Both the position numbers and the translations under genes were made by a program. Under the pieces are notes generated by a model that saw only the letters and a list, made by a program, of their open reading frames with translations, did no database searches and had not been told where the DNA came from. Shown piece after piece: positions 1 through 64,000 of a stretch of 64,000 bases of DNA. The number at the start of each line of letters is the position of its first letter. Within the stretch, counting starts at the first letter, position 1. Source of the DNA: Pseudomonadota bacterium (GTDB lineage: Bacteria > Desulfobacterota > Desulfobulbia > Desulfobulbales > SURF-16). The stretch covers positions 71,487 through 135,486 of the forward strand of contig JAHJKA010000048.1 in the NCBI GenBank assembly GCA_018822545.1, in the 5' to 3' direction.

Positions 1-2
1 TC

Positions 3-494
3 TGTAAAAAACTTGATGACAACGAACTCCACGGAAAAGATTATGCCATTGTCGTTGTGGCGGAAGGCGCCAAGGCGCAAAATCAAGAGGTCATCCACAA
101 GGGAAATGGTGAAATTGGCAGGGCGGAAAAAATTCTTGGCGGCATCGGCGAATGGGTCGCCAAAGAGATTCGAGCGCGCACTGGCAAGGATACCCGCTCT
201 CTGGTTTTAGGCCATCTTCAACGGGGCGGTTCACCCACCACCTTCGACAGGCTGCTGGCTTTACGTTTCGGGGCCATGGCCGTCCGTCTTGCTGAAGAAG
301 GTAAATTTGATCATATGGTGGCCTTAAGTGGCGACTCCATGACATCGGTGCCGTTGGCTGAGGCCATCAAGAAGAGAAAGAAGGTGCCGGTGAATGGCAA
401 CCGGGTGAAAACAGCGCGGGAGATCGGCATATGTATGGGAGAGGCAGGCGAACTGGAGGCAACCGAAAAAATGGTGACCGGCTGCGCCTGTTAA
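3..494 (+). CDS. pfkA: 6-phosphofructokinase, 3' part (truncated by window start)
   Basis: Frame open from position 3 (..YAIVVVAEG..); PFK C-terminal motif LGHLQRGGSPTTFDR. Confidence 0.9.
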   Translation, partial: CKKLDDNELHGKDYAIVVVAEGAKAQNQEVIHKGNGEIGRAEKILGGIGEWVAKEIRARTGKDTRSLVLGHLQRGGSPTTFDRLLALRFGAMAVRLAEEGKFDHMVALSGDSMTSVPLAEAIKKRKKVPVNGNRVKTAREIGICMGEAGELEATEKMVTGCAC

Positions 495-502
495 AATCTC
501 AC

Positions 503-541
503 AAGGTCACCTTGAAAAAAATATCTTTCCCCGGTGACCTT
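503..541. terminator. Inverted repeat between convergent pfk and HNH genes, possible terminator
   Basis: AAGGTCACC (503-511) / GGTGACCTT (533-541). Confidence 0.4.
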
Positions 542-852
542 TACTCGTTCTTGCTGTTTTGGTGGATAGTTTCCATATACTCATCCCATTCATAGGGCAG
601 CAGACTTTTCTTTTTATTATTGCACTCTTTACAGGCAGCAACAAGATTGCCTTTACTGCTTGTCCCCCCGCGCGCAAGGGGGGTGAGATGGTCCATGGTC
701 AGTTCTTTTGCCTTAAAATGCCCACCGCAATAATAACAGATGCCGTCAGCAATCTTCTTTTGCCACCAGCCGCTTCTCCGGAGCTTCCGCGCCTTATCGC
801 GCTCCTGTCGGATAAGGCTTTCATCCACCCCGTCAAAATAAAAATTTGTCAT
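541..852 (-). CDS. Small HNH endonuclease family protein
   Basis: CYYC...DH..P.ARGG.....NLV.AC..CN motif; 4-bp overlap with folC stop. Confidence 0.88.
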   Translation of the reverse strand: MTNFYFDGVDESLIRQERDKARKLRRSGWWQKKIADGICYYCGGHFKAKELTMDHLTPLARGGTSSKGNLVAACKECNNKKKSLLPYEWDEYMETIHQNSKNE

Positions 853-2168
853 TTCACCATCTCACCAAGAAGATAACGCCGCGCCGCACCAACCAGATAG
901 AGAGAACCTGCCACCAGGATAAGGTCATCACTGGTGGCGAGAGCCTTGGCCCTGTGCAGGGCATCTACCACCCTGAGCTCCTCATAAACTTCACCCTCAA
1001 ACGGGCCCAAAACAGCACGGAGCTTAGCTGGAGTGGCAGAACGTTCTGATTCTGGCCTGGTAAAGATCAAAACGTCACAGAGGGGAGAAATAGTGGCAAG
1101 GGTTGTGGCAATGTCTTTGTCCGCCATCACCGCCCAGACGCACACCAGCCGTTTATAGGTAAATTCGTTGACCAGACTTGAGCATAAACTCTCCATACCG
1201 GCAGGGTTATGGGCGCCATCAAGAAGATATCGCCTGTCACTTGCCAACCGATTCTCGTCGGTCAGCCTGTTGCCGTCACTGTCCAGACAAAAATACTCCA
1301 GCCGTCCCGGCCAGTACACCTTGGCAATCTGCTCACGCATGACATCATCAGCAAGGGGCCAGCCCATACCGCCAAGGAGTTCACAAACGGCGAGGGCCAA
1401 GGATGAGTTGTCGCGCTGATAGTCACCACGCATCCCACAGGTAAGCTCGTCAATCCTTTTCGTAACGCCATGATAGGTCCACCTGCCGTTACCATCATTA
1501 GTATGATGAAAATCACGACCTAGAAGCCTGAGCTCTACGCCCATCTCTGCACAACGGGCAACCACCACCTCACGGCCGACATCATCGCCAACGCCACTTA
1601 CCACCGGCACCCCTGATTTAATGATCCCAGCCTTCTCAAAGGCAACCGCAGCCAGAGTCGTACCCAGATAAGCCTCATGATCCATGGAAACATTGGTGAT
1701 CACCGAAACCAGTGGGCGCACAACGTTGGTGGCATCAAGACGCCCCCCGAGCCCCACTTCAAGGATAACGAGATCAACCTGCTGCTTGGCAAACCAGAGA
1801 AAGGCCAGGGCCGTGGTGAATTCAAAATAGGTAATCTGATTGTCGCCAAGAACTGCCGAAATCTCAGAGGCGATGGCGGCGAAATCCTGCTCAGAGATGT
1901 AGTCATCATTAATCCGGAACCTTTCCCGTACCGAGCTCAAATGGGGAGAGGTATAGAGGCCCACCCTATAACCCGCACCTTGTAACAGGGTGAGCAAATT
2001 CATGGACACCGAACCTTTGCCATTGGTGCCGCCCACATGGATGCACTGGAGGGTCTCCTGGGGATTACCCACCTGGGAGAGAAATCCGGCCATGGAATCC
2101 AGGCCAAGTTTGATCTTAAAAAACTGCAGCTTATCGAGATAGGCCCAAGCCTGCTGATAATCCATCAA
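849..2168 (-). CDS. folC: Bifunctional folylpolyglutamate/dihydrofolate synthase
   Basis: HVGGTNGKGS, YTSPHL, EVGLGGRLDATN, DGAHN motifs. Confidence 0.95.
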   Translation of the reverse strand: MMDYQQAWAYLDKLQFFKIKLGLDSMAGFLSQVGNPQETLQCIHVGGTNGKGSVSMNLLTLLQGAGYRVGLYTSPHLSSVRERFRINDDYISEQDFAAIASEISAVLGDNQITYFEFTTALAFLWFAKQQVDLVILEVGLGGRLDATNVVRPLVSVITNVSMDHEAYLGTTLAAVAFEKAGIIKSGVPVVSGVGDDVGREVVVARCAEMGVELRLLGRDFHHTNDGNGRWTYHGVTKRIDELTCGMRGDYQRDNSSLALAVCELLGGMGWPLADDVMREQIAKVYWPGRLEYFCLDSDGNRLTDENRLASDRRYLLDGAHNPAGMESLCSSLVNEFTYKRLVCVWAVMADKDIATTLATISPLCDVLIFTRPESERSATPAKLRAVLGPFEGEVYEELRVVDALHRAKALATSDDLILVAGSLYLVGAARRYLLGEMVK

Positions 2169-2257
2169 GAGCGCGCCTCAATATAGATAAGAGTACTTTG
2201 TGCAGACATGATTATTTTTTGAGAGGTTTTTTAAAAAACAAATAACAAAGGCGCACC

Positions 2258-2431
2258 CTACTTCTCCACAAAACCTTCTCTGATCTTTTCAAGTCGATTG
2301 ACCGGTGGCCGTAACTCATCATCAATACTCTTCGGTTCCTGTTTCATAAAAATACCGCTCAGAACATACGCCACCACAAGCAGGATACCCACAACAAGGA
2401 TGATCAGGAGATCCTTACGTTCTTCCTTCAT
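2258..2431 (-). CDS. Small single-pass membrane protein (57 aa), absent from ORF track
   Basis: Hand translation MKEERKDLLIILVVGILLVVAYVLSGIFMKQEPKSIDDELRPPVNRLEKIREGFVEK; GAGG SD 7 nt upstream of ATG; co-oriented between helicase and folC. Confidence 0.7.
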   Translation of the reverse strand: MKEERKDLLIILVVGILLVVAYVLSGIFMKQEPKSIDDELRPPVNRLEKIREGFVEK

Positions 2432-2465
2432 ATCTTTACCTCAAAAAAACCCACAAAATGACAAT

Positions 2466-4652
2466 TTATAAGATTTCCAGCTTGGCATAATCAAGGTGCA
2501 ATTGCTTTAATCCATGCCGAGGGAAAAAAATCTCCACCGTCTTGGGTGGAACCACCTTTATCACCTTGCCCTCACCAAAGAAATTATGCCGCACCGCGCG
2601 GCCGGCAGTAAATTCGACGATGGCAGGCACTTCGCTTACCACCGCCCTGCCCTGGCCGCTGCCAAACGAAGATGGCGCCTGAAAGGACGGTGCCTCGTGT
2701 CCCATCATGCCAGGCCCTGCCAGAAGACCGCGTGGCATGGTTGAGATAAATTCACTGACCATGGCAGATTGAGGCATCCGGTCTGGCCCGGTGGTAAGTC
2801 TCGGGGCGATGAAAAAAAGATGTTCCCGGGCTCTGGTTGCGGCCACATAGAGAAGGCGGCGTTCCTCTTCCCGCTCTTCCGGGAGTTGGGCCTGGGCGGA
2901 TGGAAATTTCCCCTCCACCAGATTCAGAATAAATACCTTTTTCCACTCCAGGCCCTTGGCGGAATGGACGGTGGAAAGAATCAGGCGTTCGCCACCAGCA
3001 TTTTGCAGCCTTGACTCCTCCGGGGGATCCAGGGCTGTGGCGTCAATAAAATCCTGCAGACTTTCGTAGCCGGTCAACAACTCGGAGAGCTGGTCAAGAT
3101 CATGGCTACGGCTCGGATAATCATCATGAAATATCCGCTCAAAAATAGGTCGGTAATAATCAAGAACCTGCTCAAGCTGAGCGCCGGGCCGATCAAGGCG
3201 GGCAAGGGCCCGAAGATTATCCACCAGGCGTTCCAAGCCCTGCCGCCAAACAGGGCCCGCCTTAAAATTCTCCAGGGCATGCAAAGGGCTGCTGCCCGCG
3301 CGAATGGCAGCAAGCATCTTCTCAGCTGTTTTCGGGCCGACCTTATCTATCTGCAGGAGAATCCTATTCCAGGATAAATGATCGGCCGGGTTGCAGATAA
3401 CCCGTAAATAGGCGAGGACATCCTTGATGTGGGCTGACTCCGTGAGCTTCATGCCGCCCCGTTTTTCAAAGGGGATATGACGGTTGGCAAGTTCAAGCTC
3501 AAGTTTATAGGAATGGAACCCTGACCTGAACAAAACGGCCATCTCAGAAAGAGACACCCCTTCCCTCTGAAAATCCTCTATTTTCTCGACAAGATAGCGG
3601 GCCTGCTCCTGTTCGTCCCGGGCCCGAAACAGGTACGGTTTGTCCGTGCCGGGAATATTGGAGAACAGGGTCTTGGCGTATTTCTCAGTGGCCTGGGCAA
3701 TAATGGCATTGGTGGCCTCCAGGATGGGCTGCGCAGAACGGTAGTTTTCCTCAAGGCGGACAATGCACGTACCAGGAAAAAGCGTCGGAAACTCCATGAT
3801 ATTCTTAAAATCAGCACCGCGGAAACTATAGATGGACTGAGCGTCGTCACCCACCACCATGACGTTATTATGGCTGCTGCTGATCAGGGAAACAATCTCG
3901 GCCTGAATACGGTTGGTGTCCTGATATTCGTCCACCATCACATAATGAAAACGGTTGGAGATTTCGGTGCGCACCTCAGGATGGTCGCGGAGCAGATCAC
4001 GGAATTTGACCAGCAGGTCATCGTAATCCATGAGGGCATGGTCTTTCTTGAAATTATGGTAATGCTCGCGGATGGTGTTTATGTCGGAGCTGAACTCTAC
4101 GAGGTGAAAATAGCGATCCTCCAGATACTGGTTAAAATCGATATTCTTATTAACGGCACCGCTGATCATATTGATGATGAGCCGTTTAGAAGGAAAACGG
4201 CGACCGGCACCGCTTAAGCCCAAGGATGACTTGAGCAGATTGATAATGCCTTCAGAATCGCCCCGGTCAAGGATGGTAAAATTAGATGGATAGCCAATAT
4301 ATCGCCCAAAGCGCCGCAGCAGAAGGTTGGCCACGCCGTGGAAAGTACCGCCCATCACCCCCTGACAGGAATCATCCATCAGCACCACGGCCCTGTTCAG
4401 CATCTCCTGGGCAGCCTTCCGGGTAAAGGTCAGAAGCAAAATGGACTCCGGGGCCACGCCCTGTTCCACCAGATAGGCCATGCGGTGCACCAAAGTACGG
4501 GTCTTGCCGCTGCCCGCCCCGGCGATTACCAATACCGGACCCTGGGTGGTGGTAACAGCCTCAAGCTGGGAGGAATTAAGACCAGACATGCTTGGCGATT
4601 GGCCGGAGGTCTGTGGCTTGGCTTCCTGTGAAAATAGAGATGGTTGACGCAT
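2466..4652 (-). CDS. pcrA: UvrD/PcrA/Rep family SF1 DNA helicase
   Basis: AGAGSGKT, VDEYQDTN, GDDAQSIYSFRGA, TVHSAKGLE, EERRLLYVA motifs; C-terminal Tudor-like H..FGEG. Confidence 0.92.
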   Translation of the reverse strand: MRQPSLFSQEAKPQTSGQSPSMSGLNSSQLEAVTTTQGPVLVIAGAGSGKTRTLVHRMAYLVEQGVAPESILLLTFTRKAAQEMLNRAVVLMDDSCQGVMGGTFHGVANLLLRRFGRYIGYPSNFTILDRGDSEGIINLLKSSLGLSGAGRRFPSKRLIINMISGAVNKNIDFNQYLEDRYFHLVEFSSDINTIREHYHNFKKDHALMDYDDLLVKFRDLLRDHPEVRTEISNRFHYVMVDEYQDTNRIQAEIVSLISSSHNNVMVVGDDAQSIYSFRGADFKNIMEFPTLFPGTCIVRLEENYRSAQPILEATNAIIAQATEKYAKTLFSNIPGTDKPYLFRARDEQEQARYLVEKIEDFQREGVSLSEMAVLFRSGFHSYKLELELANRHIPFEKRGGMKLTESAHIKDVLAYLRVICNPADHLSWNRILLQIDKVGPKTAEKMLAAIRAGSSPLHALENFKAGPVWRQGLERLVDNLRALARLDRPGAQLEQVLDYYRPIFERIFHDDYPSRSHDLDQLSELLTGYESLQDFIDATALDPPEESRLQNAGGERLILSTVHSAKGLEWKKVFILNLVEGKFPSAQAQLPEEREEERRLLYVAATRAREHLFFIAPRLTTGPDRMPQSAMVSEFISTMPRGLLAGPGMMGHEAPSFQAPSSFGSGQGRAVVSEVPAIVEFTAGRAVRHNFFGEGKVIKVVPPKTVEIFFPRHGLKQLHLDYAKLEIL

Positions 4653-4857
4653 GGCGTCACCTTACCATAGGACCCTTTGTTTTTGAAGAAGAGAGATGGT
4701 CACAGAGCAGCTTTGCCACCTTATTTTTATTGACCCCATGGGACGATCAGGGTAGTTTGTTCCCTCAGTTTGGGCCACCTGTTCGTGGTGGTCTTTATCC
4801 CACACCCAAAAAAAATCGGATTTCCCAGAAATTTAAAAAGATCGACGGAGAATATTT

Positions 4858-5250
4858 ATGGCAGATATGCAGACACTTTTTAGCGATGAGGTATGCAGGA
4901 AAATATTCCCCCCCGAAAAGGCTGATGCCTTTTTCGATGCCCTCTTTGGTGATGCCAGCGAAGGTGCCTATGATATCGAGTTGAAATTTACAGGCTTTGA
5001 CCAGTCTGCCAAGGAACTCCATTTCGAGCTCAACCTTCATGAGCGTCCTGGCTGCTGCCTGGCCTGCAACCTCACCTATGGTCTACCCGAGGTCTTTTCC
5101 CGTCATCCCGTCATCAATATTAACGGCGTGGTCAAAGAGGTAGACAAGATATTGGGGGATACCTATCAAACCACAGGCTGGAGCCTGCGCTCGACGCGAT
5201 CCACCTCAAAAAGTCTGCATCAGATTCCTTTGGTAATCACCCTGAGCTAG
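4858..5250 (+). CDS. Hypothetical protein with CCLAC motif
   Basis: 130-aa ORF, GGAG SD upstream; ERPGCCLACNLTYGLP segment. Confidence 0.75.
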   Translation: MADMQTLFSDEVCRKIFPPEKADAFFDALFGDASEGAYDIELKFTGFDQSAKELHFELNLHERPGCCLACNLTYGLPEVFSRHPVININGVVKEVDKILGDTYQTTGWSLRSTRSTSKSLHQIPLVITLS

Positions 5251-5387
5251 GGATCATGAAAACAGGATGAGGGATGATCTCACCTCATCCCTTTGCTCGT
5301 AACACCTTTTTTTACGCTTACTTACCAGTCAGGTGACAGATTCCTTCTGTTACCTGGCTTTTTTTATATCCAGCACCGACTCGCCTC

Positions 5388-6194
5388 TTAATACGGAACA
5401 GGCAACGGACCGCCACGTACCCCTTTCAGCCGATCAAAGAATCGCCCAACATCCTGAGGACGATGGGCATCAGAGCCGGCCACAAATCTAAGGCCGCACC
5501 TCCGAGCTCTGTCTATAATCCCTGCCCCTGGAAACGGCTCACCGCGCACTGTAAAACCAGAGGTATTTACCTCAAGGGCTATCTTTCTTCTGGCCATCTC
5601 AACCAGAATATCATCGATGAGATACAAATGCTCCGTGACAAACTGAACACCATGACAATAGCGCAGGGGAGCGTCAAGATGACAAACCACATCCACCTCA
5701 AGTTTTTCAAGACCTGCAAGGAGATCATTAAAATATTGCGTAAGGACTTTTTCATGGCCCAGGGCGTCAAAACGTTTGATGTTCTCCTGTTTTCGACTCA
5801 GCATGTTGACGTGTTCACCATTACTTTCTAAATAATGATAGGAAAGGCCAACCCGGTTCCACGGGTACGAGCTGATAAAATCCCTGATCTCATTGAGTCG
5901 TTGCGGATTGAGTCCTACTTCAACCCCCGCCCCCACCCGAATCCGGCCATCATATTTTTCGGCCAGACGCTGGCACTCCTCTTGGTAGAAGACAAAATCA
6001 TCTGCCGAAAGCCAGGTTGACTCCGAATAGTTGATACCCGTTTCAAAATGCTCCAGAAAGATGATCTCTTTGAGACCGCAGGCAAGGGCCGCCTCCACAT
6101 ACTCATCCATCTCTCCCTCAGCATGATGGCAGAGTTTGGTGTGAACATGGCCATCACAGCCAAAGTCAATCTCATCTTTAGCAAAGGGTATCAT
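5388..6194 (-). CDS. hisK: PHP-family histidinol-phosphatase (HisK/HisJ-like)
   Basis: DGHVHT..C.HA, EH, LEVNTSG, GSDAH motifs. Confidence 0.8.
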   Translation of the reverse strand: MIPFAKDEIDFGCDGHVHTKLCHHAEGEMDEYVEAALACGLKEIIFLEHFETGINYSESTWLSADDFVFYQEECQRLAEKYDGRIRVGAGVEVGLNPQRLNEIRDFISSYPWNRVGLSYHYLESNGEHVNMLSRKQENIKRFDALGHEKVLTQYFNDLLAGLEKLEVDVVCHLDAPLRYCHGVQFVTEHLYLIDDILVEMARRKIALEVNTSGFTVRGEPFPGAGIIDRARRCGLRFVAGSDAHRPQDVGRFFDRLKGVRGGPLPVPY

Positions 6195-6911
6195 TCAACC
6201 ACCATGGTCGTGGGGATGATCGCCATAAACGTGGGCATGGGGGTGGGTGTGGAGATGGATAGACTCCGACTTGTGAAGGTGGCCATGCTCCAGGCTATAT
6301 ATGACATCCGTGGTTTTAGCGAGAAAATCAAAATCATGGGAGATTATTACCATGGGCAGGTTCAGCTTAGCAAGGATGGCGACGAGACGTTCTCTGGTGG
6401 CAGGATCAAGATTATTGGTCGGTTCATCGAGCAGAAGAATGTCCGGTTCCATAACCAGAATGGTTGCCAAGGCCACCAGTTTTTTTTCACCACCGGAAAG
6501 CTTGTGGGTTATTCTGTTGTCAAAATCGGCTAAGCCAAGACTGTTGAGGGTGGCAATGGCCTTGCTTTTGGCAGTCGGACCATCGCAGCCCATATTCAGT
6601 GGCCCAAAGGCCACATCCTCAAGCACGGTGGGCGAGAAAAGCTGGTCATCGGCATCCTGAAAGAGAAAGCCAATCTGCCGGCGCAATTGCCGCCAGGCCT
6701 TGCTGTCAGCAACAACCTTATCATCCATAACCACCCGACCGCAATCAGGCTTAATCAATCCCATAATGATATGAAAAAGGGTGGTTTTACCACTTCCGTT
6801 CGGACCTATAAAGCCGACACGCTCGGAACCGATGGCAAGGTGCAGATGGTGAAAAAGCTGGCCACCGTCCGGATGGCTAAAGGAAATATCGTCAAGCAAC
6901 ACAGTGGTCAT
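6195..6911 (-). CDS. cbiO: ECF Ni/Co transporter ATPase (CbiO/NikO) with His-rich tail
   Basis: GPNGSGKT, LSGGEKK, LLLDEPT; start moved to ATG 6911, which overlaps the cbiQ stop. Confidence 0.9.
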   Translation of the reverse strand: MTTVLLDDISFSHPDGGQLFHHLHLAIGSERVGFIGPNGSGKTTLFHIIMGLIKPDCGRVVMDDKVVADSKAWRQLRRQIGFLFQDADDQLFSPTVLEDVAFGPLNMGCDGPTAKSKAIATLNSLGLADFDNRITHKLSGGEKKLVALATILVMEPDILLLDEPTNNLDPATRERLVAILAKLNLPMVIISHDFDFLAKTTDVIYSLEHGHLHKSESIHLHTHPHAHVYGDHPHDHGG

Positions 6912-7678
6912 GACCACCCCCCTCCTGAACTTAGCCGTTCCATGAAGACAACACCGCAAGCGCTGAGAAAAACCAGGGCAACGAGGGCCAAATCGGAAGC
7001 AGCAAGCCTCCGGCCCTCCAAAACATAAAACCTGCCCTGGAAACCCCGAAGCAACATGGCCTGCTGAACCCTTACCCCCCTTTGCCAACTCTTAACCAGA
7101 GTCATCCCCAACAGATTGCCATAGGTCTGATAGGTATGCATGGTCGTCGCTGGCCTGAACCCTCGCAAAAGGGCGGCCCGCCGCAAGCGCTGATACTCCT
7201 GGTGAAGAACAAAGATATAACGATAGGTAAACAGAAGCAACATACAGAAACGACTTGGAAGTTTGAGGGCGGCAAGACCATGGCCAATCTTGGCCACTCC
7301 TGAAGTGGCAATGAGGGCAAGAACCACAAGAACTATGGCATTGGTTTTCAGGGTTATCAGGGCGGCAAGAGCGAGCCCTGGTCTGCTGATGACAAGAGGC
7401 CCAAGCTCCATAAAAAGTGGCCCGGGCACAGTAAAGGGCAGAGTCAGCCAGAACAGGAGGCTGAAGACATTCACCATCAGCAGACGCTTTAGCACCTTCA
7501 TATAAGGCAGATGAGCCAAAAAAAGCAGGACACTTGCGATCAGCAGGGCAAAAACCGGGGCAAACAGGGTGTGACAGAGTGCCACCACCAGACTGAAAAA
7601 AAAGGCACTGATTATCTTGCAGCGCACATCAGCCCGATGCATAAGGGAACTGCCAGAACTAAAACATTCGAGATTCAT
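6908..7678 (-). CDS. cbiQ: ECF Ni/Co transporter T component (CbiQ/NikQ)
   Basis: Hydrophobic; FTYRYI, A.LRGF and AM.LRGF motifs. Confidence 0.9.
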   Translation of the reverse strand: MNLECFSSGSSLMHRADVRCKIISAFFFSLVVALCHTLFAPVFALLIASVLLFLAHLPYMKVLKRLLMVNVFSLLFWLTLPFTVPGPLFMELGPLVISRPGLALAALITLKTNAIVLVVLALIATSGVAKIGHGLAALKLPSRFCMLLLFTYRYIFVLHQEYQRLRRAALLRGFRPATTMHTYQTYGNLLGMTLVKSWQRGVRVQQAMLLRGFQGRFYVLEGRRLAASDLALVALVFLSACGVVFMERLSSGGGWS

Positions 7679-7718
7679 AGGTTATTCATGGCAAAAAAAT
7701 GGTGTTCAAGATTACACC

Positions 7719-8336
7719 TCATTTTCTGTTTTTAAACTGCATATAAGCGGCCAATCCAGCCAGGCCAAGAAGGTAGCCGATACCTCCCAAAATATCATGC
7801 AGGTCTGTCTTTTTTTCTGCAAGCCGGGCAAGATCACGACGCAGAGGGGCAAGCTTTTTATCCACCTCTTCTCCTATGATTTTCCTCAGCGCTTCTTCAT
7901 TGTTGTCATGGGGCAGTGTTGTGGTTTGCGGTTGCTGATGAACATGACCAACAGGTTCAACGTTGGAAGAGAGATATTCTTCAGCCTCAAGGCGCCAAGC
8001 GCCACGATGGCCATCTCCACAGGTAACGACAATATCAAAATCGCCTCCGTGTTCAGGTACGGGGAAATGAAAAAAACCCTGCTCGTCGCTGTGACCGCTG
8101 GCCACCACATCCTGGTCATTAAGGCCCTGGACAGTAACGCTACAGTCACGGGCAGGACGACCGCCGTTAAAGCGACTCTCCGTTTTGATCACGTCACCAT
8201 CGACGTAGGCGAAGATATGGACTTTATGGGCATAAACCGGTGAGGCAAAAACAAACAGCAAGAAAAAGACAAAGAGTGTCCAGAAAACTCTGCCCACCTT
8301 TAAATGTGAGCTATTGAATAAATCTAACGTCATCAA
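7719..8336 (-). CDS. ECF Ni/Co transporter accessory component (CbiL/NikL-like)
   Basis: Signal peptide ending YA-HKV; C-terminal TM DILGGIGYLLGLAG; lies between cbiM and cbiQ. Confidence 0.75.
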   Translation of the reverse strand: MMTLDLFNSSHLKVGRVFWTLFVFFLLFVFASPVYAHKVHIFAYVDGDVIKTESRFNGGRPARDCSVTVQGLNDQDVVASGHSDEQGFFHFPVPEHGGDFDIVVTCGDGHRGAWRLEAEEYLSSNVEPVGHVHQQPQTTTLPHDNNEEALRKIIGEEVDKKLAPLRRDLARLAEKKTDLHDILGGIGYLLGLAGLAAYMQFKNRK

Positions 8337-8953
8337 CCTTCTCCAACTCTCTTATGCTGATCAAGGCCCAAAATCTCGGGCTGCACCCTGGCAAGAAAAC
8401 TCACCACAAACATGGTGATCATTCCTTCCACCACCATTACCGGCAGGTGGGCTAAAAATACCAGCCGTGCCGTAACCAAAAAATTCTGATCAGTGGTCAC
8501 AAGGGCCAAGGCCATAAAGAGAGCAGCACAGGCCACAGACAAAAACCCAGCCAGAAACCCAGCCACAGCCCTCTTCTTTGGATCACCCAACCATGGGCGA
8601 AAAAAAAACGATCCGACAAGGGCGGAACCGGCAATAATGACGACATTGACGCCAAGTACCGTAAAGCCACCAAACTGAAAAAAGATGGCCTGCAGTGAAA
8701 GGGCCACCAAAATAGCAGGAAAGCAGCCCCAACCAAGAAGCAAGGCCATTAAGCCGTTTAAAAGGAGATGAACACTGCCCGGGCCTATGGGCACATGAAC
8801 CAGCGATGCCACGAAAAAGGCTGCCGAAAGAAGCGCCGTGGTCATGATCCGTTCCTGATCAATTTTTCTCAGACCGATGGCCGTACCCATAACGGCAAAG
8901 ACACCCCCGGCAAGAAGAATTGGCCCCGAGAGAATACCCTCTGAAAGATGCAT
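8333..8953 (-). CDS. cbiM: ECF Ni/Co transporter S component (CbiM/NikM)
   Basis: Metal-binding N-terminus MHLSEG at ATG 8953; SVHLLLNG, QAIFFQFGG. Confidence 0.93.
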   Translation of the reverse strand: MHLSEGILSGPILLAGGVFAVMGTAIGLRKIDQERIMTTALLSAAFFVASLVHVPIGPGSVHLLLNGLMALLLGWGCFPAILVALSLQAIFFQFGGFTVLGVNVVIIAGSALVGSFFFRPWLGDPKKRAVAGFLAGFLSVACAALFMALALVTTDQNFLVTARLVFLAHLPVMVVEGMITMFVVSFLARVQPEILGLDQHKRVGEG

Positions 8954-8971
8954 ATTACTTCCTGAACTAGT

Positions 8972-9000
8972 GGTAATACCAATCAGCATTACGTATTACC
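8972..9000. promoter_or_regulatory. Probable NikR operator upstream of cbiM/nikM
   Basis: Perfect inverted repeat GGTAATAC-N13-GTATTACC, 18 bp from the start codon. Confidence 0.75.
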
Positions 9001-9008
9001 AACTGGCT

Positions 9009-9034
9009 AAAAAAAAGGTCCCTTAAGGGAGCCT
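9009..9034 (-). terminator. Probable intrinsic terminator downstream of nikR
   Basis: AGG(C)TCCC-TTAA-GGGACC followed by T8 on the minus strand. Confidence 0.5.
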
Positions 9035-9222
9035 GGTTACAAAAGAAATCACGTATTTGATTGCCCAGTAAGGGATCTAGATGAGACAAAAAAAATGCTC
9101 GCTTCTCGAAAATTTACCCATAATCATCACTCGAAAAAATGCCAAGCTAAAGCTTCTGAACTCCTGCCTGTTCGGGAAGGACTTGTGAAAACAAGTACAA
9201 TCCAAGGATAACCACCAATACG

Positions 9223-9633
9223 TTAATGCAGGTGTTTGCCGGTGGAGCTCATGGCCAACTTACCATCACGGACGCCACGTAAGGAGCTCAACCTGTTTGC
9301 CATATCTTTCAATTCAGCTGCCTTACCCCGAATAATAATAACCTCCAGGCAATTATGGTGATCCATATGGACATGGGTGGTGGAAACGATCTGGTGATGA
9401 TAGGCGTGCTGCAACTCCGTCACCTTTTCCTGAAGGTTGGGTTGATGATGATCATAGACCAGGGTAATAACCCCCATGACATCATTATCCCCCTGCCACT
9501 CATCCTTGATAAAGGAACTGCGGATCAGGTCACGAATGGCCTCAGAGCGGTTCTCATAACTCCGCTGCTTGATAAACTCGTCAAAATCTTCGAGAAGATC
9601 CTCTTCCAGGGAAATGGAAAATCGTTTCAGCAT
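9223..9633 (-). CDS. nikR: Nickel-responsive transcriptional regulator
   Basis: Ribbon-helix-helix RFSISL..NRSEAIRDLIR; Ni site H.H.DHHNCLE. Confidence 0.95.
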   Translation of the reverse strand: MLKRFSISLEEDLLEDFDEFIKQRSYENRSEAIRDLIRSSFIKDEWQGDNDVMGVITLVYDHHQPNLQEKVTELQHAYHHQIVSTTHVHMDHHNCLEVIIIRGKAAELKDMANRLSSLRGVRDGKLAMSSTGKHLH

Positions 9634-9636
9634 GCC

Positions 9637-9663
9637 GTAGTACCTTTTTCAAAAGAGTGTTAC
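9637..9663. promoter_or_regulatory. Probable NikR autoregulatory operator
   Basis: GTAACAC-N13-GTACTAC on the minus strand, 3 bp before the nikR ATG; same geometry as the cbiM site. Confidence 0.65.
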
Positions 9664-9712
9664 TGTTTATTTCTCTTTCCATGATTAGGCAAGAAAAAAA
9701 TCTCTGGGATAA

Positions 9713-11878
9713 TCAGGAATATTCGCGACGGGCCAGCACTTCCCTGGGCTTAGCACCGTCGGCCGGGCCGACAATGCCTTCGCGTTCCATGGTTTCAATG
9801 ATCCGAGCCGCCCTGTTGTAGCCGATACGCAACCGGCGCTGGACCGCTGAAATAGAGGCCTGGCCAGACTCACAGACAATGGCCACAGCCTCGTCATACT
9901 TCTCGTCGTAGTCCTCACCATCAAGACCTGAAATACCAGGCTCATCCTCAACCGACTTGAGCATCGACTCATCATAGGTGGCCGAGCCCTGGCTCTTTAA
10001 AAACTCGACAATGCGTTCCGTCTCTTTTTCCGAGATATAGGCGCCGTGGATACGTTGCAGCCGTGCCGTGCCGGGAGGCAGAAACAGCATATCACCATTA
10101 CCCAGCAGATGTTCAGCGCCGGAGGCATCTAAAATAGTCCGGGAATCAATCTTGGATGAAACCTTAAACGACATCCTGGTTGGGAAATTGGCCTTAATAA
10201 GACCGGTGAGTACATCAACGGACGGGCGCTGCGTAGCCAAAATAAGATGCATTCCAGCAGCCCGGGCCATTTGGGCCAAACGGGCCACAGAGCCTTCCAC
10301 ATCCTTGGAGGAAACCATCATCAGATCGGCAAGCTCATCGATAATAATAACAATGAGGGGCAATTTCTCCTCAGCACTGTCGTTATAGGAGGCGAAACTT
10401 TTAACCCGCTCTTGTTCCATGAGCGTGTAACGGCGCTCCATCTCTTTCACTGCCCACTGCAAGGCCCTACTTGCCATCTTCGGATCAACCACCACCGGAT
10501 GAAGAAGGTGAGGAATCCCTTCGTAGCTTGAAAGTTCTATCCTTTTCGGATCAACCATGAGCAACCGCACCTCATCAGGGGTGGCCCGCATAAGAATGGA
10601 ACAGATGATGGTATTAATGGCCACACTCTTGCCAGCGCCGGTGGCCCCGGCAATGAGGAGATGGGGCATCCGGGCCAGATCGGCGGTGACAGGATTGCCA
10701 ATTACATCCATGCCCAGCCCCAGGGTAAGCATGGAACGGGCCTGTTGAAATCTTGGGGTGGACATGATGTCACGGACGTAGACAATTTTCCGAATGGGAT
10801 TAGGTATCTCAATCCCAAGGGCGGCCTTGCCAGGGATGGAACCAACAACCCGAACACTCTCAGCCTTTAACACCAGGGCCAGATCATCGGCCAAATTAAC
10901 AACCTTATTGATCTTGACCCCGGCCGCGGGCTCAAACTCATAGGTGGTAACAACCGGGCCTGGAGAAATACCGGTGACCTTGCCCCGCACGCCAAACTCA
11001 TCAAGTTTGGCCTCAAGAAGCATACTGACCGAGAGGTAATGTTCCTTGTCGACAAACACTTCCTCATTTGAGGGCTTGTCAAGGAGAGCCAGGGTGGGCA
11101 ACTGATACTCACCAGGCTCAACAGGGAGAGGCTCAAACTCCCTCTCATCGTCATCCATCGTCAGACTGATGGGTTCTTTCACCGCCGGCATAATACGCGG
11201 CCCATCCACCGGGGGTTCCTTTCTCTTTCTGGTATTATTCCGAGGCCTGGACTTTTCTTCTGTGGTTACTTGCAGTGCCTCGTCATGATCAATGCGGCGG
11301 GCGCGCCAGAAAATCCATATTCCCCGAATACTGGAAACAATCCATCTGGAAACCAGATAAGGAGAAAAACGCAAAAGCACCATGAACGACAGAAAAAAGA
11401 GAGCAAAGGCAAAAAGAACCGCTCCTGGTCCGCCAAAATAGGCGGCAGTAAGAGCATACACCTTATTGCCAAGATAACCCCCAAGGGGATAGACCCGATC
11501 AAGAAGAGAAATTTCGTGCAGACCAATGGCAGCCAACATGGTTGAGCTAGCCACCATGAGTCCGGTACAGCCCAGAATGATATAGGGCAGGCGGTTAACA
11601 ACGGCGTCAGGGACAAAAAGGGACAAAGAAAGAAGGATGAGCAGAAAAGGTATCCAGAAAGACGAAAAACCGACAAAACTCATCAGGGCGGTGGCCAAGA
11701 GTTGGCCCACGGCACCGCCCCAGTTGGCGATTTCGTTGGAACTCCCCGGCACAGAGAAGCTGACCAAGGACAGCAAGAAGAAAAGCGACACAACCAGCCC
11801 AAGAACAGCTATGATCTCCAAGCCGAAATGGGGCCGAAATTCACCAGCCAGGTTTTCCTTTGCGTCGTGAGTTGCCAT
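9713..11878 (-). CDS. ftsK: DNA translocase FtsK
   Basis: N-terminal TM domain, PHLLIAGATGAGKS, IDELADLM, ATQRPSVDV, gamma domain QRRLRIGYNRAAR. Confidence 0.96.
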   Translation of the reverse strand: MATHDAKENLAGEFRPHFGLEIIAVLGLVVSLFFLLSLVSFSVPGSSNEIANWGGAVGQLLATALMSFVGFSSFWIPFLLILLSLSLFVPDAVVNRLPYIILGCTGLMVASSTMLAAIGLHEISLLDRVYPLGGYLGNKVYALTAAYFGGPGAVLFAFALFFLSFMVLLRFSPYLVSRWIVSSIRGIWIFWRARRIDHDEALQVTTEEKSRPRNNTRKRKEPPVDGPRIMPAVKEPISLTMDDDEREFEPLPVEPGEYQLPTLALLDKPSNEEVFVDKEHYLSVSMLLEAKLDEFGVRGKVTGISPGPVVTTYEFEPAAGVKINKVVNLADDLALVLKAESVRVVGSIPGKAALGIEIPNPIRKIVYVRDIMSTPRFQQARSMLTLGLGMDVIGNPVTADLARMPHLLIAGATGAGKSVAINTIICSILMRATPDEVRLLMVDPKRIELSSYEGIPHLLHPVVVDPKMASRALQWAVKEMERRYTLMEQERVKSFASYNDSAEEKLPLIVIIIDELADLMMVSSKDVEGSVARLAQMARAAGMHLILATQRPSVDVLTGLIKANFPTRMSFKVSSKIDSRTILDASGAEHLLGNGDMLFLPPGTARLQRIHGAYISEKETERIVEFLKSQGSATYDESMLKSVEDEPGISGLDGEDYDEKYDEAVAIVCESGQASISAVQRRLRIGYNRAARIIETMEREGIVGPADGAKPREVLARREYS

Positions 11879-11947
11879 TCATCCCCTTCTGAATATTTTA
11901 ATGATACATAAAAAAAGACTACGATCGCGTATAAGGCCGCAGACCTC

Positions 11948-12364
11948 TTAGTTATTAACCGCCCTGGTTTTACAGAACGCATCCAGGATACCGTTAATAA
12001 ATGCCGGCCCGTCATCGGTACTGAAACGTTTGGCTATTTCAACGGCCTCGTCCACGGCCACGGCATCCGGCACATCATCGACATGGAGCATCTCGTAAAA
12101 AGCAACACGCAGAATATTACGATCAACCACCGCCATCCTGCTCACCTGCCAGTTTTCGGAATGGGTCGTAATAAGGGTGTCGAGTTCGTCAAGGTGGGTC
12201 TTAATCCCTCCCACCAGCAGGTTACCATACTCAACTGCCTTTTTGGTGGCCTGAAAATTCTGGATAATCATGTCGATATCCGCATCAGGATTACCGCTCT
12301 GATCAATCTGGTAGAGGCATTGCAGGGCAAGCTCACGGGCCTTTCGGCGTAATCCTTTCATCAT
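11948..12364 (-). CDS. nusB: Transcription antitermination factor NusB
   Basis: RRKARELALQ.LY, DRNILR, EAVEIAK.F, FINGILD. Confidence 0.95.
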   Translation of the reverse strand: MMKGLRRKARELALQCLYQIDQSGNPDADIDMIIQNFQATKKAVEYGNLLVGGIKTHLDELDTLITTHSENWQVSRMAVVDRNILRVAFYEMLHVDDVPDAVAVDEAVEIAKRFSTDDGPAFINGILDAFCKTRAVNN

Positions 12365-12447
12365 TTTTCACTGGTTGTAAAAACCAGAAAGGACACGTCG
12401 ATCTCGTGATCAGACGCGCCCCTTCGAGTGTTTAATGGAATTAATTC

Positions 12448-12912
12448 TTAAAACTGGGCAAGGAGATTAACCATCTCAATGGCGGTCATTGCACAGTCTG
12501 AGCCCTTGTTACCGGCCTTGGTTCCGGCCCGTTCAATGGCCTGCTCAATGGTATCGGTGGTAAGGATGCCGAAGATGATGGGCAAATCAGCGTCCATACC
12601 AGCCATGGCTATACCTTTGGCCGCTTCATTGGCGACAAAATCAAAATGGGGTGTGGCGCCGCGGATGACAGCGCCCAGACAGATTATCGCATCATAACGC
12701 CCGGAGCGCGCCATCTTCTGCGCCACCAGCGGAATCTCATAGGCCCCCGGTACCCGGAGAACCTCGATATCAGCATCGCTGGCACCAGAGCGGGTCAGGG
12801 TATCCATAGCCCCTTCAAGGAGGCGTTCGCCAATGAAACTGTTAAAACGAGCGACAATAATGCCGAACTTCTTGCCCGCCGCATTTAAATTTCCTTCAAT
12901 AAATTTTGCCAT
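12448..12912 (-). CDS. ribH: 6,7-dimethyl-8-ribityllumazine synthase
   Basis: [33 protein letters not shown]. Confidence 0.96.
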
Positions 12913-12985
12913 TATTTCTCTCCAAGGAGGAATTAATCAATCAATTAAGGGTACAGGTCGAAGTCATTTCCTGCTCAACATCCTG

Positions 12986-14194
12986 CTAATCGTCAAATTT
13001 CAGCAAATGTCCCATTTTATCACGTTTACACTGCAGATAACCTAAATTTTCAGGCACCGGAGCACACTCAATGGCCACCCGATCAACGACTTCGATACCA
13101 TACCCCTCGAGACCGACGATCTTTTTAGGGTTATTGGTCATAAGTTTCATCTTCCGCACCCCGAGGTCACGGAGAATCTGAGCGCCGATACCATAGTCAC
13201 GAAGATCAGCCTTGAAACCAAGCTCAAGATTGGCCTCAACCGTGTCCATTCCCTGATCCTGCAGGGCATAGGCTTTGATCTTGTTAACAAGACCGATGCC
13301 GCGCCCCTCCTGATGCATATAAAGGATGATGCCCCTGCCCTCCCGGCCCACCATCTGCATGGCGGCATGAAGTTGGCTTCCGCAATCGCAGCGCATGGAA
13401 CCAAAGACATCGCCGGTGAGACACTCGGAATGGACGCGGACCAAAACGGGCTCATCGGCTTCAATATCACCCTTCACCAGGGCAATATGCTCAAAACCAT
13501 CAACATCGTTGGTATACACAATCGCCTTGAACTCACCACCGAAACGGGTAGGCATCTTGGTCTCGGCAGCCCGATGGACCAAGGTATCCTTCTGCATTCT
13601 GTAGGCAATTAGATCAGCGATGGTGGCAATCTTCAGATCATGCTCTTTGGCAAAAATCTCAAGATCTGGCATCCTGGCCATGGTGCCGTCATCCTTCATA
13701 ATTTCGCAGATAACGCCGGCAGGGGTCAATCCGGACAGCCGGCAAATATCAACAGAGCCCTCGGTTTGACCGGTGCGCACCAATACTCCGCCGGGTCGAG
13801 CCCGAAGCGGAAAGATATGGCCGGGACTGACAAGATCTGAAGGTTTAACATCAGGACCAACAGCAACCTGAATTGTCCGTGCCCGATCAGCAGCGGAAAT
13901 ACCGGTGGTAACACCGGATCTTGCCTCAATGGAAACAGTGAAAGCCGTCTCAAAGGGTGAGGTGTTATCACGGACCATCATGGGAATTTTAAGTTTCTCT
14001 AGGTGATCCGGAGTAAGGGTGAGACAGATGAGACCACGACCATGGGTTGCCATAAAATTAATGGCATCCGGGGTGGCCATCTGGGCGGCCATAAAAAGAT
14101 CCCCTTCATTCTCACGGTCTTCATCGTCAACCAGGATGATCATCTTCCCGGCCCTGATATCTTCAAGAACTTCTTCTATGGAACTGACAGCCAT
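12986..14194 (-). CDS. ribBA: DHBP synthase / GTP cyclohydrolase II
   Basis: [10 protein letters not shown]; [19 protein letters not shown]. Confidence 0.96.
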
Positions 14195-14245
14195 ACCAAC
14201 ATACCTATTTATTTTGCGGACACCCCTTGCGCGGTGTTCATATTA

Positions 14246-14905
14246 TTATTTCAAAAAACCATTTTCCGCTAAAAAGGCAGGATTAATGCCGTGACAGGCA
14301 TTTTCTCCCTCTGCAGTTTTTGCGAAAAGTAATTTCTCAACATACTTTCCGATAAGATCCACCTCAATATTGACCTCTGCGCCCTGATTAAGCGAACCCA
14401 GGCTGGTTATCTCCAAGGTATGAGGTATAATTGCGACATTAAAGGTGGAAGTGTCGCAACCATTCACCGTCAGGCTGATGCCATCAATGGTAATTGAACC
14501 CTTTTCAATGATATAGCGTCCACACCCTTTAGGGATTGCAAAGACAAAACGGACAAAATCACCCTCAGGCTTCCGGGAGAGGACCTTTGAGATACCATCC
14601 ACATGGCCGCTGACCATATGGCCGCCCAAACGATCGCTTAACCGTAAGGCACGTTCCAGGTTTAGTAAAGAGCCGGTGGCCTTATCTCCTAGATTTGTTC
14701 GTGACAAGCTCTCAGGAGAGACGTCTACAGCAAAACGGCGGCCCTTGATTTCCTTAGCGGTGAGACAGACACCGTTACAGGCGATGGACTCGCCCTCTTG
14801 CGGATCGGGCAGATCAAAATCCGCCTCAATAACAAAAAGCATGCCGCCACCACTTGGCCTTTTTTCGAGGAGACGGCCCTTGCCTTGAATAATTCCTGTA
14901 AACAT
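14246..14905 (-). CDS. ribE: Riboflavin synthase alpha chain
   Basis: MFTGII N-terminus (ATG 14905); GGHMVSGHVD; NIEVD. Confidence 0.95.
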   Translation of the reverse strand: MFTGIIQGKGRLLEKRPSGGGMLFVIEADFDLPDPQEGESIACNGVCLTAKEIKGRRFAVDVSPESLSRTNLGDKATGSLLNLERALRLSDRLGGHMVSGHVDGISKVLSRKPEGDFVRFVFAIPKGCGRYIIEKGSITIDGISLTVNGCDTSTFNVAIIPHTLEITSLGSLNQGAEVNIEVDLIGKYVEKLLFAKTAEGENACHGINPAFLAENGFLK

Positions 14906-14955
14906 TGTGCTTCCTGTCTGGAGCGCCTGCCCCGTTGCCATCACTCAAAAATTCT

Positions 14956-16065
14956 CTACTGGCTAAAAAATCCCTCAACCAGGACATCATTACCGAAACG
15001 CTTTACCCTACTGGTCTGAAAACGCCGACCGTGCCGGACGTCTGAAATGCCAAGATCACCCACAACAGGAATCGACCCGTTACCCAAGAAAAGCGGCGCC
15101 ATAAAAAGGCTGACCTGATCCACCAGACCCTCTTTCAAAAATGAGGTATGAATAGCACTACCGCCCTCAACAAGCAAACTATTATGGCCCTCTTTACCCA
15201 AGGCCAACAAAACCTCACGCAAATCAAGCCTGCCGCTGGTTTCTGCAACTTCAATGACCCTGGCACCAACCATTTCCAGAGCCTGCCGTTTCTTTTTATC
15301 AGCGTTCACCCTGCAGAAAATCAAGGTCTGGGCAGCTGATTTCTGGCTGAGCATTCCAGCCCCCGGTGACATGCGCAACGAACTGTCCAAAACAACACGC
15401 AAGGGATCCTGGCCCTTGCCACTCGGCAGGCGAGTTGTCAGGGATGGATCATCGTTCAGGGCGGTATCAACTCCCACCAAGATAGCATCAACCCTATCCC
15501 GCAAACGATGCACCTCACGACGGGACTCCTCACTGGTAATCCAGGCACAACGGCCGTCAGCCGCTGCAATACGACCATCAAGGCTACAACCTGCCTTCAT
15601 GATGACCCAGGGCAAGCCGGTGGTGATATGCTTAATAAAAGGCCGGTTGATGGCCCGACACTCGGCAGCCAGCAATTCACCCGCAACCTGCACGCCTTGG
15701 CTTTCAAGAAAATGGCAGCCACTACCGGAGACCAGGGGATTAGGATCCACCATGCCCACAACGACCCTGGCTATGCCGTGTTTAAGAATATCCTGAGTGC
15801 AGGGCGGTGTCTTGCCCGTATGGTTACAAGGTTCCAGAGTGACATACAGCGTCGCCCCCTTCGCCTTCTTCCCCGCCATACGTAAGGCATGTACCTCTGC
15901 ATGGGGGGTACCGGCCTTCTGGTGGTAGCCCTGGCCGATAATCTTGCTGTTTTTAACCACCACGGCGCCGACGAGAGGGTTGGGTGAGGTGCGACCAACA
16001 GCCTTTTGGGCAAGCTTTAAGGCCTGCTTCATAAAAGGCAGGTCAGAGTCAGACGCCAGCCTCAT
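14956..16065 (-). CDS. ribD: Riboflavin biosynthesis deaminase/reductase
   Basis: SPNPLVG, HAE, TLEPC.H.G.TPPC, VEGG; start uncertain (16032-16080). Confidence 0.94.
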
Positions 16066-16522
16066 CTTCCTCGGCCCCAAGCAAGCCTTTCAGCTCATCC
16101 ATAAATTCGTTAAGATCTTTAAACTGACGATAGACTGAGGCAAAACGCACATAGGCCACCTCATCAAGCTTGCGCAGACCGTCCATAATTCTGGCCCCGA
16201 CCAGCTTCACCGGAATTTCACGCTCGCCCATATCCTGAAGATCACGTTCCAGGGCATCGACAAACTCTTCGATATCTGTCATGGAAACCGGGCGTTTCTC
16301 GCAGGCTTTTTTGAGCCCATCAACCACCTTGGTTCGTTCCCATGCCTCCCGGCGACCATCCTTTTTAATGAGCATGGGCATGGTTACTTCCAAACGCTCA
16401 TAGGTGGTAAAACGCCGCTCACACGACTCACATTTCCGCCGCCTGCGGGTAATGGTGTATTCTTTGTTCAGACGTGAATCAACCACCTTGTTTTCCAGGT
16501 GGCCGCAGTATGGGCATTTCAT
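16049..16522 (-). CDS. nrdR: Transcriptional repressor NrdR
   Basis: [29 protein letters not shown]. Confidence 0.96.
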
Positions 16523-16540
16523 ATCATATCCTCGCTGCTC

Positions 16541-17014
16541 TCACTTTCCAGAATCGAGTTTAACCACTTCAATCCCGGCCTCAGCCAGCATCTCGTCGGC
16601 CAGGGCATCGGGGTAGCCTTCTGCATAATAAATGGTTTTAATCTTGGCATTAATCAACATCTTGCTGCAGATTGAACAGGGCATATTAGTGCAGTAGAGA
16701 CTTGAACCCTCAATGGAAACACCATGGGTGGAGGCCTGGACAATGGCATTCTGCTCGGCATGGAGACCCCGGCAGAGTTCATGCCGTTCACCGGAAGGCA
16801 CCTGCAACTGGTCACGCAGGCAACCCACCAGATCACAGTGGCGAATACCGGCGGGCACCCCGTTATAGCCTGTGGCAATAATTCTCTTGTCCCGGACAAT
16901 AATCGCCCCCACCTTCCGCCTCGTACAGGTGGAACGCTCGGCAACATGTTCAGTGATGGAAAGAAAATACTCGTCCCAGGAAGGCCTTTGTTGTTGCGCC
17001 ATGTTACTCGTCAT
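16541..17014 (-). CDS. Cytidine/dCMP deaminase family protein (ComEB-like)
   Basis: [23 protein letters not shown]; start 17014 or 17002. Confidence 0.9.
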
Positions 17015-18263
17015 AATCTCTGGCAATCTCAGGGTAGAGAGGAAATTCCTCGCAGAGCATGCGAACCTCAACCCGAATGCGACCAAGCTCCTCTTTATTC
17101 AAACGATTTTCAATGGCCCGATTGATCCATTCACCAATCTTTTCCATCTCAGCTTCTTTCAGGCCACGGGTGGTCACTGCCGGGGTTCCTATGCGGATAC
17201 CACCAGTGACAAAACGGCTCTGGGTATCAAAGGGAATGGCGTTTTTATTGACAGTAAGGCCCGCAGCCTCCAGGGCCTCTTCCGCATCCTTGCCGGTGAT
17301 CTTTTTATTATTCATATCAACCAAGACAAGATGGTTGTCAGAACCGCCAGATACCAGACGAAAACCATAGGACTGCAACTTCGTGGCAAGGACCTTGGTA
17401 TTTGCCACCACCTGCCTCTGGTAGACCTTGAACTCATCACTCATAGCCTCTTTAAAGGCCACGGCCTTAGCGGCGATGACATGCACCAAAGGGCCCCCCT
17501 GGATACCAGGGAATATTTTCGAATTGAGCTTCTTGCCATACTCTTCATCCGCCAAAATCAGACCGCCACGAGGACCGCGCATGGTCTTATGGGTGGTGGT
17601 GGTGACGAACTGGGCATGACCAATGGGGGAAGGATGAACACCAGCAGCAACAAGACCTGCTATATGGGCCATATCCACCATAAACAGAGCGCCTACCTTG
17701 TCAGCAATGGCTCTGAACCCAGGAAAATCAATGACACGGGGATAGGCGGAGGCGCCGGCTACGATGAGTTTCGGCTTTACTGTTTCGGCCAGCCGTTCCA
17801 CCTCGGCCATATCTATCTGCTCGGTCTCCTTATTCAGACCATAAGAGGTAAAATCATAGAGTTCCCCGGAAAAACTCACCGAGGCGCCATGGGTGAGATG
17901 ACCACCATGTGCCAAATCCATTCCAAGGACCTTATCCCCGGGCTTCAGACAGGCAAAATAAACCGCCATATTGGCCTGGCTACCGGAGTGGGGCTGCACA
18001 TTGGCATAGGGAGCATCAAAGAGCTTGCGAGCCCTGGCAATGGCAAGAGACTCTACCTCATCAGCGTATTCACAGCCGCCGTAATAGCGCTTGTTGGGAT
18101 AGCCCTCGGCATATTTGTTGGTGAAGATAGAGCCTTGGGCTTCAAGGACAGCTGTCGAAACTATATTTTCCGAAGCGATGAGCTCAAGTTGGTTGGTTTG
18201 ACGCTCCAACTCGAAACGAACAGCACGGAAAATTTCAGGGTCACTCTTTTTTAATGATGACAT
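17004..18263 (-). CDS. glyA: Serine hydroxymethyltransferase
   Basis: [27 protein letters not shown]. Confidence 0.97.
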
Positions 18264-18381
18264 GGGATGTACGAATATAGGTAATGAGACAGCATGGACA
18301 AAAAACCGTGGGGGATATCAAGCCACGAATCTTCACTTTGCTTTTTCTCTTATTTGTAGTGTGGGCTAAAATACTCTTTAG

Positions 18382-18807
18382 CTAAGAAAACATTTCAATT
18401 CTACTCAAATGGCGTCCGCCGCCAAATGCGGTGTTCACCCAGGTGGAGACGATTTCAAGGGCCAAACCAGGCCCGACAACGCGAGCACCAAGACAGAGAA
18501 CATTCGCATCATTATGCTCACGGCTCATCCGGGCCGTAAAAAGCTCATGACAAAGGGCCGCCCGAATCTCGCGGTGTCTGTTGGCAGCCATGGACATGCC
18601 GATGCCAGTGCCGCAGATCAGAATACCCCGCTCGCAGCCGCCATCGGTAATGGCCTTACAGACGGCCTCGGCAAAATCGGGGTAATTCACCGAATCAAGT
18701 GAATTCGTGCCTAAATTCACGACCTCATGCCCCATATTCTGAAGAAGAACAACGATCTCCTCTTTCAGCTGAAAGCCGCCGTGGTCACAACCTATTGCAA
18801 TCTTCAC
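18382..18807 (-). CDS. rpiB: Ribose-5-phosphate isomerase B
   Basis: DHGG, CGTGIG, REHNDAN, F.GGRH. Confidence 0.95.
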   Translation of the reverse strand: MKIAIGCDHGGFQLKEEIVVLLQNMGHEVVNLGTNSLDSVNYPDFAEAVCKAITDGGCERGILICGTGIGMSMAANRHREIRAALCHELFTARMSREHNDANVLCLGARVVGPGLALEIVSTWVNTAFGGGRHLSRIEMFS

Positions 18808-18811
18808 CAGA

Positions 18812-20053
18812 TCAGCCCTCGAAACGTTTCATGATAATGACGGCATTGGTGCCGCCAAAACCAAAAGAATTGGACATAGCAGCCCGTATTTTCATCTCTC
18901 TGGCACTGCCAGGAATATAATCCAGATCACATTCCGGATCAGGGTTCTCAAGATTGGCCGTGGGTGGCGCAATCTGATGATGCAAGGATAGAGCGGTAAA
19001 GACCGCTTCAATACCACCGGCACCGCCCAGCATATGACCTGTCATGGATTTTGTAGAACTGATGGCAAGTTTCCTGGCATGCTCACCGTAAACACCCTTA
19101 ATAGCCCTGGTCTCCACCACATCGTTCAAGGGAGTTGAGGTGCCGTGGGCATTGATATAATCAATATCTTCTGGATTCATCTTGGCGTCTTGCAGGGCCA
19201 TCTGCATGCAGCGAATGGCACCATTACCGTCTTCAGGAGGAGCAGCAATGTGGTAGCCGTCACCGGACAGACCGTAGCCTGCCATCTCTGCGTAAATCTT
19301 GGCGCCCCTGGCCTTGGCATGTTCCAACTCTTCAAGGATAAGAATTCCGCCTCCCTCTGCGATAATAAAACCATTACGGTCACGATCAAAGGGGCGTGAA
19401 GCATGTTCTGGGTCATCGTTGCGCTTGGACAGGGCCTTCATGGCGTTAAAACCGCCCACTGCCAGAGGGCAGACAACAGACTCACTGCCACCGGTAAAGG
19501 CAACATCACAATAGCCGCCAGCAATCATGCGGTACGCTTCACCAACGGCGTGCGTACCTGCGGCACAAGCGGTGGTGGTGGACATGTTAGGCCCCTTGGT
19601 CTTATGAAAAATGGAAATCTGGCCTGCAGCCATATTAGGAATCACCATGGGAATAAAGAAAGGGGTAATCTTCCTGGGCCCCCGTTCCATGCAGATCAGG
19701 CTATATTTTTCAATGGCGGGAAGTCCGCCCATACCACAACCAACAATGGAGCCGACCCGGGTGGCGTTTGCTTCGGTCACACCAAAACCAGAATCATCCA
19801 GAGCCATCTTTGCAGCACCGAGGGCATATTGAACAAAGAGTTCAATATGCTTTGCCTCCTTTGCCTCCATGAAGTCTTCGACATTAAAGTCTTTGACCTC
19901 AGCGGCGATCTGCACCGGAAAATCACTGGCGTCAAATCGGGTAATCATGCCAACCCCTGACTTGCCAGCGCAAAGTCCATCCCAGGTTTTCTTTACACCC
20001 GTACCAAGCGGTGTAACCAGGCCAACACCAGTAACCACAACTCTTCGAGCCAT
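18812..20053 (-). CDS. fabF: Beta-ketoacyl-ACP synthase II
   Basis: RRVVVTG start (ATG 20053), TACA, NAHGTST, KSMTGH, NSFGFGG. Confidence 0.96.
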   Translation of the reverse strand: MARRVVVTGVGLVTPLGTGVKKTWDGLCAGKSGVGMITRFDASDFPVQIAAEVKDFNVEDFMEAKEAKHIELFVQYALGAAKMALDDSGFGVTEANATRVGSIVGCGMGGLPAIEKYSLICMERGPRKITPFFIPMVIPNMAAGQISIFHKTKGPNMSTTTACAAGTHAVGEAYRMIAGGYCDVAFTGGSESVVCPLAVGGFNAMKALSKRNDDPEHASRPFDRDRNGFIIAEGGGILILEELEHAKARGAKIYAEMAGYGLSGDGYHIAAPPEDGNGAIRCMQMALQDAKMNPEDIDYINAHGTSTPLNDVVETRAIKGVYGEHARKLAISSTKSMTGHMLGGAGGIEAVFTALSLHHQIAPPTANLENPDPECDLDYIPGSAREMKIRAAMSNSFGFGGTNAVIIMKRFEG

Positions 20054-20126
20054 AATATCCCTCTTTGAATCACGAAACCCGCCCACGCGGCAGGTCAACG
20101 AAGAATCTCCCCTTCTAAAACGGCAG

Positions 20127-20168
20127 AAAACGCCTTACCGTGCCATCGTAATGGCACGGATAAGGCGT
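20127..20168 (-). terminator. Hairpin between acpP and fabF (partial terminator or mRNA stabiliser)
   Basis: ACGCCTTA(T)CCGTGCCAT-TACG-ATGGCACGGTAAGGCGT-TTT on the minus strand. Confidence 0.65.
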
Positions 20169-20218
20169 AACAGTGATTCCACCGACACAAGGTCAATCCG
20201 GCTTGGGCCGGAAGCATG

Positions 20219-20446
20219 TTATAACTTCTGGATATGATCAATAGCAGCTTGTACCGTGGTAATTTTTTCAGCAACTTCGTCAGGAATCTCAGTGTCAAAT
20301 GCCTCTTCCATGGCCATGATCAGCTCAACCAGATCCAGAGAGTCAGCGCCGAGATCATCGACAAAAGAAGCTGAAGGGACAACCTTAGCTTTATCTACAC
20401 TCAATTGTTCTGCAATAATATCAATAAGTTTCGCATCAACAGACAT
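20219..20446 (-). CDS. acpP: Acyl carrier protein
   Basis: [12 protein letters not shown] phosphopantetheine motif. Confidence 0.97.
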
Positions 20447-20546
20447 AATAAGTTCTCCTTAAATAGATGTCTTATAAATCGACTATAAAAGAGCCGATGG
20501 TACTTCAATTTTTAAAATCAGACAATAACCAGAATTGTTTTTTTCA

Positions 20547-21293
20547 CTACCCCATGAACATGCCGCCATTTACATGGATAAACTGACCGGTGATGTAACG
20601 GGCGTCATCAGAGGCCAGAAAGGCAACTGCTGCTGCCACATCATCAGCTTTGCCCATGGATTTCATGGGAATCTCATTTAAAATAATCTCTTTGACCGTG
20701 TCAGGCAGATCCTTGGTCATATCGGTATCGATATAGCCAGGCGCCACGCCGTTCACCGTGATATTACGGGAGGCAAGCTCCTTGGCCAGGGAACGGGTAA
20801 GACCGACAAGACCCGCCTTAGCTGCCGAATAATTGGCCTGACCGGCATTACCAGCAAAACCTATCACCGAGGTGATGTTAATAATCGAGCCGGCGCGCTG
20901 CTTCATCATGGGCCTATTGACGGCTTTAATACAGTTGAAGGCACCCTTGAGGTTCGTATCCATAACCAGATCCCAATCCTCCTCCTTCATCTTCATAAAA
21001 AGACCATCACGGGTGATACCGGCATTGTTTACCAACACATCGATACGGCCATGATCCTCAAGAATCTTTTTAAAGGCAGCCTCCACAGCTGCGCTGTCAG
21101 CCACATTAAACGGGTAGATAGCTGCTTTGCCGCCTGCCTTTTCCACCTCGTCCGCGGTTTGCTGCGCGGCATCTGGACGGCTCACATAATTAATAATAAC
21201 AGTGGCACCCAGGCGACCAAGACGCAGACAAACTGCCTTGCCGATTCCTCGACTACCACCGGTAACAACAGCAACCTTTCCAGTCAAATCCAT
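20547..21293 (-). CDS. fabG: 3-oxoacyl-ACP reductase
   Basis: TGGSRGIG, NNAGITRD, YSAAK; fab cluster context. Confidence 0.95.
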   Translation of the reverse strand: MDLTGKVAVVTGGSRGIGKAVCLRLGRLGATVIINYVSRPDAAQQTADEVEKAGGKAAIYPFNVADSAAVEAAFKKILEDHGRIDVLVNNAGITRDGLFMKMKEEDWDLVMDTNLKGAFNCIKAVNRPMMKQRAGSIINITSVIGFAGNAGQANYSAAKAGLVGLTRSLAKELASRNITVNGVAPGYIDTDMTKDLPDTVKEIILNEIPMKSMGKADDVAAAVAFLASDDARYITGQFIHVNGGMFMG

Positions 21294-21307
21294 AGTACCA
21301 CCTAAGG

Positions 21308-22489
21308 TTAGGAGCGGCGCTCTTTCAATTTCTCAATGACCCTTGGCAGGATCTCAAAAAGATCACCAACCACACCGTAATCAGCCACATCAAAGATGGC
21401 AGCCTTAGGATCCCGATTAATGGCGACAATGGTCTCAGAAGACTTCATACCGATTACATGCTGAATCGCCCCGGAGATACCACAGGCCACATACAATTTT
21501 GAGGCCACAGTCTTGCCGGTTTGCCCGACCTGATGAGGATAGCCGATCCAACCGCTGTCAACAGCAGCACGGGTGGCGCCCACGGCACCATCAAGGAGGG
21601 TCGCAAGTTCTTCAACAAGTCTGAACCCTGCAGGATTATCAAGGCCGCGGCCGCCGGAAACAACCACATCCGCCTCACTCAGGTTCAGCTGTTCGCCCTC
21701 GCTAAGCACGGTACGGACAACCCGGGAGCGTGACTTCAGGCGCGCAGGGGCAATAGTTTCAGCAATCACTTCACCTTTACGGCTGGCATCCGGGGTATTG
21801 GCCTTCATGACCATGGGCCGCACCGTGGACATCTGCGGCCGATGTTTTGGACACATGATGGTGGCCATGATATTACCACCAAAGGCTGGCCGGGTCTGAT
21901 GGAGATGACCATCATCGCCAATGGCAAGATTGGTGCAGTCAGCGGTCAAGCCGGTGGAAAGCGAGGTGGCTACTCTGGGAATAAAGGAGCGGCCAATGGC
22001 AGTAGCTCCAGCCAAAATAACCTCAGGTTTATATTTACGGGCCAGATCTTCCAAGGCGTTACCGTAGGCATCATCGGTGAAATTGACCAAGGCCGAATCT
22101 TCAACGACGTAGACCTTGTCAGCACCGGCAGCAATGAGCTGCTGCGGAACATCCCCTGCCTTGCCACAGAGCAATACAGCCGAAAGGGCAACACCGCGCT
22201 GGGCCGCGAGTTCAGTACCAATCCCCAACAATTCCTTGGTAACCTGAGCCACCTTGTCGTTGCGATACTCGGCATAGACCCAAATCCCTTTCCAGGCAGA
22301 CAAATCCACACCTTCTTCATCACGCTCAATGGAAAGTGCTTCCACCTCACAATGATCAACACAGGTACCACACAGGGTACACAACTCATTAACCACTGCC
22401 TTGCCGTCCTCAACATGGATGGCGTCAAATGGACAGTTGTCCTCGCAGAGGCCACATCCAATACAGGCTTCACTATCAATAATCAACAT
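21308..22489 (-). CDS. etfA: Electron transfer flavoprotein alpha subunit with N-terminal 2x[4Fe-4S] ferredoxin domain
   Basis: CIGCGLCEDNCP and CTLCGTCVDHC; TRPAFGGN, QVGQTGK, GISGAIQH. Confidence 0.93.
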   Translation of the reverse strand: MLIIDSEACIGCGLCEDNCPFDAIHVEDGKAVVNELCTLCGTCVDHCEVEALSIERDEEGVDLSAWKGIWVYAEYRNDKVAQVTKELLGIGTELAAQRGVALSAVLLCGKAGDVPQQLIAAGADKVYVVEDSALVNFTDDAYGNALEDLARKYKPEVILAGATAIGRSFIPRVATSLSTGLTADCTNLAIGDDGHLHQTRPAFGGNIMATIMCPKHRPQMSTVRPMVMKANTPDASRKGEVIAETIAPARLKSRSRVVRTVLSEGEQLNLSEADVVVSGGRGLDNPAGFRLVEELATLLDGAVGATRAAVDSGWIGYPHQVGQTGKTVASKLYVACGISGAIQHVIGMKSSETIVAINRDPKAAIFDVADYGVVGDLFEILPRVIEKLKERRS

Positions 22490-22507
22490 AGTACAAGAAC
22501 CGTAAGA

Positions 22508-23296
22508 TTACGCGCCGTGGGCGCTGTCTGATAAAATGTCCGCTAATTGCTCAGCGATCTCATCCAAGCTTCCCTCAAGCATGGTTCGAACTCCCTTGGG
22601 CTCGGGAGGAAACACCTTGACCACCCAGGTAGGCGAACCGCCTAAACCCAGCTGGTCCGGGTCGGCGTCAATGTCCGTAGCAGTGTAGCTGGGTATATCA
22701 AAGGCCTTGGCCTTGCGTAAACCTCTAATCGAAGGGAACCGAGGAACATTGATTTCCTTGACCACAGTAAGAAGGGCAGGCAGATCAATCTCAAGCTCAT
22801 CATAACCGTCATCCATCATCCGTTCGACGCTCATGACCTTATCCTTGACACCGGTTATCTTCTTGACACAGGTAACGTAAGGCATACCAAGCCGCACCGC
22901 CAGTCCAGGACCTACCTGAGCAGTATCACCGTCAGTGGCCTGTTTACCGCAGATGACCAGATCCACATCACCGGTCTTCTTGATGGCCTGGGCCAGAGTA
23001 TAGGTGGTGGCCAGAGTATCAGCGCCGGCAAAGGCCCGATCAGAAACCAAAATAGCATCATCCACGCCGCAGGAAATGGCTTCTTGTAAAATGGCCTTAG
23101 CCTGAGGAGGCCCCATGGAAACCACGGTGACCGTGCCGCCATACTGCTCCTTAAGACGCACTCCCTCTTCCATGGCATGACGGTCATAGGGGTTGATCAC
23201 CGATTTCACGCCTTCTCGAGAGAGGGTGTTTGTCACGGGATCAAGGCGAACATCCTTGGCATCTGGAACTTGTTTTATGCAGACAACAATTCTCAT
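22508..23296 (-). CDS. etfB: Electron transfer flavoprotein beta subunit
   Basis: CIKQVPD, FAGADTLAT, GKQATDGDTAQVGP. Confidence 0.94.
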   Translation of the reverse strand: MRIVVCIKQVPDAKDVRLDPVTNTLSREGVKSVINPYDRHAMEEGVRLKEQYGGTVTVVSMGPPQAKAILQEAISCGVDDAILVSDRAFAGADTLATTYTLAQAIKKTGDVDLVICGKQATDGDTAQVGPGLAVRLGMPYVTCVKKITGVKDKVMSVERMMDDGYDELEIDLPALLTVVKEINVPRFPSIRGLRKAKAFDIPSYTATDIDADPDQLGLGGSPTWVVKVFPPEPKGVRTMLEGSLDEIAEQLADILSDSAHGA

Positions 23297-23371
23297 AGCT
23301 CTTTATCAGAAATTTCTTTTTTTAATTAAGGGCACACAAACATCAAGTTGCCTGCCTCCCGGTGCCACGTA

Positions 23372-24520
23372 TCAGGTATACTCTTTATTGAGCTCCTGGC
23401 CCACGACATTACGCTGAATCTGATTTGTTCCTTCGTAGATCTGGAGAATCTTGGCATCACGCATCATCTTCTCCACCGGATACTCACGCATATAGCCGTA
23501 ACCGGCGAGAACCTGAACCGCATCAACGGTCACCTTCATGGCGACATCGGTAGCCTTGACCTTACACATGGCAGAGGCCTTGGACATATCCTTGGGATGG
23601 GCGTCAATATGACGGGCGGCGACATACACCAGGGCGCGGGCCGCTTCAGTTTCAATGGCCATATCAGCCAACATATGCTGAACAGCCTGAAAGGCGATAA
23701 TAGGCTTGCCAAACTGATAACGTCCCTTAGCATACGTTACAGACTCATCAAGGGCAGCCTGGGCCAGGCCAACACCAAGGCTTGCGATACCGGGTCTGGA
23801 CTTATCAAGGGTCTTCATGACGGTGATAAAACCCGTGCCCTGACGACCAATCATCCGGTCTTTTGGGATACGGCAATCCTTAAAGATGAGCTCGGTGGTG
23901 GCGGAGCAGCGGATGCCCATCTTCTTTTCCTTGGGACCACAGGAAAAGCCGGGATCATCAGACTCGACCACAAACATGGAGGCACCACGAGGGCCCTTAG
24001 TGGGATCGGTAATAGCGATAACTGTATAAAGATGGGCCTGACCACCATTGGTGATCCACTGCTTGGTACCGTTCAACACCCACTCATCACCATCTAAGAC
24101 GGCGGTGGTCTGGATACCTCCGGCATCACTCCCGGCATTAGACTCCGTAAGGGCAAAGGCAGCCCGTTTTTTGCCTGAGGCAATATCGGGCAGATACTTT
24201 GATTTCAGTTCATGACTGCCGCCGACAACAATGGGGTAGGCGCCAAGAGCACTCGCCGCATAGGCTGTGGCGATAGCCACACAACCGCGACCAATCTGCT
24301 CCAAGGCCAAAACCAAGTCATAACAACCACCACCGAGTCCCCCGTATTCAACAGGTACGAAAAGGGCAAAAAAATCGGATTTCGCCAGGGTCTCGACAAT
24401 ATCAAGAGGATACTCCTCTGTTTCGTCATACCTCGCCCGATTGGGGATAATCATCTCGTCAGTAATCTGTCTAGCCAGATCGACAATCATCTGCTGATCT
24501 TCGGTCAGGAAATGATCCAC
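23372..24520 (-). CDS. Acyl-CoA dehydrogenase family flavoprotein
   Basis: FALTE..AGSD, LNGTK.WITN, R.QFGKPI, IYEGTNQIQR with catalytic Glu. Confidence 0.93.
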   Translation of the reverse strand: MDHFLTEDQQMIVDLARQITDEMIIPNRARYDETEEYPLDIVETLAKSDFFALFVPVEYGGLGGGCYDLVLALEQIGRGCVAIATAYAASALGAYPIVVGGSHELKSKYLPDIASGKKRAAFALTESNAGSDAGGIQTTAVLDGDEWVLNGTKQWITNGGQAHLYTVIAITDPTKGPRGASMFVVESDDPGFSCGPKEKKMGIRCSATTELIFKDCRIPKDRMIGRQGTGFITVMKTLDKSRPGIASLGVGLAQAALDESVTYAKGRYQFGKPIIAFQAVQHMLADMAIETEAARALVYVAARHIDAHPKDMSKASAMCKVKATDVAMKVTVDAVQVLAGYGYMREYPVEKMMRDAKILQIYEGTNQIQRNVVGQELNKEYT

Positions 24521-24570
24521 TCTTTACACCTTTATCTCGTATTTATAAAAGAGACTCTCAATCAAGAGAC

Positions 24571-25554
24571 TCACTGCCATTTAATTAATGTTGCACCCCA
24601 GGTGAAACCACCACCAAAGGCACATAAAACTATATACTCACCTGACTGCAGAAGCCCTTCACGATTGGCCTCATCAAGGGCCAGAGGAATAGTAGCCGCC
24701 GATGTATTACCATACTTGGAAACATTAATGTAGACTTTTTCCGCATCGACACCGAGCTTTTGGGTCAACTTGTTGATGATGCGGATATTTGCCTGATGTG
24801 GCACAATAAGACTCACTTCGCCAATATCCACCCCGGCCTGACCAAGCACCACTCGCACAGCATTTTCCATGGCGTTGACGGCATATTTAAAAACATCCTT
24901 GCCAACCATCTTTATAAAGGATCCCTGATACTCACCGTTATTCAGGGCAGGATTGAGGCTCTGGGCACCGTCCATATAAAGAAGATTATGAAGGGACCCA
25001 TCAGAAAACAGCTTTTCGGCGATAAGGCCGTCGCCCAATTCACTGCTGCCGAGAACCACGGCCCCTGCGGCATCACCAAAGAGGACGCAGGTATTGAGAT
25101 CCTGCCAGTCCACTCTGGTGGAAAGAGTTTCGGCGCCAATCACCAGAATCTTGAGCTGTGGATTAACCAAAATATGTTTTTCTGCCACGCTCAAGGCGTA
25201 TAAAAACCCAGAACAAGCAGCATTGACATCAAAGGCAAAGGCATTGACCGCACCTATCTCATTCTGGACCAGACAGGCACAGGAAGGCATGGTCATCTCA
25301 GCACTGACCGTAGCGACAATAAGGATATCAATCTCAGAAGGGGCAAGACCGGCGGCCACAAGAGCATTTTCAGCGGCCCGGCTGGCCAAAACTGATGTAT
25401 ACTCCCCAGCCCCTGAAATATGGCGATTTTTTATACCAGTACGAGTGGTAATCCACTCATCGGAGGTATCCACCATCTTCTCCAGATCCTCATTGGAGAG
25501 CGTCCTGTCTGGCACATAGGAACCCGTAGCCAGTATGGATGCCCGCAAGCTCAT
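24571..25554 (-). CDS. fabH: Beta-ketoacyl-ACP synthase III
   Basis: NAACSGF, PHQAN, GNTSAA catalytic triad. Confidence 0.96.
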   Translation of the reverse strand: MSLRASILATGSYVPDRTLSNEDLEKMVDTSDEWITTRTGIKNRHISGAGEYTSVLASRAAENALVAAGLAPSEIDILIVATVSAEMTMPSCACLVQNEIGAVNAFAFDVNAACSGFLYALSVAEKHILVNPQLKILVIGAETLSTRVDWQDLNTCVLFGDAAGAVVLGSSELGDGLIAEKLFSDGSLHNLLYMDGAQSLNPALNNGEYQGSFIKMVGKDVFKYAVNAMENAVRVVLGQAGVDIGEVSLIVPHQANIRIINKLTQKLGVDAEKVYINVSKYGNTSAATIPLALDEANREGLLQSGEYIVLCAFGGGFTWGATLIKWQ

Positions 25555-26576
25555 TGCTCATCCTCCAGATCTGAAGAACTCAAGCCTGCCTCATCCAGGG
25601 CTAGGTTAGCCAGGATATGATCATTGACTCGGTTGGAAGCCAACTCACCGGCAACCAGGATGGCATTCTTGATAGCCTTGGCGTTTGAACGTCCATGGCA
25701 GATAATCCCTGTACCATTAAGACCAAGAAGTGGCGCACCGCCATACTCGGCATAATCAACCCGCTTCTTGAAGTTGCCGAAGGCCTGTTTGGCCAAAAAA
25801 TATCCCATTTTAGCCTTAAAAGTCTTGGCTATCTCATCGCGGAGCATGAGAAGAACCGCTTCTGACAAACCTTCGCTCAGCTTAAGGCAGACATTCCCCA
25901 CAAAACCGTCACAAACGATAACATCAACATCTCCCTGAAAGGTATCACGTCCTTCAACATTGCCGATGAAATTAAGATTGCTGGCGGCCAGGAGTTCGTG
26001 GGTTTTTTTGACAAGCACATTGCCCTTGCTCCCCTCCTCGCCAATGCTAAGCAGTCCGACCCTGGGCTCGGGTATCCCGAACATAATCTTGGAAAAGGCG
26101 GAGGCCATAACCCCGAACTGATAAAGATGCTTTGGCCGACAATCGACATTGGCGCCTACATCCGCCATTACAACCGGACCTTTCAAGGTGGGTAAAACCG
26201 AGGCAATGGCCGGACGACTGATATCCTTGAGACGCCCAAGAAATTTAATGGCCGCAGCCATCACTGCCCCAGAATTGCCAGCGCTGACAACAGCATCAAC
26301 CTCTTTATTCTTGAGAAGCTCAAAGGCGCGTACCATTGAGGAATCTTTCTTTTTGCGAATGGCATCCATAGGGCTGTCCCCCATGGTTACCACCTGAGTT
26401 GTGGGGAATATAGATATGAGAGGATCCTGCCGCCGCAATGCAAGGGCAGAAGAGATCGCTTCTTCATCACCTACCAAGGTGATCTTGATAGAACTTTCAC
26501 GAAGTGCCTGGAGAGCGCCCGAGACAAGCTCGTCAGCACCCCGGTCACTACCCATGACATCAAGAGCGATATGCAC
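25551..26576 (-). CDS. plsX: Phosphate acyltransferase PlsX
   Basis: IALD.MG.D, SAGNSGA, DGFVGN, GGAPLLG. Confidence 0.96.
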   Translation of the reverse strand: MHIALDVMGSDRGADELVSGALQALRESSIKITLVGDEEAISSALALRRQDPLISIFPTTQVVTMGDSPMDAIRKKKDSSMVRAFELLKNKEVDAVVSAGNSGAVMAAAIKFLGRLKDISRPAIASVLPTLKGPVVMADVGANVDCRPKHLYQFGVMASAFSKIMFGIPEPRVGLLSIGEEGSKGNVLVKKTHELLAASNLNFIGNVEGRDTFQGDVDVIVCDGFVGNVCLKLSEGLSEAVLLMLRDEIAKTFKAKMGYFLAKQAFGNFKKRVDYAEYGGAPLLGLNGTGIICHGRSNAKAIKNAILVAGELASNRVNDHILANLALDEAGLSSSDLEDEQ

Positions 26577-26860
26577 GTGAACTCACCACAATGAGAAAAC
26601 TTTTAAAGGTCAAGCAAACAGCTCCACTCTGTGACGTTCCCAAGAGCTGCAACCTGCCTCCTGAAACTTTACAGGGGGCCAAAATGTTTGCTTCACCAAC
26701 GGCAAAGGAAACAAACTAACTGCTGGAGGAACTTAAAGAAATAGCTAATACTGTAACAATTACAATGCAGGGCAGAAAGTAACCCTAAATAGAGAGCAGC
26801 ACAAGTCAAAACAGGTGGTTAGACCATTTTTCTTGCCTGAAAAGGAATGGTACGAGAAGA

Positions 26861-26893
26861 AATCCCTGAAGACCAAAATGATCTTCAGGGATT
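26861..26893 (-). terminator. Probable terminator after rpmF
   Basis: 12-bp inverted repeat AATCCCTGAAGA / TCTTCAGGGATT. Confidence 0.6.
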
Positions 26894-26919
26894 AAAGCAA
26901 ATGTCTTGGCGCAAACAAC

Positions 26920-27108
26920 CTACTCGAAATTTTCGTCAAGTTTTATAACTGCACGTCCTTTATAGGTTCCGCAGCTACCGCAGAGACGATGTGGCATCTT
27001 AGGCTCGCCACACTCACTACAGGAACCAACCTTGGGGGCAGTAAGGGCATGATGGGAACGTCCCATATGTGTCTTTGAATAAGATTTTCTTCTTTTTGGT
27101 AAGGCCAT
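26920..27108 (-). CDS. rpmF: 50S ribosomal protein L32 (Zn-binding form)
   Basis: MALPKRRKS, CSECG..K.PHRLCGSCG.Y. Confidence 0.95.
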   Translation of the reverse strand: MALPKRRKSYSKTHMGRSHHALTAPKVGSCSECGEPKMPHRLCGSCGTYKGRAVIKLDENFE

Positions 27109-27343
27109 TGTATATTCTCCGTAACGGAATGATCGAACGTAGTTAAAAGGCATTCAGCCCATTGTACTTCTTTTTCAAAGCCAGACTTACGCTTGACAGA
27201 AACAAGCTTACAGCTTAGCTGCTCTACTATTAAAGATAACTGGAAAGCGAAACAAATTAAAAAAAAGTGCTAAATATGTCAAGCTTTTTATAACAAAGAA
27301 AAATTTAGATTTGAAATCTACCCTTCATTTCTCAAATGCAACC

Positions 27344-27799
27344 CTAGAGTAACTGGGCCAACCTGGCGCTTGATTTCTGGAGCCGGGCGCCTAAGACCCG
27401 AATAATCTTTTTGAGTAATTTGACCGCCAGTAATGGATTCGCCTCAAGAAGCTGCTGCGCCTTGGAATGGGTAAGAAGGAGAATTTCACTCTCCTCCATA
27501 GCAACCACCGTGGCAGTCCGTGGATTTTCTTCCACCACGGAGATTTCACCGACCAAGGACCCACTTTCCAGAATTGCCACCAACACAAACTTGCCCGGGA
27601 AGCTGGTCTCCTTTTTGATGGCCAGCTTGCCTGTCAACAAAAACCCCATAAAATCACCGGGGTCGCCCTGCCGAATAAAAACCTCGTCCTTAGCGCATTT
27701 TTTATATTCCAAAAACGAACAGAGGATCTTGCACTCCTCAGGCAGGAGATAGGGGAAACTCTTGGCAAGGGCAACATCACTGACCAAACGGCAACCCAT
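27344..27799 (-). CDS. Stand-alone cyclic nucleotide-binding domain protein
   Basis: QGDPGD, GEISVVEENPRTATV phosphate-binding cassette; no HTH seen. Confidence 0.88.
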   Translation of the reverse strand: MGCRLVSDVALAKSFPYLLPEECKILCSFLEYKKCAKDEVFIRQGDPGDFMGFLLTGKLAIKKETSFPGKFVLVAILESGSLVGEISVVEENPRTATVVAMEESEILLLTHSKAQQLLEANPLLAVKLLKKIIRVLGARLQKSSARLAQLL

Positions 27800-27800
27800 A

Positions 27801-28448
27801 TCAGCTTATCTCCTTACTGGCGTTTGCAGAGCTTTTAGATTCTGCAATTTTCTCTTCGAGCCGGTGCACCAACTCCTCATATCCTTCTTTCTGGATAACG
27901 CTGATAAACTGACTTCGGTAATTACTTACCAGACTGACGCCCTCAATGACCACATCATAGACAAACCATTGGTTATCCTTCTGGTACATCTTATAGGCGG
28001 CAGAAATCTCCCGCCCCTGCTGAGTCACCAGAGAGTTGACCACCGCCTTATCACCGCGGATAAGAACCTTGTCGAAAACAACTTTATAACTGCCATCTGA
28101 GTATGTTTTCAGTCTTTCGACATAGGTATCTTTTAAAATCTCCTTGAAGAGCGTGACGAATTTTTCCTGTTCAACACTCGACCTTTCGTTCCATGTTTGG
28201 GCAAGGGCACGCTTAGCCATCTCCGCAAAATCAAAACGGCCGGCAACCTCTTCCGAAACCATTTCACGGCGCTCCTGCCAATGATCATCACCGGCCAGAG
28301 CGGGCTCAGTGAGAATCTCCATGACATTTTCGACAGTTGCCTGCATGGTAGATTGGGGATCATTGGCCCAGGCCAAACCTCCGTGAACAAAAAGACAAGC
28401 ACACACCAGTAGAACCTGAAGTCCCAGTATTTTATTATTTCTGTCCAT
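27801..28448 (-). CDS. mlaC: MlaC/Ttg2D phospholipid shuttle
   Basis: Signal peptide; FDF.EMAKRAL; YDVVIEGVSLVSNYRSQF. Confidence 0.92.
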   Translation of the reverse strand: MDRNNKILGLQVLLVCACLFVHGGLAWANDPQSTMQATVENVMEILTEPALAGDDHWQERREMVSEEVAGRFDFAEMAKRALAQTWNERSSVEQEKFVTLFKEILKDTYVERLKTYSDGSYKVVFDKVLIRGDKAVVNSLVTQQGREISAAYKMYQKDNQWFVYDVVIEGVSLVSNYRSQFISVIQKEGYEELVHRLEEKIAESKSSANASKEIS

Positions 28449-29481
28449 GTCGTTCTGTCACCATAGCCACCTGCTGCCCCAAAGCACTCTGTTCATCCAA
28501 CACAACCAGATACATGGCGCGCCCCTGCTTTTGGGTACGGTTGACCGATGCCTGCGCCCCCGTTTTTTCCAGACATTGTTTATATTTTCGCGCCCCTGCC
28601 AGGTTACGAAACGTCGCATTACTATATTGCGACGGACATTGCTCCTGGTAAGCGACTGCCCCACTTCCGGGCTCCGTCCCCATATCCTGAGAGCCAGCAG
28701 AACCAGCGCTGGCCACAAGACTGCGCCGATGCTGGTAGTAAATGTCCCGAAGTGAAATATAGGGATCAAAGGCGTCAGCGACAAGCCCTTCATAATCTTT
28801 ACCATGCAAGGTTGCCGCATTCTCAATCTTCAACGCTGTCAGACCGGCATTAGTTCCCGGCTCGGCCGCAAAAATATACTGCAGAGGATTTAGGAAATAA
28901 TCACCTGCCATCCCTACGGTATCCCGAGCCGTGGATGGCCCCAGCAAGGGCCAGCAGATATAGATACCCTCGCCAACCCCATAAAACCCAAGGGTTTGGC
29001 CCAGATCCTCATCAGCCTTGTCCAGGCCGAAGGACTCGGCCGCCGGATCCCCCAACCCACCAGCACCCAAAACAGTATTAATGGCAAAACGGGCCAGCTC
29101 GGTTCCAGTTTGCTTAAACTTGCCCTGCAGGAGATTATTTACCACTCGAACCGGCGCCAGAACATTATGAAAAGCAGCGCTGACACAGCCCCGGAGCGCC
29201 TCGTCGGCAAACACAGCAGTGTACACCTTGCCCACTGGCTTCAGAACCCAGAAATAAAGCCTGTCATTAAAAACAAAAAAAATCCTATTGACCGGCTCCA
29301 AAGGGTCATAAACCACGATCGCGTCCTTCTCTGTAAACTCATCGTCAAACAGAGCTTCCAGATCGCCATCAGCAGCGTGAAGAGAACTGACCAGAGGCAT
29401 GACGACAATAACAGCAGCAAGCAGCCCCCGTTTGCAAAAAGTACCGAAAGAGATCACTGAGTTACACCTTGCCAAAGACAA
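28435..29481 (-). CDS. mlaA: MlaA/VacJ family protein with C-terminal extension
   Basis: DPLEP.NR..F.FN, NNLLQG, RF.INT..G.GG, EDLGQTLG, GPST.RD, DPY...RD.Y.Q.R. Confidence 0.9.
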   Translation of the reverse strand: MSLARCNSVISFGTFCKRGLLAAVIVVMPLVSSLHAADGDLEALFDDEFTEKDAIVVYDPLEPVNRIFFVFNDRLYFWVLKPVGKVYTAVFADEALRGCVSAAFHNVLAPVRVVNNLLQGKFKQTGTELARFAINTVLGAGGLGDPAAESFGLDKADEDLGQTLGFYGVGEGIYICWPLLGPSTARDTVGMAGDYFLNPLQYIFAAEPGTNAGLTALKIENAATLHGKDYEGLVADAFDPYISLRDIYYQHRRSLVASAGSAGSQDMGTEPGSGAVAYQEQCPSQYSNATFRNLAGARKYKQCLEKTGAQASVNRTQKQGRAMYLVVLDEQSALGQQVAMVTERHGQK

Positions 29482-29908
29482 ATTGACTGATCAAATCTTC
29501 CAGGTCGATGGCTGACTCGGTCTCAAAGAGCAGCTCACCCTCCTTGATAATATTATCTGACCCCCCCTGACTGATCTTGATAAATTTATCGCCAATGATT
29601 CCCTGAGTCTTGATGGAGGCAATGGCATCATCAGTGAGTTTCACCTTTTTTTGCAGATAGAGGTCAACATGGGCCATATTGTCCTTGGACAGCTCAATGC
29701 CGGACACCTTACCAATGACCACGCCGGCCATGGAGACATTAGCGCCAACTTTCAAGCCGGAAACATTATCGAATTCAGCGGTAATCGTATAATACTTGCC
29801 AGACTCAAAGAGGGAAAACTCCCCAAATTGCGTTGTCATATAGGCAAATGCTCCAAATCCAACCAACAGGAAGAGGCCAACGATAAAATCAAAACGCGTT
29901 TTTCTCAT
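29462..29908 (-). CDS. mlaD: MlaD (MCE domain)
   Basis: N-terminal TM; F.NVSGLKVGA.V..AGV.IG.V; T.GIIGDKFI. Confidence 0.93.
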   Translation of the reverse strand: MRKTRFDFIVGLFLLVGFGAFAYMTTQFGEFSLFESGKYYTITAEFDNVSGLKVGANVSMAGVVIGKVSGIELSKDNMAHVDLYLQKKVKLTDDAIASIKTQGIIGDKFIKISQGGSDNIIKEGELLFETESAIDLEDLISQFVFGKV

Positions 29909-29996
29909 AAATGGCTACCAGTGTCTATGAATCGTGATGCTGATCCAGGGAAACGTACTCTTATATTTTTAATGACTCGCACAAAAACAGGCGAAA

Positions 29997-30764
29997 TCAT
30001 TCAAGCTCCTCAGAACTCGAATAGACATCGCCCATGGTTTGCTCAACAAATTCCATAATGTTTGGATCCTCAGAGTGCTGAATATCTTCCGGATGTTCAA
30101 ATACCGTCATCGTACCGTCATTTAAAATCACCACCTGATCGGCAAGATTAAAAACCTTGGGGATATCATGGCTGACAATGATGGACGTAAAGCCAAACTC
30201 CTTCTGGGTCCTGAAGAAAAGACGGTAGATATCCATGGTAATCTGCGGATCAAGGCCTGTGGTCGGCTCATCGAAAAGGACGATATCCGGTTTGAGCATG
30301 GTAGCCCGGGCAAGTCCCACCCTTTTCTTCATGCCGCCTGAAAGCTGGGCCGGAAATTTATCGCCATGCCCTGTCAAATCAAACTGGGCCAAAGCCCCTT
30401 CCACCCTGCTGATCAATTCTTCATCCTTAATTTTCGTGCGTTCACGAAGAGGAAGGGCGACATTCTCCCACACGGTCATGGAGTCAAGAAGAGCCGAGCC
30501 CTGAAACAAAACCCCAAATTTTGCCCGTACCTGATCAAGCTCTTTGCGGCTCAGCTTACCCACGTCACAACCATCCACGAGAATTTGGCCACTGTCAGGG
30601 GCCATGAGGCCCAGGATCAGCTTAAGGGAAACACTTTTCCCTTGGCCACTGCCGCCGGCAATGACCGTGGTTTTTCCCGCCAAGAACTCAACATTGACAT
30701 GATCAAGAACCACCTGATCACCGAACTTCTTGACCACGTCCACAAAACGTATGGCAGGCTTCAT
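29997..30764 (-). CDS. mlaF: MlaF ABC ATPase
   Basis: GGSGQGKS, LSGGMKKRVGLARA, DEPTTGLDP; start ATG 30764 overlaps the mlaE stop. Confidence 0.92.
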   Translation of the reverse strand: MKPAIRFVDVVKKFGDQVVLDHVNVEFLAGKTTVIAGGSGQGKSVSLKLILGLMAPDSGQILVDGCDVGKLSRKELDQVRAKFGVLFQGSALLDSMTVWENVALPLRERTKIKDEELISRVEGALAQFDLTGHGDKFPAQLSGGMKKRVGLARATMLKPDIVLFDEPTTGLDPQITMDIYRLFFRTQKEFGFTSIIVSHDIPKVFNLADQVVILNDGTMTVFEHPEDIQHSEDPNIMEFVEQTMGDVYSSSEELE

Positions 30765-31552
30765 ATAAAGACCGCCGTGATCAGGTAATTCCACAGCAAG
30801 ACAGCGATGGAGGTATACACAACGGCCTGAGTAGTGACCCTGCTGACTCCTTCGGCGCCAAAGCCGGCATTCTTGATCTGCTGGACAAAATAGCCTCGGC
30901 CTGTGCATATCCAGACCACGAGCAAACCAAACGCCAGCGACTTATAAATGCCGAGGCTAATATCCTCGTTCAGTACCTTGACTTCAATGCCATTCATATA
31001 GGCCCCGGGATTAACGCCAAGCAAAACGACTCCGGAGAGATAGCCACCAAAGATTCCTATGAGATCAAACATGGTGGTCAAGATAGGCAGGGCAATGATG
31101 GTGGCCAAAAACTTCGGGCTGATGAGATAGCGAAAAGGATCAATAGCCATACACTCAAGGGCATCAAATTGCTCGGAGTTGCGCATGATGCCAAGTTCGG
31201 CACACATGGCTGAACCAGCCCTGCCGGTAACCATGAGGGCGGTCAACACCGGACCAAGTTCACGGATGAGACTGAGAGAAACCAGCATCCCCAAGGTACC
31301 CTCCATGCCCACTTTGCTCAGGGTATAATAGCCCTGGAGACCGAGAACCATACCAGTAAACAGCCCGATGAACAGAATAAGAGGGGTAGAATTCACACCG
31401 ATCTGCCGAAGCTGCCGGACAAGCTCTCCCAACCGAAAAGGTCGCTTAAAGCAGCCGGCAAGGGTATAGCCGAGAAAACCCGCCATGCGGCCAAGGTCTC
31501 GTACATGGTAGAGTGTGCCTGCACCCAGCTGTTCTATTGCTCGAACAATCAT
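30761..31552 (-). CDS. mlaE: MlaE permease
   Basis: RELGPVLTAL...GRAGSA..AELG.M. Confidence 0.94.
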   Translation of the reverse strand: MIVRAIEQLGAGTLYHVRDLGRMAGFLGYTLAGCFKRPFRLGELVRQLRQIGVNSTPLILFIGLFTGMVLGLQGYYTLSKVGMEGTLGMLVSLSLIRELGPVLTALMVTGRAGSAMCAELGIMRNSEQFDALECMAIDPFRYLISPKFLATIIALPILTTMFDLIGIFGGYLSGVVLLGVNPGAYMNGIEVKVLNEDISLGIYKSLAFGLLVVWICTGRGYFVQQIKNAGFGAEGVSRVTTQAVVYTSIAVLLWNYLITAVFI

Positions 31553-31685
31553 AAGATTAAGTAGATATCCCTGGCCATTTTAAAAAACAAGGGGGCCAAA
31601 AGACGCCTTTAATTGATAAGTTAAACTCTTAAAAACAGTAATCCCAAGGTGTTGAAAAGGATTGTTGGTAAAATCCTAGCGTTTG

Positions 31686-31715
31686 ATACTACTCAGTTAC
31701 TGGGAAAATTGTCAA
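31686..31715 (-). promoter_or_regulatory. Putative sigma70 promoter of the mla operon
   Basis: TTGACA-N18-TAGTAT on the minus strand. Confidence 0.5.
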
Positions 31716-31855
31716 GGTTTTCAAAGAGAAACATTCCTGACAAATTAGGGGGAATCACCGTTATGATATGGTAGAAATAAATAATTCCTGCCTACGGTCA
31801 AGCAGTCATGGACTGCCGGACCCAATTCTTCACTTATTTTTATAAATAGTTTGCA

Positions 31856-33550
31856 ATGCATATAAAACTCATCGGCTGCAACGGCCGTTATACCCACTCC
31901 ACCTTAAGCCTATTTTATCTGCGGCAGATTTTCGAAAAAAACATCACCGATGTCCGCCTCACTATCCAACAGTTCACCATCAACGATTCCTATTTCGAGA
32001 CCCTGACCCGGATAACCGATGAGGCCGCAGAGTGTTACTGTTTCTCTGTCTATATCTGGAACAGCACCTTTATCCAGCGCCTCCTTGAGGACCTCAGTCA
32101 TCTTCGACCAAGTGTCCCTCTTGTAATAGGAGGCCCGGAGGCCGCTGAACTTACAAAACTGCTTGACCTTGACAACCTTACTCTTGTTACAGGTGAGGCA
32201 GAGGGCCTACCCACGGTTTTTTTTGACGATCTCAACACACATCAACTTAAAAAGACGTATCAATGCCGAAAAACGCCTTCGTTTTCTTCCCCTTACAGGG
32301 ATGCAGACTTCCTCGGCCCCCTTGCCAACCGCCATATATATTATGAATCGTCCCGGGGCTGCCCCTATTCCTGTTCCTACTGTCTCTCGGCACGTGAAAC
32401 AGGTGTCCGGCATCTGGAAATTAACCAGGTCAAAGAAGAAATTGACCTCATCCTCAAATACCAACCCAAGATTATTCGATTTATTGACCGGACCTTCAAC
32501 GCCCTGCCCCAGCGCACCCTGGAAATCTGGCGCCATCTGCTTGCCTTGCAGACCGACACCTCCTTTCATTTTGAAATTTCGCCGGATATTTTTACCGACG
32601 AAATGTTTGAGCTCCTGGAAAGCGTCCCGGTCGGAAAGTTTCAGTTTGAGATAGGCCTGCAATCCACCCACGAACCAACCCTGGCCGCAGTGGCAAGAAA
32701 GACAAAAATTAGCCAGGCCTTAGACAATATCAAAAGACTGGTTACCATCAAGACCATTCATCTCCATGTTGATCTGATTTTAGGACTTCCCCATGATACA
32801 CCCGAATCGTATCAGCAGACATTCAATGATCTTTTTGCCCTTGCCCCCCATTATATCCAGATGGGTCTTCTAAAAATACTGCCGGACACCCCTCTTGCCC
32901 GCCAACAGCAAGAGTTTGGCCTGGTTGCCAGCAGACAGCCGCCCTACGAACTCCTGCAAAACAAGTGGCTCTCCCACGAACAACTCAAAGAGCTTTACTG
33001 GCTTGGGGAATGCGTGGAAAAATTCTACAACTGTCTTTTTTTTAAACCGCTCTTTACCTATCTGCGTGCCCAAAACGAAAACGGCTTTCTTTTTTTCACC
33101 ACTTTGCTGACCATCTGCCACAAGCATAATTTTTTCAGGCACGCCGCAACCCATGAATTGATGAGCAGTATCCTCGCCGAAATGGCCCAAACTCGACAAG
33201 ACACAACGTCGTTGCTTGAGGTTCTCCAACTGAGCTGGCTTTATTCAGGACACCGGAAACTTCCAGACCATCTTCCCCCTCAGGACCTGAAAAAAAACAA
33301 GGCTCGCCTTTTTCAGCAACTTCCGCAAAATCTGCCGCCCTATTTCAGCCACGTTAATCGCAATCATTTTTTCAAAAGAGCGGAGTTTGCCCTTTTTGGA
33401 CCCACAACACTGCGCACCCTCTTTCATTATCAAGGCACCAGCCCTCGCCTTATCTGTTTTCTGCCCGATATCCAAAAGGGCGCCATGAAACATAATGAAA
33501 TACTGCTGGTTGCTGACGACAATCTCTCCTTGCAGCCGCAAGGTAAGTGA
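31856..33550 (+). CDS. B12-binding radical SAM protein (DUF4080-type C-terminus)
   Basis: FSVYIWN..GGPE B12-like domain; SRGCPYSCSYCLS. Confidence 0.88.
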   Translation: MHIKLIGCNGRYTHSTLSLFYLRQIFEKNITDVRLTIQQFTINDSYFETLTRITDEAAECYCFSVYIWNSTFIQRLLEDLSHLRPSVPLVIGGPEAAELTKLLDLDNLTLVTGEAEGLPTVFFDDLNTHQLKKTYQCRKTPSFSSPYRDADFLGPLANRHIYYESSRGCPYSCSYCLSARETGVRHLEINQVKEEIDLILKYQPKIIRFIDRTFNALPQRTLEIWRHLLALQTDTSFHFEISPDIFTDEMFELLESVPVGKFQFEIGLQSTHEPTLAAVARKTKISQALDNIKRLVTIKTIHLHVDLILGLPHDTPESYQQTFNDLFALAPHYIQMGLLKILPDTPLARQQQEFGLVASRQPPYELLQNKWLSHEQLKELYWLGECVEKFYNCLFFKPLFTYLRAQNENGFLFFTTLLTICHKHNFFRHAATHELMSSILAEMAQTRQDTTSLLEVLQLSWLYSGHRKLPDHLPPQDLKKNKARLFQQLPQNLPPYFSHVNRNHFFKRAEFALFGPTTLRTLFHYQGTSPRLICFLPDIQKGAMKHNEILLVADDNLSLQPQGK

Positions 33551-33881
33551 AGATCATAATTTGATCGGTCAAAGCAGATTCTGGCCAGGTAGGGGTGCAG
33601 ATTCTGATCCCTTAAAGCTATTTTTCATCCTACCCCCTTCATGTGCTACAAAATACCGCACATCCTCACAACCTCCTCATTTATTAAAAAAATATATATA
33701 ATACCAGCAAGTTACTCAATACATCACTTTCAACAATCATGTAAACAGGGCGAATACTGCTTCCCCAATCCCTAATAAGAAAAGAAAAAAAATCTCTCAT
33801 CTTCCCATGGCCATAATCTTGCTAGGAAAAGGTGTATGAGATTTACATTATAAACCCCATCAAAATCAAGGGAGGTTGCGA

Positions 33882-34124
33882 ATGGATGTAGAGAGTATCA
33901 CCCCGGATCAAATCCTGGACACGAAAGGTTTAAGCTGCCCAATGCCCTTACTCAAGACCAAAAAGGCAATTAATGCTCTCAACTCAGGACAAATTTTAGA
34001 AGTAATGGGGACTGACCCAGGCTCCAAAAACGACCTGCCAAACTGGTGCGATCGTTCCGGCCATGCATTTCTTGGCGATAAAGAGGAAAACGGTTTTTTC
34101 CGGTTCTTTATTCAGAAAGGCTAG
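33882..34124 (+). CDS. tusA: TusA/SirA family sulfur carrier
   Basis: LDTKGLSCPMP; GGGAGG SD upstream of ATG 33882. Confidence 0.9.
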   Translation: MDVESITPDQILDTKGLSCPMPLLKTKKAINALNSGQILEVMGTDPGSKNDLPNWCDRSGHAFLGDKEENGFFRFFIQKG

Positions 34125-34155
34125 TCGCCAAACAATCGGCTGACAGTTGTAACTA

Positions 34156-34208
34156 TCTAAAAAGAAATCCCCGGCAGGCTCAGAGCCGACCGGGGATTTC
34201 TTTTTAGA
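34156..34208. terminator. Bidirectional terminator between tusA and the TPR gene
   Basis: 19-bp inverted repeat TCTAAAAAGAAATCCCCGG / CCGGGGATTTCTTTTTAGA. Confidence 0.8.
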
Positions 34209-34253
34209 ACCATGTTGCCGATAACCCAACCTGGGTTATTCTCATTACCGACC

Positions 34254-34904
34254 TCACGTCTTACGGCGTGGTCCGCATTTCTTTTTCTTTGTCGAAGCCT
34301 CAGCGACCTTATTCCCAGATGGCGAAGGGCGAGACCGAGACCGTGTCCCTCCCCCACCACTATTAAGAAGCGCCTGGCGGGTACGCATGACCGAAGCCAC
34401 ATCTGATTCTATGACAATACGTTCCCTGGGAGAGGTCTGCACATAACATTTCTCAATCATACTGAGGGCAAATGGATCGTCATCGTCGTAAAGCTTGACA
34501 GAAGAGGCATCGATAATAGCTTGGACATAATCCTTATTGTCATAATATGCAGCACTGCGGAGGCGATAGGCCTTGACACAATCATTGTTTACACGCAAGG
34601 CAGCGGTATAATCATTAATGGCTGCATCAAGTCTATTGGTCTTGTGAAAATACTCGCCCCTGAGCAAATAGGCCTCTTCTGTAGGTCGCACCCGCAATGA
34701 TGCTCCAAGATCTGCCAGTCCATTCCCCTCATCTCCCATGGCAAGATAAGCCCGACTCCGGTAGACATAGTAAGAATGCAGGCGTTCGGCCGGTGCGGTG
34801 GCAATGGCCTGCGTCAACTCATCAATGGTAACGGCTCTAGCCTGTTTGGATAATGGAGAGACAAAAGCTCCGAGCAGAACAAAGATGACAAAGAGATATT
34901 TCAT
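34254..34904 (-). CDS. Secreted TPR-repeat protein (extends to 34245 if UGA encodes Sec)
   Basis: Signal peptide ending ARA; TPR-like AY..RG....AI.DY..AL repeats; Gly/Arg/Ser-rich basic tail. Confidence 0.8.
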   Translation of the reverse strand: MKYLFVIFVLLGAFVSPLSKQARAVTIDELTQAIATAPAERLHSYYVYRSRAYLAMGDEGNGLADLGASLRVRPTEEAYLLRGEYFHKTNRLDAAINDYTAALRVNNDCVKAYRLRSAAYYDNKDYVQAIIDASSVKLYDDDDPFALSMIEKCYVQTSPRERIVIESDVASVMRTRQALLNSGGGGTRSRSRPSPSGNKVAEASTKKKKCGPRRKT

Positions 34905-35195
34905 GCTATTTTTTGATTACCACTCTCATTCAGCTTTTTTTTGGGAAGGCCGATCATATGTGGATCTTGTGTCAATAATCCCAAGTTGTTGATGGTTGGC
35001 GGTTTCCAGTCACGGTGTCTGGTTGTATTTATTAGGCTGATGATTTTTTCATTCAACCGTTAGCTGTCACCTGTAAACAGGCAACCCTTCACTCAAACAT
35101 GTAACAATAGGCATCAACCTCCAGGCAACTCTTTATCTACCTCGTCGCCTAACATATTTCACCCCTTAAAAAAAATAATCTGCTGTCTCATTTGC

Positions 35196-35612
35196 TTACT
35201 CACCAATAATTTTCACAAGCACCCTTTTCTTACGGCAGCCATCAAACTCGCCATAAAAAATCTGCTCCCAGGTACCGAAATGTAATTTACCTGCAGTGAC
35301 GGCTACCACCACCTCTCTCCCCATTATCTGTCGTTTCAGATGGGCATCAGCATTATCTTCATACCCATTATGACGATACTGGCTGACAGGGGCATGGGGT
35401 GCCAATTTTTCAAGCCACACCTCATAATCATGATGGAGCCCTGACTCATCATCGTTTATAAAAACAGAAGCCGTGATGTGCATGGCGTTACAAAGCAAAA
35501 GACCCTCTTTAATGCCGCTTTCAGCCAGGCACGCCTCCACCTCCGGGGTAATATTTACCAGGCCCCTTCGGCTGGGGATTTCAAACCACAGTTCCTTGTG
35601 AAAACTCTTCAT
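35196..35612 (-). CDS. yjbQ: YjbQ/UPF0047 family protein
   Basis: [31 protein letters not shown]. Confidence 0.92.
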
Positions 35613-35646
35613 CTATTCCTCTTAATTGCAGTGAGCTCAAATAACC

Positions 35647-38280
35647 TCAATTCACAGAGCGAAAGTGAATTTTCCCGTCTTTTTCCTCGACACTATAGCC
35701 TTGCCGCCTGGCTTCACTGAAGATACGCTGGGCCACGGTTGACATATACAGTTCCATCTCCAAAGACATGACAAATGGCTCTTTTTTTTCAAAATATTTA
35801 GCAAGGAGACCAAACTCCTTGATTTCAAGAAGAAACTCAATAGCTGATTCAGCATAATAAGGGCTCTTGGCCGTAAATAATTCTTCAGCTAAACCAATCT
35901 TCTCCTGCCCCTCGCTGTTACGAAATCTGACATATTGACCTATCTGCTTAAGCTCCTCTGGGTCCTTGGCCTGCAGAGTACGCATGGCATCCTTGAACTC
36001 TTTGTTGTTGGCAATTTCGGCCAATCCCCGCCACAAAACATGCCCTATTGCCTGGTCCTGATTTGTAGCCAACATCTGCATGATCGCCCCTTTTATGTCC
36101 TTCTCTCCCAGCATGGCGCCCAGATAAAGGGCTGCGGCACGCAATGGAGGCTCGTTCTCCTGACTTGAAAATTTCCGACTCCAAACACCAGCCTGACCAT
36201 CACGATGGCTGGCAAAATAAGCCAAAGCACTCATTTTTGCACGGCTACTGCTCTCTAGCATTGCCAGCCATTCTTGGGCAAAAGAGGTCGCCTCTTGGGT
36301 TTGAGGAATCCTGGACAAAGACAACAAGGCGTCTTTAAGCACCATGCTATTGACGGGCTCTATTTTGGCGGCGGAAATGATAAAGGGTACGGAGGACACA
36401 TCGCCAATCTCCCCTAAAACAACCATGAGCTGCATCTTTAATTCTGGAGAGGCTAAAGGCTCGGCCAAGGCCGCATGGGCCTGGGCCAGAATTGGTTTGC
36501 CAACGCGAATGAGCCAGTAGCCAGCTTTTTTGGCATCAGAACCAAACTTGGCAAGAGCCTTAATATTTGCGGCAATACCTTCTTCGGAACTTTGGCGAGC
36601 ATACTCATCCACCATCTCTTGACGCCACCTGGCTTCGGCGGCAGCAAGTTCCTGCTGCCGGTTGGCCTCTTTATCCTTTTTCTTTGCCTCTAATACGGCG
36701 AGATAGGTGGGAGAATCTTCACCAAGCAACACAGCCAAGGTGCCACTCATCTGAATGTATCTCTCCGCTGTCAGCTTCTCTTTCAAAAAAAGGGTATCAA
36801 TGGTGTTTCTGGTCTGTGTTAGATATTCAGGAGCGGAAAACTGTAGCAGGATAGCAAATAACTTGGCTGCAATCTGATCCTGACCTGAAAATTTTTCCTT
36901 CGTATCCTGCGCAGAAATAGACCGGTCAAACTGATTCAACACAAAATTAAAACCTACAGGCTGGGGATGGCGTCCCAGAATCTCAGCCACAGAGAGCATC
37001 TCCCCCTGCCCCTCAACCGCATCAATTATGTCAACCAGACGCGCCACATCCACAGGCGTGTCTTCAGAAAGAGATACCAACCCCTTCAGCAAAGCATTAA
37101 TTAAACTCCCCCTAAAATCGTCCATTGGCCGCATGACGATACTTGCCAACTCATTGAACAACAGGGACACTGCGGCCTCGGAATCTATATCCACAAGAAA
37201 AACATACACCTCTTTTCTAACCTGCTGATCATAAAATTCCGGTTCTCCCGCCCTTTCCCGTGGTGGCATAAAGCCAGAGAGCCCGGGCAAGGAAGGGGTA
37301 GCCAAAATTTTACTGACAAAAGGAATGACCTTGTCCTTTTTCTCTAGAAACAAAGGGTGAACTTTAAGATGACCGAGTAGCTGATGGAGATCATTAACAT
37401 AAAAAGGTCCCCACGGTTCCCGACTGAGTTCCCCGAGCTGCTCCAAAAAAAGGCCAAAAGACTCCTCGTCATGATACTGGGTCAGAGCTTGGTATATGGC
37501 GACTCGGGTCTGGGCATAGCTGTTTTGAAAATAGACCACCGCCTCACTGCGGGGCTCAGCAGCAAGTACATCCCTGAAATATGAAAATACCGGCAGCTGC
37601 TGACTGGCAAAATAACGAATGAGACTCTGATGCACCTCAGGCATAACCCGTTTCTGCACCGGTGTCTTATGGGGCAAGGCCGCTTTGCCGATAGCAAGCA
37701 TCTCCTGGCCAAGGCCGGCAAGGCGGGTAGCACAAAGGGCCTTTACCATGGGGGCATACTGATCCGGATTATCCGCATCAAATTGAACAGGGGTCAGCGT
37801 CTCAAAAAAGGCGCGACTGGTATAAAGATTTTTATGGAAAAAATGCAGAAAAGCCCTGGAAAAACGAGCATCATGAAAATGGCGAATAATGGCTTTTTCA
37901 ATCTTCGGATCAATACAAAGATTGCCATCGGCGCGGAGATAATTACTGGCATAGGTCGCAATGCCGTCGCTGTCTCCTTCGGCAAGTAACTGCTCAAAAA
38001 GCGCAAGATTACCGGCCAGTGCCAGCGCGGAGATGGCTGCCTGTCGCCGCCATTTCTTGTCGGAAGCAAGCTCGACAAAACGGGCCTTGACCTCTTCTTT
38101 AGATTGCGGGGCCTTAACAACCTCTTTCAGGTTGGAAAAATAAAAACTGCGCTGCAGACGATACTTATCGGCCTGAGGGCATTGAACAGCCAGATCATCC
38201 TGACTGACGGCCCGACTTTCAAAAGAGCCCCCAGCCAGGAGGAGAAGCATAAAAAATGCGCATAAACAGACTCGCTTCAT
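35647..38280 (-). CDS. Large exported hypothetical protein with HEAT-like helical repeats (~877 aa)
   Basis: Likely start ATG 38280 (GAGG SD absent; follows the hisHF stop by 25 bp); signal peptide MKRVCLCAFFMLLLLAGGSFESRA; LGEIGD and AALYLG segments. Confidence 0.7.
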   Translation of the reverse strand: MKRVCLCAFFMLLLLAGGSFESRAVSQDDLAVQCPQADKYRLQRSFYFSNLKEVVKAPQSKEEVKARFVELASDKKWRRQAAISALALAGNLALFEQLLAEGDSDGIATYASNYLRADGNLCIDPKIEKAIIRHFHDARFSRAFLHFFHKNLYTSRAFFETLTPVQFDADNPDQYAPMVKALCATRLAGLGQEMLAIGKAALPHKTPVQKRVMPEVHQSLIRYFASQQLPVFSYFRDVLAAEPRSEAVVYFQNSYAQTRVAIYQALTQYHDEESFGLFLEQLGELSREPWGPFYVNDLHQLLGHLKVHPLFLEKKDKVIPFVSKILATPSLPGLSGFMPPRERAGEPEFYDQQVRKEVYVFLVDIDSEAAVSLLFNELASIVMRPMDDFRGSLINALLKGLVSLSEDTPVDVARLVDIIDAVEGQGEMLSVAEILGRHPQPVGFNFVLNQFDRSISAQDTKEKFSGQDQIAAKLFAILLQFSAPEYLTQTRNTIDTLFLKEKLTAERYIQMSGTLAVLLGEDSPTYLAVLEAKKKDKEANRQQELAAAEARWRQEMVDEYARQSSEEGIAANIKALAKFGSDAKKAGYWLIRVGKPILAQAHAALAEPLASPELKMQLMVVLGEIGDVSSVPFIISAAKIEPVNSMVLKDALLSLSRIPQTQEATSFAQEWLAMLESSSRAKMSALAYFASHRDGQAGVWSRKFSSQENEPPLRAAALYLGAMLGEKDIKGAIMQMLATNQDQAIGHVLWRGLAEIANNKEFKDAMRTLQAKDPEELKQIGQYVRFRNSEGQEKIGLAEELFTAKSPYYAESAIEFLLEIKEFGLLAKYFEKKEPFVMSLEMELYMSTVAQRIFSEARRQGYSVEEKDGKIHFRSVN

Positions 38281-38305
38281 AGAGGTACCTTGGACTAGGC
38301 AGATA

Positions 38306-39895
38306 TCAACGCGGTTCAATATGCTCTTTGCGCAGATGCTCCTTGATATCGCTGATTTCCACCTCATGGCGGTGAAAAATTCCGGCAGCCAACGCAGCCT
38401 CAGCTTTTGTTTTGGCAAAAACCTCGGAAAAGTGCTCGAGGCAACCAGCGCCGCTTGAGGCAATAATTGGAATGGATACTGCGTCCTTGACCATGTTGAT
38501 GAACTCCAGATCAAAGCCGGAGTTGGTGCCATCCTTATCAATACAGTTTAACAGAAGCTCGCCAGCGCCCAGAGTCTCGCAGGTCTTCGCCAGCTGCACG
38601 GCATCAACATCACGTCCCTCGCGGCCACCTTTTACCGTACACTGATACCAACAATACTGCTCGCCTTGCGGCCCGGGAAAAGCTGTTTTAATGACATGAT
38701 GGATGGTGTCAGATGGCGCTTGAACATAGACCCGACGCGGATCAACCGAAATCACCACGGCCTGGGCACCATAGACATTTGAGATAAGTTCAATGGAGCT
38801 TTTACCGGTTTTCTTACCGGTCTTAAGAAACGCCTCCACCGTATAGACCGCATCCGAGCCAATGGATATCTTGTCCGCCCCGGAACGGAAATATTCAGCG
38901 GCAACATCAAGGGCCGAATAATACTTTCCTTCCGAATCGGTGAACTCACGAATACCGCCGCCAATGGTCAGGGGCACAAAGACGTTTTCCGAGGTGCGCT
39001 GCAGTACCTCAAGCATGGGCTGGTCCTTCATGGGAAAATCACGAAAGCCGGTGATATTCAGGAAGGTAATCTCATCAGCCCCCTCTTCATAATAACGCTT
39101 GGCCAAATCCACCGGCATGCCGAGATTACGAACCTCACCCTTGTCCCGTACGTCGTACTGATCGCCCTTGGTAACCACCAGATCGCCGGCATCATTGGAG
39201 CGGACATCCAGGCACGCAATAATCCTGCGGGCAATTTTAGTCTTGCTGAGCGTGCTGACATCAAGCGGACCAACCGCTTCAAGTGTATCATTTTCGAGAA
39301 AATTCTTAAAAAGGTTGAGACCGGCCTCCCCACTTTTTTCAGGGTGAAACTGAAAAGCGGCAACATTACCCTTCTGGACAGCTGAGATAAATTCGTTGCC
39401 GTAATCGGTGGTGGTGAGCACCCACTGTTTATTGGTCTCCTGCAAGGGGGCGTGGAAGGAGTGGACAAAATAGAGTTTTTCATCCTGAAACCCTTTAAAC
39501 AGAGGGGAACCTTCTTTGTGGATGCGAATGCCGTTCCAGCCGATCTGAGGCACAGCAAGGGCGCCATCTTTAAATCGCTTGACCAGCCCGGGAATCACAC
39601 CTAGCCCGGCAACCCCCAAACACTCTTCACTGCCCTCAAAAAGAGTCTGCAAGCCAAGACAGATCCCAAGAAAGGGCTTGTCTGCCTTGATATGGGCCAG
39701 AAGCGGCTCAATATAGCCCAAAGTACGCAGTCGCTCCATGGCATAACCGAAGCTGCCAACCCCAGGGAAAACAAGTTTTTCCGCCGTGACTATATCTTGC
39801 GGGCAAGCGACATCCCGAATCTCAAAACCTAGTTTTCGAATAGCATTACGGACGCTGCGGACATTGCCGGCCCCGTAGTCAAGAAGTGTGATCAT
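38306..39895 (-). CDS. hisHF: Fused imidazole glycerol phosphate synthase (glutaminase + cyclase)
   Basis: HisH motifs DYGAGN, GICLG.Q, QFHPEKS followed in frame by HisF RIIACLDV, GADKISIGS, ASSGAG. Confidence 0.93.
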   Translation of the reverse strand: MITLLDYGAGNVRSVRNAIRKLGFEIRDVACPQDIVTAEKLVFPGVGSFGYAMERLRTLGYIEPLLAHIKADKPFLGICLGLQTLFEGSEECLGVAGLGVIPGLVKRFKDGALAVPQIGWNGIRIHKEGSPLFKGFQDEKLYFVHSFHAPLQETNKQWVLTTTDYGNEFISAVQKGNVAAFQFHPEKSGEAGLNLFKNFLENDTLEAVGPLDVSTLSKTKIARRIIACLDVRSNDAGDLVVTKGDQYDVRDKGEVRNLGMPVDLAKRYYEEGADEITFLNITGFRDFPMKDQPMLEVLQRTSENVFVPLTIGGGIREFTDSEGKYYSALDVAAEYFRSGADKISIGSDAVYTVEAFLKTGKKTGKSSIELISNVYGAQAVVISVDPRRVYVQAPSDTIHHVIKTAFPGPQGEQYCWYQCTVKGGREGRDVDAVQLAKTCETLGAGELLLNCIDKDGTNSGFDLEFINMVKDAVSIPIIASSGAGCLEHFSEVFAKTKAEAALAAGIFHRHEVEISDIKEHLRKEHIEPR

Positions 39896-40030
39896 TAAGG
39901 TTCACCTGTAACTTTTCATCATCAAAATATGCGCTGCAAAACAAAGAGGGCAACTATAGCAGGACAGGGAGGAATATACCAGTGTTTGCCTTGCTGTTTT
40001 CTGGTCTGGATCTAGCCTGGAGCAGGCCCG

Positions 40031-41449
40031 CTATGCACTCGGCCGCTTTTGATTCGGAGTCGGCCATACCTTTTCTGAACTCAAAATCCTCGTACATTTA
40101 CGAAATCCCATATTGACCGGGAGAAAGAAAAACGGCCTGATGCGGGGCTTTTTAAGAATTCTTTGCCAGATTCCTTTCCAGGAATAAACCCGTTTCCAGA
40201 CGTGACGCATGCCCTGGTGCAGTTGCTTTGGCGTCATATTCTTTGGAAAAAATGTGACGGTACCGTGATCATAATCCCGCCAATTTTTACTAAAAATCCG
40301 GTTCTCTTTGTCCATCTCTTTGAATATGGCTGTTCCCGGGAGTGGCGTCAGGGTAAGGGTAAAAGCTGTTTCCAACTGATTTTCCAGGATAAAGTCCGCT
40401 AACTCGTCAAAGACCGCGGGGGTATCATCATCAAAGCCAACAATAAAGGTACCCATAACTCCGATGTCGCGATCATGAAGGGCTTTAATACATTCCGTGT
40501 AGCGCGCGGTCTTATTGGAATGCTTCCCCATTTTATCAATATTGGTTTGATTGATGGACTCAAAGCCGATGTTGACGCTCATGCAGCCGGATTCCGCCAT
40601 GAGATCGAGCATGGCTTCATCGCGCATAAGATTAAAGCTTGCATGTCCGTACCAGCGGATATCCAATTCTTTGAAGACTTCAAGCACGGCCCGGGCGTGG
40701 GCTGGTTCTGATATGAAATTGGAATCCATCACGTACAACAGGCGCCTTTCTACAAAATAGGGAATATCAGGATGCCAGTGTGCGGCCAGCCAATCCTTCC
40801 ATTTTGCCTGCGGCGGCCGAGGACCAAAGAGTTCCATAAGTTCTTGGCGGATAGCCTCAGGTGGCCTGACCCGAAATTTTGAGCCAAAAAAGTCCTTCAC
40901 CGCGCAGAATTGACATCCCACTGGACAGCCCCGGGTGGTTTCAATGATCTCACCAGGATGATAGAAGGTGTTATTAAAAAGATCCCGCCGAATGGGCGGC
41001 AATGTTGCCAGATCAACAGGGCCACCCTCATAGGTTTTCTTCAAAGCTCCTTTGCTGAAATCCGCAAGGATATCCTGCCAGACAGACTCTCCTTCATGGA
41101 GGATCACCGTATCCGCATGCTTAAGACCTTCGTCAGGAAGGGCTGTGACATGCATGCCGCCAAGAACAACCTTGGTCCCCATGGCGCATAACTTGTCACA
41201 GATCTCGTATGCCGAAGGCATGTGGTGAGTCTGGCCAACGACCAGGGCCAGGTCACAGGGCTGACCATAGGGGACCGGCTCATTGGCACAATCCACCAGA
41301 CGGACAGTAAATGTATCCGGGGTCAGGGCGGCAATCATGGGCAGGCTGATGGCCGGATAGCCCAAAAGGGGCAGCTTGATGCCGAAGGCCTTGTTCCGCT
41401 CTTTGCAATCCATGGCCGGTGCGATGAGAAAAATATTAGGTTTTGTCAT
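40031..41449 (-). CDS. B12-binding domain radical SAM protein
   Basis: GG.H.T.LP B12-like motif; TRGCPVGCQFC; GFES; TP.PGT. Confidence 0.88.
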   Translation of the reverse strand: MTKPNIFLIAPAMDCKERNKAFGIKLPLLGYPAISLPMIAALTPDTFTVRLVDCANEPVPYGQPCDLALVVGQTHHMPSAYEICDKLCAMGTKVVLGGMHVTALPDEGLKHADTVILHEGESVWQDILADFSKGALKKTYEGGPVDLATLPPIRRDLFNNTFYHPGEIIETTRGCPVGCQFCAVKDFFGSKFRVRPPEAIRQELMELFGPRPPQAKWKDWLAAHWHPDIPYFVERRLLYVMDSNFISEPAHARAVLEVFKELDIRWYGHASFNLMRDEAMLDLMAESGCMSVNIGFESINQTNIDKMGKHSNKTARYTECIKALHDRDIGVMGTFIVGFDDDTPAVFDELADFILENQLETAFTLTLTPLPGTAIFKEMDKENRIFSKNWRDYDHGTVTFFPKNMTPKQLHQGMRHVWKRVYSWKGIWQRILKKPRIRPFFFLPVNMGFRKCTRILSSEKVWPTPNQKRPSA

Positions 41450-41741
41450 AGGTATCAAAAGAGTTCACGGATTCATGTAAAAAAGGTCTGGCCTGGACAA
41501 AGTACCAAGGAAATTTCACCCCAAATCAATTCAATTATGGCCGCGATTATAGCCGTGAACCTCAACAGAATCAAGTAATCAACTGGATCAAGGGATTTAA
41601 TGGCAACCGAAGCAATTACCAATGCTTATTATGGTAGAGTCTGCTCTGGCACAAGCCATCATAATTGACAGAAAAGCACCTGTATTATATAGAAGCTGAA
41701 TACTTTATATCTATCTTGAACACTTACCCCTTGAGGCTTCC

Positions 41742-42968
41742 ATGATTTCCATCAATGAAAATTACCTGAAACTGCAGGCGTCCTATCTATTTTCCGACAT
41801 TGCCAAAAGGGTTGCCAGCTTCCAGGAAAAGAATCCAGACAAGAACATCATCCGTTTAGGCATCGGTGACGTCACCAAACCTCTGCCGACTGCTTGCATA
41901 AAGGCATTACACGCCGCTGTCGATGAGATGGCAAACGAGGCCACCTTCCACGGCTACGGCCCGGAACAGGGCTACGCCTTCCTGCGCGAGGCCATTGCCA
42001 AAAATGATTTTCAGGCCCGGGGCGCTGACATTGCCGCCGACGAGATCTTCGTCAGCGACGGCGCCAAATGCGACACCGGCAATATCCAGGAACTCTTCAC
42101 CACCAGCACTAAAATAGCCCTCCCCGACCCTGTTTATCCGGTTTATCTCGACACCAATGTCATGGCAGGCCGCACCGGTACCTTCAGCGGAGGCCGCTAT
42201 CAGGGCATTACCTATCTTGACTCCGTTAAAGAAAATAACTACGTACCAGATCTGCCCAAGGAACGGGTTGACCTGATCTACCTCTGTTTCCCAAACAACC
42301 CAACCGGCAGTACCGCCACCAAGGAAGAGCTCAAGACCTGGGTTGACTACGCCCACAAGAACAAGGCCCTGATCCTCTTTGATGCGGCCTACGAGGCCTT
42401 TATCCGCGACGAGTCCTTGCCCAAATCAATCTATGAAATTGACGGCGCCAAAGAAGTGGCCATTGAATTTCGCAGCTTCTCGAAAAGCGCCGGTTTCACC
42501 GGCACCCGCTGCGCCTACACCGTAGTCCCGAAAGTGTGCAAGGCCTTTGACAGCTTTGGTGACAAGCAGCTCTTGCACCCCCTGTGGAACCGCCGCCATT
42601 GCACGAAATTCAACGGCGTCTCCTACCCCATCCAGAAGGCCGCCGAGGCCGTCTATAGTGCTGAGGGCAAGATACAAACCAGAGAGCTCACCGATTATTA
42701 TCTGCGTAACGCCGCCCACATCAAGGCGGAAATCACCAATCTCGGCTTTGATTCGGTGGGTGGCGACAACTCTCCTTACATCTGGATTGATGGCCAGGGC
42801 CGTGACTCCTGGGAGTTCTTTGATCTGCTGCTCAACAAGGCCGGGGTGGTCTGCACCCCTGGGGCCGGTTTCGGCAAATGCGGCCAGGGCTATATCCGCC
42901 TCTCCGCCTTCAACTCCTATGAGAATGTAGTCAAGGCCATGGAGAGAATCAGCGAAGCGTTGAAATAG
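41742..42968 (+). CDS. dapL: LL-diaminopimelate aminotransferase
   Basis: [41 protein letters not shown]. Confidence 0.95.
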
Positions 42969-42997
42969 ATTTTCCCCACACAAAAAACGCTTTCCCT

Positions 42998-43065
42998 AAA
43001 CACAAAGGCACAAAGACACAAAGGGTTTACAAAAAAAACCTCTGTGTCTTTGTGCCTTTGTGTTT
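42998..43065. repeat. 23-bp perfect inverted repeat built from CACAAAG units; REP-like element or bidirectional terminator
   Basis: AAACACAAAGGCACAAAGACACA (42998-43020) / TGTGTCTTTGTGCCTTTGTGTTT (43043-43065) between convergent dapL and der. Confidence 0.85.
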
Positions 43066-43116
43066 CAAAGCAGCCCTTCGCTGAACTCGATGATGGACCT
43101 TTTCTCTAGGCCTCTC

Positions 43117-44481
43117 TCAGCCATACTTCTTGCGTTTCCGCTCACGCAGCAAAAGCTTGACGGGCGAGTTGATCAAGCCTAAGTCTTCGCGGAACTGGTT
43201 GACCAGAAAGCGGTAATAGGAAAAATGAATACCTTTCGGGTAGTTAACAAAGAGAACAAAGGTGGGGGGGGAACTGGCCACCTGGGTGGTATAGTAGAGC
43301 TTAAGACGCCGACCATTATGCAGTGGCGGGGTGTGGGTTTCCGTGGCCCGCTTGAGCACCTGATTCAAGGCATTGGTGGAAAAAGTAGCCGTGTATTGCT
43401 GATAGACCTTGTCCACGGTGTCCAGGATTTTGGTCAACGACATGCCAGTGACCGCCGAGATCTTAATGGTGGGGGCATAGGGCATGAACTTGGTGGCCAT
43501 GGCCACCTCATCCATAATCCATTTTTCCTTCTTCTTTTCACCACGCACCAAATCCCATTTATTCACCAGAATAAGACAAGCCCGCCCCCGATCCAGAGCG
43601 TAGCCGATTACCTTGGTATCCTGCTCGGTAATCCCCTCGCTGGCATCCACGAGAAGCAGGGCAATATCACAGCGTTCCAGGGAAGCCAGGGCCCGCATAA
43701 CACTGAATTTCTCTATTTTCTCGAACACCTTGCCTTTGCGCCGGATACCAGCGGTGTCGATCAACAAGTACTGTTTACCGTTTCTGTCCAGAAGACTGTC
43801 CACCGAATCACGGGTGGTGCCCGGAATATCAGACACCAGCATGCGGTCCTGACCCAAGAGCTTATTGATCAGCGATGACTTGCCGACATTGGGCCGGCCG
43901 ATACAGGCGATACGGATCGCCTCCTCGGGAATCTCACTACGCTCTTCCGGTATGGGTAAGCTGTCAAAAAAGAAATCGAAAAAGGTGGTCATACCAAAGC
44001 CATGGGAGGCAGATATCGCCCACAATTCATCAATACCCAGTTCATAAAACTGGCTGAGAATCTCCAATTCTTTTTCAGGACCATCCACCTTATTCACCAG
44101 ATGATAGACCGGCTTTTCCAAACGGCGCAGCCTGCGAACTACCTCGTAATCTTCGGACAAAACACCGCCCACACCATCCATGACATGGAGAATGATGTCT
44201 GCTTCCTCAATGGCAGCCCAAGTCTGATCCTGGATCTGGCCGGAGATAACATCATGGGTGCCAAGCTCAATACCGCCGGTATCAACTAAGATAATCCGCC
44301 GTTCATTCCAAACAACCGGACCATAATGGCGATCACGGGTGACGCCGGGGGTGGGATCGACAATGGCCTTATTTGACTTGGTCAACCTATTGAAAAGCGT
44401 GGATTTCCCAACATTAGGACGTCCTACCAGGGCGACAATGAGAGTATCCTGGCCACGATCTTGACTTATATCATCATTCAT
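43117..44481 (-). CDS. der: Ribosome biogenesis GTPase Der (EngA)
   Basis: Two GRPNVGKS P-loops; DTGG and DTAG; KH-like C-terminus. Confidence 0.96.
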   Translation of the reverse strand: MNDDISQDRGQDTLIVALVGRPNVGKSTLFNRLTKSNKAIVDPTPGVTRDRHYGPVVWNERRIILVDTGGIELGTHDVISGQIQDQTWAAIEEADIILHVMDGVGGVLSEDYEVVRRLRRLEKPVYHLVNKVDGPEKELEILSQFYELGIDELWAISASHGFGMTTFFDFFFDSLPIPEERSEIPEEAIRIACIGRPNVGKSSLINKLLGQDRMLVSDIPGTTRDSVDSLLDRNGKQYLLIDTAGIRRKGKVFEKIEKFSVMRALASLERCDIALLLVDASEGITEQDTKVIGYALDRGRACLILVNKWDLVRGEKKKEKWIMDEVAMATKFMPYAPTIKISAVTGMSLTKILDTVDKVYQQYTATFSTNALNQVLKRATETHTPPLHNGRRLKLYYTTQVASSPPTFVLFVNYPKGIHFSYYRFLVNQFREDLGLINSPVKLLLRERKRKKYG

Positions 44482-44488
44482 ATTTTTT

Positions 44489-45589
44489 CTAATCCGCGAG
44501 GGAATCACTTACTTTGGCATAGGGCGCTGCCTCGTGCAGATCGCCACAAATCTCTTCAACAAGCCCGGTAAGTCTTGGGAAACGTTCAGTTACATCTTGC
44601 AGCTGAGAAAGTAAGCTTGAGGCTGCAGGAATAATATATTGTTCAAAAAAACTCTTTCCCCTTTGTTGGGACAAAAAGGCAAAGGCTCCTAAAATCTGCA
44701 GATTTCGCTGCAGCGCTAAAAAAATGTAGCCCTGGCGGAAACGGTCCGGATCAAAATCCGGCATAAATCGAGCCGCCTGCTCAACATAATAATCAAAAAC
44801 GATCTTTTGCTCCTCGCAGCTTAAGGAGGCATAAGGATCAATGAGCAAGGAGGCAAGGTCGTAGGCCAAAGGCCCTAATCTTGCTCCTTGAAAATCGATA
44901 ATACGAACCTTACCTTCATGCACCATAAGGTTACGAGACTGAAAATCTCTATGCAACAGAAAATCGGCCCGTTCGCGGGCAGCACGCCGAGCCAACTGAA
45001 CAAACTCGTTATTGAGACCATGCTCATCAACAAGCTTGCCAAGGTACTCCTTGCAAAAGGCCTGGAGAAAATAACCTGACTCCCGCTGGAGCATGAGCTC
45101 CATATTGTAACTTGGCGTATCCCAACAGCAGCGGCTGTCAAAGCCCTGCACGCCGACGACCTGGAGTTTCAAAAGACCGTCAACTGCCTGTAGATAATAG
45201 GGCTGCACCTCGCTAAACTGCTGCCGGGCCACCGTCAGGGAATGGAGATGGACATCTCCTACATCCTCAAAAAGGATAACACGTTTTTGACGATCATGCC
45301 CTAAGACCTTAGGCACAGGCACCCCAAGATCAGCAAGATGGCAGGCAATTGTATAACAGGACTTGGCCTCAGCCATGGCCTGGGGATGTGTCCGGGACGG
45401 GAAAACGGCCACACAGGGCAAATCACCACAAATTCGATAAAACCTGCGATCGGAGCCATCCCCCGTCAGTGGCTGTATCTGATCGGCATCAATTAGGCAG
45501 GACTGCTCAGCCAAGAGCCTAAGCAGCACCGCAACGTCACTCTCTTCTCCCAACTCTTCACTCTTTTTTAAGCATTTTGAAAAAATCAT
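44489..45589 (-). CDS. amgK: Aminoglycoside-phosphotransferase family kinase (AmgK-like)
   Basis: GDGSDRRFYR, HRDFQSRNLM, IDFQGA, YDLASLL; adjacent to MurU-like gene; start uncertain. Confidence 0.78.
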   Translation of the reverse strand: MIFSKCLKKSEELGEESDVAVLLRLLAEQSCLIDADQIQPLTGDGSDRRFYRICGDLPCVAVFPSRTHPQAMAEAKSCYTIACHLADLGVPVPKVLGHDRQKRVILFEDVGDVHLHSLTVARQQFSEVQPYYLQAVDGLLKLQVVGVQGFDSRCCWDTPSYNMELMLQRESGYFLQAFCKEYLGKLVDEHGLNNEFVQLARRAARERADFLLHRDFQSRNLMVHEGKVRIIDFQGARLGPLAYDLASLLIDPYASLSCEEQKIVFDYYVEQAARFMPDFDPDRFRQGYIFLALQRNLQILGAFAFLSQQRGKSFFEQYIIPAASSLLSQLQDVTERFPRLTGLVEEICGDLHEAAPYAKVSDSLAD

Positions 45590-46452
45590 GCGACAATGGT
45601 GTCCATGAGCTGACTTCCAGGGGGAACAATGGCGCCATCCCAGACTACAACCCGTGTAAGCGAAGCTCCTGCCCCAATATGGGCTCCCTGCCCAACAACA
45701 GACCATTCATGGAGTTCAACATCCGATAAATTCAGGCCCTCGGCAAGGCAAAAGGGCGACGAGGCACCAAAGCGCGGATCCGTCAAGAGATGGGCGTGGA
45801 GATCAAGATAATCAGCCGGGGTGCCCATATCACTCCAATAATGATCCCGCGCCTTAAAACTTTGAATTCTCATCCCCTTAGCCATCCAATACCTATAGCA
45901 AGTTATTATATCATAAAAAGAGGCCTCGGGAATAACAGCCAGCAATTTGGGATCAAGGACATGAATACCGGTGAAGGCCTGAACTTCTGAGGCTTGCCCA
46001 CAGGGTATAAAGTCAATGACAGCGCCAAGCGCATCAACACTTACCTTATTGAAACGAGGAAAATCATGAAGAACCAGGGTGACAGATTGTCCACCCTTAA
46101 GATGGGTATCATAGACCATCCCATAGTCAATGGTATGATAGATATCGCCATTTACCACCAATACAGGCTCTTTGCCAAGCCATTCCAGCGCATTCCGCAA
46201 ACCACCCCCAGTTCCAAGCACAACATCTTCTCTAAAAACAGTAACCCCTCTTATTCCAGCCACAGCGTGTTCAATCTGGGGCCCGAGATGATGACAATTA
46301 ACAGCAATTTCCTGAAAACCTGCGGCTTGCAGGTTGGCCAGGGTGTGGAGAAGAAGGGGGATGTTAAGTATGGGAAAAAGCGGTTTGGGGCGCTGATGGG
46401 TATAAGGCTGCAATCGGGTACCAAGCCCGGCTGCAAGAACCATAGCTTTCAT
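45586..46452 (-). CDS. murU: Sugar-phosphate nucleotidyltransferase (MurU-like)
   Basis: KAMVLAAGLGTRL.P.T...PKPL, LGTGGG, NGD, W.DMGTP. Confidence 0.75.
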   Translation of the reverse strand: MKAMVLAAGLGTRLQPYTHQRPKPLFPILNIPLLLHTLANLQAAGFQEIAVNCHHLGPQIEHAVAGIRGVTVFREDVVLGTGGGLRNALEWLGKEPVLVVNGDIYHTIDYGMVYDTHLKGGQSVTLVLHDFPRFNKVSVDALGAVIDFIPCGQASEVQAFTGIHVLDPKLLAVIPEASFYDIITCYRYWMAKGMRIQSFKARDHYWSDMGTPADYLDLHAHLLTDPRFGASSPFCLAEGLNLSDVELHEWSVVGQGAHIGAGASLTRVVVWDGAIVPPGSQLMDTIVA

Positions 46453-46475
46453 AAAAGGTGTCCATTAAAAGAAAC

Positions 46476-47309
46476 TCAGATGGAAATAGTGCCGGCGGCA
46501 TCCTGCGAGACCCCGACAACGATAATGCCGGCCTTGTCCGCCGCCGCTATCACCATTTCGGCATCAAAAAGCAGGGATTGGCCCTTTTCAACAGCCAAAA
46601 CCTTGGCTTTGACCTCTTTCATCGTTTCAATGGTCTGCAGACCGATGGCCGGCAGATCAAAGCGAAAATCCTGATCCGGCTTGCGCACCTTGACCACCAC
46701 CGCCATCTCGTGGCCCAAGGCCCCACCACGACGGATGGCAGCATCCGTGCCTTCAATGGCCTCAACGGCAAGGACTGTCTGGTCGCGCACCACAACACAT
46801 TGGCCAATATCAAGGTCGCCAATGGCCTTGGCCATGCGGAAACCGAAACGAATATCATTTTTCTGATTGGCGTCCGGCTTTTTTTTCGTCAAAACGCCCT
46901 GCGGGAAGAGAAGATCCTGCAAATAAGAGGTGGACTCCAGAACCTTAATGCCATCTTTCTCAAGCTCAGCAGCAATGGCCCTCAGGATGGCATCATCCTG
47001 TTTGATATCAATTTTGTTCCACAGGGTAAGACCGCGCAGATCAGGAAAAATATCACGAAAAATTCTGGTCTTGGTGATGGTGCCTAAGAAAACCGCCTCC
47101 ACTACCCCTTCATCTTTAAAAAATTTGAGAATTTTACCAAGCTGGCCAAGTTTCACCCAACAAAAACCGTCGGCCAACTCTTCCATATCCGAAGCCGTCT
47201 CCCCTTTATGGCCGGCAATAAAGACCTTTCGCCCCTCTTTTTTGGCGGCCTGGCAAAAGAGGTGGGGAAATTGGCCACCTCCGGCAATAATCCCTATTTT
47301 ATCACTCAT
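46476..47309 (-). CDS. lpxI: UDP-2,3-diacylglucosamine pyrophosphatase LpxI
   Basis: GIIAGGG.FP, DIGQ, AVEAIEGTD, QD.RFDLP.IG. Confidence 0.92.
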   Translation of the reverse strand: MSDKIGIIAGGGQFPHLFCQAAKKEGRKVFIAGHKGETASDMEELADGFCWVKLGQLGKILKFFKDEGVVEAVFLGTITKTRIFRDIFPDLRGLTLWNKIDIKQDDAILRAIAAELEKDGIKVLESTSYLQDLLFPQGVLTKKKPDANQKNDIRFGFRMAKAIGDLDIGQCVVVRDQTVLAVEAIEGTDAAIRRGGALGHEMAVVVKVRKPDQDFRFDLPAIGLQTIETMKEVKAKVLAVEKGQSLLFDAEMVIAAADKAGIIVVGVSQDAAGTISI

Positions 47310-48099
47310 CACTACTTAAACGGGCGACATTACGGTTAGACACCTTGAAAAAATTCACCATCCGCGCGACAGGGGCACAATCACCAAAATCTTTCATCAC
47401 CTGAGCCAAGGCGTCTTGGAGCAGGAGATCCTCTGTCTTAAAAATGATCATAAAAGCCTTATTGAGATTGCGAATATCCTCACTGGAAAAACCAGCCCTT
47501 TTCAGGCCAATCCGGTTAATGGAACGAATCTGCAACTCGTTACGGATACCAGCGACAATAACATAGGGCGGAATATCAAGACTGATACCGCTCATCCCCC
47601 CGATATAGGCATACTCGCCAATTCGGACAAACTGATGAATGCCGCTCATGCCACCAATGGTCGCCCGGTTCCCCACTTCTACATGACCGCCTAGAGTAGC
47701 GTTATTGACCATGATGACGTGGTTGCCAACAATGCAATCATGGGCAACGTGACAGTATCCCATAAAAAGATTATTACTGCCTATGGTCGTTACCCCATGA
47801 CCGCCAGGGGTACCGCGATGCATTGAGGAAAATTCTCGAATCTGATTGTTGTCACCAATAACGAGCTGGGTTTCTTCGTCATGGTATTTTAAATCCTGGG
47901 GAGGAAAGCCTATGCAGGTAAAACTGCCGATGAGGTTATTCTTGCCGATGGTGGTTTGACCGGATACATGGGCGTGAGCGCTGATAATAGTGCCTTCACC
48001 GATCTTAACACCGGCATCAATAACAGCATAAGGACCAACCTCTACGGAGGAGTCTAGTTCTGCCTTGGTATCAATAACAGCAGTGGGATGAATGGACAT
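47302..48099 (-). CDS. lpxA: UDP-GlcNAc acyltransferase
   Basis: IHPTAVI, PQDLKY, HVAHDC, HQF; hexapeptide repeats. Confidence 0.95.
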   Translation of the reverse strand: MSIHPTAVIDTKAELDSSVEVGPYAVIDAGVKIGEGTIISAHAHVSGQTTIGKNNLIGSFTCIGFPPQDLKYHDEETQLVIGDNNQIREFSSMHRGTPGGHGVTTIGSNNLFMGYCHVAHDCIVGNHVIMVNNATLGGHVEVGNRATIGGMSGIHQFVRIGEYAYIGGMSGISLDIPPYVIVAGIRNELQIRSINRIGLKRAGFSSEDIRNLNKAFMIIFKTEDLLLQDALAQVMKDFGDCAPVARMVNFFKVSNRNVARLSSDE

Positions 48100-48308
48100 T
48101 CTTCTATTTTTCCAATATGAGATATTAATGTAAATCTTCAGTATTACTGCACAAATGAGCCTTTTACCATACTATGACCCATCAACAATGCCCCAGGCAG
48201 ATGTATACTCCTGAGAGCGCACTCCGGAAAAAGTTCCTTTGCCGAGCAAACTGGCTGCTGGAAAACTGAAATAAAACCCGGGTGGCGGTGTGCTGCTCAA
48301 AAAATCAA

Positions 48309-48767
48309 TTACGAAAAGGTGGCCATAAGTTGGGCCTCTGCCGCCACCGCCCCTTCAACAAGGGCCTTGCACTCCATTTTAATGACCTTGCCCTTCCGAC
48401 GGGTAATAACCACATCATAGACAATCTGATCACCAGGAACCACCTTGCGCCTAAAGCGCGCCTTGTCAATTCCTGTAAAATAGACAAGATTTTCGCCCAC
48501 CTTTTCCTGATCAGTGAGAAATGCTAAAACAGCGGCGGCCTGAGCCATGCCTTCAATAATGAGAACTCCGGGCATCACTGGTTCCACCGGGAAATGCCCC
48601 TGAAAAAAAGGCTCATTAATGGTAACATTTTTCAGTGCAGTTATTCTTTCACCAGCGATATAATCCAATACCCGATCAATAAGGAGGAAGGGATACCGAT
48701 GGGGAAGGAGTCGTAGTATTTCCAGGATACCAAGATGGGCTTTTGGTTCACTCATTGCTTGCTCCAC
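48309..48767 (-). CDS. fabZ: 3-hydroxyacyl-ACP dehydratase
   Basis: LPHRYPFLLIDR, FFQGHFP..PVMPGVLI.EGMAQ. Confidence 0.96.
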   Translation of the reverse strand: MEQAMSEPKAHLGILEILRLLPHRYPFLLIDRVLDYIAGERITALKNVTINEPFFQGHFPVEPVMPGVLIIEGMAQAAAVLAFLTDQEKVGENLVYFTGIDKARFRRKVVPGDQIVYDVVITRRKGKVIKMECKALVEGAVAAEAQLMATFS

Positions 48768-48798
48768 TTTTCTTAGTAAAAATTTGTCTTAACTTTCG

Positions 48799-49836
48799 TT
48801 ATTTATTTTTTTCATCCAGGTTCGCAATTTTTTTGGTCAAGTCACGAACGTCTTTAACAAGTTGCGGCAGTTTTGAAAAGACCGAACTTGCCCTGAGCCA
48901 GGTCCGATGATCAATGGCCGGATAACCACTCACCACACTTCCAGCTGGAACGTTCCCTGCAACACCCGCCTTGCCACCCACCATAACGCCATCACCCAAA
49001 GTGACATGATCAGTAACAGCCACCTGACCGCCGAGCACAACTCCACGACCAAGACTGGTACTACCGGCAATGCCGCATTGAGCAACGAGCAAACATCCTT
49101 CACCAACAGTGACGTTGTGGGCAACTTGGACAAGATTATCAACCTTGGCACCCTGCTTAATGACGGTAACGCCAAAGGTGGCACGATCAACACAGGAATT
49201 AGCCCCAATCTCCACATCATCTTCTAAAACCACAATGCCGACATGGGGCCGCTTGACATGTCGACCGTGAGCATCCTGAACGTAGCCGTAGCCATCACTA
49301 CCGATAACAGAACCACTCTGAATAATGACCCGGTTGCCAATTTTACATCCATACCGAATAACAACATTGGCCATAATGGTCACATCATCACCAATGACAA
49401 CACCATCACCAACGACAACCCCAGGTTCAAGGGACACTCTTTCACCGATTGTAACATTATCAGCAAACACCACATGTGGACCGATAGAAACATGTTTTGA
49501 GATATAACACTTTTCGCCAATCACAACGGAGGGATGGATTCCGGTGGAAACAAACTCTTTTTCTAAGAATTTTCGATGAATGAGAGTGATTGCTAAGGCT
49601 GGATTTTTCACTTTAATAGCTGGCAGATCTGTTTCGGTATCAACAGGAATCACCACGGCACCGGCCGCAGTTTCAGCTAAAAGTGAAGCGTGGCCACTCT
49701 TGAGTAAAAAGCTGATCTCATGTTGTGTTGCGGCTTGAAGATCGGCCACCCCTGCCACTGCAACCTGACCATCACCCGAAACCTCACCACCGACAAAATC
49801 TGCAAGGTCCTGGATACTAAAAATATTATTCGTCAT
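48799..49836 (-). CDS. lpxD: UDP-3-O-acyl-glucosamine N-acyltransferase
   Basis: GSDGYGY, EIGANS.VDR, KVDNLVQVAHN. Confidence 0.95.
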   Translation of the reverse strand: MTNNIFSIQDLADFVGGEVSGDGQVAVAGVADLQAATQHEISFLLKSGHASLLAETAAGAVVIPVDTETDLPAIKVKNPALAITLIHRKFLEKEFVSTGIHPSVVIGEKCYISKHVSIGPHVVFADNVTIGERVSLEPGVVVGDGVVIGDDVTIMANVVIRYGCKIGNRVIIQSGSVIGSDGYGYVQDAHGRHVKRPHVGIVVLEDDVEIGANSCVDRATFGVTVIKQGAKVDNLVQVAHNVTVGEGCLLVAQCGIAGSTSLGRGVVLGGQVAVTDHVTLGDGVMVGGKAGVAGNVPAGSVVSGYPAIDHRTWLRASSVFSKLPQLVKDVRDLTKKIANLDEKNK

Positions 49837-49860
49837 TTCTCTAATCCGAATTTTTGATCA

Positions 49861-49901
49861 AAAAAAGAGGCTGAACCTCTCACCCGAGAGATTCAGCCTC
49901 T
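49861..49901 (-). terminator. Probable terminator after ihf
   Basis: AGAGGCTGAA...TTCAGCCTCT followed by a T run on the minus strand. Confidence 0.7.
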
Positions 49902-49925
49902 GAGACATCTAGGGAAGACCTTGAA

Positions 49926-50213
49926 TCAGTTACTGGAATTAATACGATCGCGCAAAATCCCGGATGGCTTAAAGGTAACCACCCGCCGGGACTCAAGGAT
50001 AAGCTCTTTGCCCGTCTGGGGGTTCCGACCACGCCGGGAATTTTTTTCTTTAACGTTGAACTTACCAAATCCACTGATCAACAGATTCTCACCCTTGGCC
50101 AGACAACCTTTTGTTACCTTTAAAAAGGCCTCAACCGTTTCTGCGGCCTCAGCCTTTGTCAAATTATGAGTCTGATACACCTTCTGAACAAGATCTGCTT
50201 TAGTCAAAGTCAT
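49926..50213 (-). CDS. ihfA: Integration host factor alpha / HU family
   Basis: LTKADL, SGFGKF, GRNPQTG, RRVVTFKPS. Confidence 0.88.
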   Translation of the reverse strand: MTLTKADLVQKVYQTHNLTKAEAAETVEAFLKVTKGCLAKGENLLISGFGKFNVKEKNSRRGRNPQTGKELILESRRVVTFKPSGILRDRINSSN

Positions 50214-50338
50214 TTTTTCCTCCCTATCACCAGGTATTGCCCCATGAGTATGAGTTTTTCAAATAATCCCTAAAAAGAGTATATCTTTCTCGCCTGCCCT
50301 GTCCAGTGAAACCAATAAGAACATAGTTCTCATTAATT

Positions 50339-51547
50339 TTAACCCACAACACTTGCCATTTTAAAGATCGGCAGATACATGGCAATAACAAGACCACCAA
50401 TAAGACCACCGAGAAAGACCATCATTACCGGCTCAATGGCAGAGGTGAGGTTATCGACGGCCTGATCAACCTCTTCATCATAGAAGTCAGCGATCTTTTC
50501 CAGCATAATGTCCAAGGCACCGGTGGACTCACCGACATTAATCATCTGCACCACCATACTGGGAAACACACCTGTCTCTTCAAGGGGTTCGGCAATGGTG
50601 CGGCCCTCGGTGATACTGTCAGCCACCCGGATGACAGCCTGTTCAATAATCTTATTCCCAGCAGTTCTGGCGACTACATTCAGCGACTCCAAAATCGGCA
50701 CACCACTCTGGATCATGGTACCCAAGGTTCGGGTAAACTTAGCCACTGCAATCCGGCGCAGGAGGGTGCCGAGAACCGGGGCATTCAGCAACATCCGATC
50801 AATGGCATAATGGCCCTTTTCCGTGGCATGAATTTTCTTAAACACAAAACTTATGGCAAACATGGTCCCGACGACGACATACCATTTACTTTGGGCAGCG
50901 GCACTCATGTCCACAACAAATTGCGTAAGTGCAGGCAATTCCGAGCCAAAATCAGCAAACATCTTTGAGAAAACCGGGACGACAAAGATCAAAATAACCG
51001 CTGTAATGATTCCTGAAATGGCAAGACAAATAACCGGATAGGTCATAGCGCCTTTCACCTTTTTCTTCAACGTCATATTCTTTTCCATGAATACGGCAAG
51101 ACGTCGTAAAATGGTATCGAGAATACCACCCACCTCACCGGCATCTACCATGTTGCAGTAGAGCGTATCAAAGGCCTTATCGTGCTTTTTCATAGCATCG
51201 GCAAAGGTGGTGCCGGTTTCCACATCCATCCGCACCTCGTTAAGCATTTTTTTGAAGGTGGGATTTTCCTGCTGATTACCAAGGATCTCAAGACTCTGCA
51301 CCAAGGGCAGCCCAGCATCAATCATGGTGGAGAGCTGACGGGTGAAGATAACCACATCCTTGCCGGTTACCTTGGGCTGAAAGAGGGCGATATTTTCAAA
51401 AATATCTTTTGGTTTCTCTTTAAGAGTGGTGATTGTTATTCTGGTTTTTCTGAGCTGGGACTCGGCGGCAGACTCGGTGGGGGCTTCGATCTTGCCTTTC
51501 CGTTTCTCGCCGTACGAGTTGACCCCTTTCCACAAATAAATTGGCAT
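50339..51547 (-). CDS. pilC: Type IV pilus / T2SS platform protein (PilC/GspF)
   Basis: FTRQLSTMIDAG, AGE.GG.LD, AMTYP, VGESTG.LD.ML, MYLPIF. Confidence 0.92.
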   Translation of the reverse strand: MPIYLWKGVNSYGEKRKGKIEAPTESAAESQLRKTRITITTLKEKPKDIFENIALFQPKVTGKDVVIFTRQLSTMIDAGLPLVQSLEILGNQQENPTFKKMLNEVRMDVETGTTFADAMKKHDKAFDTLYCNMVDAGEVGGILDTILRRLAVFMEKNMTLKKKVKGAMTYPVICLAISGIITAVILIFVVPVFSKMFADFGSELPALTQFVVDMSAAAQSKWYVVVGTMFAISFVFKKIHATEKGHYAIDRMLLNAPVLGTLLRRIAVAKFTRTLGTMIQSGVPILESLNVVARTAGNKIIEQAVIRVADSITEGRTIAEPLEETGVFPSMVVQMINVGESTGALDIMLEKIADFYDEEVDQAVDNLTSAIEPVMMVFLGGLIGGLVIAMYLPIFKMASVVG

Positions 51548-51719
51548 ATTTTACCTCGATTTTGACTTCACAAATGTGTAACCAAATGTTTTTCAAAGAG
51601 ATTCTATAGAAATATTCTCTAAAAAACAAGAAGAATGAAGGTTACACCTTTCCAGCCCCCAATTAATTTGACTCAACCACAATCGCTTCATGCTCCGCAG
51701 GACATTACTAACTTTATCA

Positions 51720-51748
51720 TTGACAAGGTCAAGCAGACCAACTATTAA
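51720..51748 (+). promoter_or_regulatory. Putative sigma70 promoter for the PxxKW gene
   Basis: TTGACA-N17-TATTAA. Confidence 0.4.
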
Positions 51749-51869
51749 ATACTGTTTTTTCGGTACAGAACCCTCTTCAAACAATAGATAACGCCAACCT
51801 AGCAATAATATTACTTTTCTGGCGTTTAGCACAACATTTTATAGCTAATTTTTTTTAAGGAGCTAAGTC

Positions 51870-52139
51870 ATGGCAAAGGCGAGCAAAAACAAAGCTGCCC
51901 AAAACACCGAGCAATACAGTAGTGGATTCTTTACACCTATCATTGAAAAATGTGACGGTTGTGATCGGATTATTGAAGTTGACAACAGTAAATTTTGTCA
52001 GACTTACGCCCTTCCAGACTCAAAATGGAAACTTGGCATCTGTAATTTCGCGACCCACGTGAAACCAGAAATCAAGGTCATCAAAATCAAGGTCAACCCG
52101 CTGAAAGCTGCAAAACGGGCCTCTGGTAAGAAAAAATAA
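51870..52139 (+). CDS. PxxKW family cysteine-rich protein
   Basis: C.GC, C..Y..PDSKW..G.CN.ATH, NPLKA.KR basic tail; AAGGAG SD. Confidence 0.85.
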   Translation: MAKASKNKAAQNTEQYSSGFFTPIIEKCDGCDRIIEVDNSKFCQTYALPDSKWKLGICNFATHVKPEIKVIKIKVNPLKAAKRASGKKK

Positions 52140-52161
52140 ATTTCTTTTTCAGCAGTCAAGG

Positions 52162-52207
52162 CAAATAAAAAAAGGTGCTTTATGTAATAAGCACCTTTTT
52201 TTATTTG
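52162..52207. terminator. Bidirectional terminator
   Basis: 19-bp inverted repeat CAAATAAAAAAAGGTGCTT / AAGCACCTTTTTTTATTTG. Confidence 0.8.
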
Positions 52208-52755
52208 GTATTTGGCCACTGGGAGCGAATAAACTCTTTATCCGCCAAAATGGCCCTGAATCTTTCATAATTCTCGGAAAAATGGTTGGGAGCTGCACCA
52301 TTATCAATAATCATAGTGGCAACCCTTCTCAGTAAACTTTCCGACCTGTCATTTATTGCATTCAGTATCCGATCCATTACCTTCTGAGGTTTCATCTCAT
52401 AAGGCGGCATTTTTTTAGTCAAGGCTAGTACCACTAGGTTCTCATTAAGTTCGGCGATCAATCTGATAATCCTTGGCACATCGTAAATATCCGCAACTTG
52501 CAAAAACTCCTCCTGCATCTCAGGATCAAGTCCTGCCAATACCACTCGAAGCTCCTCTTCGTTTTCCACATTCTCCTCACTGAAAAGAAGCCGGACATAA
52601 GGGGTCAGTTCCCCATGGGAAAGATTTCTCCTCCGACATTCTGTGACAAGCCACTCCACCTGCATCTCAGGACTCCGAGCAATAAAGGGTAAATAGTTTT
52701 GATACCATCGCCTCCTGCTCATCTCTTTTGTCTTTGGCTCACAGCTCTGGTCCAT
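52201..52755 (-). CDS. Hypothetical protein
   Basis: Open frame; likely start ATG 52755, overlapping the response regulator 3' end. Confidence 0.7.
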   Translation of the reverse strand: MDQSCEPKTKEMSRRRWYQNYLPFIARSPEMQVEWLVTECRRRNLSHGELTPYVRLLFSEENVENEEELRVVLAGLDPEMQEEFLQVADIYDVPRIIRLIAELNENLVVLALTKKMPPYEMKPQKVMDRILNAINDRSESLLRRVATMIIDNGAAPNHFSENYERFRAILADKEFIRSQWPNTK

Positions 52756-53146
52756 AATTTTCTCGGATGACCTTATCAATAATGTATGCGAAATATTCTT
52801 TGGTGAATGGCTTTGTAACATACTGGCTTACCCCTTCCCGGTAAGCCGTCAAAACACTATAGAGCTGTGCCTCGGCGGTCAATAAGACAAATGGGAGGTT
52901 GCGAGTAGCTTCACTGCTCCGCACCATCTTTAAAAATTCCATACCGGTTAATCCTGGCATGGATAAATCAGAGAGAATCAGCTTGATCTTACCCTCCGCA
53001 ACTATTTCAAGAGCCATCTGCACACCCGAGGCCTCAAAAATGTCTACAAATCCCATTTCCCGTAGACGCTTTGCTATAATCTGCCTCATTATCTTCGAAT
53101 CATCAACAATGAGGACGGAAATGGACTCGGTGGTCATCACAGGCAC
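52739..53146 (-). CDS. Single-domain response regulator (CheY-like)
   Basis: LIVDDS, ILSD.SMP..TG, LLTAE, YVTKPF. Confidence 0.9.
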   Translation of the reverse strand: MPVMTTESISVLIVDDSKIMRQIIAKRLREMGFVDIFEASGVQMALEIVAEGKIKLILSDLSMPGLTGMEFLKMVRSSEATRNLPFVLLTAEAQLYSVLTAYREGVSQYVTKPFTKEYFAYIIDKVIRENYGPEL

Positions 53147-53282
53147 CCTAGCACCAAAAACTCTCTATTTCCCCAATGACATACATCATTACGTAAATTG
53201 ATATACTTCATAGTAATCCCTAACCAATAACATTACCACGACTGGTGCCGCCGCGAGTCAATCTTACGTATTTTTTATCCAA

Positions 53283-53311
53283 TTGACCCTTCTATCGCAG
53301 TACTGTAAAGT
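53283..53311 (+). promoter_or_regulatory. Putative sigma70 promoter
   Basis: TTGACC-N17-TAAAGT upstream of the ORF at 53388. Confidence 0.45.
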
Positions 53312-53387
53312 AAATTTCTCTAGGATTCATCCGTTTATTTCAAGGCTAAAGTCAGTTCCCCCTCAAATTTGAACAACGTCAACAACC

Positions 53388-54296
53388 ATGCCAAAGAAAC
53401 ATTCGTCAACTCCCCTTCTCCCCATTTTCGTCATTTGTGCCGTAATTGTCGGCGGTCTCTTCTTCCTTTTTAAACCACGGCAAGAAATTCCTGTTACACC
53501 AGCATCACCAAGCCAAGAAACAATGCACTTCTCCCCTGATGAGTATATCGAAAAACCTCATCAAAACAAAAATATTGATGACAACCTCACAAGCCAATCC
53601 TCGGATGAACAGGAACCTCTTTTACGCCTGGCGCCGATGGAAGCCCCTTTAATCAATCCATGCTTTGCGGCAAGTCAAAAACTTGATCTTTTCTTCACCT
53701 ACCTTGACGACCAGGAATATATTCAAAAATATCAATTCCCCCATGACAGCAAAGAATTGATCAGCAACCTCATTAATACTCTCTTAAAGTCGCCCCCTGT
53801 CATCAATGGCAAAATTCTTAGCAGTTCAGACATTATCCGGAACTCAGCTCATATCTACCGGACTCTGGGGACACAAAACCTTACCATCCTATATAAAATC
53901 ATTGAAAACGAAGCTGACCTCATGGAAGAAACCTGCCGCTCTTTCCATGAATGGTTCAATATCTCAACACAATGCCTTAACCACTCCTACCCTTTGCGAC
54001 CAAGCCTTGAGAGCCTCTATGAATATGCCTCATTTTTCTTGGAAACAACGGGTGGCAAAGCATACCTGGCACGCCGGGAAGGCAACCTCCGTCTCCTTGC
54101 TCAATATTACAGTGTACTCATTATCCATCAGGCAGACCAGCGTGAGCTGAACAAATACAACATCAAGCTGACACCTCTTCTCCCCCTTCTTATTGAAGAG
54201 ATTGAGGAGTCGGATGAACTGGCAGACAAAAAAAGCTACCTTGCCTCTCTCTATGACATTCGTGAACAGCTTGCTGATCGTCCGGGATATCAATAA
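53388..54296 (+). CDS. Membrane-anchored hypothetical protein
   Basis: N-terminal TM, linker, then helical domain (LYEYASFFLETTGGKAYLARR). Confidence 0.78.
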   Translation: MPKKHSSTPLLPIFVICAVIVGGLFFLFKPRQEIPVTPASPSQETMHFSPDEYIEKPHQNKNIDDNLTSQSSDEQEPLLRLAPMEAPLINPCFAASQKLDLFFTYLDDQEYIQKYQFPHDSKELISNLINTLLKSPPVINGKILSSSDIIRNSAHIYRTLGTQNLTILYKIIENEADLMEETCRSFHEWFNISTQCLNHSYPLRPSLESLYEYASFFLETTGGKAYLARREGNLRLLAQYYSVLIIHQADQRELNKYNIKLTPLLPLLIEEIEESDELADKKSYLASLYDIREQLADRPGYQ

Positions 54297-54307
54297 GAAA
54301 ACCCCGT

Positions 54308-54364
54308 ACACCAAATAAAAAAGGCGCCATGCAGGTTATGCATGGCGCCTTTTTTATTTGGTGT
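54308..54364. terminator. Bidirectional terminator with a 26-bp perfect stem
   Basis: ACACCAAATAAAAAAGGCGCCATGCA-GGTTA-TGCATGGCGCCTTTTTTATTTGGTGT. Confidence 0.85.
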
Positions 54365-54374
54365 GCAAAAAATC

Positions 54375-55088
54375 CTAATCCCGGTTTCCCAGGAAACGCA
54401 GCAGCATTAAAAAGAGATTAATAAAATCAAGATAGAGGGTAAGAGCGCCCAGGATTGCCATTTTTTTCATGGCACCTTCACTGCCGGACATTGCCGTAAC
54501 ACCCATCTGACTTATGCGCTGGACATCATAGGCCGTAAGACCGGTAAAGACGATAACGCCGATTCCGGAAATCACCCAGCTCATCATGGAACTCTGCATA
54601 AAGATATTCACCACACTGGCAATAATGATTCCAATAAGCCCCATAAACATAAAAGAGCCTAAACTGGAAAGATCCTTTTTGGTGACATAGCCATAAATGG
54701 CCATGGAACCAAACATGCCTGCCGTTACCAAGAAAGTCGTGGCAACCGATGTGGCTGTATAGAGCATGAGAACCAAGGACAGGGTAACGCCATTTAAGGC
54801 AGAGTAGAGCAAAAAGAGTCCAGTGGCTGTTTTCGCCTCCAGCTTCTCAATACGAGCCGAAAGATAGACAACAATGCCAAGCTCGGCAAAGATGAGTCCA
54901 TAAAAAACGATGCGATTAACATAAAAAAACTGCACGGCAGCTTCTGAAGAGGCCACCATAAAGGCAACCACGGCTGTAACTCCAAGGCCTATGGCCATCC
55001 AGTTAAAAACCTTTGCCAGAAAAATGGTAACTGCCTGGGTTTGGGCCGTACTAGTGTATGGGGCCCTATCTACTTGATTTTGAAACAT
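54375..55088 (-). CDS. Bax inhibitor-1/YccA family membrane protein
   Basis: About 7 TM; TKKDLS..G, TAYD.Q, GALTLYLDFINLF. Confidence 0.92.
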   Translation of the reverse strand: MFQNQVDRAPYTSTAQTQAVTIFLAKVFNWMAIGLGVTAVVAFMVASSEAAVQFFYVNRIVFYGLIFAELGIVVYLSARIEKLEAKTATGLFLLYSALNGVTLSLVLMLYTATSVATTFLVTAGMFGSMAIYGYVTKKDLSSLGSFMFMGLIGIIIASVVNIFMQSSMMSWVISGIGVIVFTGLTAYDVQRISQMGVTAMSGSEGAMKKMAILGALTLYLDFINLFLMLLRFLGNRD

Positions 55089-55202
55089 CTACTTGTCTCC
55101 TTGAGTAAAAAAACAGTTAATAATGATCTCAATAATAATTTTGCCATTCATTTTAGGCAAGGCCTGTCATAAAATTCTTTTTGAAAATTGCCCTGGCTTC
55201 GT

Positions 55203-56267
55203 TTATTTGTCAGCCATCAGCCTGGCAAGAGGCCGGGTGCTGTCGAGCTGCTCCATGCCAATCTTGATAGCGGCGGTCAAGGGCACAGAAAGCAGCATGC
55301 CGGCAATCCCCCACATCCATCCCCAAAAAAGCAGGGAAAGAAGAACCACCAGCGGGCTCAAATTCAGACCACGCCCCATCACTTTTGGTTCCACGACATT
55401 TCCCACCACCATCTGAATAGTGATCAAAAGCCCTGCCACAATCAGGGTCTTTGTCACCGACCCCGTCTGAAAAAGGGTAATCGCCACCGGCGGCACCACT
55501 GAAATAAGTGAGCCGATATTGGGAATGAAATTAAGGGCAAAGGCAAGTACTCCCCACAACACGGCAAAATGAATACCAAAGAGCATAAGACAGATACTCA
55601 CAAGGAACCCTGTCAGGGCGCTAATGGCTGTCTTTAAGCCAAGATAATGCTGGACGGCTTTATTGATTCGTCCCAGGGCCGCAAGTACCGGTTCGCTGTT
55701 TTCCCGTCCCAGAGACCGTACTACCCGGAGCGGAAATCCTTCCCTTTCAGCCATGAGAAAAATCAAAAAAAGCAAAACCCACATGGTATCGCCGAGAAAG
55801 GAAAAAAAGGAGCCGCTCATTTTCTGGACCATGGCACCAATGGGCTTAAAATCGGCCTGGCTGAAGCTCGCCAAAAAAGAGGCATACATCTCCTTTGCCT
55901 CAACCACAGACATCCCCGCTAAAGAAAGAAGGAGCTGTCCATAGCTCCAAAACTTTTCCTCAAAAAAAGGCAGCTGTTCATGAAATTCCTTGATATTGGC
56001 AGCGACCAAGCGACCAAACAGATACATAAAAATAAAACAAAGACAAACCACAACAAAAATACGTAGAAAATTCGGGATGTTAAGGCGAGCCAAAAGATCA
56101 AGGGGCATACCAAGGGCGTACACGAGAAGAATGGCAACGGCAAAAGGGACAAATAAAAATGACAGCGTTTTTAAAATCAGCGTGCCCAGAACAGCGATAA
56201 GGAGCCACGCCGCCCATTGCACCACTTTTTCACCAGGCATTTTTATTATTTTTTCCATCTCAGCCAT
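55203..56267 (-). CDS. AI-2E family transporter
   Basis: LNFIPNIGS, GN.VEPK.MG..L.LSP, WG..GM.LSVPL. Confidence 0.9.
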   Translation of the reverse strand: MAEMEKIIKMPGEKVVQWAAWLLIAVLGTLILKTLSFLFVPFAVAILLVYALGMPLDLLARLNIPNFLRIFVVVCLCFIFMYLFGRLVAANIKEFHEQLPFFEEKFWSYGQLLLSLAGMSVVEAKEMYASFLASFSQADFKPIGAMVQKMSGSFFSFLGDTMWVLLFLIFLMAEREGFPLRVVRSLGRENSEPVLAALGRINKAVQHYLGLKTAISALTGFLVSICLMLFGIHFAVLWGVLAFALNFIPNIGSLISVVPPVAITLFQTGSVTKTLIVAGLLITIQMVVGNVVEPKVMGRGLNLSPLVVLLSLLFWGWMWGIAGMLLSVPLTAAIKIGMEQLDSTRPLARLMADK

Positions 56268-56451
56268 TCTTACCCTCTGTGCTCTTGTAATCTCTGTCTT
56301 GTCTTACGCGTAACATACACAAAGCCTCTCACTGATGAGCACCACCCTTCAAGTTAACAAAATATTGGCGCGGAACACTCATGTTTCAGCCACAAAATGC
56401 GAAAAATCTCAGCTCTGCCACTGATTCAGACAGGTAAGGCTCTCCAATGTA

Positions 56452-56460
56452 TGGTATACT
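56452..56460 (+). promoter_or_regulatory. Putative extended -10 promoter of the SNF2 gene
   Basis: TG-G-TATACT, 33 bp upstream of the ATG. Confidence 0.4.
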
Positions 56461-56493
56461 ACTCGATTTTCAACTCAGGAACAAAACTCATTT

Positions 56494-59400
56494 ATGACGC
56501 TTCAACGTCCCCATAAACGCCAAAACTTACTCCAGACCGTTGCCACTCTCAGCAATGAAGAGCGGGCTGTCTTGCAACTTTTGGCGGTCCTGTATACCCC
56601 GATCCCCGATCACCTACTCAAAAAATGCCTTCTGGCCTGGCCAGCTTTTCCCAGTCAAAGCCTGGAGACAACCCCCCTTTCTTTTATTATCAAAAGGTTG
56701 GTGGACAAAAAACTTATCTCTGGACAACGGCAATGCCATGCCATCCTTACCGAACCTTTAACCAGGGAAATGGTTGCCGCTAAAAAATTAAACCCCCTGG
56801 TGAAAATTATCCGTCGCATCATGCCGCCGGAGGATAAACCATCACAAAACACCTGCCTGCGCGAAATGCGCTTTGGTCTCTATCTTCATGACTTTGATCA
56901 CTTCAACTATTTTTTCCTGAGATATCACAGCTTCCCGACCCAGAAAGGTATCTCGCCCCTGACCAGAATCTTAAACAACCCCTTTTCCTCTTCTCTGATC
57001 CTCACCCTACCGATCCATCTGCGCATCCACGCCCTCCAGCATATCGTTACCGATTCCCTCAGCCGCATGCTCAACCTGGAAATACCCCTTCTTTTTCTCC
57101 TTGAGGATAAAAATTGGCGTTCTACTCCCAAGGCTGGTCTGGATTCCCTTGCCTATTTGCGCGGTGTTTGTTTCCTGTTTCGCGGCGAGTTTGCCAAGGT
57201 GAAGGAGCATTGCCGGTTTACCGAGGAGTCGGGCAGTTTCGGCATCTATGGTTGGTTGGCTTTCTGCCTGGGACAGATAGATGACTCCCTTGATTTTTTT
57301 GAATCAGACCTAAAAATACTGCGCCGCCAAAACGGCGCCGACTTTTTCTTCCCTGGCCCTGAAGGTTTTTTCTTTCTCCTTGCCCTGTTGAAGAAGGGGG
57401 ATTTCAGTCAGGCTCACCGTATTCTCCATTTTATTAAAAATTTCATCCATAATCAGCCAGATAGCCCTCTGGCCCCATGTTTTCAGTCTCTGCAACAGTT
57501 TATTGTTTTCCGCCGCCGGTCTTTTGGGGCCTATAGTGAACCACCCGATTTTATCGGCGACAACTCACCGCTCTCCATTCTTATTGCCAACCTCTGCTAT
57601 TTCTGGATTCACCACACCCTGCCGGACACACAGATCTCCACCTTAAGAAACTGTACCCAAAAAGCCCGCCATAACGGCTTTGAGTGGCTAGCCACAGAAT
57701 TTTCTAGTCTGGCAGACCCCGGCAAGAAGACCGACGCCCCTTCTTTTGCCCTCGCCCACCTTATCCCTCCCCAGGAATCATGGCAGCGAGCTCTCAGTGC
57801 CTTAAGTGCCCTTAAAGATGAAGAGATTGCTGAGTTCAGTCAACCCAAAGTCAGACTTGCCTGGCTCATTGATTTTAGCGCCGGCTTTCTCACCATCTCC
57901 CCTCGCCTGCAAAAAAGAAAAAAAACTGGCATCTGGCCCTCCGGCCGACCTGTCTCCTTGCAGCGCCTTTTTAACAAAACACAGGTCGATTTTCTCAACA
58001 AACAGGACCATGAAATACTCTCAACCCTTAAAGAAATCACAGTGCGCGGCATCACCAGCTATGATTTCGACATGTCCCGCACCCTGCCGACCTTGATCGG
58101 CCACCCTCTCCTTTTCCTGGCCGAATCACCCGAAACACCAGTGGAAATAACAGCTGGCGTGCCTGAACTTTTTGTCTCAAAACAAGGTGACCAACTTCTG
58201 CTTCGTCTTACTCCAGAGATAGGCGATGAGCCCACCATCGCAATCCGTGAGGACAGGGCACGCTTTAAGATAGTCAAGATCACCCCGGAGCACCGACGTA
58301 TTGTCGAAATTATCGGCTCGGAAGGGTTATTGATCCCCGAAGATGCCAAAGATCAGGTTCTTGGCACCTTGGGCATCCTGTCATCTTCGGTGACTGTCCA
58401 CTCTGAGATTGGCCCGCAGGCAAGTGATGTCCCGCACATCCCTTCAGATCCTACTCCGGTGCTTCAGCTCACCCCGGTGGGTTCCGGTTTCCGCCTTGCC
58501 ATGCTGATCCGCCCCTTTGGAGCAAAAGGTCCCTATCTGACGCCCACCTATGGCGCCCACACCCTGATTGCTGAAATGAGCGGCAAGAAACAACAGACGC
58601 ACCGTGATTTTGACCTGGAAAAACAGAAATGCCAGAATGTCATTGCCAGCTGTCCCATTTTAGAAAGGGAAGATCATCTGGACTACCAATGGCAACTCAG
58701 CGATCCTGAGTCATGCCTGGTTCTTCTTGAAGAACTGCAGGCCTTGCAAGAACCTGTTCGTCTGGAATGGCCGGAAGGAGAAAAATTACGAATCACTAAC
58801 AAGGTTGATTTTCGTCATATCAGGATGAAAATCAAGAAAAAAGGAAGCTGGTTCGAGGTTGATGGCAGCATCGAACTTGACCAGGATAAGGTGATGGACA
58901 TGCGGCAGCTCCTGCAGCTCGTCCAAAACCGGCAGAGCCGTTTCATCCCTCTGCAAAACGGGCAGTTTATTTCCCTGTCCCGTGCTCTGCGCCGCCATCT
59001 TCATGATTTTGCCGTGGCCTCCCGTCATAAAGACAAAGAAATCATTCTGCACCCCCTGGCCGTTCACATGCTGGACACCTTTGAACATGACGGCAGCCAA
59101 CTTTCCGGCACTCAAGCCTGGCATAACCAGCGGCAACGAATCATTGAGGCCCAGAAGCTTGAACCGTCTGTGCCATCAACCCTGCAGGCCAAACTACGCG
59201 ATTACCAGATAGAAGGTTTCCGCTGGATGAGTCGCATAGCACACTGGGGAGGGGGTGCCTGCCTGGCCGACGATATGGGGCTTGGCAAAACCATCCAGGC
59301 TTTAGCCGTCATCCTCGAACGGGCAAGCGAAGGGCCCAGTCTTGTCATCGCTCCAACCTCGGTGTGTCTCAACTGGCAGGCAGAGGTGGATCAGTTCAGC

Positions 59401-60573
59401 CCTACCTTACGGCCAATTATCTTCGGCCAGCAGGATCGAACAGCTCTGATGGCAAATCTTGGCCCCTTTGATCTGATCATCGCAAGCTACGGCCTCCTCC
59501 AACAGGAGGAAAAACTTTTTTCCGAAATCAACTGGCAAACCATTATTCTTGATGAGGCTCAGGCCATTAAAAACATGACCACCAAACGCTCCAAGGCGGC
59601 CATGAATCTCCAGGCAAAATTCAAGGCCATCACCACCGGCACGCCCATTGAAAATCATCTGGGCGAACTCTGGAACCTTTTCAATTTCATCAACCCCGGC
59701 TTGCTTGGCAGTTTGAAAGATTTTAACCAGAATTTCGCCATCCCCATTGAACGTCATAACGATTCAGACAAACGACGCATCCTTAAAAAAATCCTGCAAC
59801 CCTTTGTGCTGCGACGCCTTAAATCACAGGTCCTCGAAGAGCTCCCATCACGCACGGAAATCGTCCTTAAAGTAGAAATGAGTCAGGAAGAGGTCATTTT
59901 TTACGAGGCCCTACGCCAGGAATCCCTCGCCGGTATCACCAATGACTCTTCTACCGCCAACCGGCCCATGAAAATTCTGGCCGCCATAACACGTCTGCGT
60001 CAGGCAAGTTGCCATCCGCGCCTGGTGTCGCCGACAAGCAATATCCCCAGTTCCAAACTCAACCTCTTTGCCAAGGTTATTGACGATTTATTGGAGAACA
60101 ACCATAAGGCCCTGGTTTTCAGCCAATTTGTCAGCCACCTGACCTTGATCCGTGAACATCTGGACGCCCGTGGCATATCGTATCAGTATCTTGACGGCTC
60201 AACTCCGCCCGTGCAAAGACAGAAACGGGTTGACTCCTTCCAAAACGGCGAGGGAGACCTCTTTCTCATCAGCCTGAAGGCCGGAGGTGTTGGTCTCAAT
60301 CTCACGGCTGCCGACTATGTCATCCACATGGACCCTTGGTGGAACCCAGCTGTAGAGGATCAGGCTTCTGACCGTGCCCATCGCATCGGTCAGATCCACC
60401 CGGTAACTATTTACCGACTGGTCTGCTCTCATACCATTGAAGAGAAAATTCTCTCTCTGCATCGAGAGAAAAAAGACCTGGCCGATAGCCTCCTCGAAGG
60501 CACCGACATGCCAACAAGACTCGACACAGAGGCACTTCTCACCTTGCTCCAGGAAAACAGACCGTCTTCCTAG
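56494..60573 (+). CDS. SNF2/SWI2-family helicase with long N-terminal region
   Basis: LRDYQ, LADDMGLGKT, DEAQ, TGTPIEN, SLKAGG.GLNL, QASDRAHRIGQ. Confidence 0.92.
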   Translation: MTLQRPHKRQNLLQTVATLSNEERAVLQLLAVLYTPIPDHLLKKCLLAWPAFPSQSLETTPLSFIIKRLVDKKLISGQRQCHAILTEPLTREMVAAKKLNPLVKIIRRIMPPEDKPSQNTCLREMRFGLYLHDFDHFNYFFLRYHSFPTQKGISPLTRILNNPFSSSLILTLPIHLRIHALQHIVTDSLSRMLNLEIPLLFLLEDKNWRSTPKAGLDSLAYLRGVCFLFRGEFAKVKEHCRFTEESGSFGIYGWLAFCLGQIDDSLDFFESDLKILRRQNGADFFFPGPEGFFFLLALLKKGDFSQAHRILHFIKNFIHNQPDSPLAPCFQSLQQFIVFRRRSFGAYSEPPDFIGDNSPLSILIANLCYFWIHHTLPDTQISTLRNCTQKARHNGFEWLATEFSSLADPGKKTDAPSFALAHLIPPQESWQRALSALSALKDEEIAEFSQPKVRLAWLIDFSAGFLTISPRLQKRKKTGIWPSGRPVSLQRLFNKTQVDFLNKQDHEILSTLKEITVRGITSYDFDMSRTLPTLIGHPLLFLAESPETPVEITAGVPELFVSKQGDQLLLRLTPEIGDEPTIAIREDRARFKIVKITPEHRRIVEIIGSEGLLIPEDAKDQVLGTLGILSSSVTVHSEIGPQASDVPHIPSDPTPVLQLTPVGSGFRLAMLIRPFGAKGPYLTPTYGAHTLIAEMSGKKQQTHRDFDLEKQKCQNVIASCPILEREDHLDYQWQLSDPESCLVLLEELQALQEPVRLEWPEGEKLRITNKVDFRHIRMKIKKKGSWFEVDGSIELDQDKVMDMRQLLQLVQNRQSRFIPLQNGQFISLSRALRRHLHDFAVASRHKDKEIILHPLAVHMLDTFEHDGSQLSGTQAWHNQRQRIIEAQKLEPSVPSTLQAKLRDYQIEGFRWMSRIAHWGGGACLADDMGLGKTIQALAVILERASEGPSLVIAPTSVCLNWQAEVDQFSPTLRPIIFGQQDRTALMANLGPFDLIIASYGLLQQEEKLFSEINWQTIILDEAQAIKNMTTKRSKAAMNLQAKFKAITTGTPIENHLGELWNLFNFINPGLLGSLKDFNQNFAIPIERHNDSDKRRILKKILQPFVLRRLKSQVLEELPSRTEIVLKVEMSQEEVIFYEALRQESLAGITNDSSTANRPMKILAAITRLRQASCHPRLVSPTSNIPSSKLNLFAKVIDDLLENNHKALVFSQFVSHLTLIREHLDARGISYQYLDGSTPPVQRQKRVDSFQNGEGDLFLISLKAGGVGLNLTAADYVIHMDPWWNPAVEDQASDRAHRIGQIHPVTIYRLVCSHTIEEKILSLHREKKDLADSLLEGTDMPTRLDTEALLTLLQENRPSS

Positions 60574-60620
60574 GACTGACGACCTTCTCTGCTTTTTCTG
60601 ATTATTTCACGACCAAAACA

Positions 60621-60655
60621 AAACGGGCATCTTGCTTATCACAAGATGCCCGTTT
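60621..60655. terminator. Bidirectional terminator
   Basis: AAACGGGCATCTTG / CAAGATGCCCGTTT. Confidence 0.75.
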
Positions 60656-60688
60656 CTGCTTTTTTAATGCTGCCGATTCGTGCAGCCC

Positions 60689-61789
60689 CTATTTCTCAGC
60701 AAGCTGCTCCGCGCTGGCATTTTCCTCATCAATCAGACGCATACCTTCCATCAGGAGCCCCATAAAATTACCAATGGACTCTGCCCCCATATCTTCCAAA
60801 GGAAGGCAAGAGGTAAACTTAAAAGAGCCGGTATGCTCGCGCAGGATGGCCCAGAAAGCCTCCTTGCCTTTTTTACCGGCATATTCAGCACGAATAATCA
60901 CCCCGTCGCTGAAAGTAATCAAGCCTTTGCCCAGGGGCAACCGCAACTCGAAAACACCTGTTTTGCGGTTCTCATTGAACATCTGAAAAAGCTCACCGGG
61001 ATTCACTTCATCGAGCTGACCGGAGACACCGGCAGCATACTCCTCAGTGCGGGCGGCATTAGCCAGCGACAGTCGCTGGACCAACATGCGGGTAAATGCC
61101 ATCTGTAAGAAGGGGTATTTAACCAGGATATTACTCAAATCCCGACCGGACAACATGAGAACCCGTGTCGTCTCGGCGGTACGAATGGGGGCAGAAACCG
61201 GCTTGCCGGAAATCAGGCTCATCTCGCCAAAGATCTCGCCACGCTGGAGATTAGCAATGGGGCTGCCATCATCATCCAGGACATGAACGCTACCGGACAT
61301 GATGACATAAAGAAATTTACCAGGTCTCCCCTTCTGGAGCACAATTTTACCGGCAGGGATGGTGTCTTGCTTGAAATACTCGACGATCTCCTTAAGATGG
61401 GCAGGCTCCAGGGCGGAAAAAAATGAAAAGGTGCCCAGCATATCCACCAGGGAACCAGACTCCAGAGCCATCTCCTTTTTCTCGGCGGCAGCAAGCATCC
61501 GCATCTGGGGGGTTAGATAGAGACCACCGCTTTCATCGATAGGGCCGAATTTGATAATGCCAGTACAGCCCGGGCAATTATATTCGTCCTTGAGGGCCTC
61601 GGGCCCTTTTTTCTTGCTGCTGAGATACTGTAACAGGATATCCGCCAGGCCTTTGGACAGAAAAAGACAGGCTGGCTTGCCATCAGGGGGCAGAAGGGCG
61701 AGTCCGGAAACGGAAAAATACTCATCCGCCTTATACATAGGACAGCCCCGAACCTCTAAAATCTGAAAATTTGTTTTAAGTAAATCCAT
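60689..61789 (-). CDS. Cys-rich N-terminus + cyclic nucleotide-binding domain + DUF4388-like domain protein
   Basis: GEIFGEMSLI cNMP cassette; G.L......EL.Q......KTG and LLMEGMR..DE typical of DUF4388. Confidence 0.82.
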   Translation of the reverse strand: MDLLKTNFQILEVRGCPMYKADEYFSVSGLALLPPDGKPACLFLSKGLADILLQYLSSKKKGPEALKDEYNCPGCTGIIKFGPIDESGGLYLTPQMRMLAAAEKKEMALESGSLVDMLGTFSFFSALEPAHLKEIVEYFKQDTIPAGKIVLQKGRPGKFLYVIMSGSVHVLDDDGSPIANLQRGEIFGEMSLISGKPVSAPIRTAETTRVLMLSGRDLSNILVKYPFLQMAFTRMLVQRLSLANAARTEEYAAGVSGQLDEVNPGELFQMFNENRKTGVFELRLPLGKGLITFSDGVIIRAEYAGKKGKEAFWAILREHTGSFKFTSCLPLEDMGAESIGNFMGLLMEGMRLIDEENASAEQLAEK

Positions 61790-61797
61790 AATATTGT

Positions 61798-61896
61798 CTA
61801 GCGAGACGATAAAGGGGCGTGTCTCAGATAAGCTCGAAGTTGAAGTAAAACCACCATCATAATTACCTTTTGCGCTGACGGCAAGAATCTTTCCAT
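61798..61896 (-). CDS. Candidate 32-aa upstream/leader peptide
   Basis: AAAGGAGGTGA 4 nt before ATG; MERFLPSAQKVIMMVVLLQLRAYLRHAPLSSR; stop 8 nt before the next ATG. Confidence 0.45.
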   Translation of the reverse strand: MERFLPSAQKVIMMVVLLQLRAYLRHAPLSSR

Positions 61897-62090
61897 CTTC
61901 TCACCTCCTTTGCAGCCTGAACGACAACCTTCCGTGGTCCTGTCCACATAACACCCTCGGACATCCTCCAAAGAATAGGGAAAAATACCCACAGGCTGTT
62001 TTTAAAGAAAGCAATCAAGTACAATAACAAAAAAAGAGATTATCCGCTCAATCCAAACCCAATAAATTGTCGCCGTCCGTGAGGAATCTT

Positions 62091-63836
62091 ATGAAAAAGA
62101 ATGTCTGCAATTTTGAATTCGATGAGTTTGGCGGCACAAGCGCCCTTATCGCCCGCACCACCGGGCCCACCCTCCAGCATGATCATTACCTTAACAAGGG
62201 CACGGCATTCACCGAAGAAGAACGCCTGGAACTTGGATTGAGCGGCGCCCTGCCCCCATCCTGCCGAAATCTAGACAGTCAGGTCAAAAACAGCGCCGTC
62301 AAGGTGGATGAAAAAAAGGATGATATCGAGCGTTACATCTATATCCGCGCCCTCTTTGACCGTAACGTCACCCTGGCCCATGCCCTCATTGCCAGCAATA
62401 TCCCCCATTATATGCGTATTATCTATACCCCCACCGTGGGTCTGGTCTGCCAGCGCTACTCCAATATCTACCGCAGCGCCAACGGGATTCATTTTTATCC
62501 CGGCAATATTCATCAGGCCGAAGAAATCCTCAAACGGTACACATACCGCGATATCCGGGTGGCCGTTGTCACCGACAACCAAGGCATCCTTGGCATTGGT
62601 GATCAGGGCACCGGCGGTATTGCCATCTGTCTCGGTAAACTTATGCTCTACACCCAGGGCGCCGGCATTGCCCCGTGGCATTGCCTGCCCATATCCCTTG
62701 ACATTGGCACCAACAACCCGGATTTACTGGCCGACAAGGAATACCTGGGATGGCGCCATGAGCGCCTCACCGGCCAGGACTATCTCGATTTTATCGGCAC
62801 CTTTTCAACGGCCTTTAAAAAGGTCTTTCCCCACGCCCTCTGTCAGTGGGAAGATTTTTCCAAACAGAACGCCTTTGCCATCCGCGACACCTATGTGGAT
62901 GAGATGATCAGCTTTAACGATGACATCCAGGGCACCGGTGCGGTGACCCTGGCTGCGATCATTGCCGCCATGCGCATTAAGAAAGAAAAATTAAAAGACC
63001 AGGTCTATCTTGTCCATGGTGCCGGGGCTGGTGGCGTGGGGGTTGCCGAACAGATTTTTGTCGCCCTCTGCGAAGAAGGTCTGACTGCCCAGGAGGCGGC
63101 AGACCGCATCTTTACCACGGACAGCAAAGGCTTGGTGACAAACACCCAAAAGCTGCCCTCCTATAAGGAAAAATTTGCCAAAGATCCAAAACGTTTTCCC
63201 TGGATCGCCAAATCCTCACAAAACATCCTGCTTACCATCATCGCAGAGGCCAAGGTCACGGTTCTCATCGGCACCTCCGGCCAAACGGGCAGCTTCACCA
63301 AGGAGATCGCCGAGGCTGTGCTGGCCAATACGCCCAGACCGGTCATCCTACCCCTGTCAAATCCAACCGCCAACTGCGAGGCCACCCCGGAGGACATTAT
63401 CCACTGGACCCATGGCAAGGCTCTCGTCGCCACGGGGAGTCCCTTTGCACCGGTTGAGTACAAGAAACATACCTTCCCCATCGGCCAATGCAATAATGTC
63501 TTTGTCTTTCCCGGCGTTGGTCTGGGCACCATCGGTTCAGGGGCAACCAAGGTTCTCCCCTCTTTCTTTACAGCTGCCGCCCATGCCGTCGCCCGGCAAG
63601 TAAGCGACAAGGCCTTGGCGCGCGGCGAACTTCTGCCGGCTGTCGAACAGCTACGGGAGGTCAGCATGGAGGTGGCGGTGGCAGTGGGAACCAAGGCCAT
63701 CGAGGAAGGCGTTGCGCCCAGATGCAGCTTTAGCACATTTGAGCATCGAGGCAATCCTGGCCGTTTGCGGGCCCTGCTCTCCAATATGCGCTGGGAGCCC
63801 ACCTACCTGCCCATCAAGCTCAATGAGGAATGCTGA
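62091..63836 (+). CDS. maeA: NAD-dependent malic enzyme
   Basis: NKGTAF, IYTPTVG, ILGIGD, FNDDIQGT, GAGAGG, LSNPT, ATGSPF; GAGGA SD before ATG 62091. Confidence 0.92.
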   Translation: MKKNVCNFEFDEFGGTSALIARTTGPTLQHDHYLNKGTAFTEEERLELGLSGALPPSCRNLDSQVKNSAVKVDEKKDDIERYIYIRALFDRNVTLAHALIASNIPHYMRIIYTPTVGLVCQRYSNIYRSANGIHFYPGNIHQAEEILKRYTYRDIRVAVVTDNQGILGIGDQGTGGIAICLGKLMLYTQGAGIAPWHCLPISLDIGTNNPDLLADKEYLGWRHERLTGQDYLDFIGTFSTAFKKVFPHALCQWEDFSKQNAFAIRDTYVDEMISFNDDIQGTGAVTLAAIIAAMRIKKEKLKDQVYLVHGAGAGGVGVAEQIFVALCEEGLTAQEAADRIFTTDSKGLVTNTQKLPSYKEKFAKDPKRFPWIAKSSQNILLTIIAEAKVTVLIGTSGQTGSFTKEIAEAVLANTPRPVILPLSNPTANCEATPEDIIHWTHGKALVATGSPFAPVEYKKHTFPIGQCNNVFVFPGVGLGTIGSGATKVLPSFFTAAAHAVARQVSDKALARGELLPAVEQLREVSMEVAVAVGTKAIEEGVAPRCSFSTFEHRGNPGRLRALLSNMRWEPTYLPIKLNEEC

Positions 63837-63869
63837 AAAGGTGTTGTCCCTCAGTAGTCAACAACCAGA

Positions 63870-63998
63870 TTACTGAGCGGAATCAGCTTTATCGAGGTCC
63901 ACCATCACTTCGCCATCTTCATATGAAAAAGCGGTTGGCCCCCGATCATTTTTATCAAGGAACTCTGCCTTGCAAATACGAATTAAGGTATTGCCGTA
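63870..63998 (-). CDS. Possible 3' end of a gene running off the window
   Basis: 43 open codons ending ..EVMVDLDKADSAQ-stop, convergent on maeA; no recognisable motif. Confidence 0.4.
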   Translation of the reverse strand, partial: YGNTLIRICKAEFLDKNDRGPTAFSYEDGEVMVDLDKADSAQ

Positions 63999-64000
63999 AC

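Follow-up and report, generated by a model that had tools for sequence, protein, structure and literature searches.

In Acetobacterium woodii, the caffeyl-CoA reductase-Etf complex CarCDE (PDB 6FAH) acts on a phenylacrylyl-CoA ester, which it reduces during caffeate respiration. CarCDE unites an acyl-CoA dehydrogenase (ACAD), EtfB and a ferredoxin-fused EtfA with an N-terminal 2x[4Fe-4S] domain, which is the same three-subunit architecture as that of the locus described here. The canonical enoyl-ACP reductases FabI and FabL (both SDR), FabK (an FMN TIM barrel, located in the fab operon in streptococci) and FabV catalyze the reaction proposed here but are unrelated in fold and cofactors. The module in question would pair an FAD-containing ACAD fold with an Etf that carries two FAD plus two [4Fe-4S] clusters, and each reduction would consume two NADH and release reduced ferredoxin. 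An ACAD fold accepting carrier-protein-tethered thioesters is found in MbtN, AnaB (4IRN) and PigA (6AF6), all of which carry out oxidative tailoring in secondary metabolism, AnaB and PigA being prolyl-ACP/PCP dehydrogenases. For bifurcating Bcd-Etf, excerpts of PMC5691135 describe the physiological reduction of an enoyl thioester with NADH while ferredoxin is reduced, with potentials of -10 mV for crotonyl-CoA, -320 mV for NADH and -405 mV for ferredoxin. FabX from Helicobacter pylori, described in excerpts of PMC8626469 as a decanoyl-ACP dehydrogenase/isomerase with FMN and a [4Fe-4S] cluster, resembles the proposed enzyme in that it belongs to fatty-acid synthesis as a flavoenzyme, converts acyl-ACP and enoyl-ACP into each other and passes electrons via an Fe-S cluster, but differs in its nitronate-monooxygenase fold and its oxidative direction.

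Here, an ACAD-EtfAB module encoded within the core fab operon of the bacterium studied and of many further anaerobes is suggested, with a probability of roughly one half, to be an Etf-coupled, probably electron-bifurcating enoyl-ACP reductase which was recruited into type II fatty-acid synthesis, with the ACAD as candidate catalytic subunit. Literature searches returned no description of such an enoyl-ACP reductase. Gene content, conservation within fab operons, relatedness in sequence to Bcd and CarCDE and phyletic distribution are observed, whereas bifurcation, the direction of reduction and the binding of the substrate to ACP are inferred.

The fab operon and its source genome

The window, i.e., the whole 64-kb stretch of DNA that was analysed, belongs to a MAG which is 84.8% complete. 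ORFs and family models identified a fab operon on the minus strand, with rpmF, plsX, fabH, ACAD, etfB, a ferredoxin-fused etfA, fabG, acpP and fabF following each other, and the features are as follows:

26920..27153, minus strand: rpmF, ribosomal protein L32 (PF01783, 79.7 bits)
25551..26576, minus strand: plsX, phosphate acyltransferase (TIGR00182, 366.5 bits vs cut-off 243.4)
24571..25554, minus strand: fabH, beta-ketoacyl-ACP synthase III (NF006829, 419.7 bits vs cut-off 249; TIGR00747, 392.9 bits vs cut-off 292.1)
23372..24520, minus strand: ACAD-fold flavoprotein, 382 aa (Pfam PF02771, PF02770, PF00441)
22508..23296, minus strand: etfB, small Etf subunit, predicted bifurcating type (PF01012)
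21308..22489, minus strand: etfA, large Etf subunit, 393 aa (PF01012, PF00766, N-terminal Fer4)
22316-22489, minus strand: N-terminal 2x[4Fe-4S] ferredoxin domain of etfA, about residues 1-58 (Fer4)
20547..21293, minus strand: fabG, 3-oxoacyl-ACP reductase (TIGR01830, 346.8 bits vs cut-off 297.75)
20219..20446, minus strand: acpP, acyl carrier protein (NF002149, 112.7 bits vs cut-off 106)
18812..20098, minus strand: fabF, beta-ketoacyl-ACP synthase II (TIGR03150, 646.5 bits vs cut-off 493.75)
18382-18807, minus strand: rpiB, downstream of fabF (family models)
17004-18263, minus strand: glyA, downstream of rpiB (family models)
48318..48731 (G000:C44:119804-120217), minus strand: fabZ, 3-hydroxyacyl-ACP dehydratase (TIGR01750, 192.7 bits vs cut-off 155.15)

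The co-oriented order plsX-fabH-ACAD-etfB-etfA-fabG-acpP-fabF, as read in the earlier note, is hence confirmed, and so are, from the ORF coordinates, the gaps around the trio of 50 (fabH-ACAD), 75 (ACAD-etfB), 18 (etfB-etfA) and 14 nt (etfA-fabG); further downstream, 100 nt separate fabG from acpP and 120 nt separate acpP from fabF. The plsX stop and the fabH start overlap by 4 nt, and rpmF, which commonly precedes plsX-fab operons, is set off from plsX by a 343-nt gap, while rpiB and glyA recur 3' of fabF in related loci. By tblastn, a single copy of acpP was found in the genome. FabZ, likewise encoded in the window, forms enoyl-ACP, the substrate for an enoyl reductase.

In line with what had been noted before, none of fabD, fabI, fabK, fabL and fabV was found within the window. 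Matches on other contigs were identified for fabD (best match on contig C30), for FabL (orthologue at C63:2943-3746; NF005975, 360 bits vs cut-off 328; 277 bits against PDB 3oic, the next SDR reaching 148 bits) and for a FabK/FabX-like gene on contig C25, the product of which is a FabX-like Fe-S flavoprotein whose four cysteines align with the FabX cluster ligands CX3CX3C...C, these ligands being missing from the two FabK structures compared. FabV had no match in the genome and FabA was likewise not found there (best match 26 bits). As a consequence of the FabL-type reductase being encoded elsewhere, the ACAD-Etf module, which co-occurs with it, is not needed for a complete pathway in this genome. 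PF00441 matches the genome exactly once, at the ACAD of the operon, and PF01012 twice, both times within the fab operon; the operon's ACAD and Etf are the only ones found in the genome. Within the 84.8% complete genome, no crotonase (ECH_1) was found, thiolase models gave only weak matches located at KAS genes, and for 3-hydroxyacyl-CoA dehydrogenase (3HCDH) only partial matches of 24 bits and none that convinces were obtained, which leaves the genome with no evident source of enoyl-CoA.

Sequence relationships of the ACAD and Etf subunits

The motifs listed in the earlier note were all recovered. The catalytic glutamate of the ACAD (E363, located in YEGT) is invariant in 38/38 family members. 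The positions at which C. difficile Bcd has E198 and D345, identified in excerpts of PMC5691135 as Etf-docking residues, are likewise acidic in the ACAD (E198 and E346). The family profile is nearest to the structures of bifurcating Bcd (5ol2_C, 495 bits; 4l1f_A, 491 bits) and hence nearer to Bcd than to CarC (402 bits), and the ACAD itself aligns closely over nearly its whole length with the best solved CoA-dependent enzyme (382 bits). Its best NCBIfam match is AcrC with 420 bits, under the cut-off of 640, and its scores stay under the cut-offs of all curated CoA-reductase models. Much more distant are the enzymes acting on carrier-protein-bound substrates, i.e., the acyl-ACP dehydrogenase model MbtN with only 66 bits (cut-off 700), RedW with 245 (650), PigA with 224 (500) and the structures 4irn and 6af6 with 182 and 152 bits. 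Among 105 longer relatives no ACAD-ACP fusion was found, and no feature pointing to ACP docking or ACP specificity emerged. In its sequence the ACAD does not stand out from Bcd-like enzymes.

EtfA possesses two CxxCxxCxxxC motifs, as do 78/88 EtfA genes that adjoin ACAD orthologues, and its alignment with CarE (6fah_A, 402 bits) spans the entire protein including the ferredoxin domain. EtfB possesses both GADTLAT and GKQATDGDTAQVGP, and its top five PDB matches come without exception from bifurcating or confurcating Etfs (CarD 239, LctB 238, T. maritima 230, A. fermentans 227 and C. difficile 223 bits), as compared to 98 bits at most for non-bifurcating Etfs. These relationships identify the Etf as one of the predicted bifurcating, CarE-like kind, which counts in favour of the reading of the earlier note. 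The likeness to Bcd-EtfAB (C. difficile 5OL2; A. fermentans 4L1F, 4KPU), which provides the best solved ACAD relatives, extends to the catalytic glutamate, the Etf-docking acidic residues and the Etf type; here, however, crt, hbd and thl are missing from the locus and were not found in the source genome, the EtfA ferredoxin domain lies outside the alignments with 5ol2_A and 4kpu_A (start residues 70 and 60) and the substrate is proposed to be ACP-bound. The chemistry to be expected from such a trio fits that of an enoyl-ACP reductase.

Conservation of the operon and its distribution relative to known reductases

ACAD orthologues, defined by at least 53% identity and E<=1e-133 with paralogues clearly apart at E>=1e-124, were identified in 73 of the 151 genomes of a phylum sample. 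In 68/73 carriers the gene resides inside a fab operon, 43 times with and 25 times without adjoining etfBA, while the remaining five carriers have ACAD-etfBA only. The ACAD almost always adjoins plsX or fabH, whereby it follows fabH in the source genome and many other loci, and in many operons directly follows plsX with no fabH beside it. Among the 80 best related loci, 48 are linked to fab genes, and outside the phylum such loci occur in MAGs of Nitrospirota, Margulisiibacteriota, Saganbacteria, Omnitrophota and Ratteibacteria. The trio is also found in MAGs of Clostridia, where it is located amid housekeeping genes and not in a butyrate operon. On the ACAD tree, context labels are clustered: as few changes were needed in 0/200 shuffles of all labels together and in 0/500 shuffles of the four large context groups. 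The ACAD-Etf synteny with fab genes is strongly conserved, and the arrangement is more than chance. The earlier note had paired a canonical reductase elsewhere in the genome with non-conserved synteny as speaking against its reading; the former was found in the form of FabL, while the synteny proved to be conserved across phyla.

FabI was identified in 1/73 ACAD carriers vs 21/78 non-carriers, so that across the 151 genomes ACAD orthologue and FabI are nearly mutually exclusive. At family level, 31 of 76 families have the ACAD and 14 have FabI, with a single family having both (Fisher p = 0.0055), whereby Fisher values overstate the signal since related genomes are not independent. Counting matches at E<=1e-35, FabI, FabL, FabV and FabK-like genes are all absent from 35/73 carriers vs 15/78 non-carriers. 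Thirty of these 35 carriers are at least 90% complete and four are single-contig (closed) genomes; with laxer thresholds, 25/35 remain free of NMO-family matches at E<=1e-8, and a FabI-model match at E<=1e-38 was obtained in only 2/35, at SDR-level scores. The four classes are likewise absent from 12/48 fab-linked genomes among the 50 genomes behind the related loci, a set which overlaps with the phylum sample (G048 and G158 share match coordinates). Of the comparisons with FabI, FabK, FabL and FabV that the earlier note had proposed, the near-exclusion of FabI and the 35 carriers with none of the four speak for its reading; counted against it are the other 38/73 carriers, which have some such gene, a FabK-family match (E<=1e-60) being the sole one in 21 of them. 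Five of the reductase-less non-carriers were inspected and possess ordinary plsX-(fabH-fabD)-fabG-acpP-fabF operons. Undetected or unknown reductases hence exist in genomes without the ACAD and may do so in carriers too, and with 15/78 non-carriers being reductase-less a missing known reductase does not by itself implicate the ACAD. FabA-like genes occur in 8/151 sampled genomes, all of them non-carriers, and in 0/22 FabI genomes. The enoyl reductase reading of the earlier note is thus supported in part: synteny, FabI exclusion, the reductase-less carriers and Etf type stand on its side, while the presence of FabL and of the FabX-like gene and the reductase-less non-carriers count against it.

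Competing readings and the proposed mechanism

With its closest solved or curated relatives all acting on CoA esters (Bcd 5ol2 and 4l1f, CarC, AcrC), its gene following fabH in many loci and its sequence being devoid of an ACP-specific feature, the ACAD could work at the CoA level, as an enoyl-CoA reductase of the kind represented by Bcd, acryloyl-CoA reductase or caffeyl-CoA reductase, co-regulated with the fab genes and serving primer supply for FabH or energy conservation. This is considered unlikely, as the genome, at 84.8% completeness, has no evident enoyl-CoA source, the curated CoA-reductase models all score under cut-off, many operons have the ACAD straight after plsX with fabH not adjoining, and the Clostridia trio is not part of a butyrate operon. 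A primer role, as offered in the earlier note, is weakened by crotonase, thiolase and hbd not having been found and by the operons in which fabH does not adjoin the ACAD, and moreover leaves the FabI complementarity and the reductase-less genomes unexplained.

The oxygen-independent desaturation considered there lost weight too, namely through the FabX-like protein with its four aligned cluster cysteines, which the genome already has. Here the ACAD would act as a functionally FabX-like acyl-ACP dehydrogenase/isomerase in unsaturated fatty-acid synthesis, converting medium-chain acyl-ACP via trans-2-enoyl-ACP to cis-3-enoyl-ACP with the Etf taking electrons away. FabX offers a precedent for a backward step in fatty-acid synthesis (excerpts of PMC8626469), the module lies within the fab operon, and FabA is missing from the genome and in the sample restricted to non-carriers. 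The reading is nevertheless regarded as improbable: enoyl-reducing complexes are known to contain bifurcating-type Etfs whose ferredoxin domain resembles that of CarE, oxidation of an acyl thioester (-10 mV) into NAD+ would be uphill without extra input, going by the potentials in excerpts of PMC5691135, and the anti-correlation is with FabI, a reductase, FabA-like genes being absent from the FabI genomes. Little probability is likewise given to another lipid-linked role, such as modifying acyl chains bound for PlsX, or to a merely co-located redox-balancing Etf system that couples ferredoxin/NADH pools to the synthesis rate, with the true enoyl reductase of reductase-less carriers being an unrecognised protein. 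The reductase-less non-carriers make it probable that the phylum has one or more unrecognised reductases, and the ACAD almost always lies beside plsX or fabH; against this, the position is kept in 68/73 carriers and several phyla, the operon's ACAD and Etf are the genome's only ones found, and their chemistry matches the one step which lacks an assigned enzyme in many such operons.

As an enoyl-ACP reductase, the module would form a complex of ACAD and EtfB/EtfA of the Bcd-Etf or CarCDE type. The bifurcating FAD on EtfB would be reduced by NADH, whereupon one electron would travel along both [4Fe-4S] clusters in the ferredoxin domain of EtfA and on to an acceptor of low potential (such as ferredoxin or flavodoxin), and the other via the swinging FAD of EtfA to the ACAD FAD. 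After two rounds, the ACAD FADH- is assumed to reduce trans-2-enoyl-ACP, the FabZ product, to acyl-ACP, with ACP-bound chains of C4 to C16-18 as proposed substrates and a net reaction of 2 NADH + oxidised ferredoxin + enoyl-ACP -> 2 NAD+ + reduced ferredoxin + acyl-ACP. If true, every elongation cycle would recover part of the large free-energy drop of enoyl reduction, and the module may thus be an enzyme that saves energy in the final reductive step of fatty-acid synthesis. In the source genome it would work beside the FabL-type reductase and in many relatives would be the only enoyl reductase.

The operons that carry the ACAD without adjacent etf (25/73) were counted against the enoyl-ACP reductase reading; on its side, in 5/5 genomes checked for such operons an Etf was found elsewhere, being ferredoxin-fused in 3/5.

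The ACAD-Etf module and its gene neighbourhood

An acyl-CoA dehydrogenase (ACAD), EtfB and a ferredoxin-fused EtfA are inserted between fabH and fabG of the window's fab operon, and the gene order and co-orientation described by an earlier note from the sequence alone were borne out by open reading frames and family matches, as all genes from rpmF to glyA are located on the minus strand. The gaps flanking the trio measure 50, 75, 18 and 14 nt, matching the values given before, plsX and fabH overlap by 4 nt, and profile searches of the window revealed neither fabD nor a known enoyl reductase, as the same note had claimed.

Genes of the fab operon and its surroundings (window positions)
29997-30908, minus: ABC ATPase
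29462-29908, minus: MlaD
28435-29481, minus: MlaA
27801-28448, minus: MlaC
27344-27799, minus: small cNMP-binding-domain protein
26920-27153, minus: rpmF (family match)
25551-26576, minus: plsX (over curated NCBIfam cut-off)
24571-25554, minus: fabH (over curated NCBIfam cut-off)
23372-24520, minus: ACAD, 382 aa (PF02771, PF02770, PF00441)
22508-23296, minus: etfB (family match)
21308-22489, minus: etfA, 393 aa, N-terminal Fer4 domain (family match)
20547-21293, minus: fabG (over curated NCBIfam cut-off)
20219-20446, minus: acpP (over curated NCBIfam cut-off)
18812-20098, minus: fabF (over curated NCBIfam cut-off)
18382-18807, minus: rpiB (family match)
17004-18263, minus: glyA (family match)
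48318-48731: fabZ, in the window, away from the operon

A scan of 16500-28500 gave 15 promoter-like sites (13.3 expected from shuffles) and 19 terminator-like sites (12.1 expected), hence counts near expectation, and among these no minus-strand terminator-like site falls into the operon's intergenic gaps. Upstream of rpmF, the minus-strand genes within 27344-30908 are, apart from that of the cNMP-binding-domain protein, of the Mla lipid-transport type, which places outer-membrane lipid transport directly beside the lipid-synthesis operon. The sole large plus-strand gene of its stretch (31856-33550) encodes a B12-binding radical-SAM protein of 564 aa with DUF4080.

Relationship of the three proteins to characterised enzymes

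The ACAD subunit is of the short/medium-chain type and possesses the three ACAD domains (PF02771, PF02770, PF00441). All motifs quoted by the earlier note for ACAD, EtfA and EtfB were found, and E363 of the YEGT motif, the putative catalytic base as in other ACADs, is invariant in 38 of 38 family members. The ACAD aligns with the Bcd structures 5ol2_C and 4l1f_A, and the 38-member family profile is closest to bifurcating butyryl-CoA dehydrogenases, namely those of C. difficile (5ol2_C, 495 bits) and A. fermentans (4l1f_A, 491 bits), both of which carry a single extra residue in the helix near family positions 88-90. EtfA domain II is docked in C. difficile Bcd by E198 and D345, both of which are salt-bridged to R243 of EtfA (PMC5691135); ACAD E198 is invariant within the family and ACAD E346 aligns with Bcd D345, and the architectural features shared with CarCDE and Bcd-EtfAB include these positions that dock Etf in Bcd.

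The N-terminal domain of EtfA holds two CxxCxxCxxxC [4Fe-4S] motifs (Fer4, 52.6 bits over two stretches), a two-cluster arrangement shared with EtfA of the CarE type, and residues 5-389 align with the caffeyl-CoA reductase subunit CarE (6fah_A, 402 bits), both motifs being covered. As judged by similarity only, the five best solved relatives of EtfA (275-402 bits) and likewise those of EtfB (223-239 bits) are all bifurcating or confurcating, with non-bifurcating Etfs scoring at most 183 and 98 bits, respectively; a motif of the DGDTAQVGP type is presumably a mark of the bifurcating Etf group, which is characterised by an NADH site and, on EtfB, by a second FAD instead of AMP. By similarity, the trio is thus assigned to the CarCDE- or Bcd-Etf-type complexes. 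Curated cut-offs for individual CoA-ester enzymes are not reached, as all CoA-reductase and dehydrogenase equivalogs remain below cut-off for ACAD (best AcrC, 420 vs 640 bits) and the Etf subunits score 231 vs 475 (AcrB) and 337 vs 600 (AcrA).

Family searches with ACAD, EtfA and EtfB gave no match to the FabI, FabL, FabK or FabV models, and the trio would hence constitute a separate class if it is an enoyl-ACP reductase. With regard to the known acyl-ACP/PCP dehydrogenases (MbtN, RedW/PigA, AnaB), ACAD stays below the curated cut-offs of the models for MbtN (66 vs 700 bits), RedW (245 vs 650) and PigA (224 vs 500). Family models, structure alignments and a fusion search disclosed no feature of the ACAD sequence favouring ACP over CoA; fusions of ACAD with ACP or a Fab protein were absent among 105 longer ACAD relatives, an absence which is weak evidence. 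A predicted complex of two ACAD copies with AcpP scored 0.00 at a mark of 0.32, the controls not having been folded, and counts neither for nor against binding. The longer relatives include eukaryotic or tandem ACADs as well as natural fusions (P0022-P0090) of Bcd-like ACADs, 43-48% identical to the query, with the Etf domain PF01012 and in some cases also PF00766, further ones joining a Bcd-like ACAD to rubredoxin and Etf-alpha domains; where the source is named, the ACAD-Etf fusion proteins originate from Clostridiales and Oscillospiraceae MAGs.

Conservation of the fab-operon position

A scan with one genome per species yielded at least 597 ACAD relatives, the best 80 of which (58-79% identity) were kept, and their loci were labelled by hand from tblastn searches with the window's proteins.

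Context of ACAD in the best 80 of at least 597 relatives
fab genes and etfBA: 34 loci
fab genes, contig end cuts locus: 3 loci
fab genes, no etf: 11 loci
etfBA only: 12 loci
etf, contig end cuts locus: 2 loci
without any queried neighbour: 18 loci

Among these best 80 of at least 597 relatives, 48 are fab-linked, including every MAG titled Desulfobulbales or Desulfobulbaceae as well as MAGs of Desulfobacca, Nitrospirota, Margulisiibacteriota, Saganbacteria, Omnitrophota and Ratteibacteria. ACAD or ACAD-etfBA is surrounded by unrelated housekeeping genes in Nitrospiraceae and Clostridia MAGs and does not form part of a butyrate operon there. A quick maximum-likelihood tree of 81 sequences is mostly taxonomy-like and places the window's ACAD in a wholly fab-linked clade of 20 members (SH-aLRT 100); the context labels cluster on this tree, requiring 16 changes as compared to a shuffled mean of 41.3, with 0 of 200 shuffles being as low.

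The context of ACAD was likewise examined in 151 genomes sampled evenly from the window's phylum. ACAD orthologues (E <= 1e-133, identity >= 53%; paralogues lie apart at E >= 1e-124) were identified in 73 of the 151 genomes, and the surroundings of the 72 other orthologues were analysed, the counts including the window's own genome.

Context of ACAD in the 73 carriers of the phylum sample
fab operon with etfBA: 43 genomes
fab operon without adjacent etf, typically plsX-ACAD-fabD-fabG-acpP-fabF: 25 genomes
ACAD-etfBA only: 5 genomes

The synteny is therefore conserved, as 68 of the 73 orthologues reside inside a fab operon. The two-cluster ferredoxin domain recurs in 78 of 88 EtfA genes adjoining ACAD orthologues, and in five of five examined genomes lacking an adjacent etf an Etf is encoded elsewhere, which in three of the five is ferredoxin-fused. 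An ACAD-etfB-etfA arrangement outside the fab operon occurs at four loci (L104-L106 and L194; genomes G080, G119, G154 and G187) of one family (f32), three of these genomes being closed (1.6-1.8 Mb) and the remaining one a MAG. Here the best EtfA match begins at query residue 72-123, so that no ferredoxin domain is seen, and no known enoyl reductase was seen in these four genomes.

Enoyl-ACP reductases and the predicted role of the module

The MAG harbouring the window on its contig C44 (3.34 Mb, 94 contigs, 84.8% complete) encodes fabD on contig C30, between lspA and ffh, and ACAD is its sole PF00441 match, just as EtfA and EtfB are its sole PF01012 matches. The searches of this 84.8% complete genome revealed no ECH_1 crotonase, only partial 3HCDH matches of 24 bits and thiolase-model matches on KAS genes only, from which it follows that a beta-oxidation or butyrate-type pathway feeding or using ACAD was not found. 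A function of ACAD as catabolic Bcd was consequently rejected for this genome, given that crotonase, thiolase and a convincing 3HCDH were not found and that its ACAD and Etf are the sole ones, and it is this CoA-pathway context, together with the curated cut-offs, in which the module differs from CarCDE and Bcd-EtfAB.

FabV, FabI and FabA were not found in the 84.8% complete genome, but a FabL-type enoyl-ACP reductase is encoded at C63:2943-3746 (minus strand; NF005975, 360 bits vs cut-off 328), whose match to FabL of B. subtilis (3oic) reaches 277 bits as compared to 148 for the next SDR. The earlier note had reasoned that a canonical enoyl-ACP reductase elsewhere, if combined with a non-conserved synteny, would speak against its proposal of an alternative, bifurcating enoyl-ACP reductase; of this pair, the reductase was found, while the synteny turned out to be conserved, so that half of the objection applies. 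The fabL gene adjoins maf and is located near glyS, distant from any fab gene.

Furthermore, a 320-aa flavoprotein of the nitronate-monooxygenase (NMO) family is encoded beside pcnB (C25:188905-189819, L001:1495-2457, minus strand), which reaches 196 bits on the FabK model TIGR03151, below the cut-off of 453, and whose closest matches among solved structures are FabK with 148 and FabX with 125 bits. The cysteines of its CX3CX3CX4C motif match those of H. pylori FabX one-to-one and are absent from the two FabK structures compared. According to the FabX report (PMC8626469), the FabX [4Fe-4S] ligands are C300, C304, C308 and C320, and the Fe-S domain stands where FabK has its NAD(P)H motif. The C25 protein may either serve unsaturated fatty-acid synthesis as an anaerobic enzyme of the FabX type or be a reductase that depends on Fe-S. 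Most Desulfobulbales-like genomes encode similar proteins (about 170-200 bits on TIGR03151), and in Margulisiibacteria and Saganbacteria MAGs (G046:C118, G044:C5) they adjoin a FabG-like SDR match.

Known enoyl-ACP reductases were compared between the 73 carriers and the 78 non-carriers of the phylum sample, with the control for the FabI call matching in 7 of 14 model genomes.

Enoyl-ACP reductases in carriers and non-carriers of ACAD
FabI (NF005717, E <= 1e-55): 1/73 carriers, 21/78 non-carriers
FabL (over cut-off): 6/73 carriers, 0/78 non-carriers
FabV: 1/73 carriers, 0/78 non-carriers
FabK/NMO-like (E <= 1e-35): 32/73 carriers, 49/78 non-carriers
None of the four: 35/73 carriers, 15/78 non-carriers

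ACAD and FabI thus hardly co-occur. The excess of carriers with none of the four (Fisher p = 2.5e-4) and the family-level result, with one of 14 FabI families among 31 ACAD families (76 families in total, p = 0.0055), are accompanied by p-values that overstate the signal, since related genomes are not independent. Completeness reaches 90% or more in 30 of the 35 carriers devoid of all four, and four of the 35 are single-contig (G080, G119, G154, G156); this group extends over every context class, with 19 of the 43 genomes that combine fab genes and Etf, 11 of the 25 fab-only ones and all five of the Etf-only ones. At a laxer NMO threshold (E <= 1e-8), 10 of these 35 carriers and 6 of the 15 corresponding non-carriers gave matches, mainly FabX-sized (360-397 aa, 94-122 bits), and a lax FabI-model threshold (E <= 1e-38) added just 2 of the 50 genomes, at SDR-level scores. 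Many non-carriers possess multiple FabK/NMO-like paralogues. Of the 151 genomes, the 8 that possess FabA-like genes are without exception non-carriers devoid of FabI, and the idea that the FabI pattern is a proxy for FabA was accordingly rejected, 0 of 22 FabI genomes having a FabA-like match.

A corresponding screen covered 50 of the 80 locus genomes (the 48 fab-linked ones and two others), a set which overlaps with the phylum sample, as G048 and G158 share match coordinates. FabL exceeded the cut-off in 14, all of the Desulfobulbales-like group, FabI was found in one and FabV in none, and the FabK-like matches (E <= 1e-30) of 33 genomes all stayed below cut-off; all four classes were missing from 12 of the 48 fab-linked genomes. 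FabL has a patchy distribution in relatives, its bearers (14 of the 50 locus genomes, 6 of the 151 from the phylum) all being ACAD carriers.

The predicted role of the module is in type II fatty-acid synthesis, which is suggested by its conserved fab-operon position in several phyla, by its containing the sole ACAD and Etf of a genome in which no CoA-ester pathway to serve was found, and by the complementarity with FabI together with the many complete genomes lacking a known reductase. Within FAS II, reduction of trans-2-enoyl-ACP is the one step that, by analogy, fits chemistry of the Bcd/CarC type. The closest characterised complexes reduce an enoyl thioester and bifurcate to ferredoxin, with potentials of -10 mV (crotonyl-CoA), -320 mV (NADH) and -405 mV (ferredoxin) listed in PMC5691135, and we infer that the potential of enoyl-ACP would be similar to that of enoyl-CoA. 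ACAD-EtfAB would then complete every elongation cycle through flavin-based electron bifurcation, whereby one reduced ferredoxin pair would be regained per C2 unit built into lipids. To this reading, i.e. an Etf-coupled, probably bifurcating enoyl-ACP reductase, we assign a probability of about 0.5. Counting against it are the FabL of this genome, with which the module would be redundant, the presence of a reductase-like gene of some kind in over half of the carriers, and an ACAD sequence in which nothing favours ACP over CoA; some bacteria do possess two enoyl-ACP reductases, as B. subtilis with FabI and FabL. Somewhat more tentatively, the module may represent an unrelated further class of enoyl-ACP reductase, serving as the main or only one in about half of the sampled phylum genomes as well as in Nitrospirota, Margulisiibacteria, Omnitrophota and other anaerobes.

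Supply of primers to FabH by a CoA-level enoyl-CoA reductase, which had been considered by the earlier note, appears improbable, as no enoyl-CoA source was found in the 84.8% complete genome and operons without fabH beside ACAD would be left unexplained. The likewise proposed O2-independent desaturation, with ACAD acting as acyl-ACP dehydrogenase (and isomerase), is considered quite improbable, because the FabX-like Fe-S flavoprotein on C25 is a more natural candidate for anaerobic double-bond introduction. A similarly small share falls to other lipid-linked or redox roles, to which the unassigned probability adds. A further point against the enoyl-ACP reductase reading is that 15 non-carriers show none of the known reductases at the initial thresholds (G068, G070, G071, G075, G077, G084, G086, G112, G117, G123, G128, G149, G150, G157 and G182), and five inspected loci (L135-L139) are ordinary plsX-(fabH-fabD)-fabG-acpP-fabF-rpiB-glyA operons with nothing added; therefore at least one more unrecognised or undetected enoyl-ACP reductase may exist in the phylum, which could also serve carriers.

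In the searchable full-text literature, in which subscription journals are mostly uncovered, no paper was found that places ACAD-Etf within a fab operon or assigns it the role of enoyl-ACP reductase. The module is probably a known bifurcating enoyl-thioester reductase architecture placed in a new pathway with a new substrate class. For the many anaerobes in which enoyl reduction has no assigned enzyme, the fab-operon ACAD-Etf offers a concrete candidate. Confirmed activity would establish a new enoyl-ACP reductase class and, if bifurcating, the first such step described in a core anabolic pathway, thus extending bifurcation beyond energy metabolism into biosynthesis. Lipid-synthesis costs of energy-limited sulfate reducers, relatives of cable bacteria and subsurface lineages would have to be revised, genome-scale models and the annotation of genes now called butyryl-CoA dehydrogenase would improve, and any insensitivity to FabI-type inhibitors would be explained.

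Apart from the operon, the genome contains a second fab-like cluster on contig C19 (about 14000-43000), which may belong to a polyketide, aryl-polyene or special-lipid pathway and comprises a FabD-like gene (14266-15099, 77 bits), an SDR (24529-25284), a FabZ-like gene (27860-28288, 51 bits) and two KAS genes (32518-33387 and 41485-42606).
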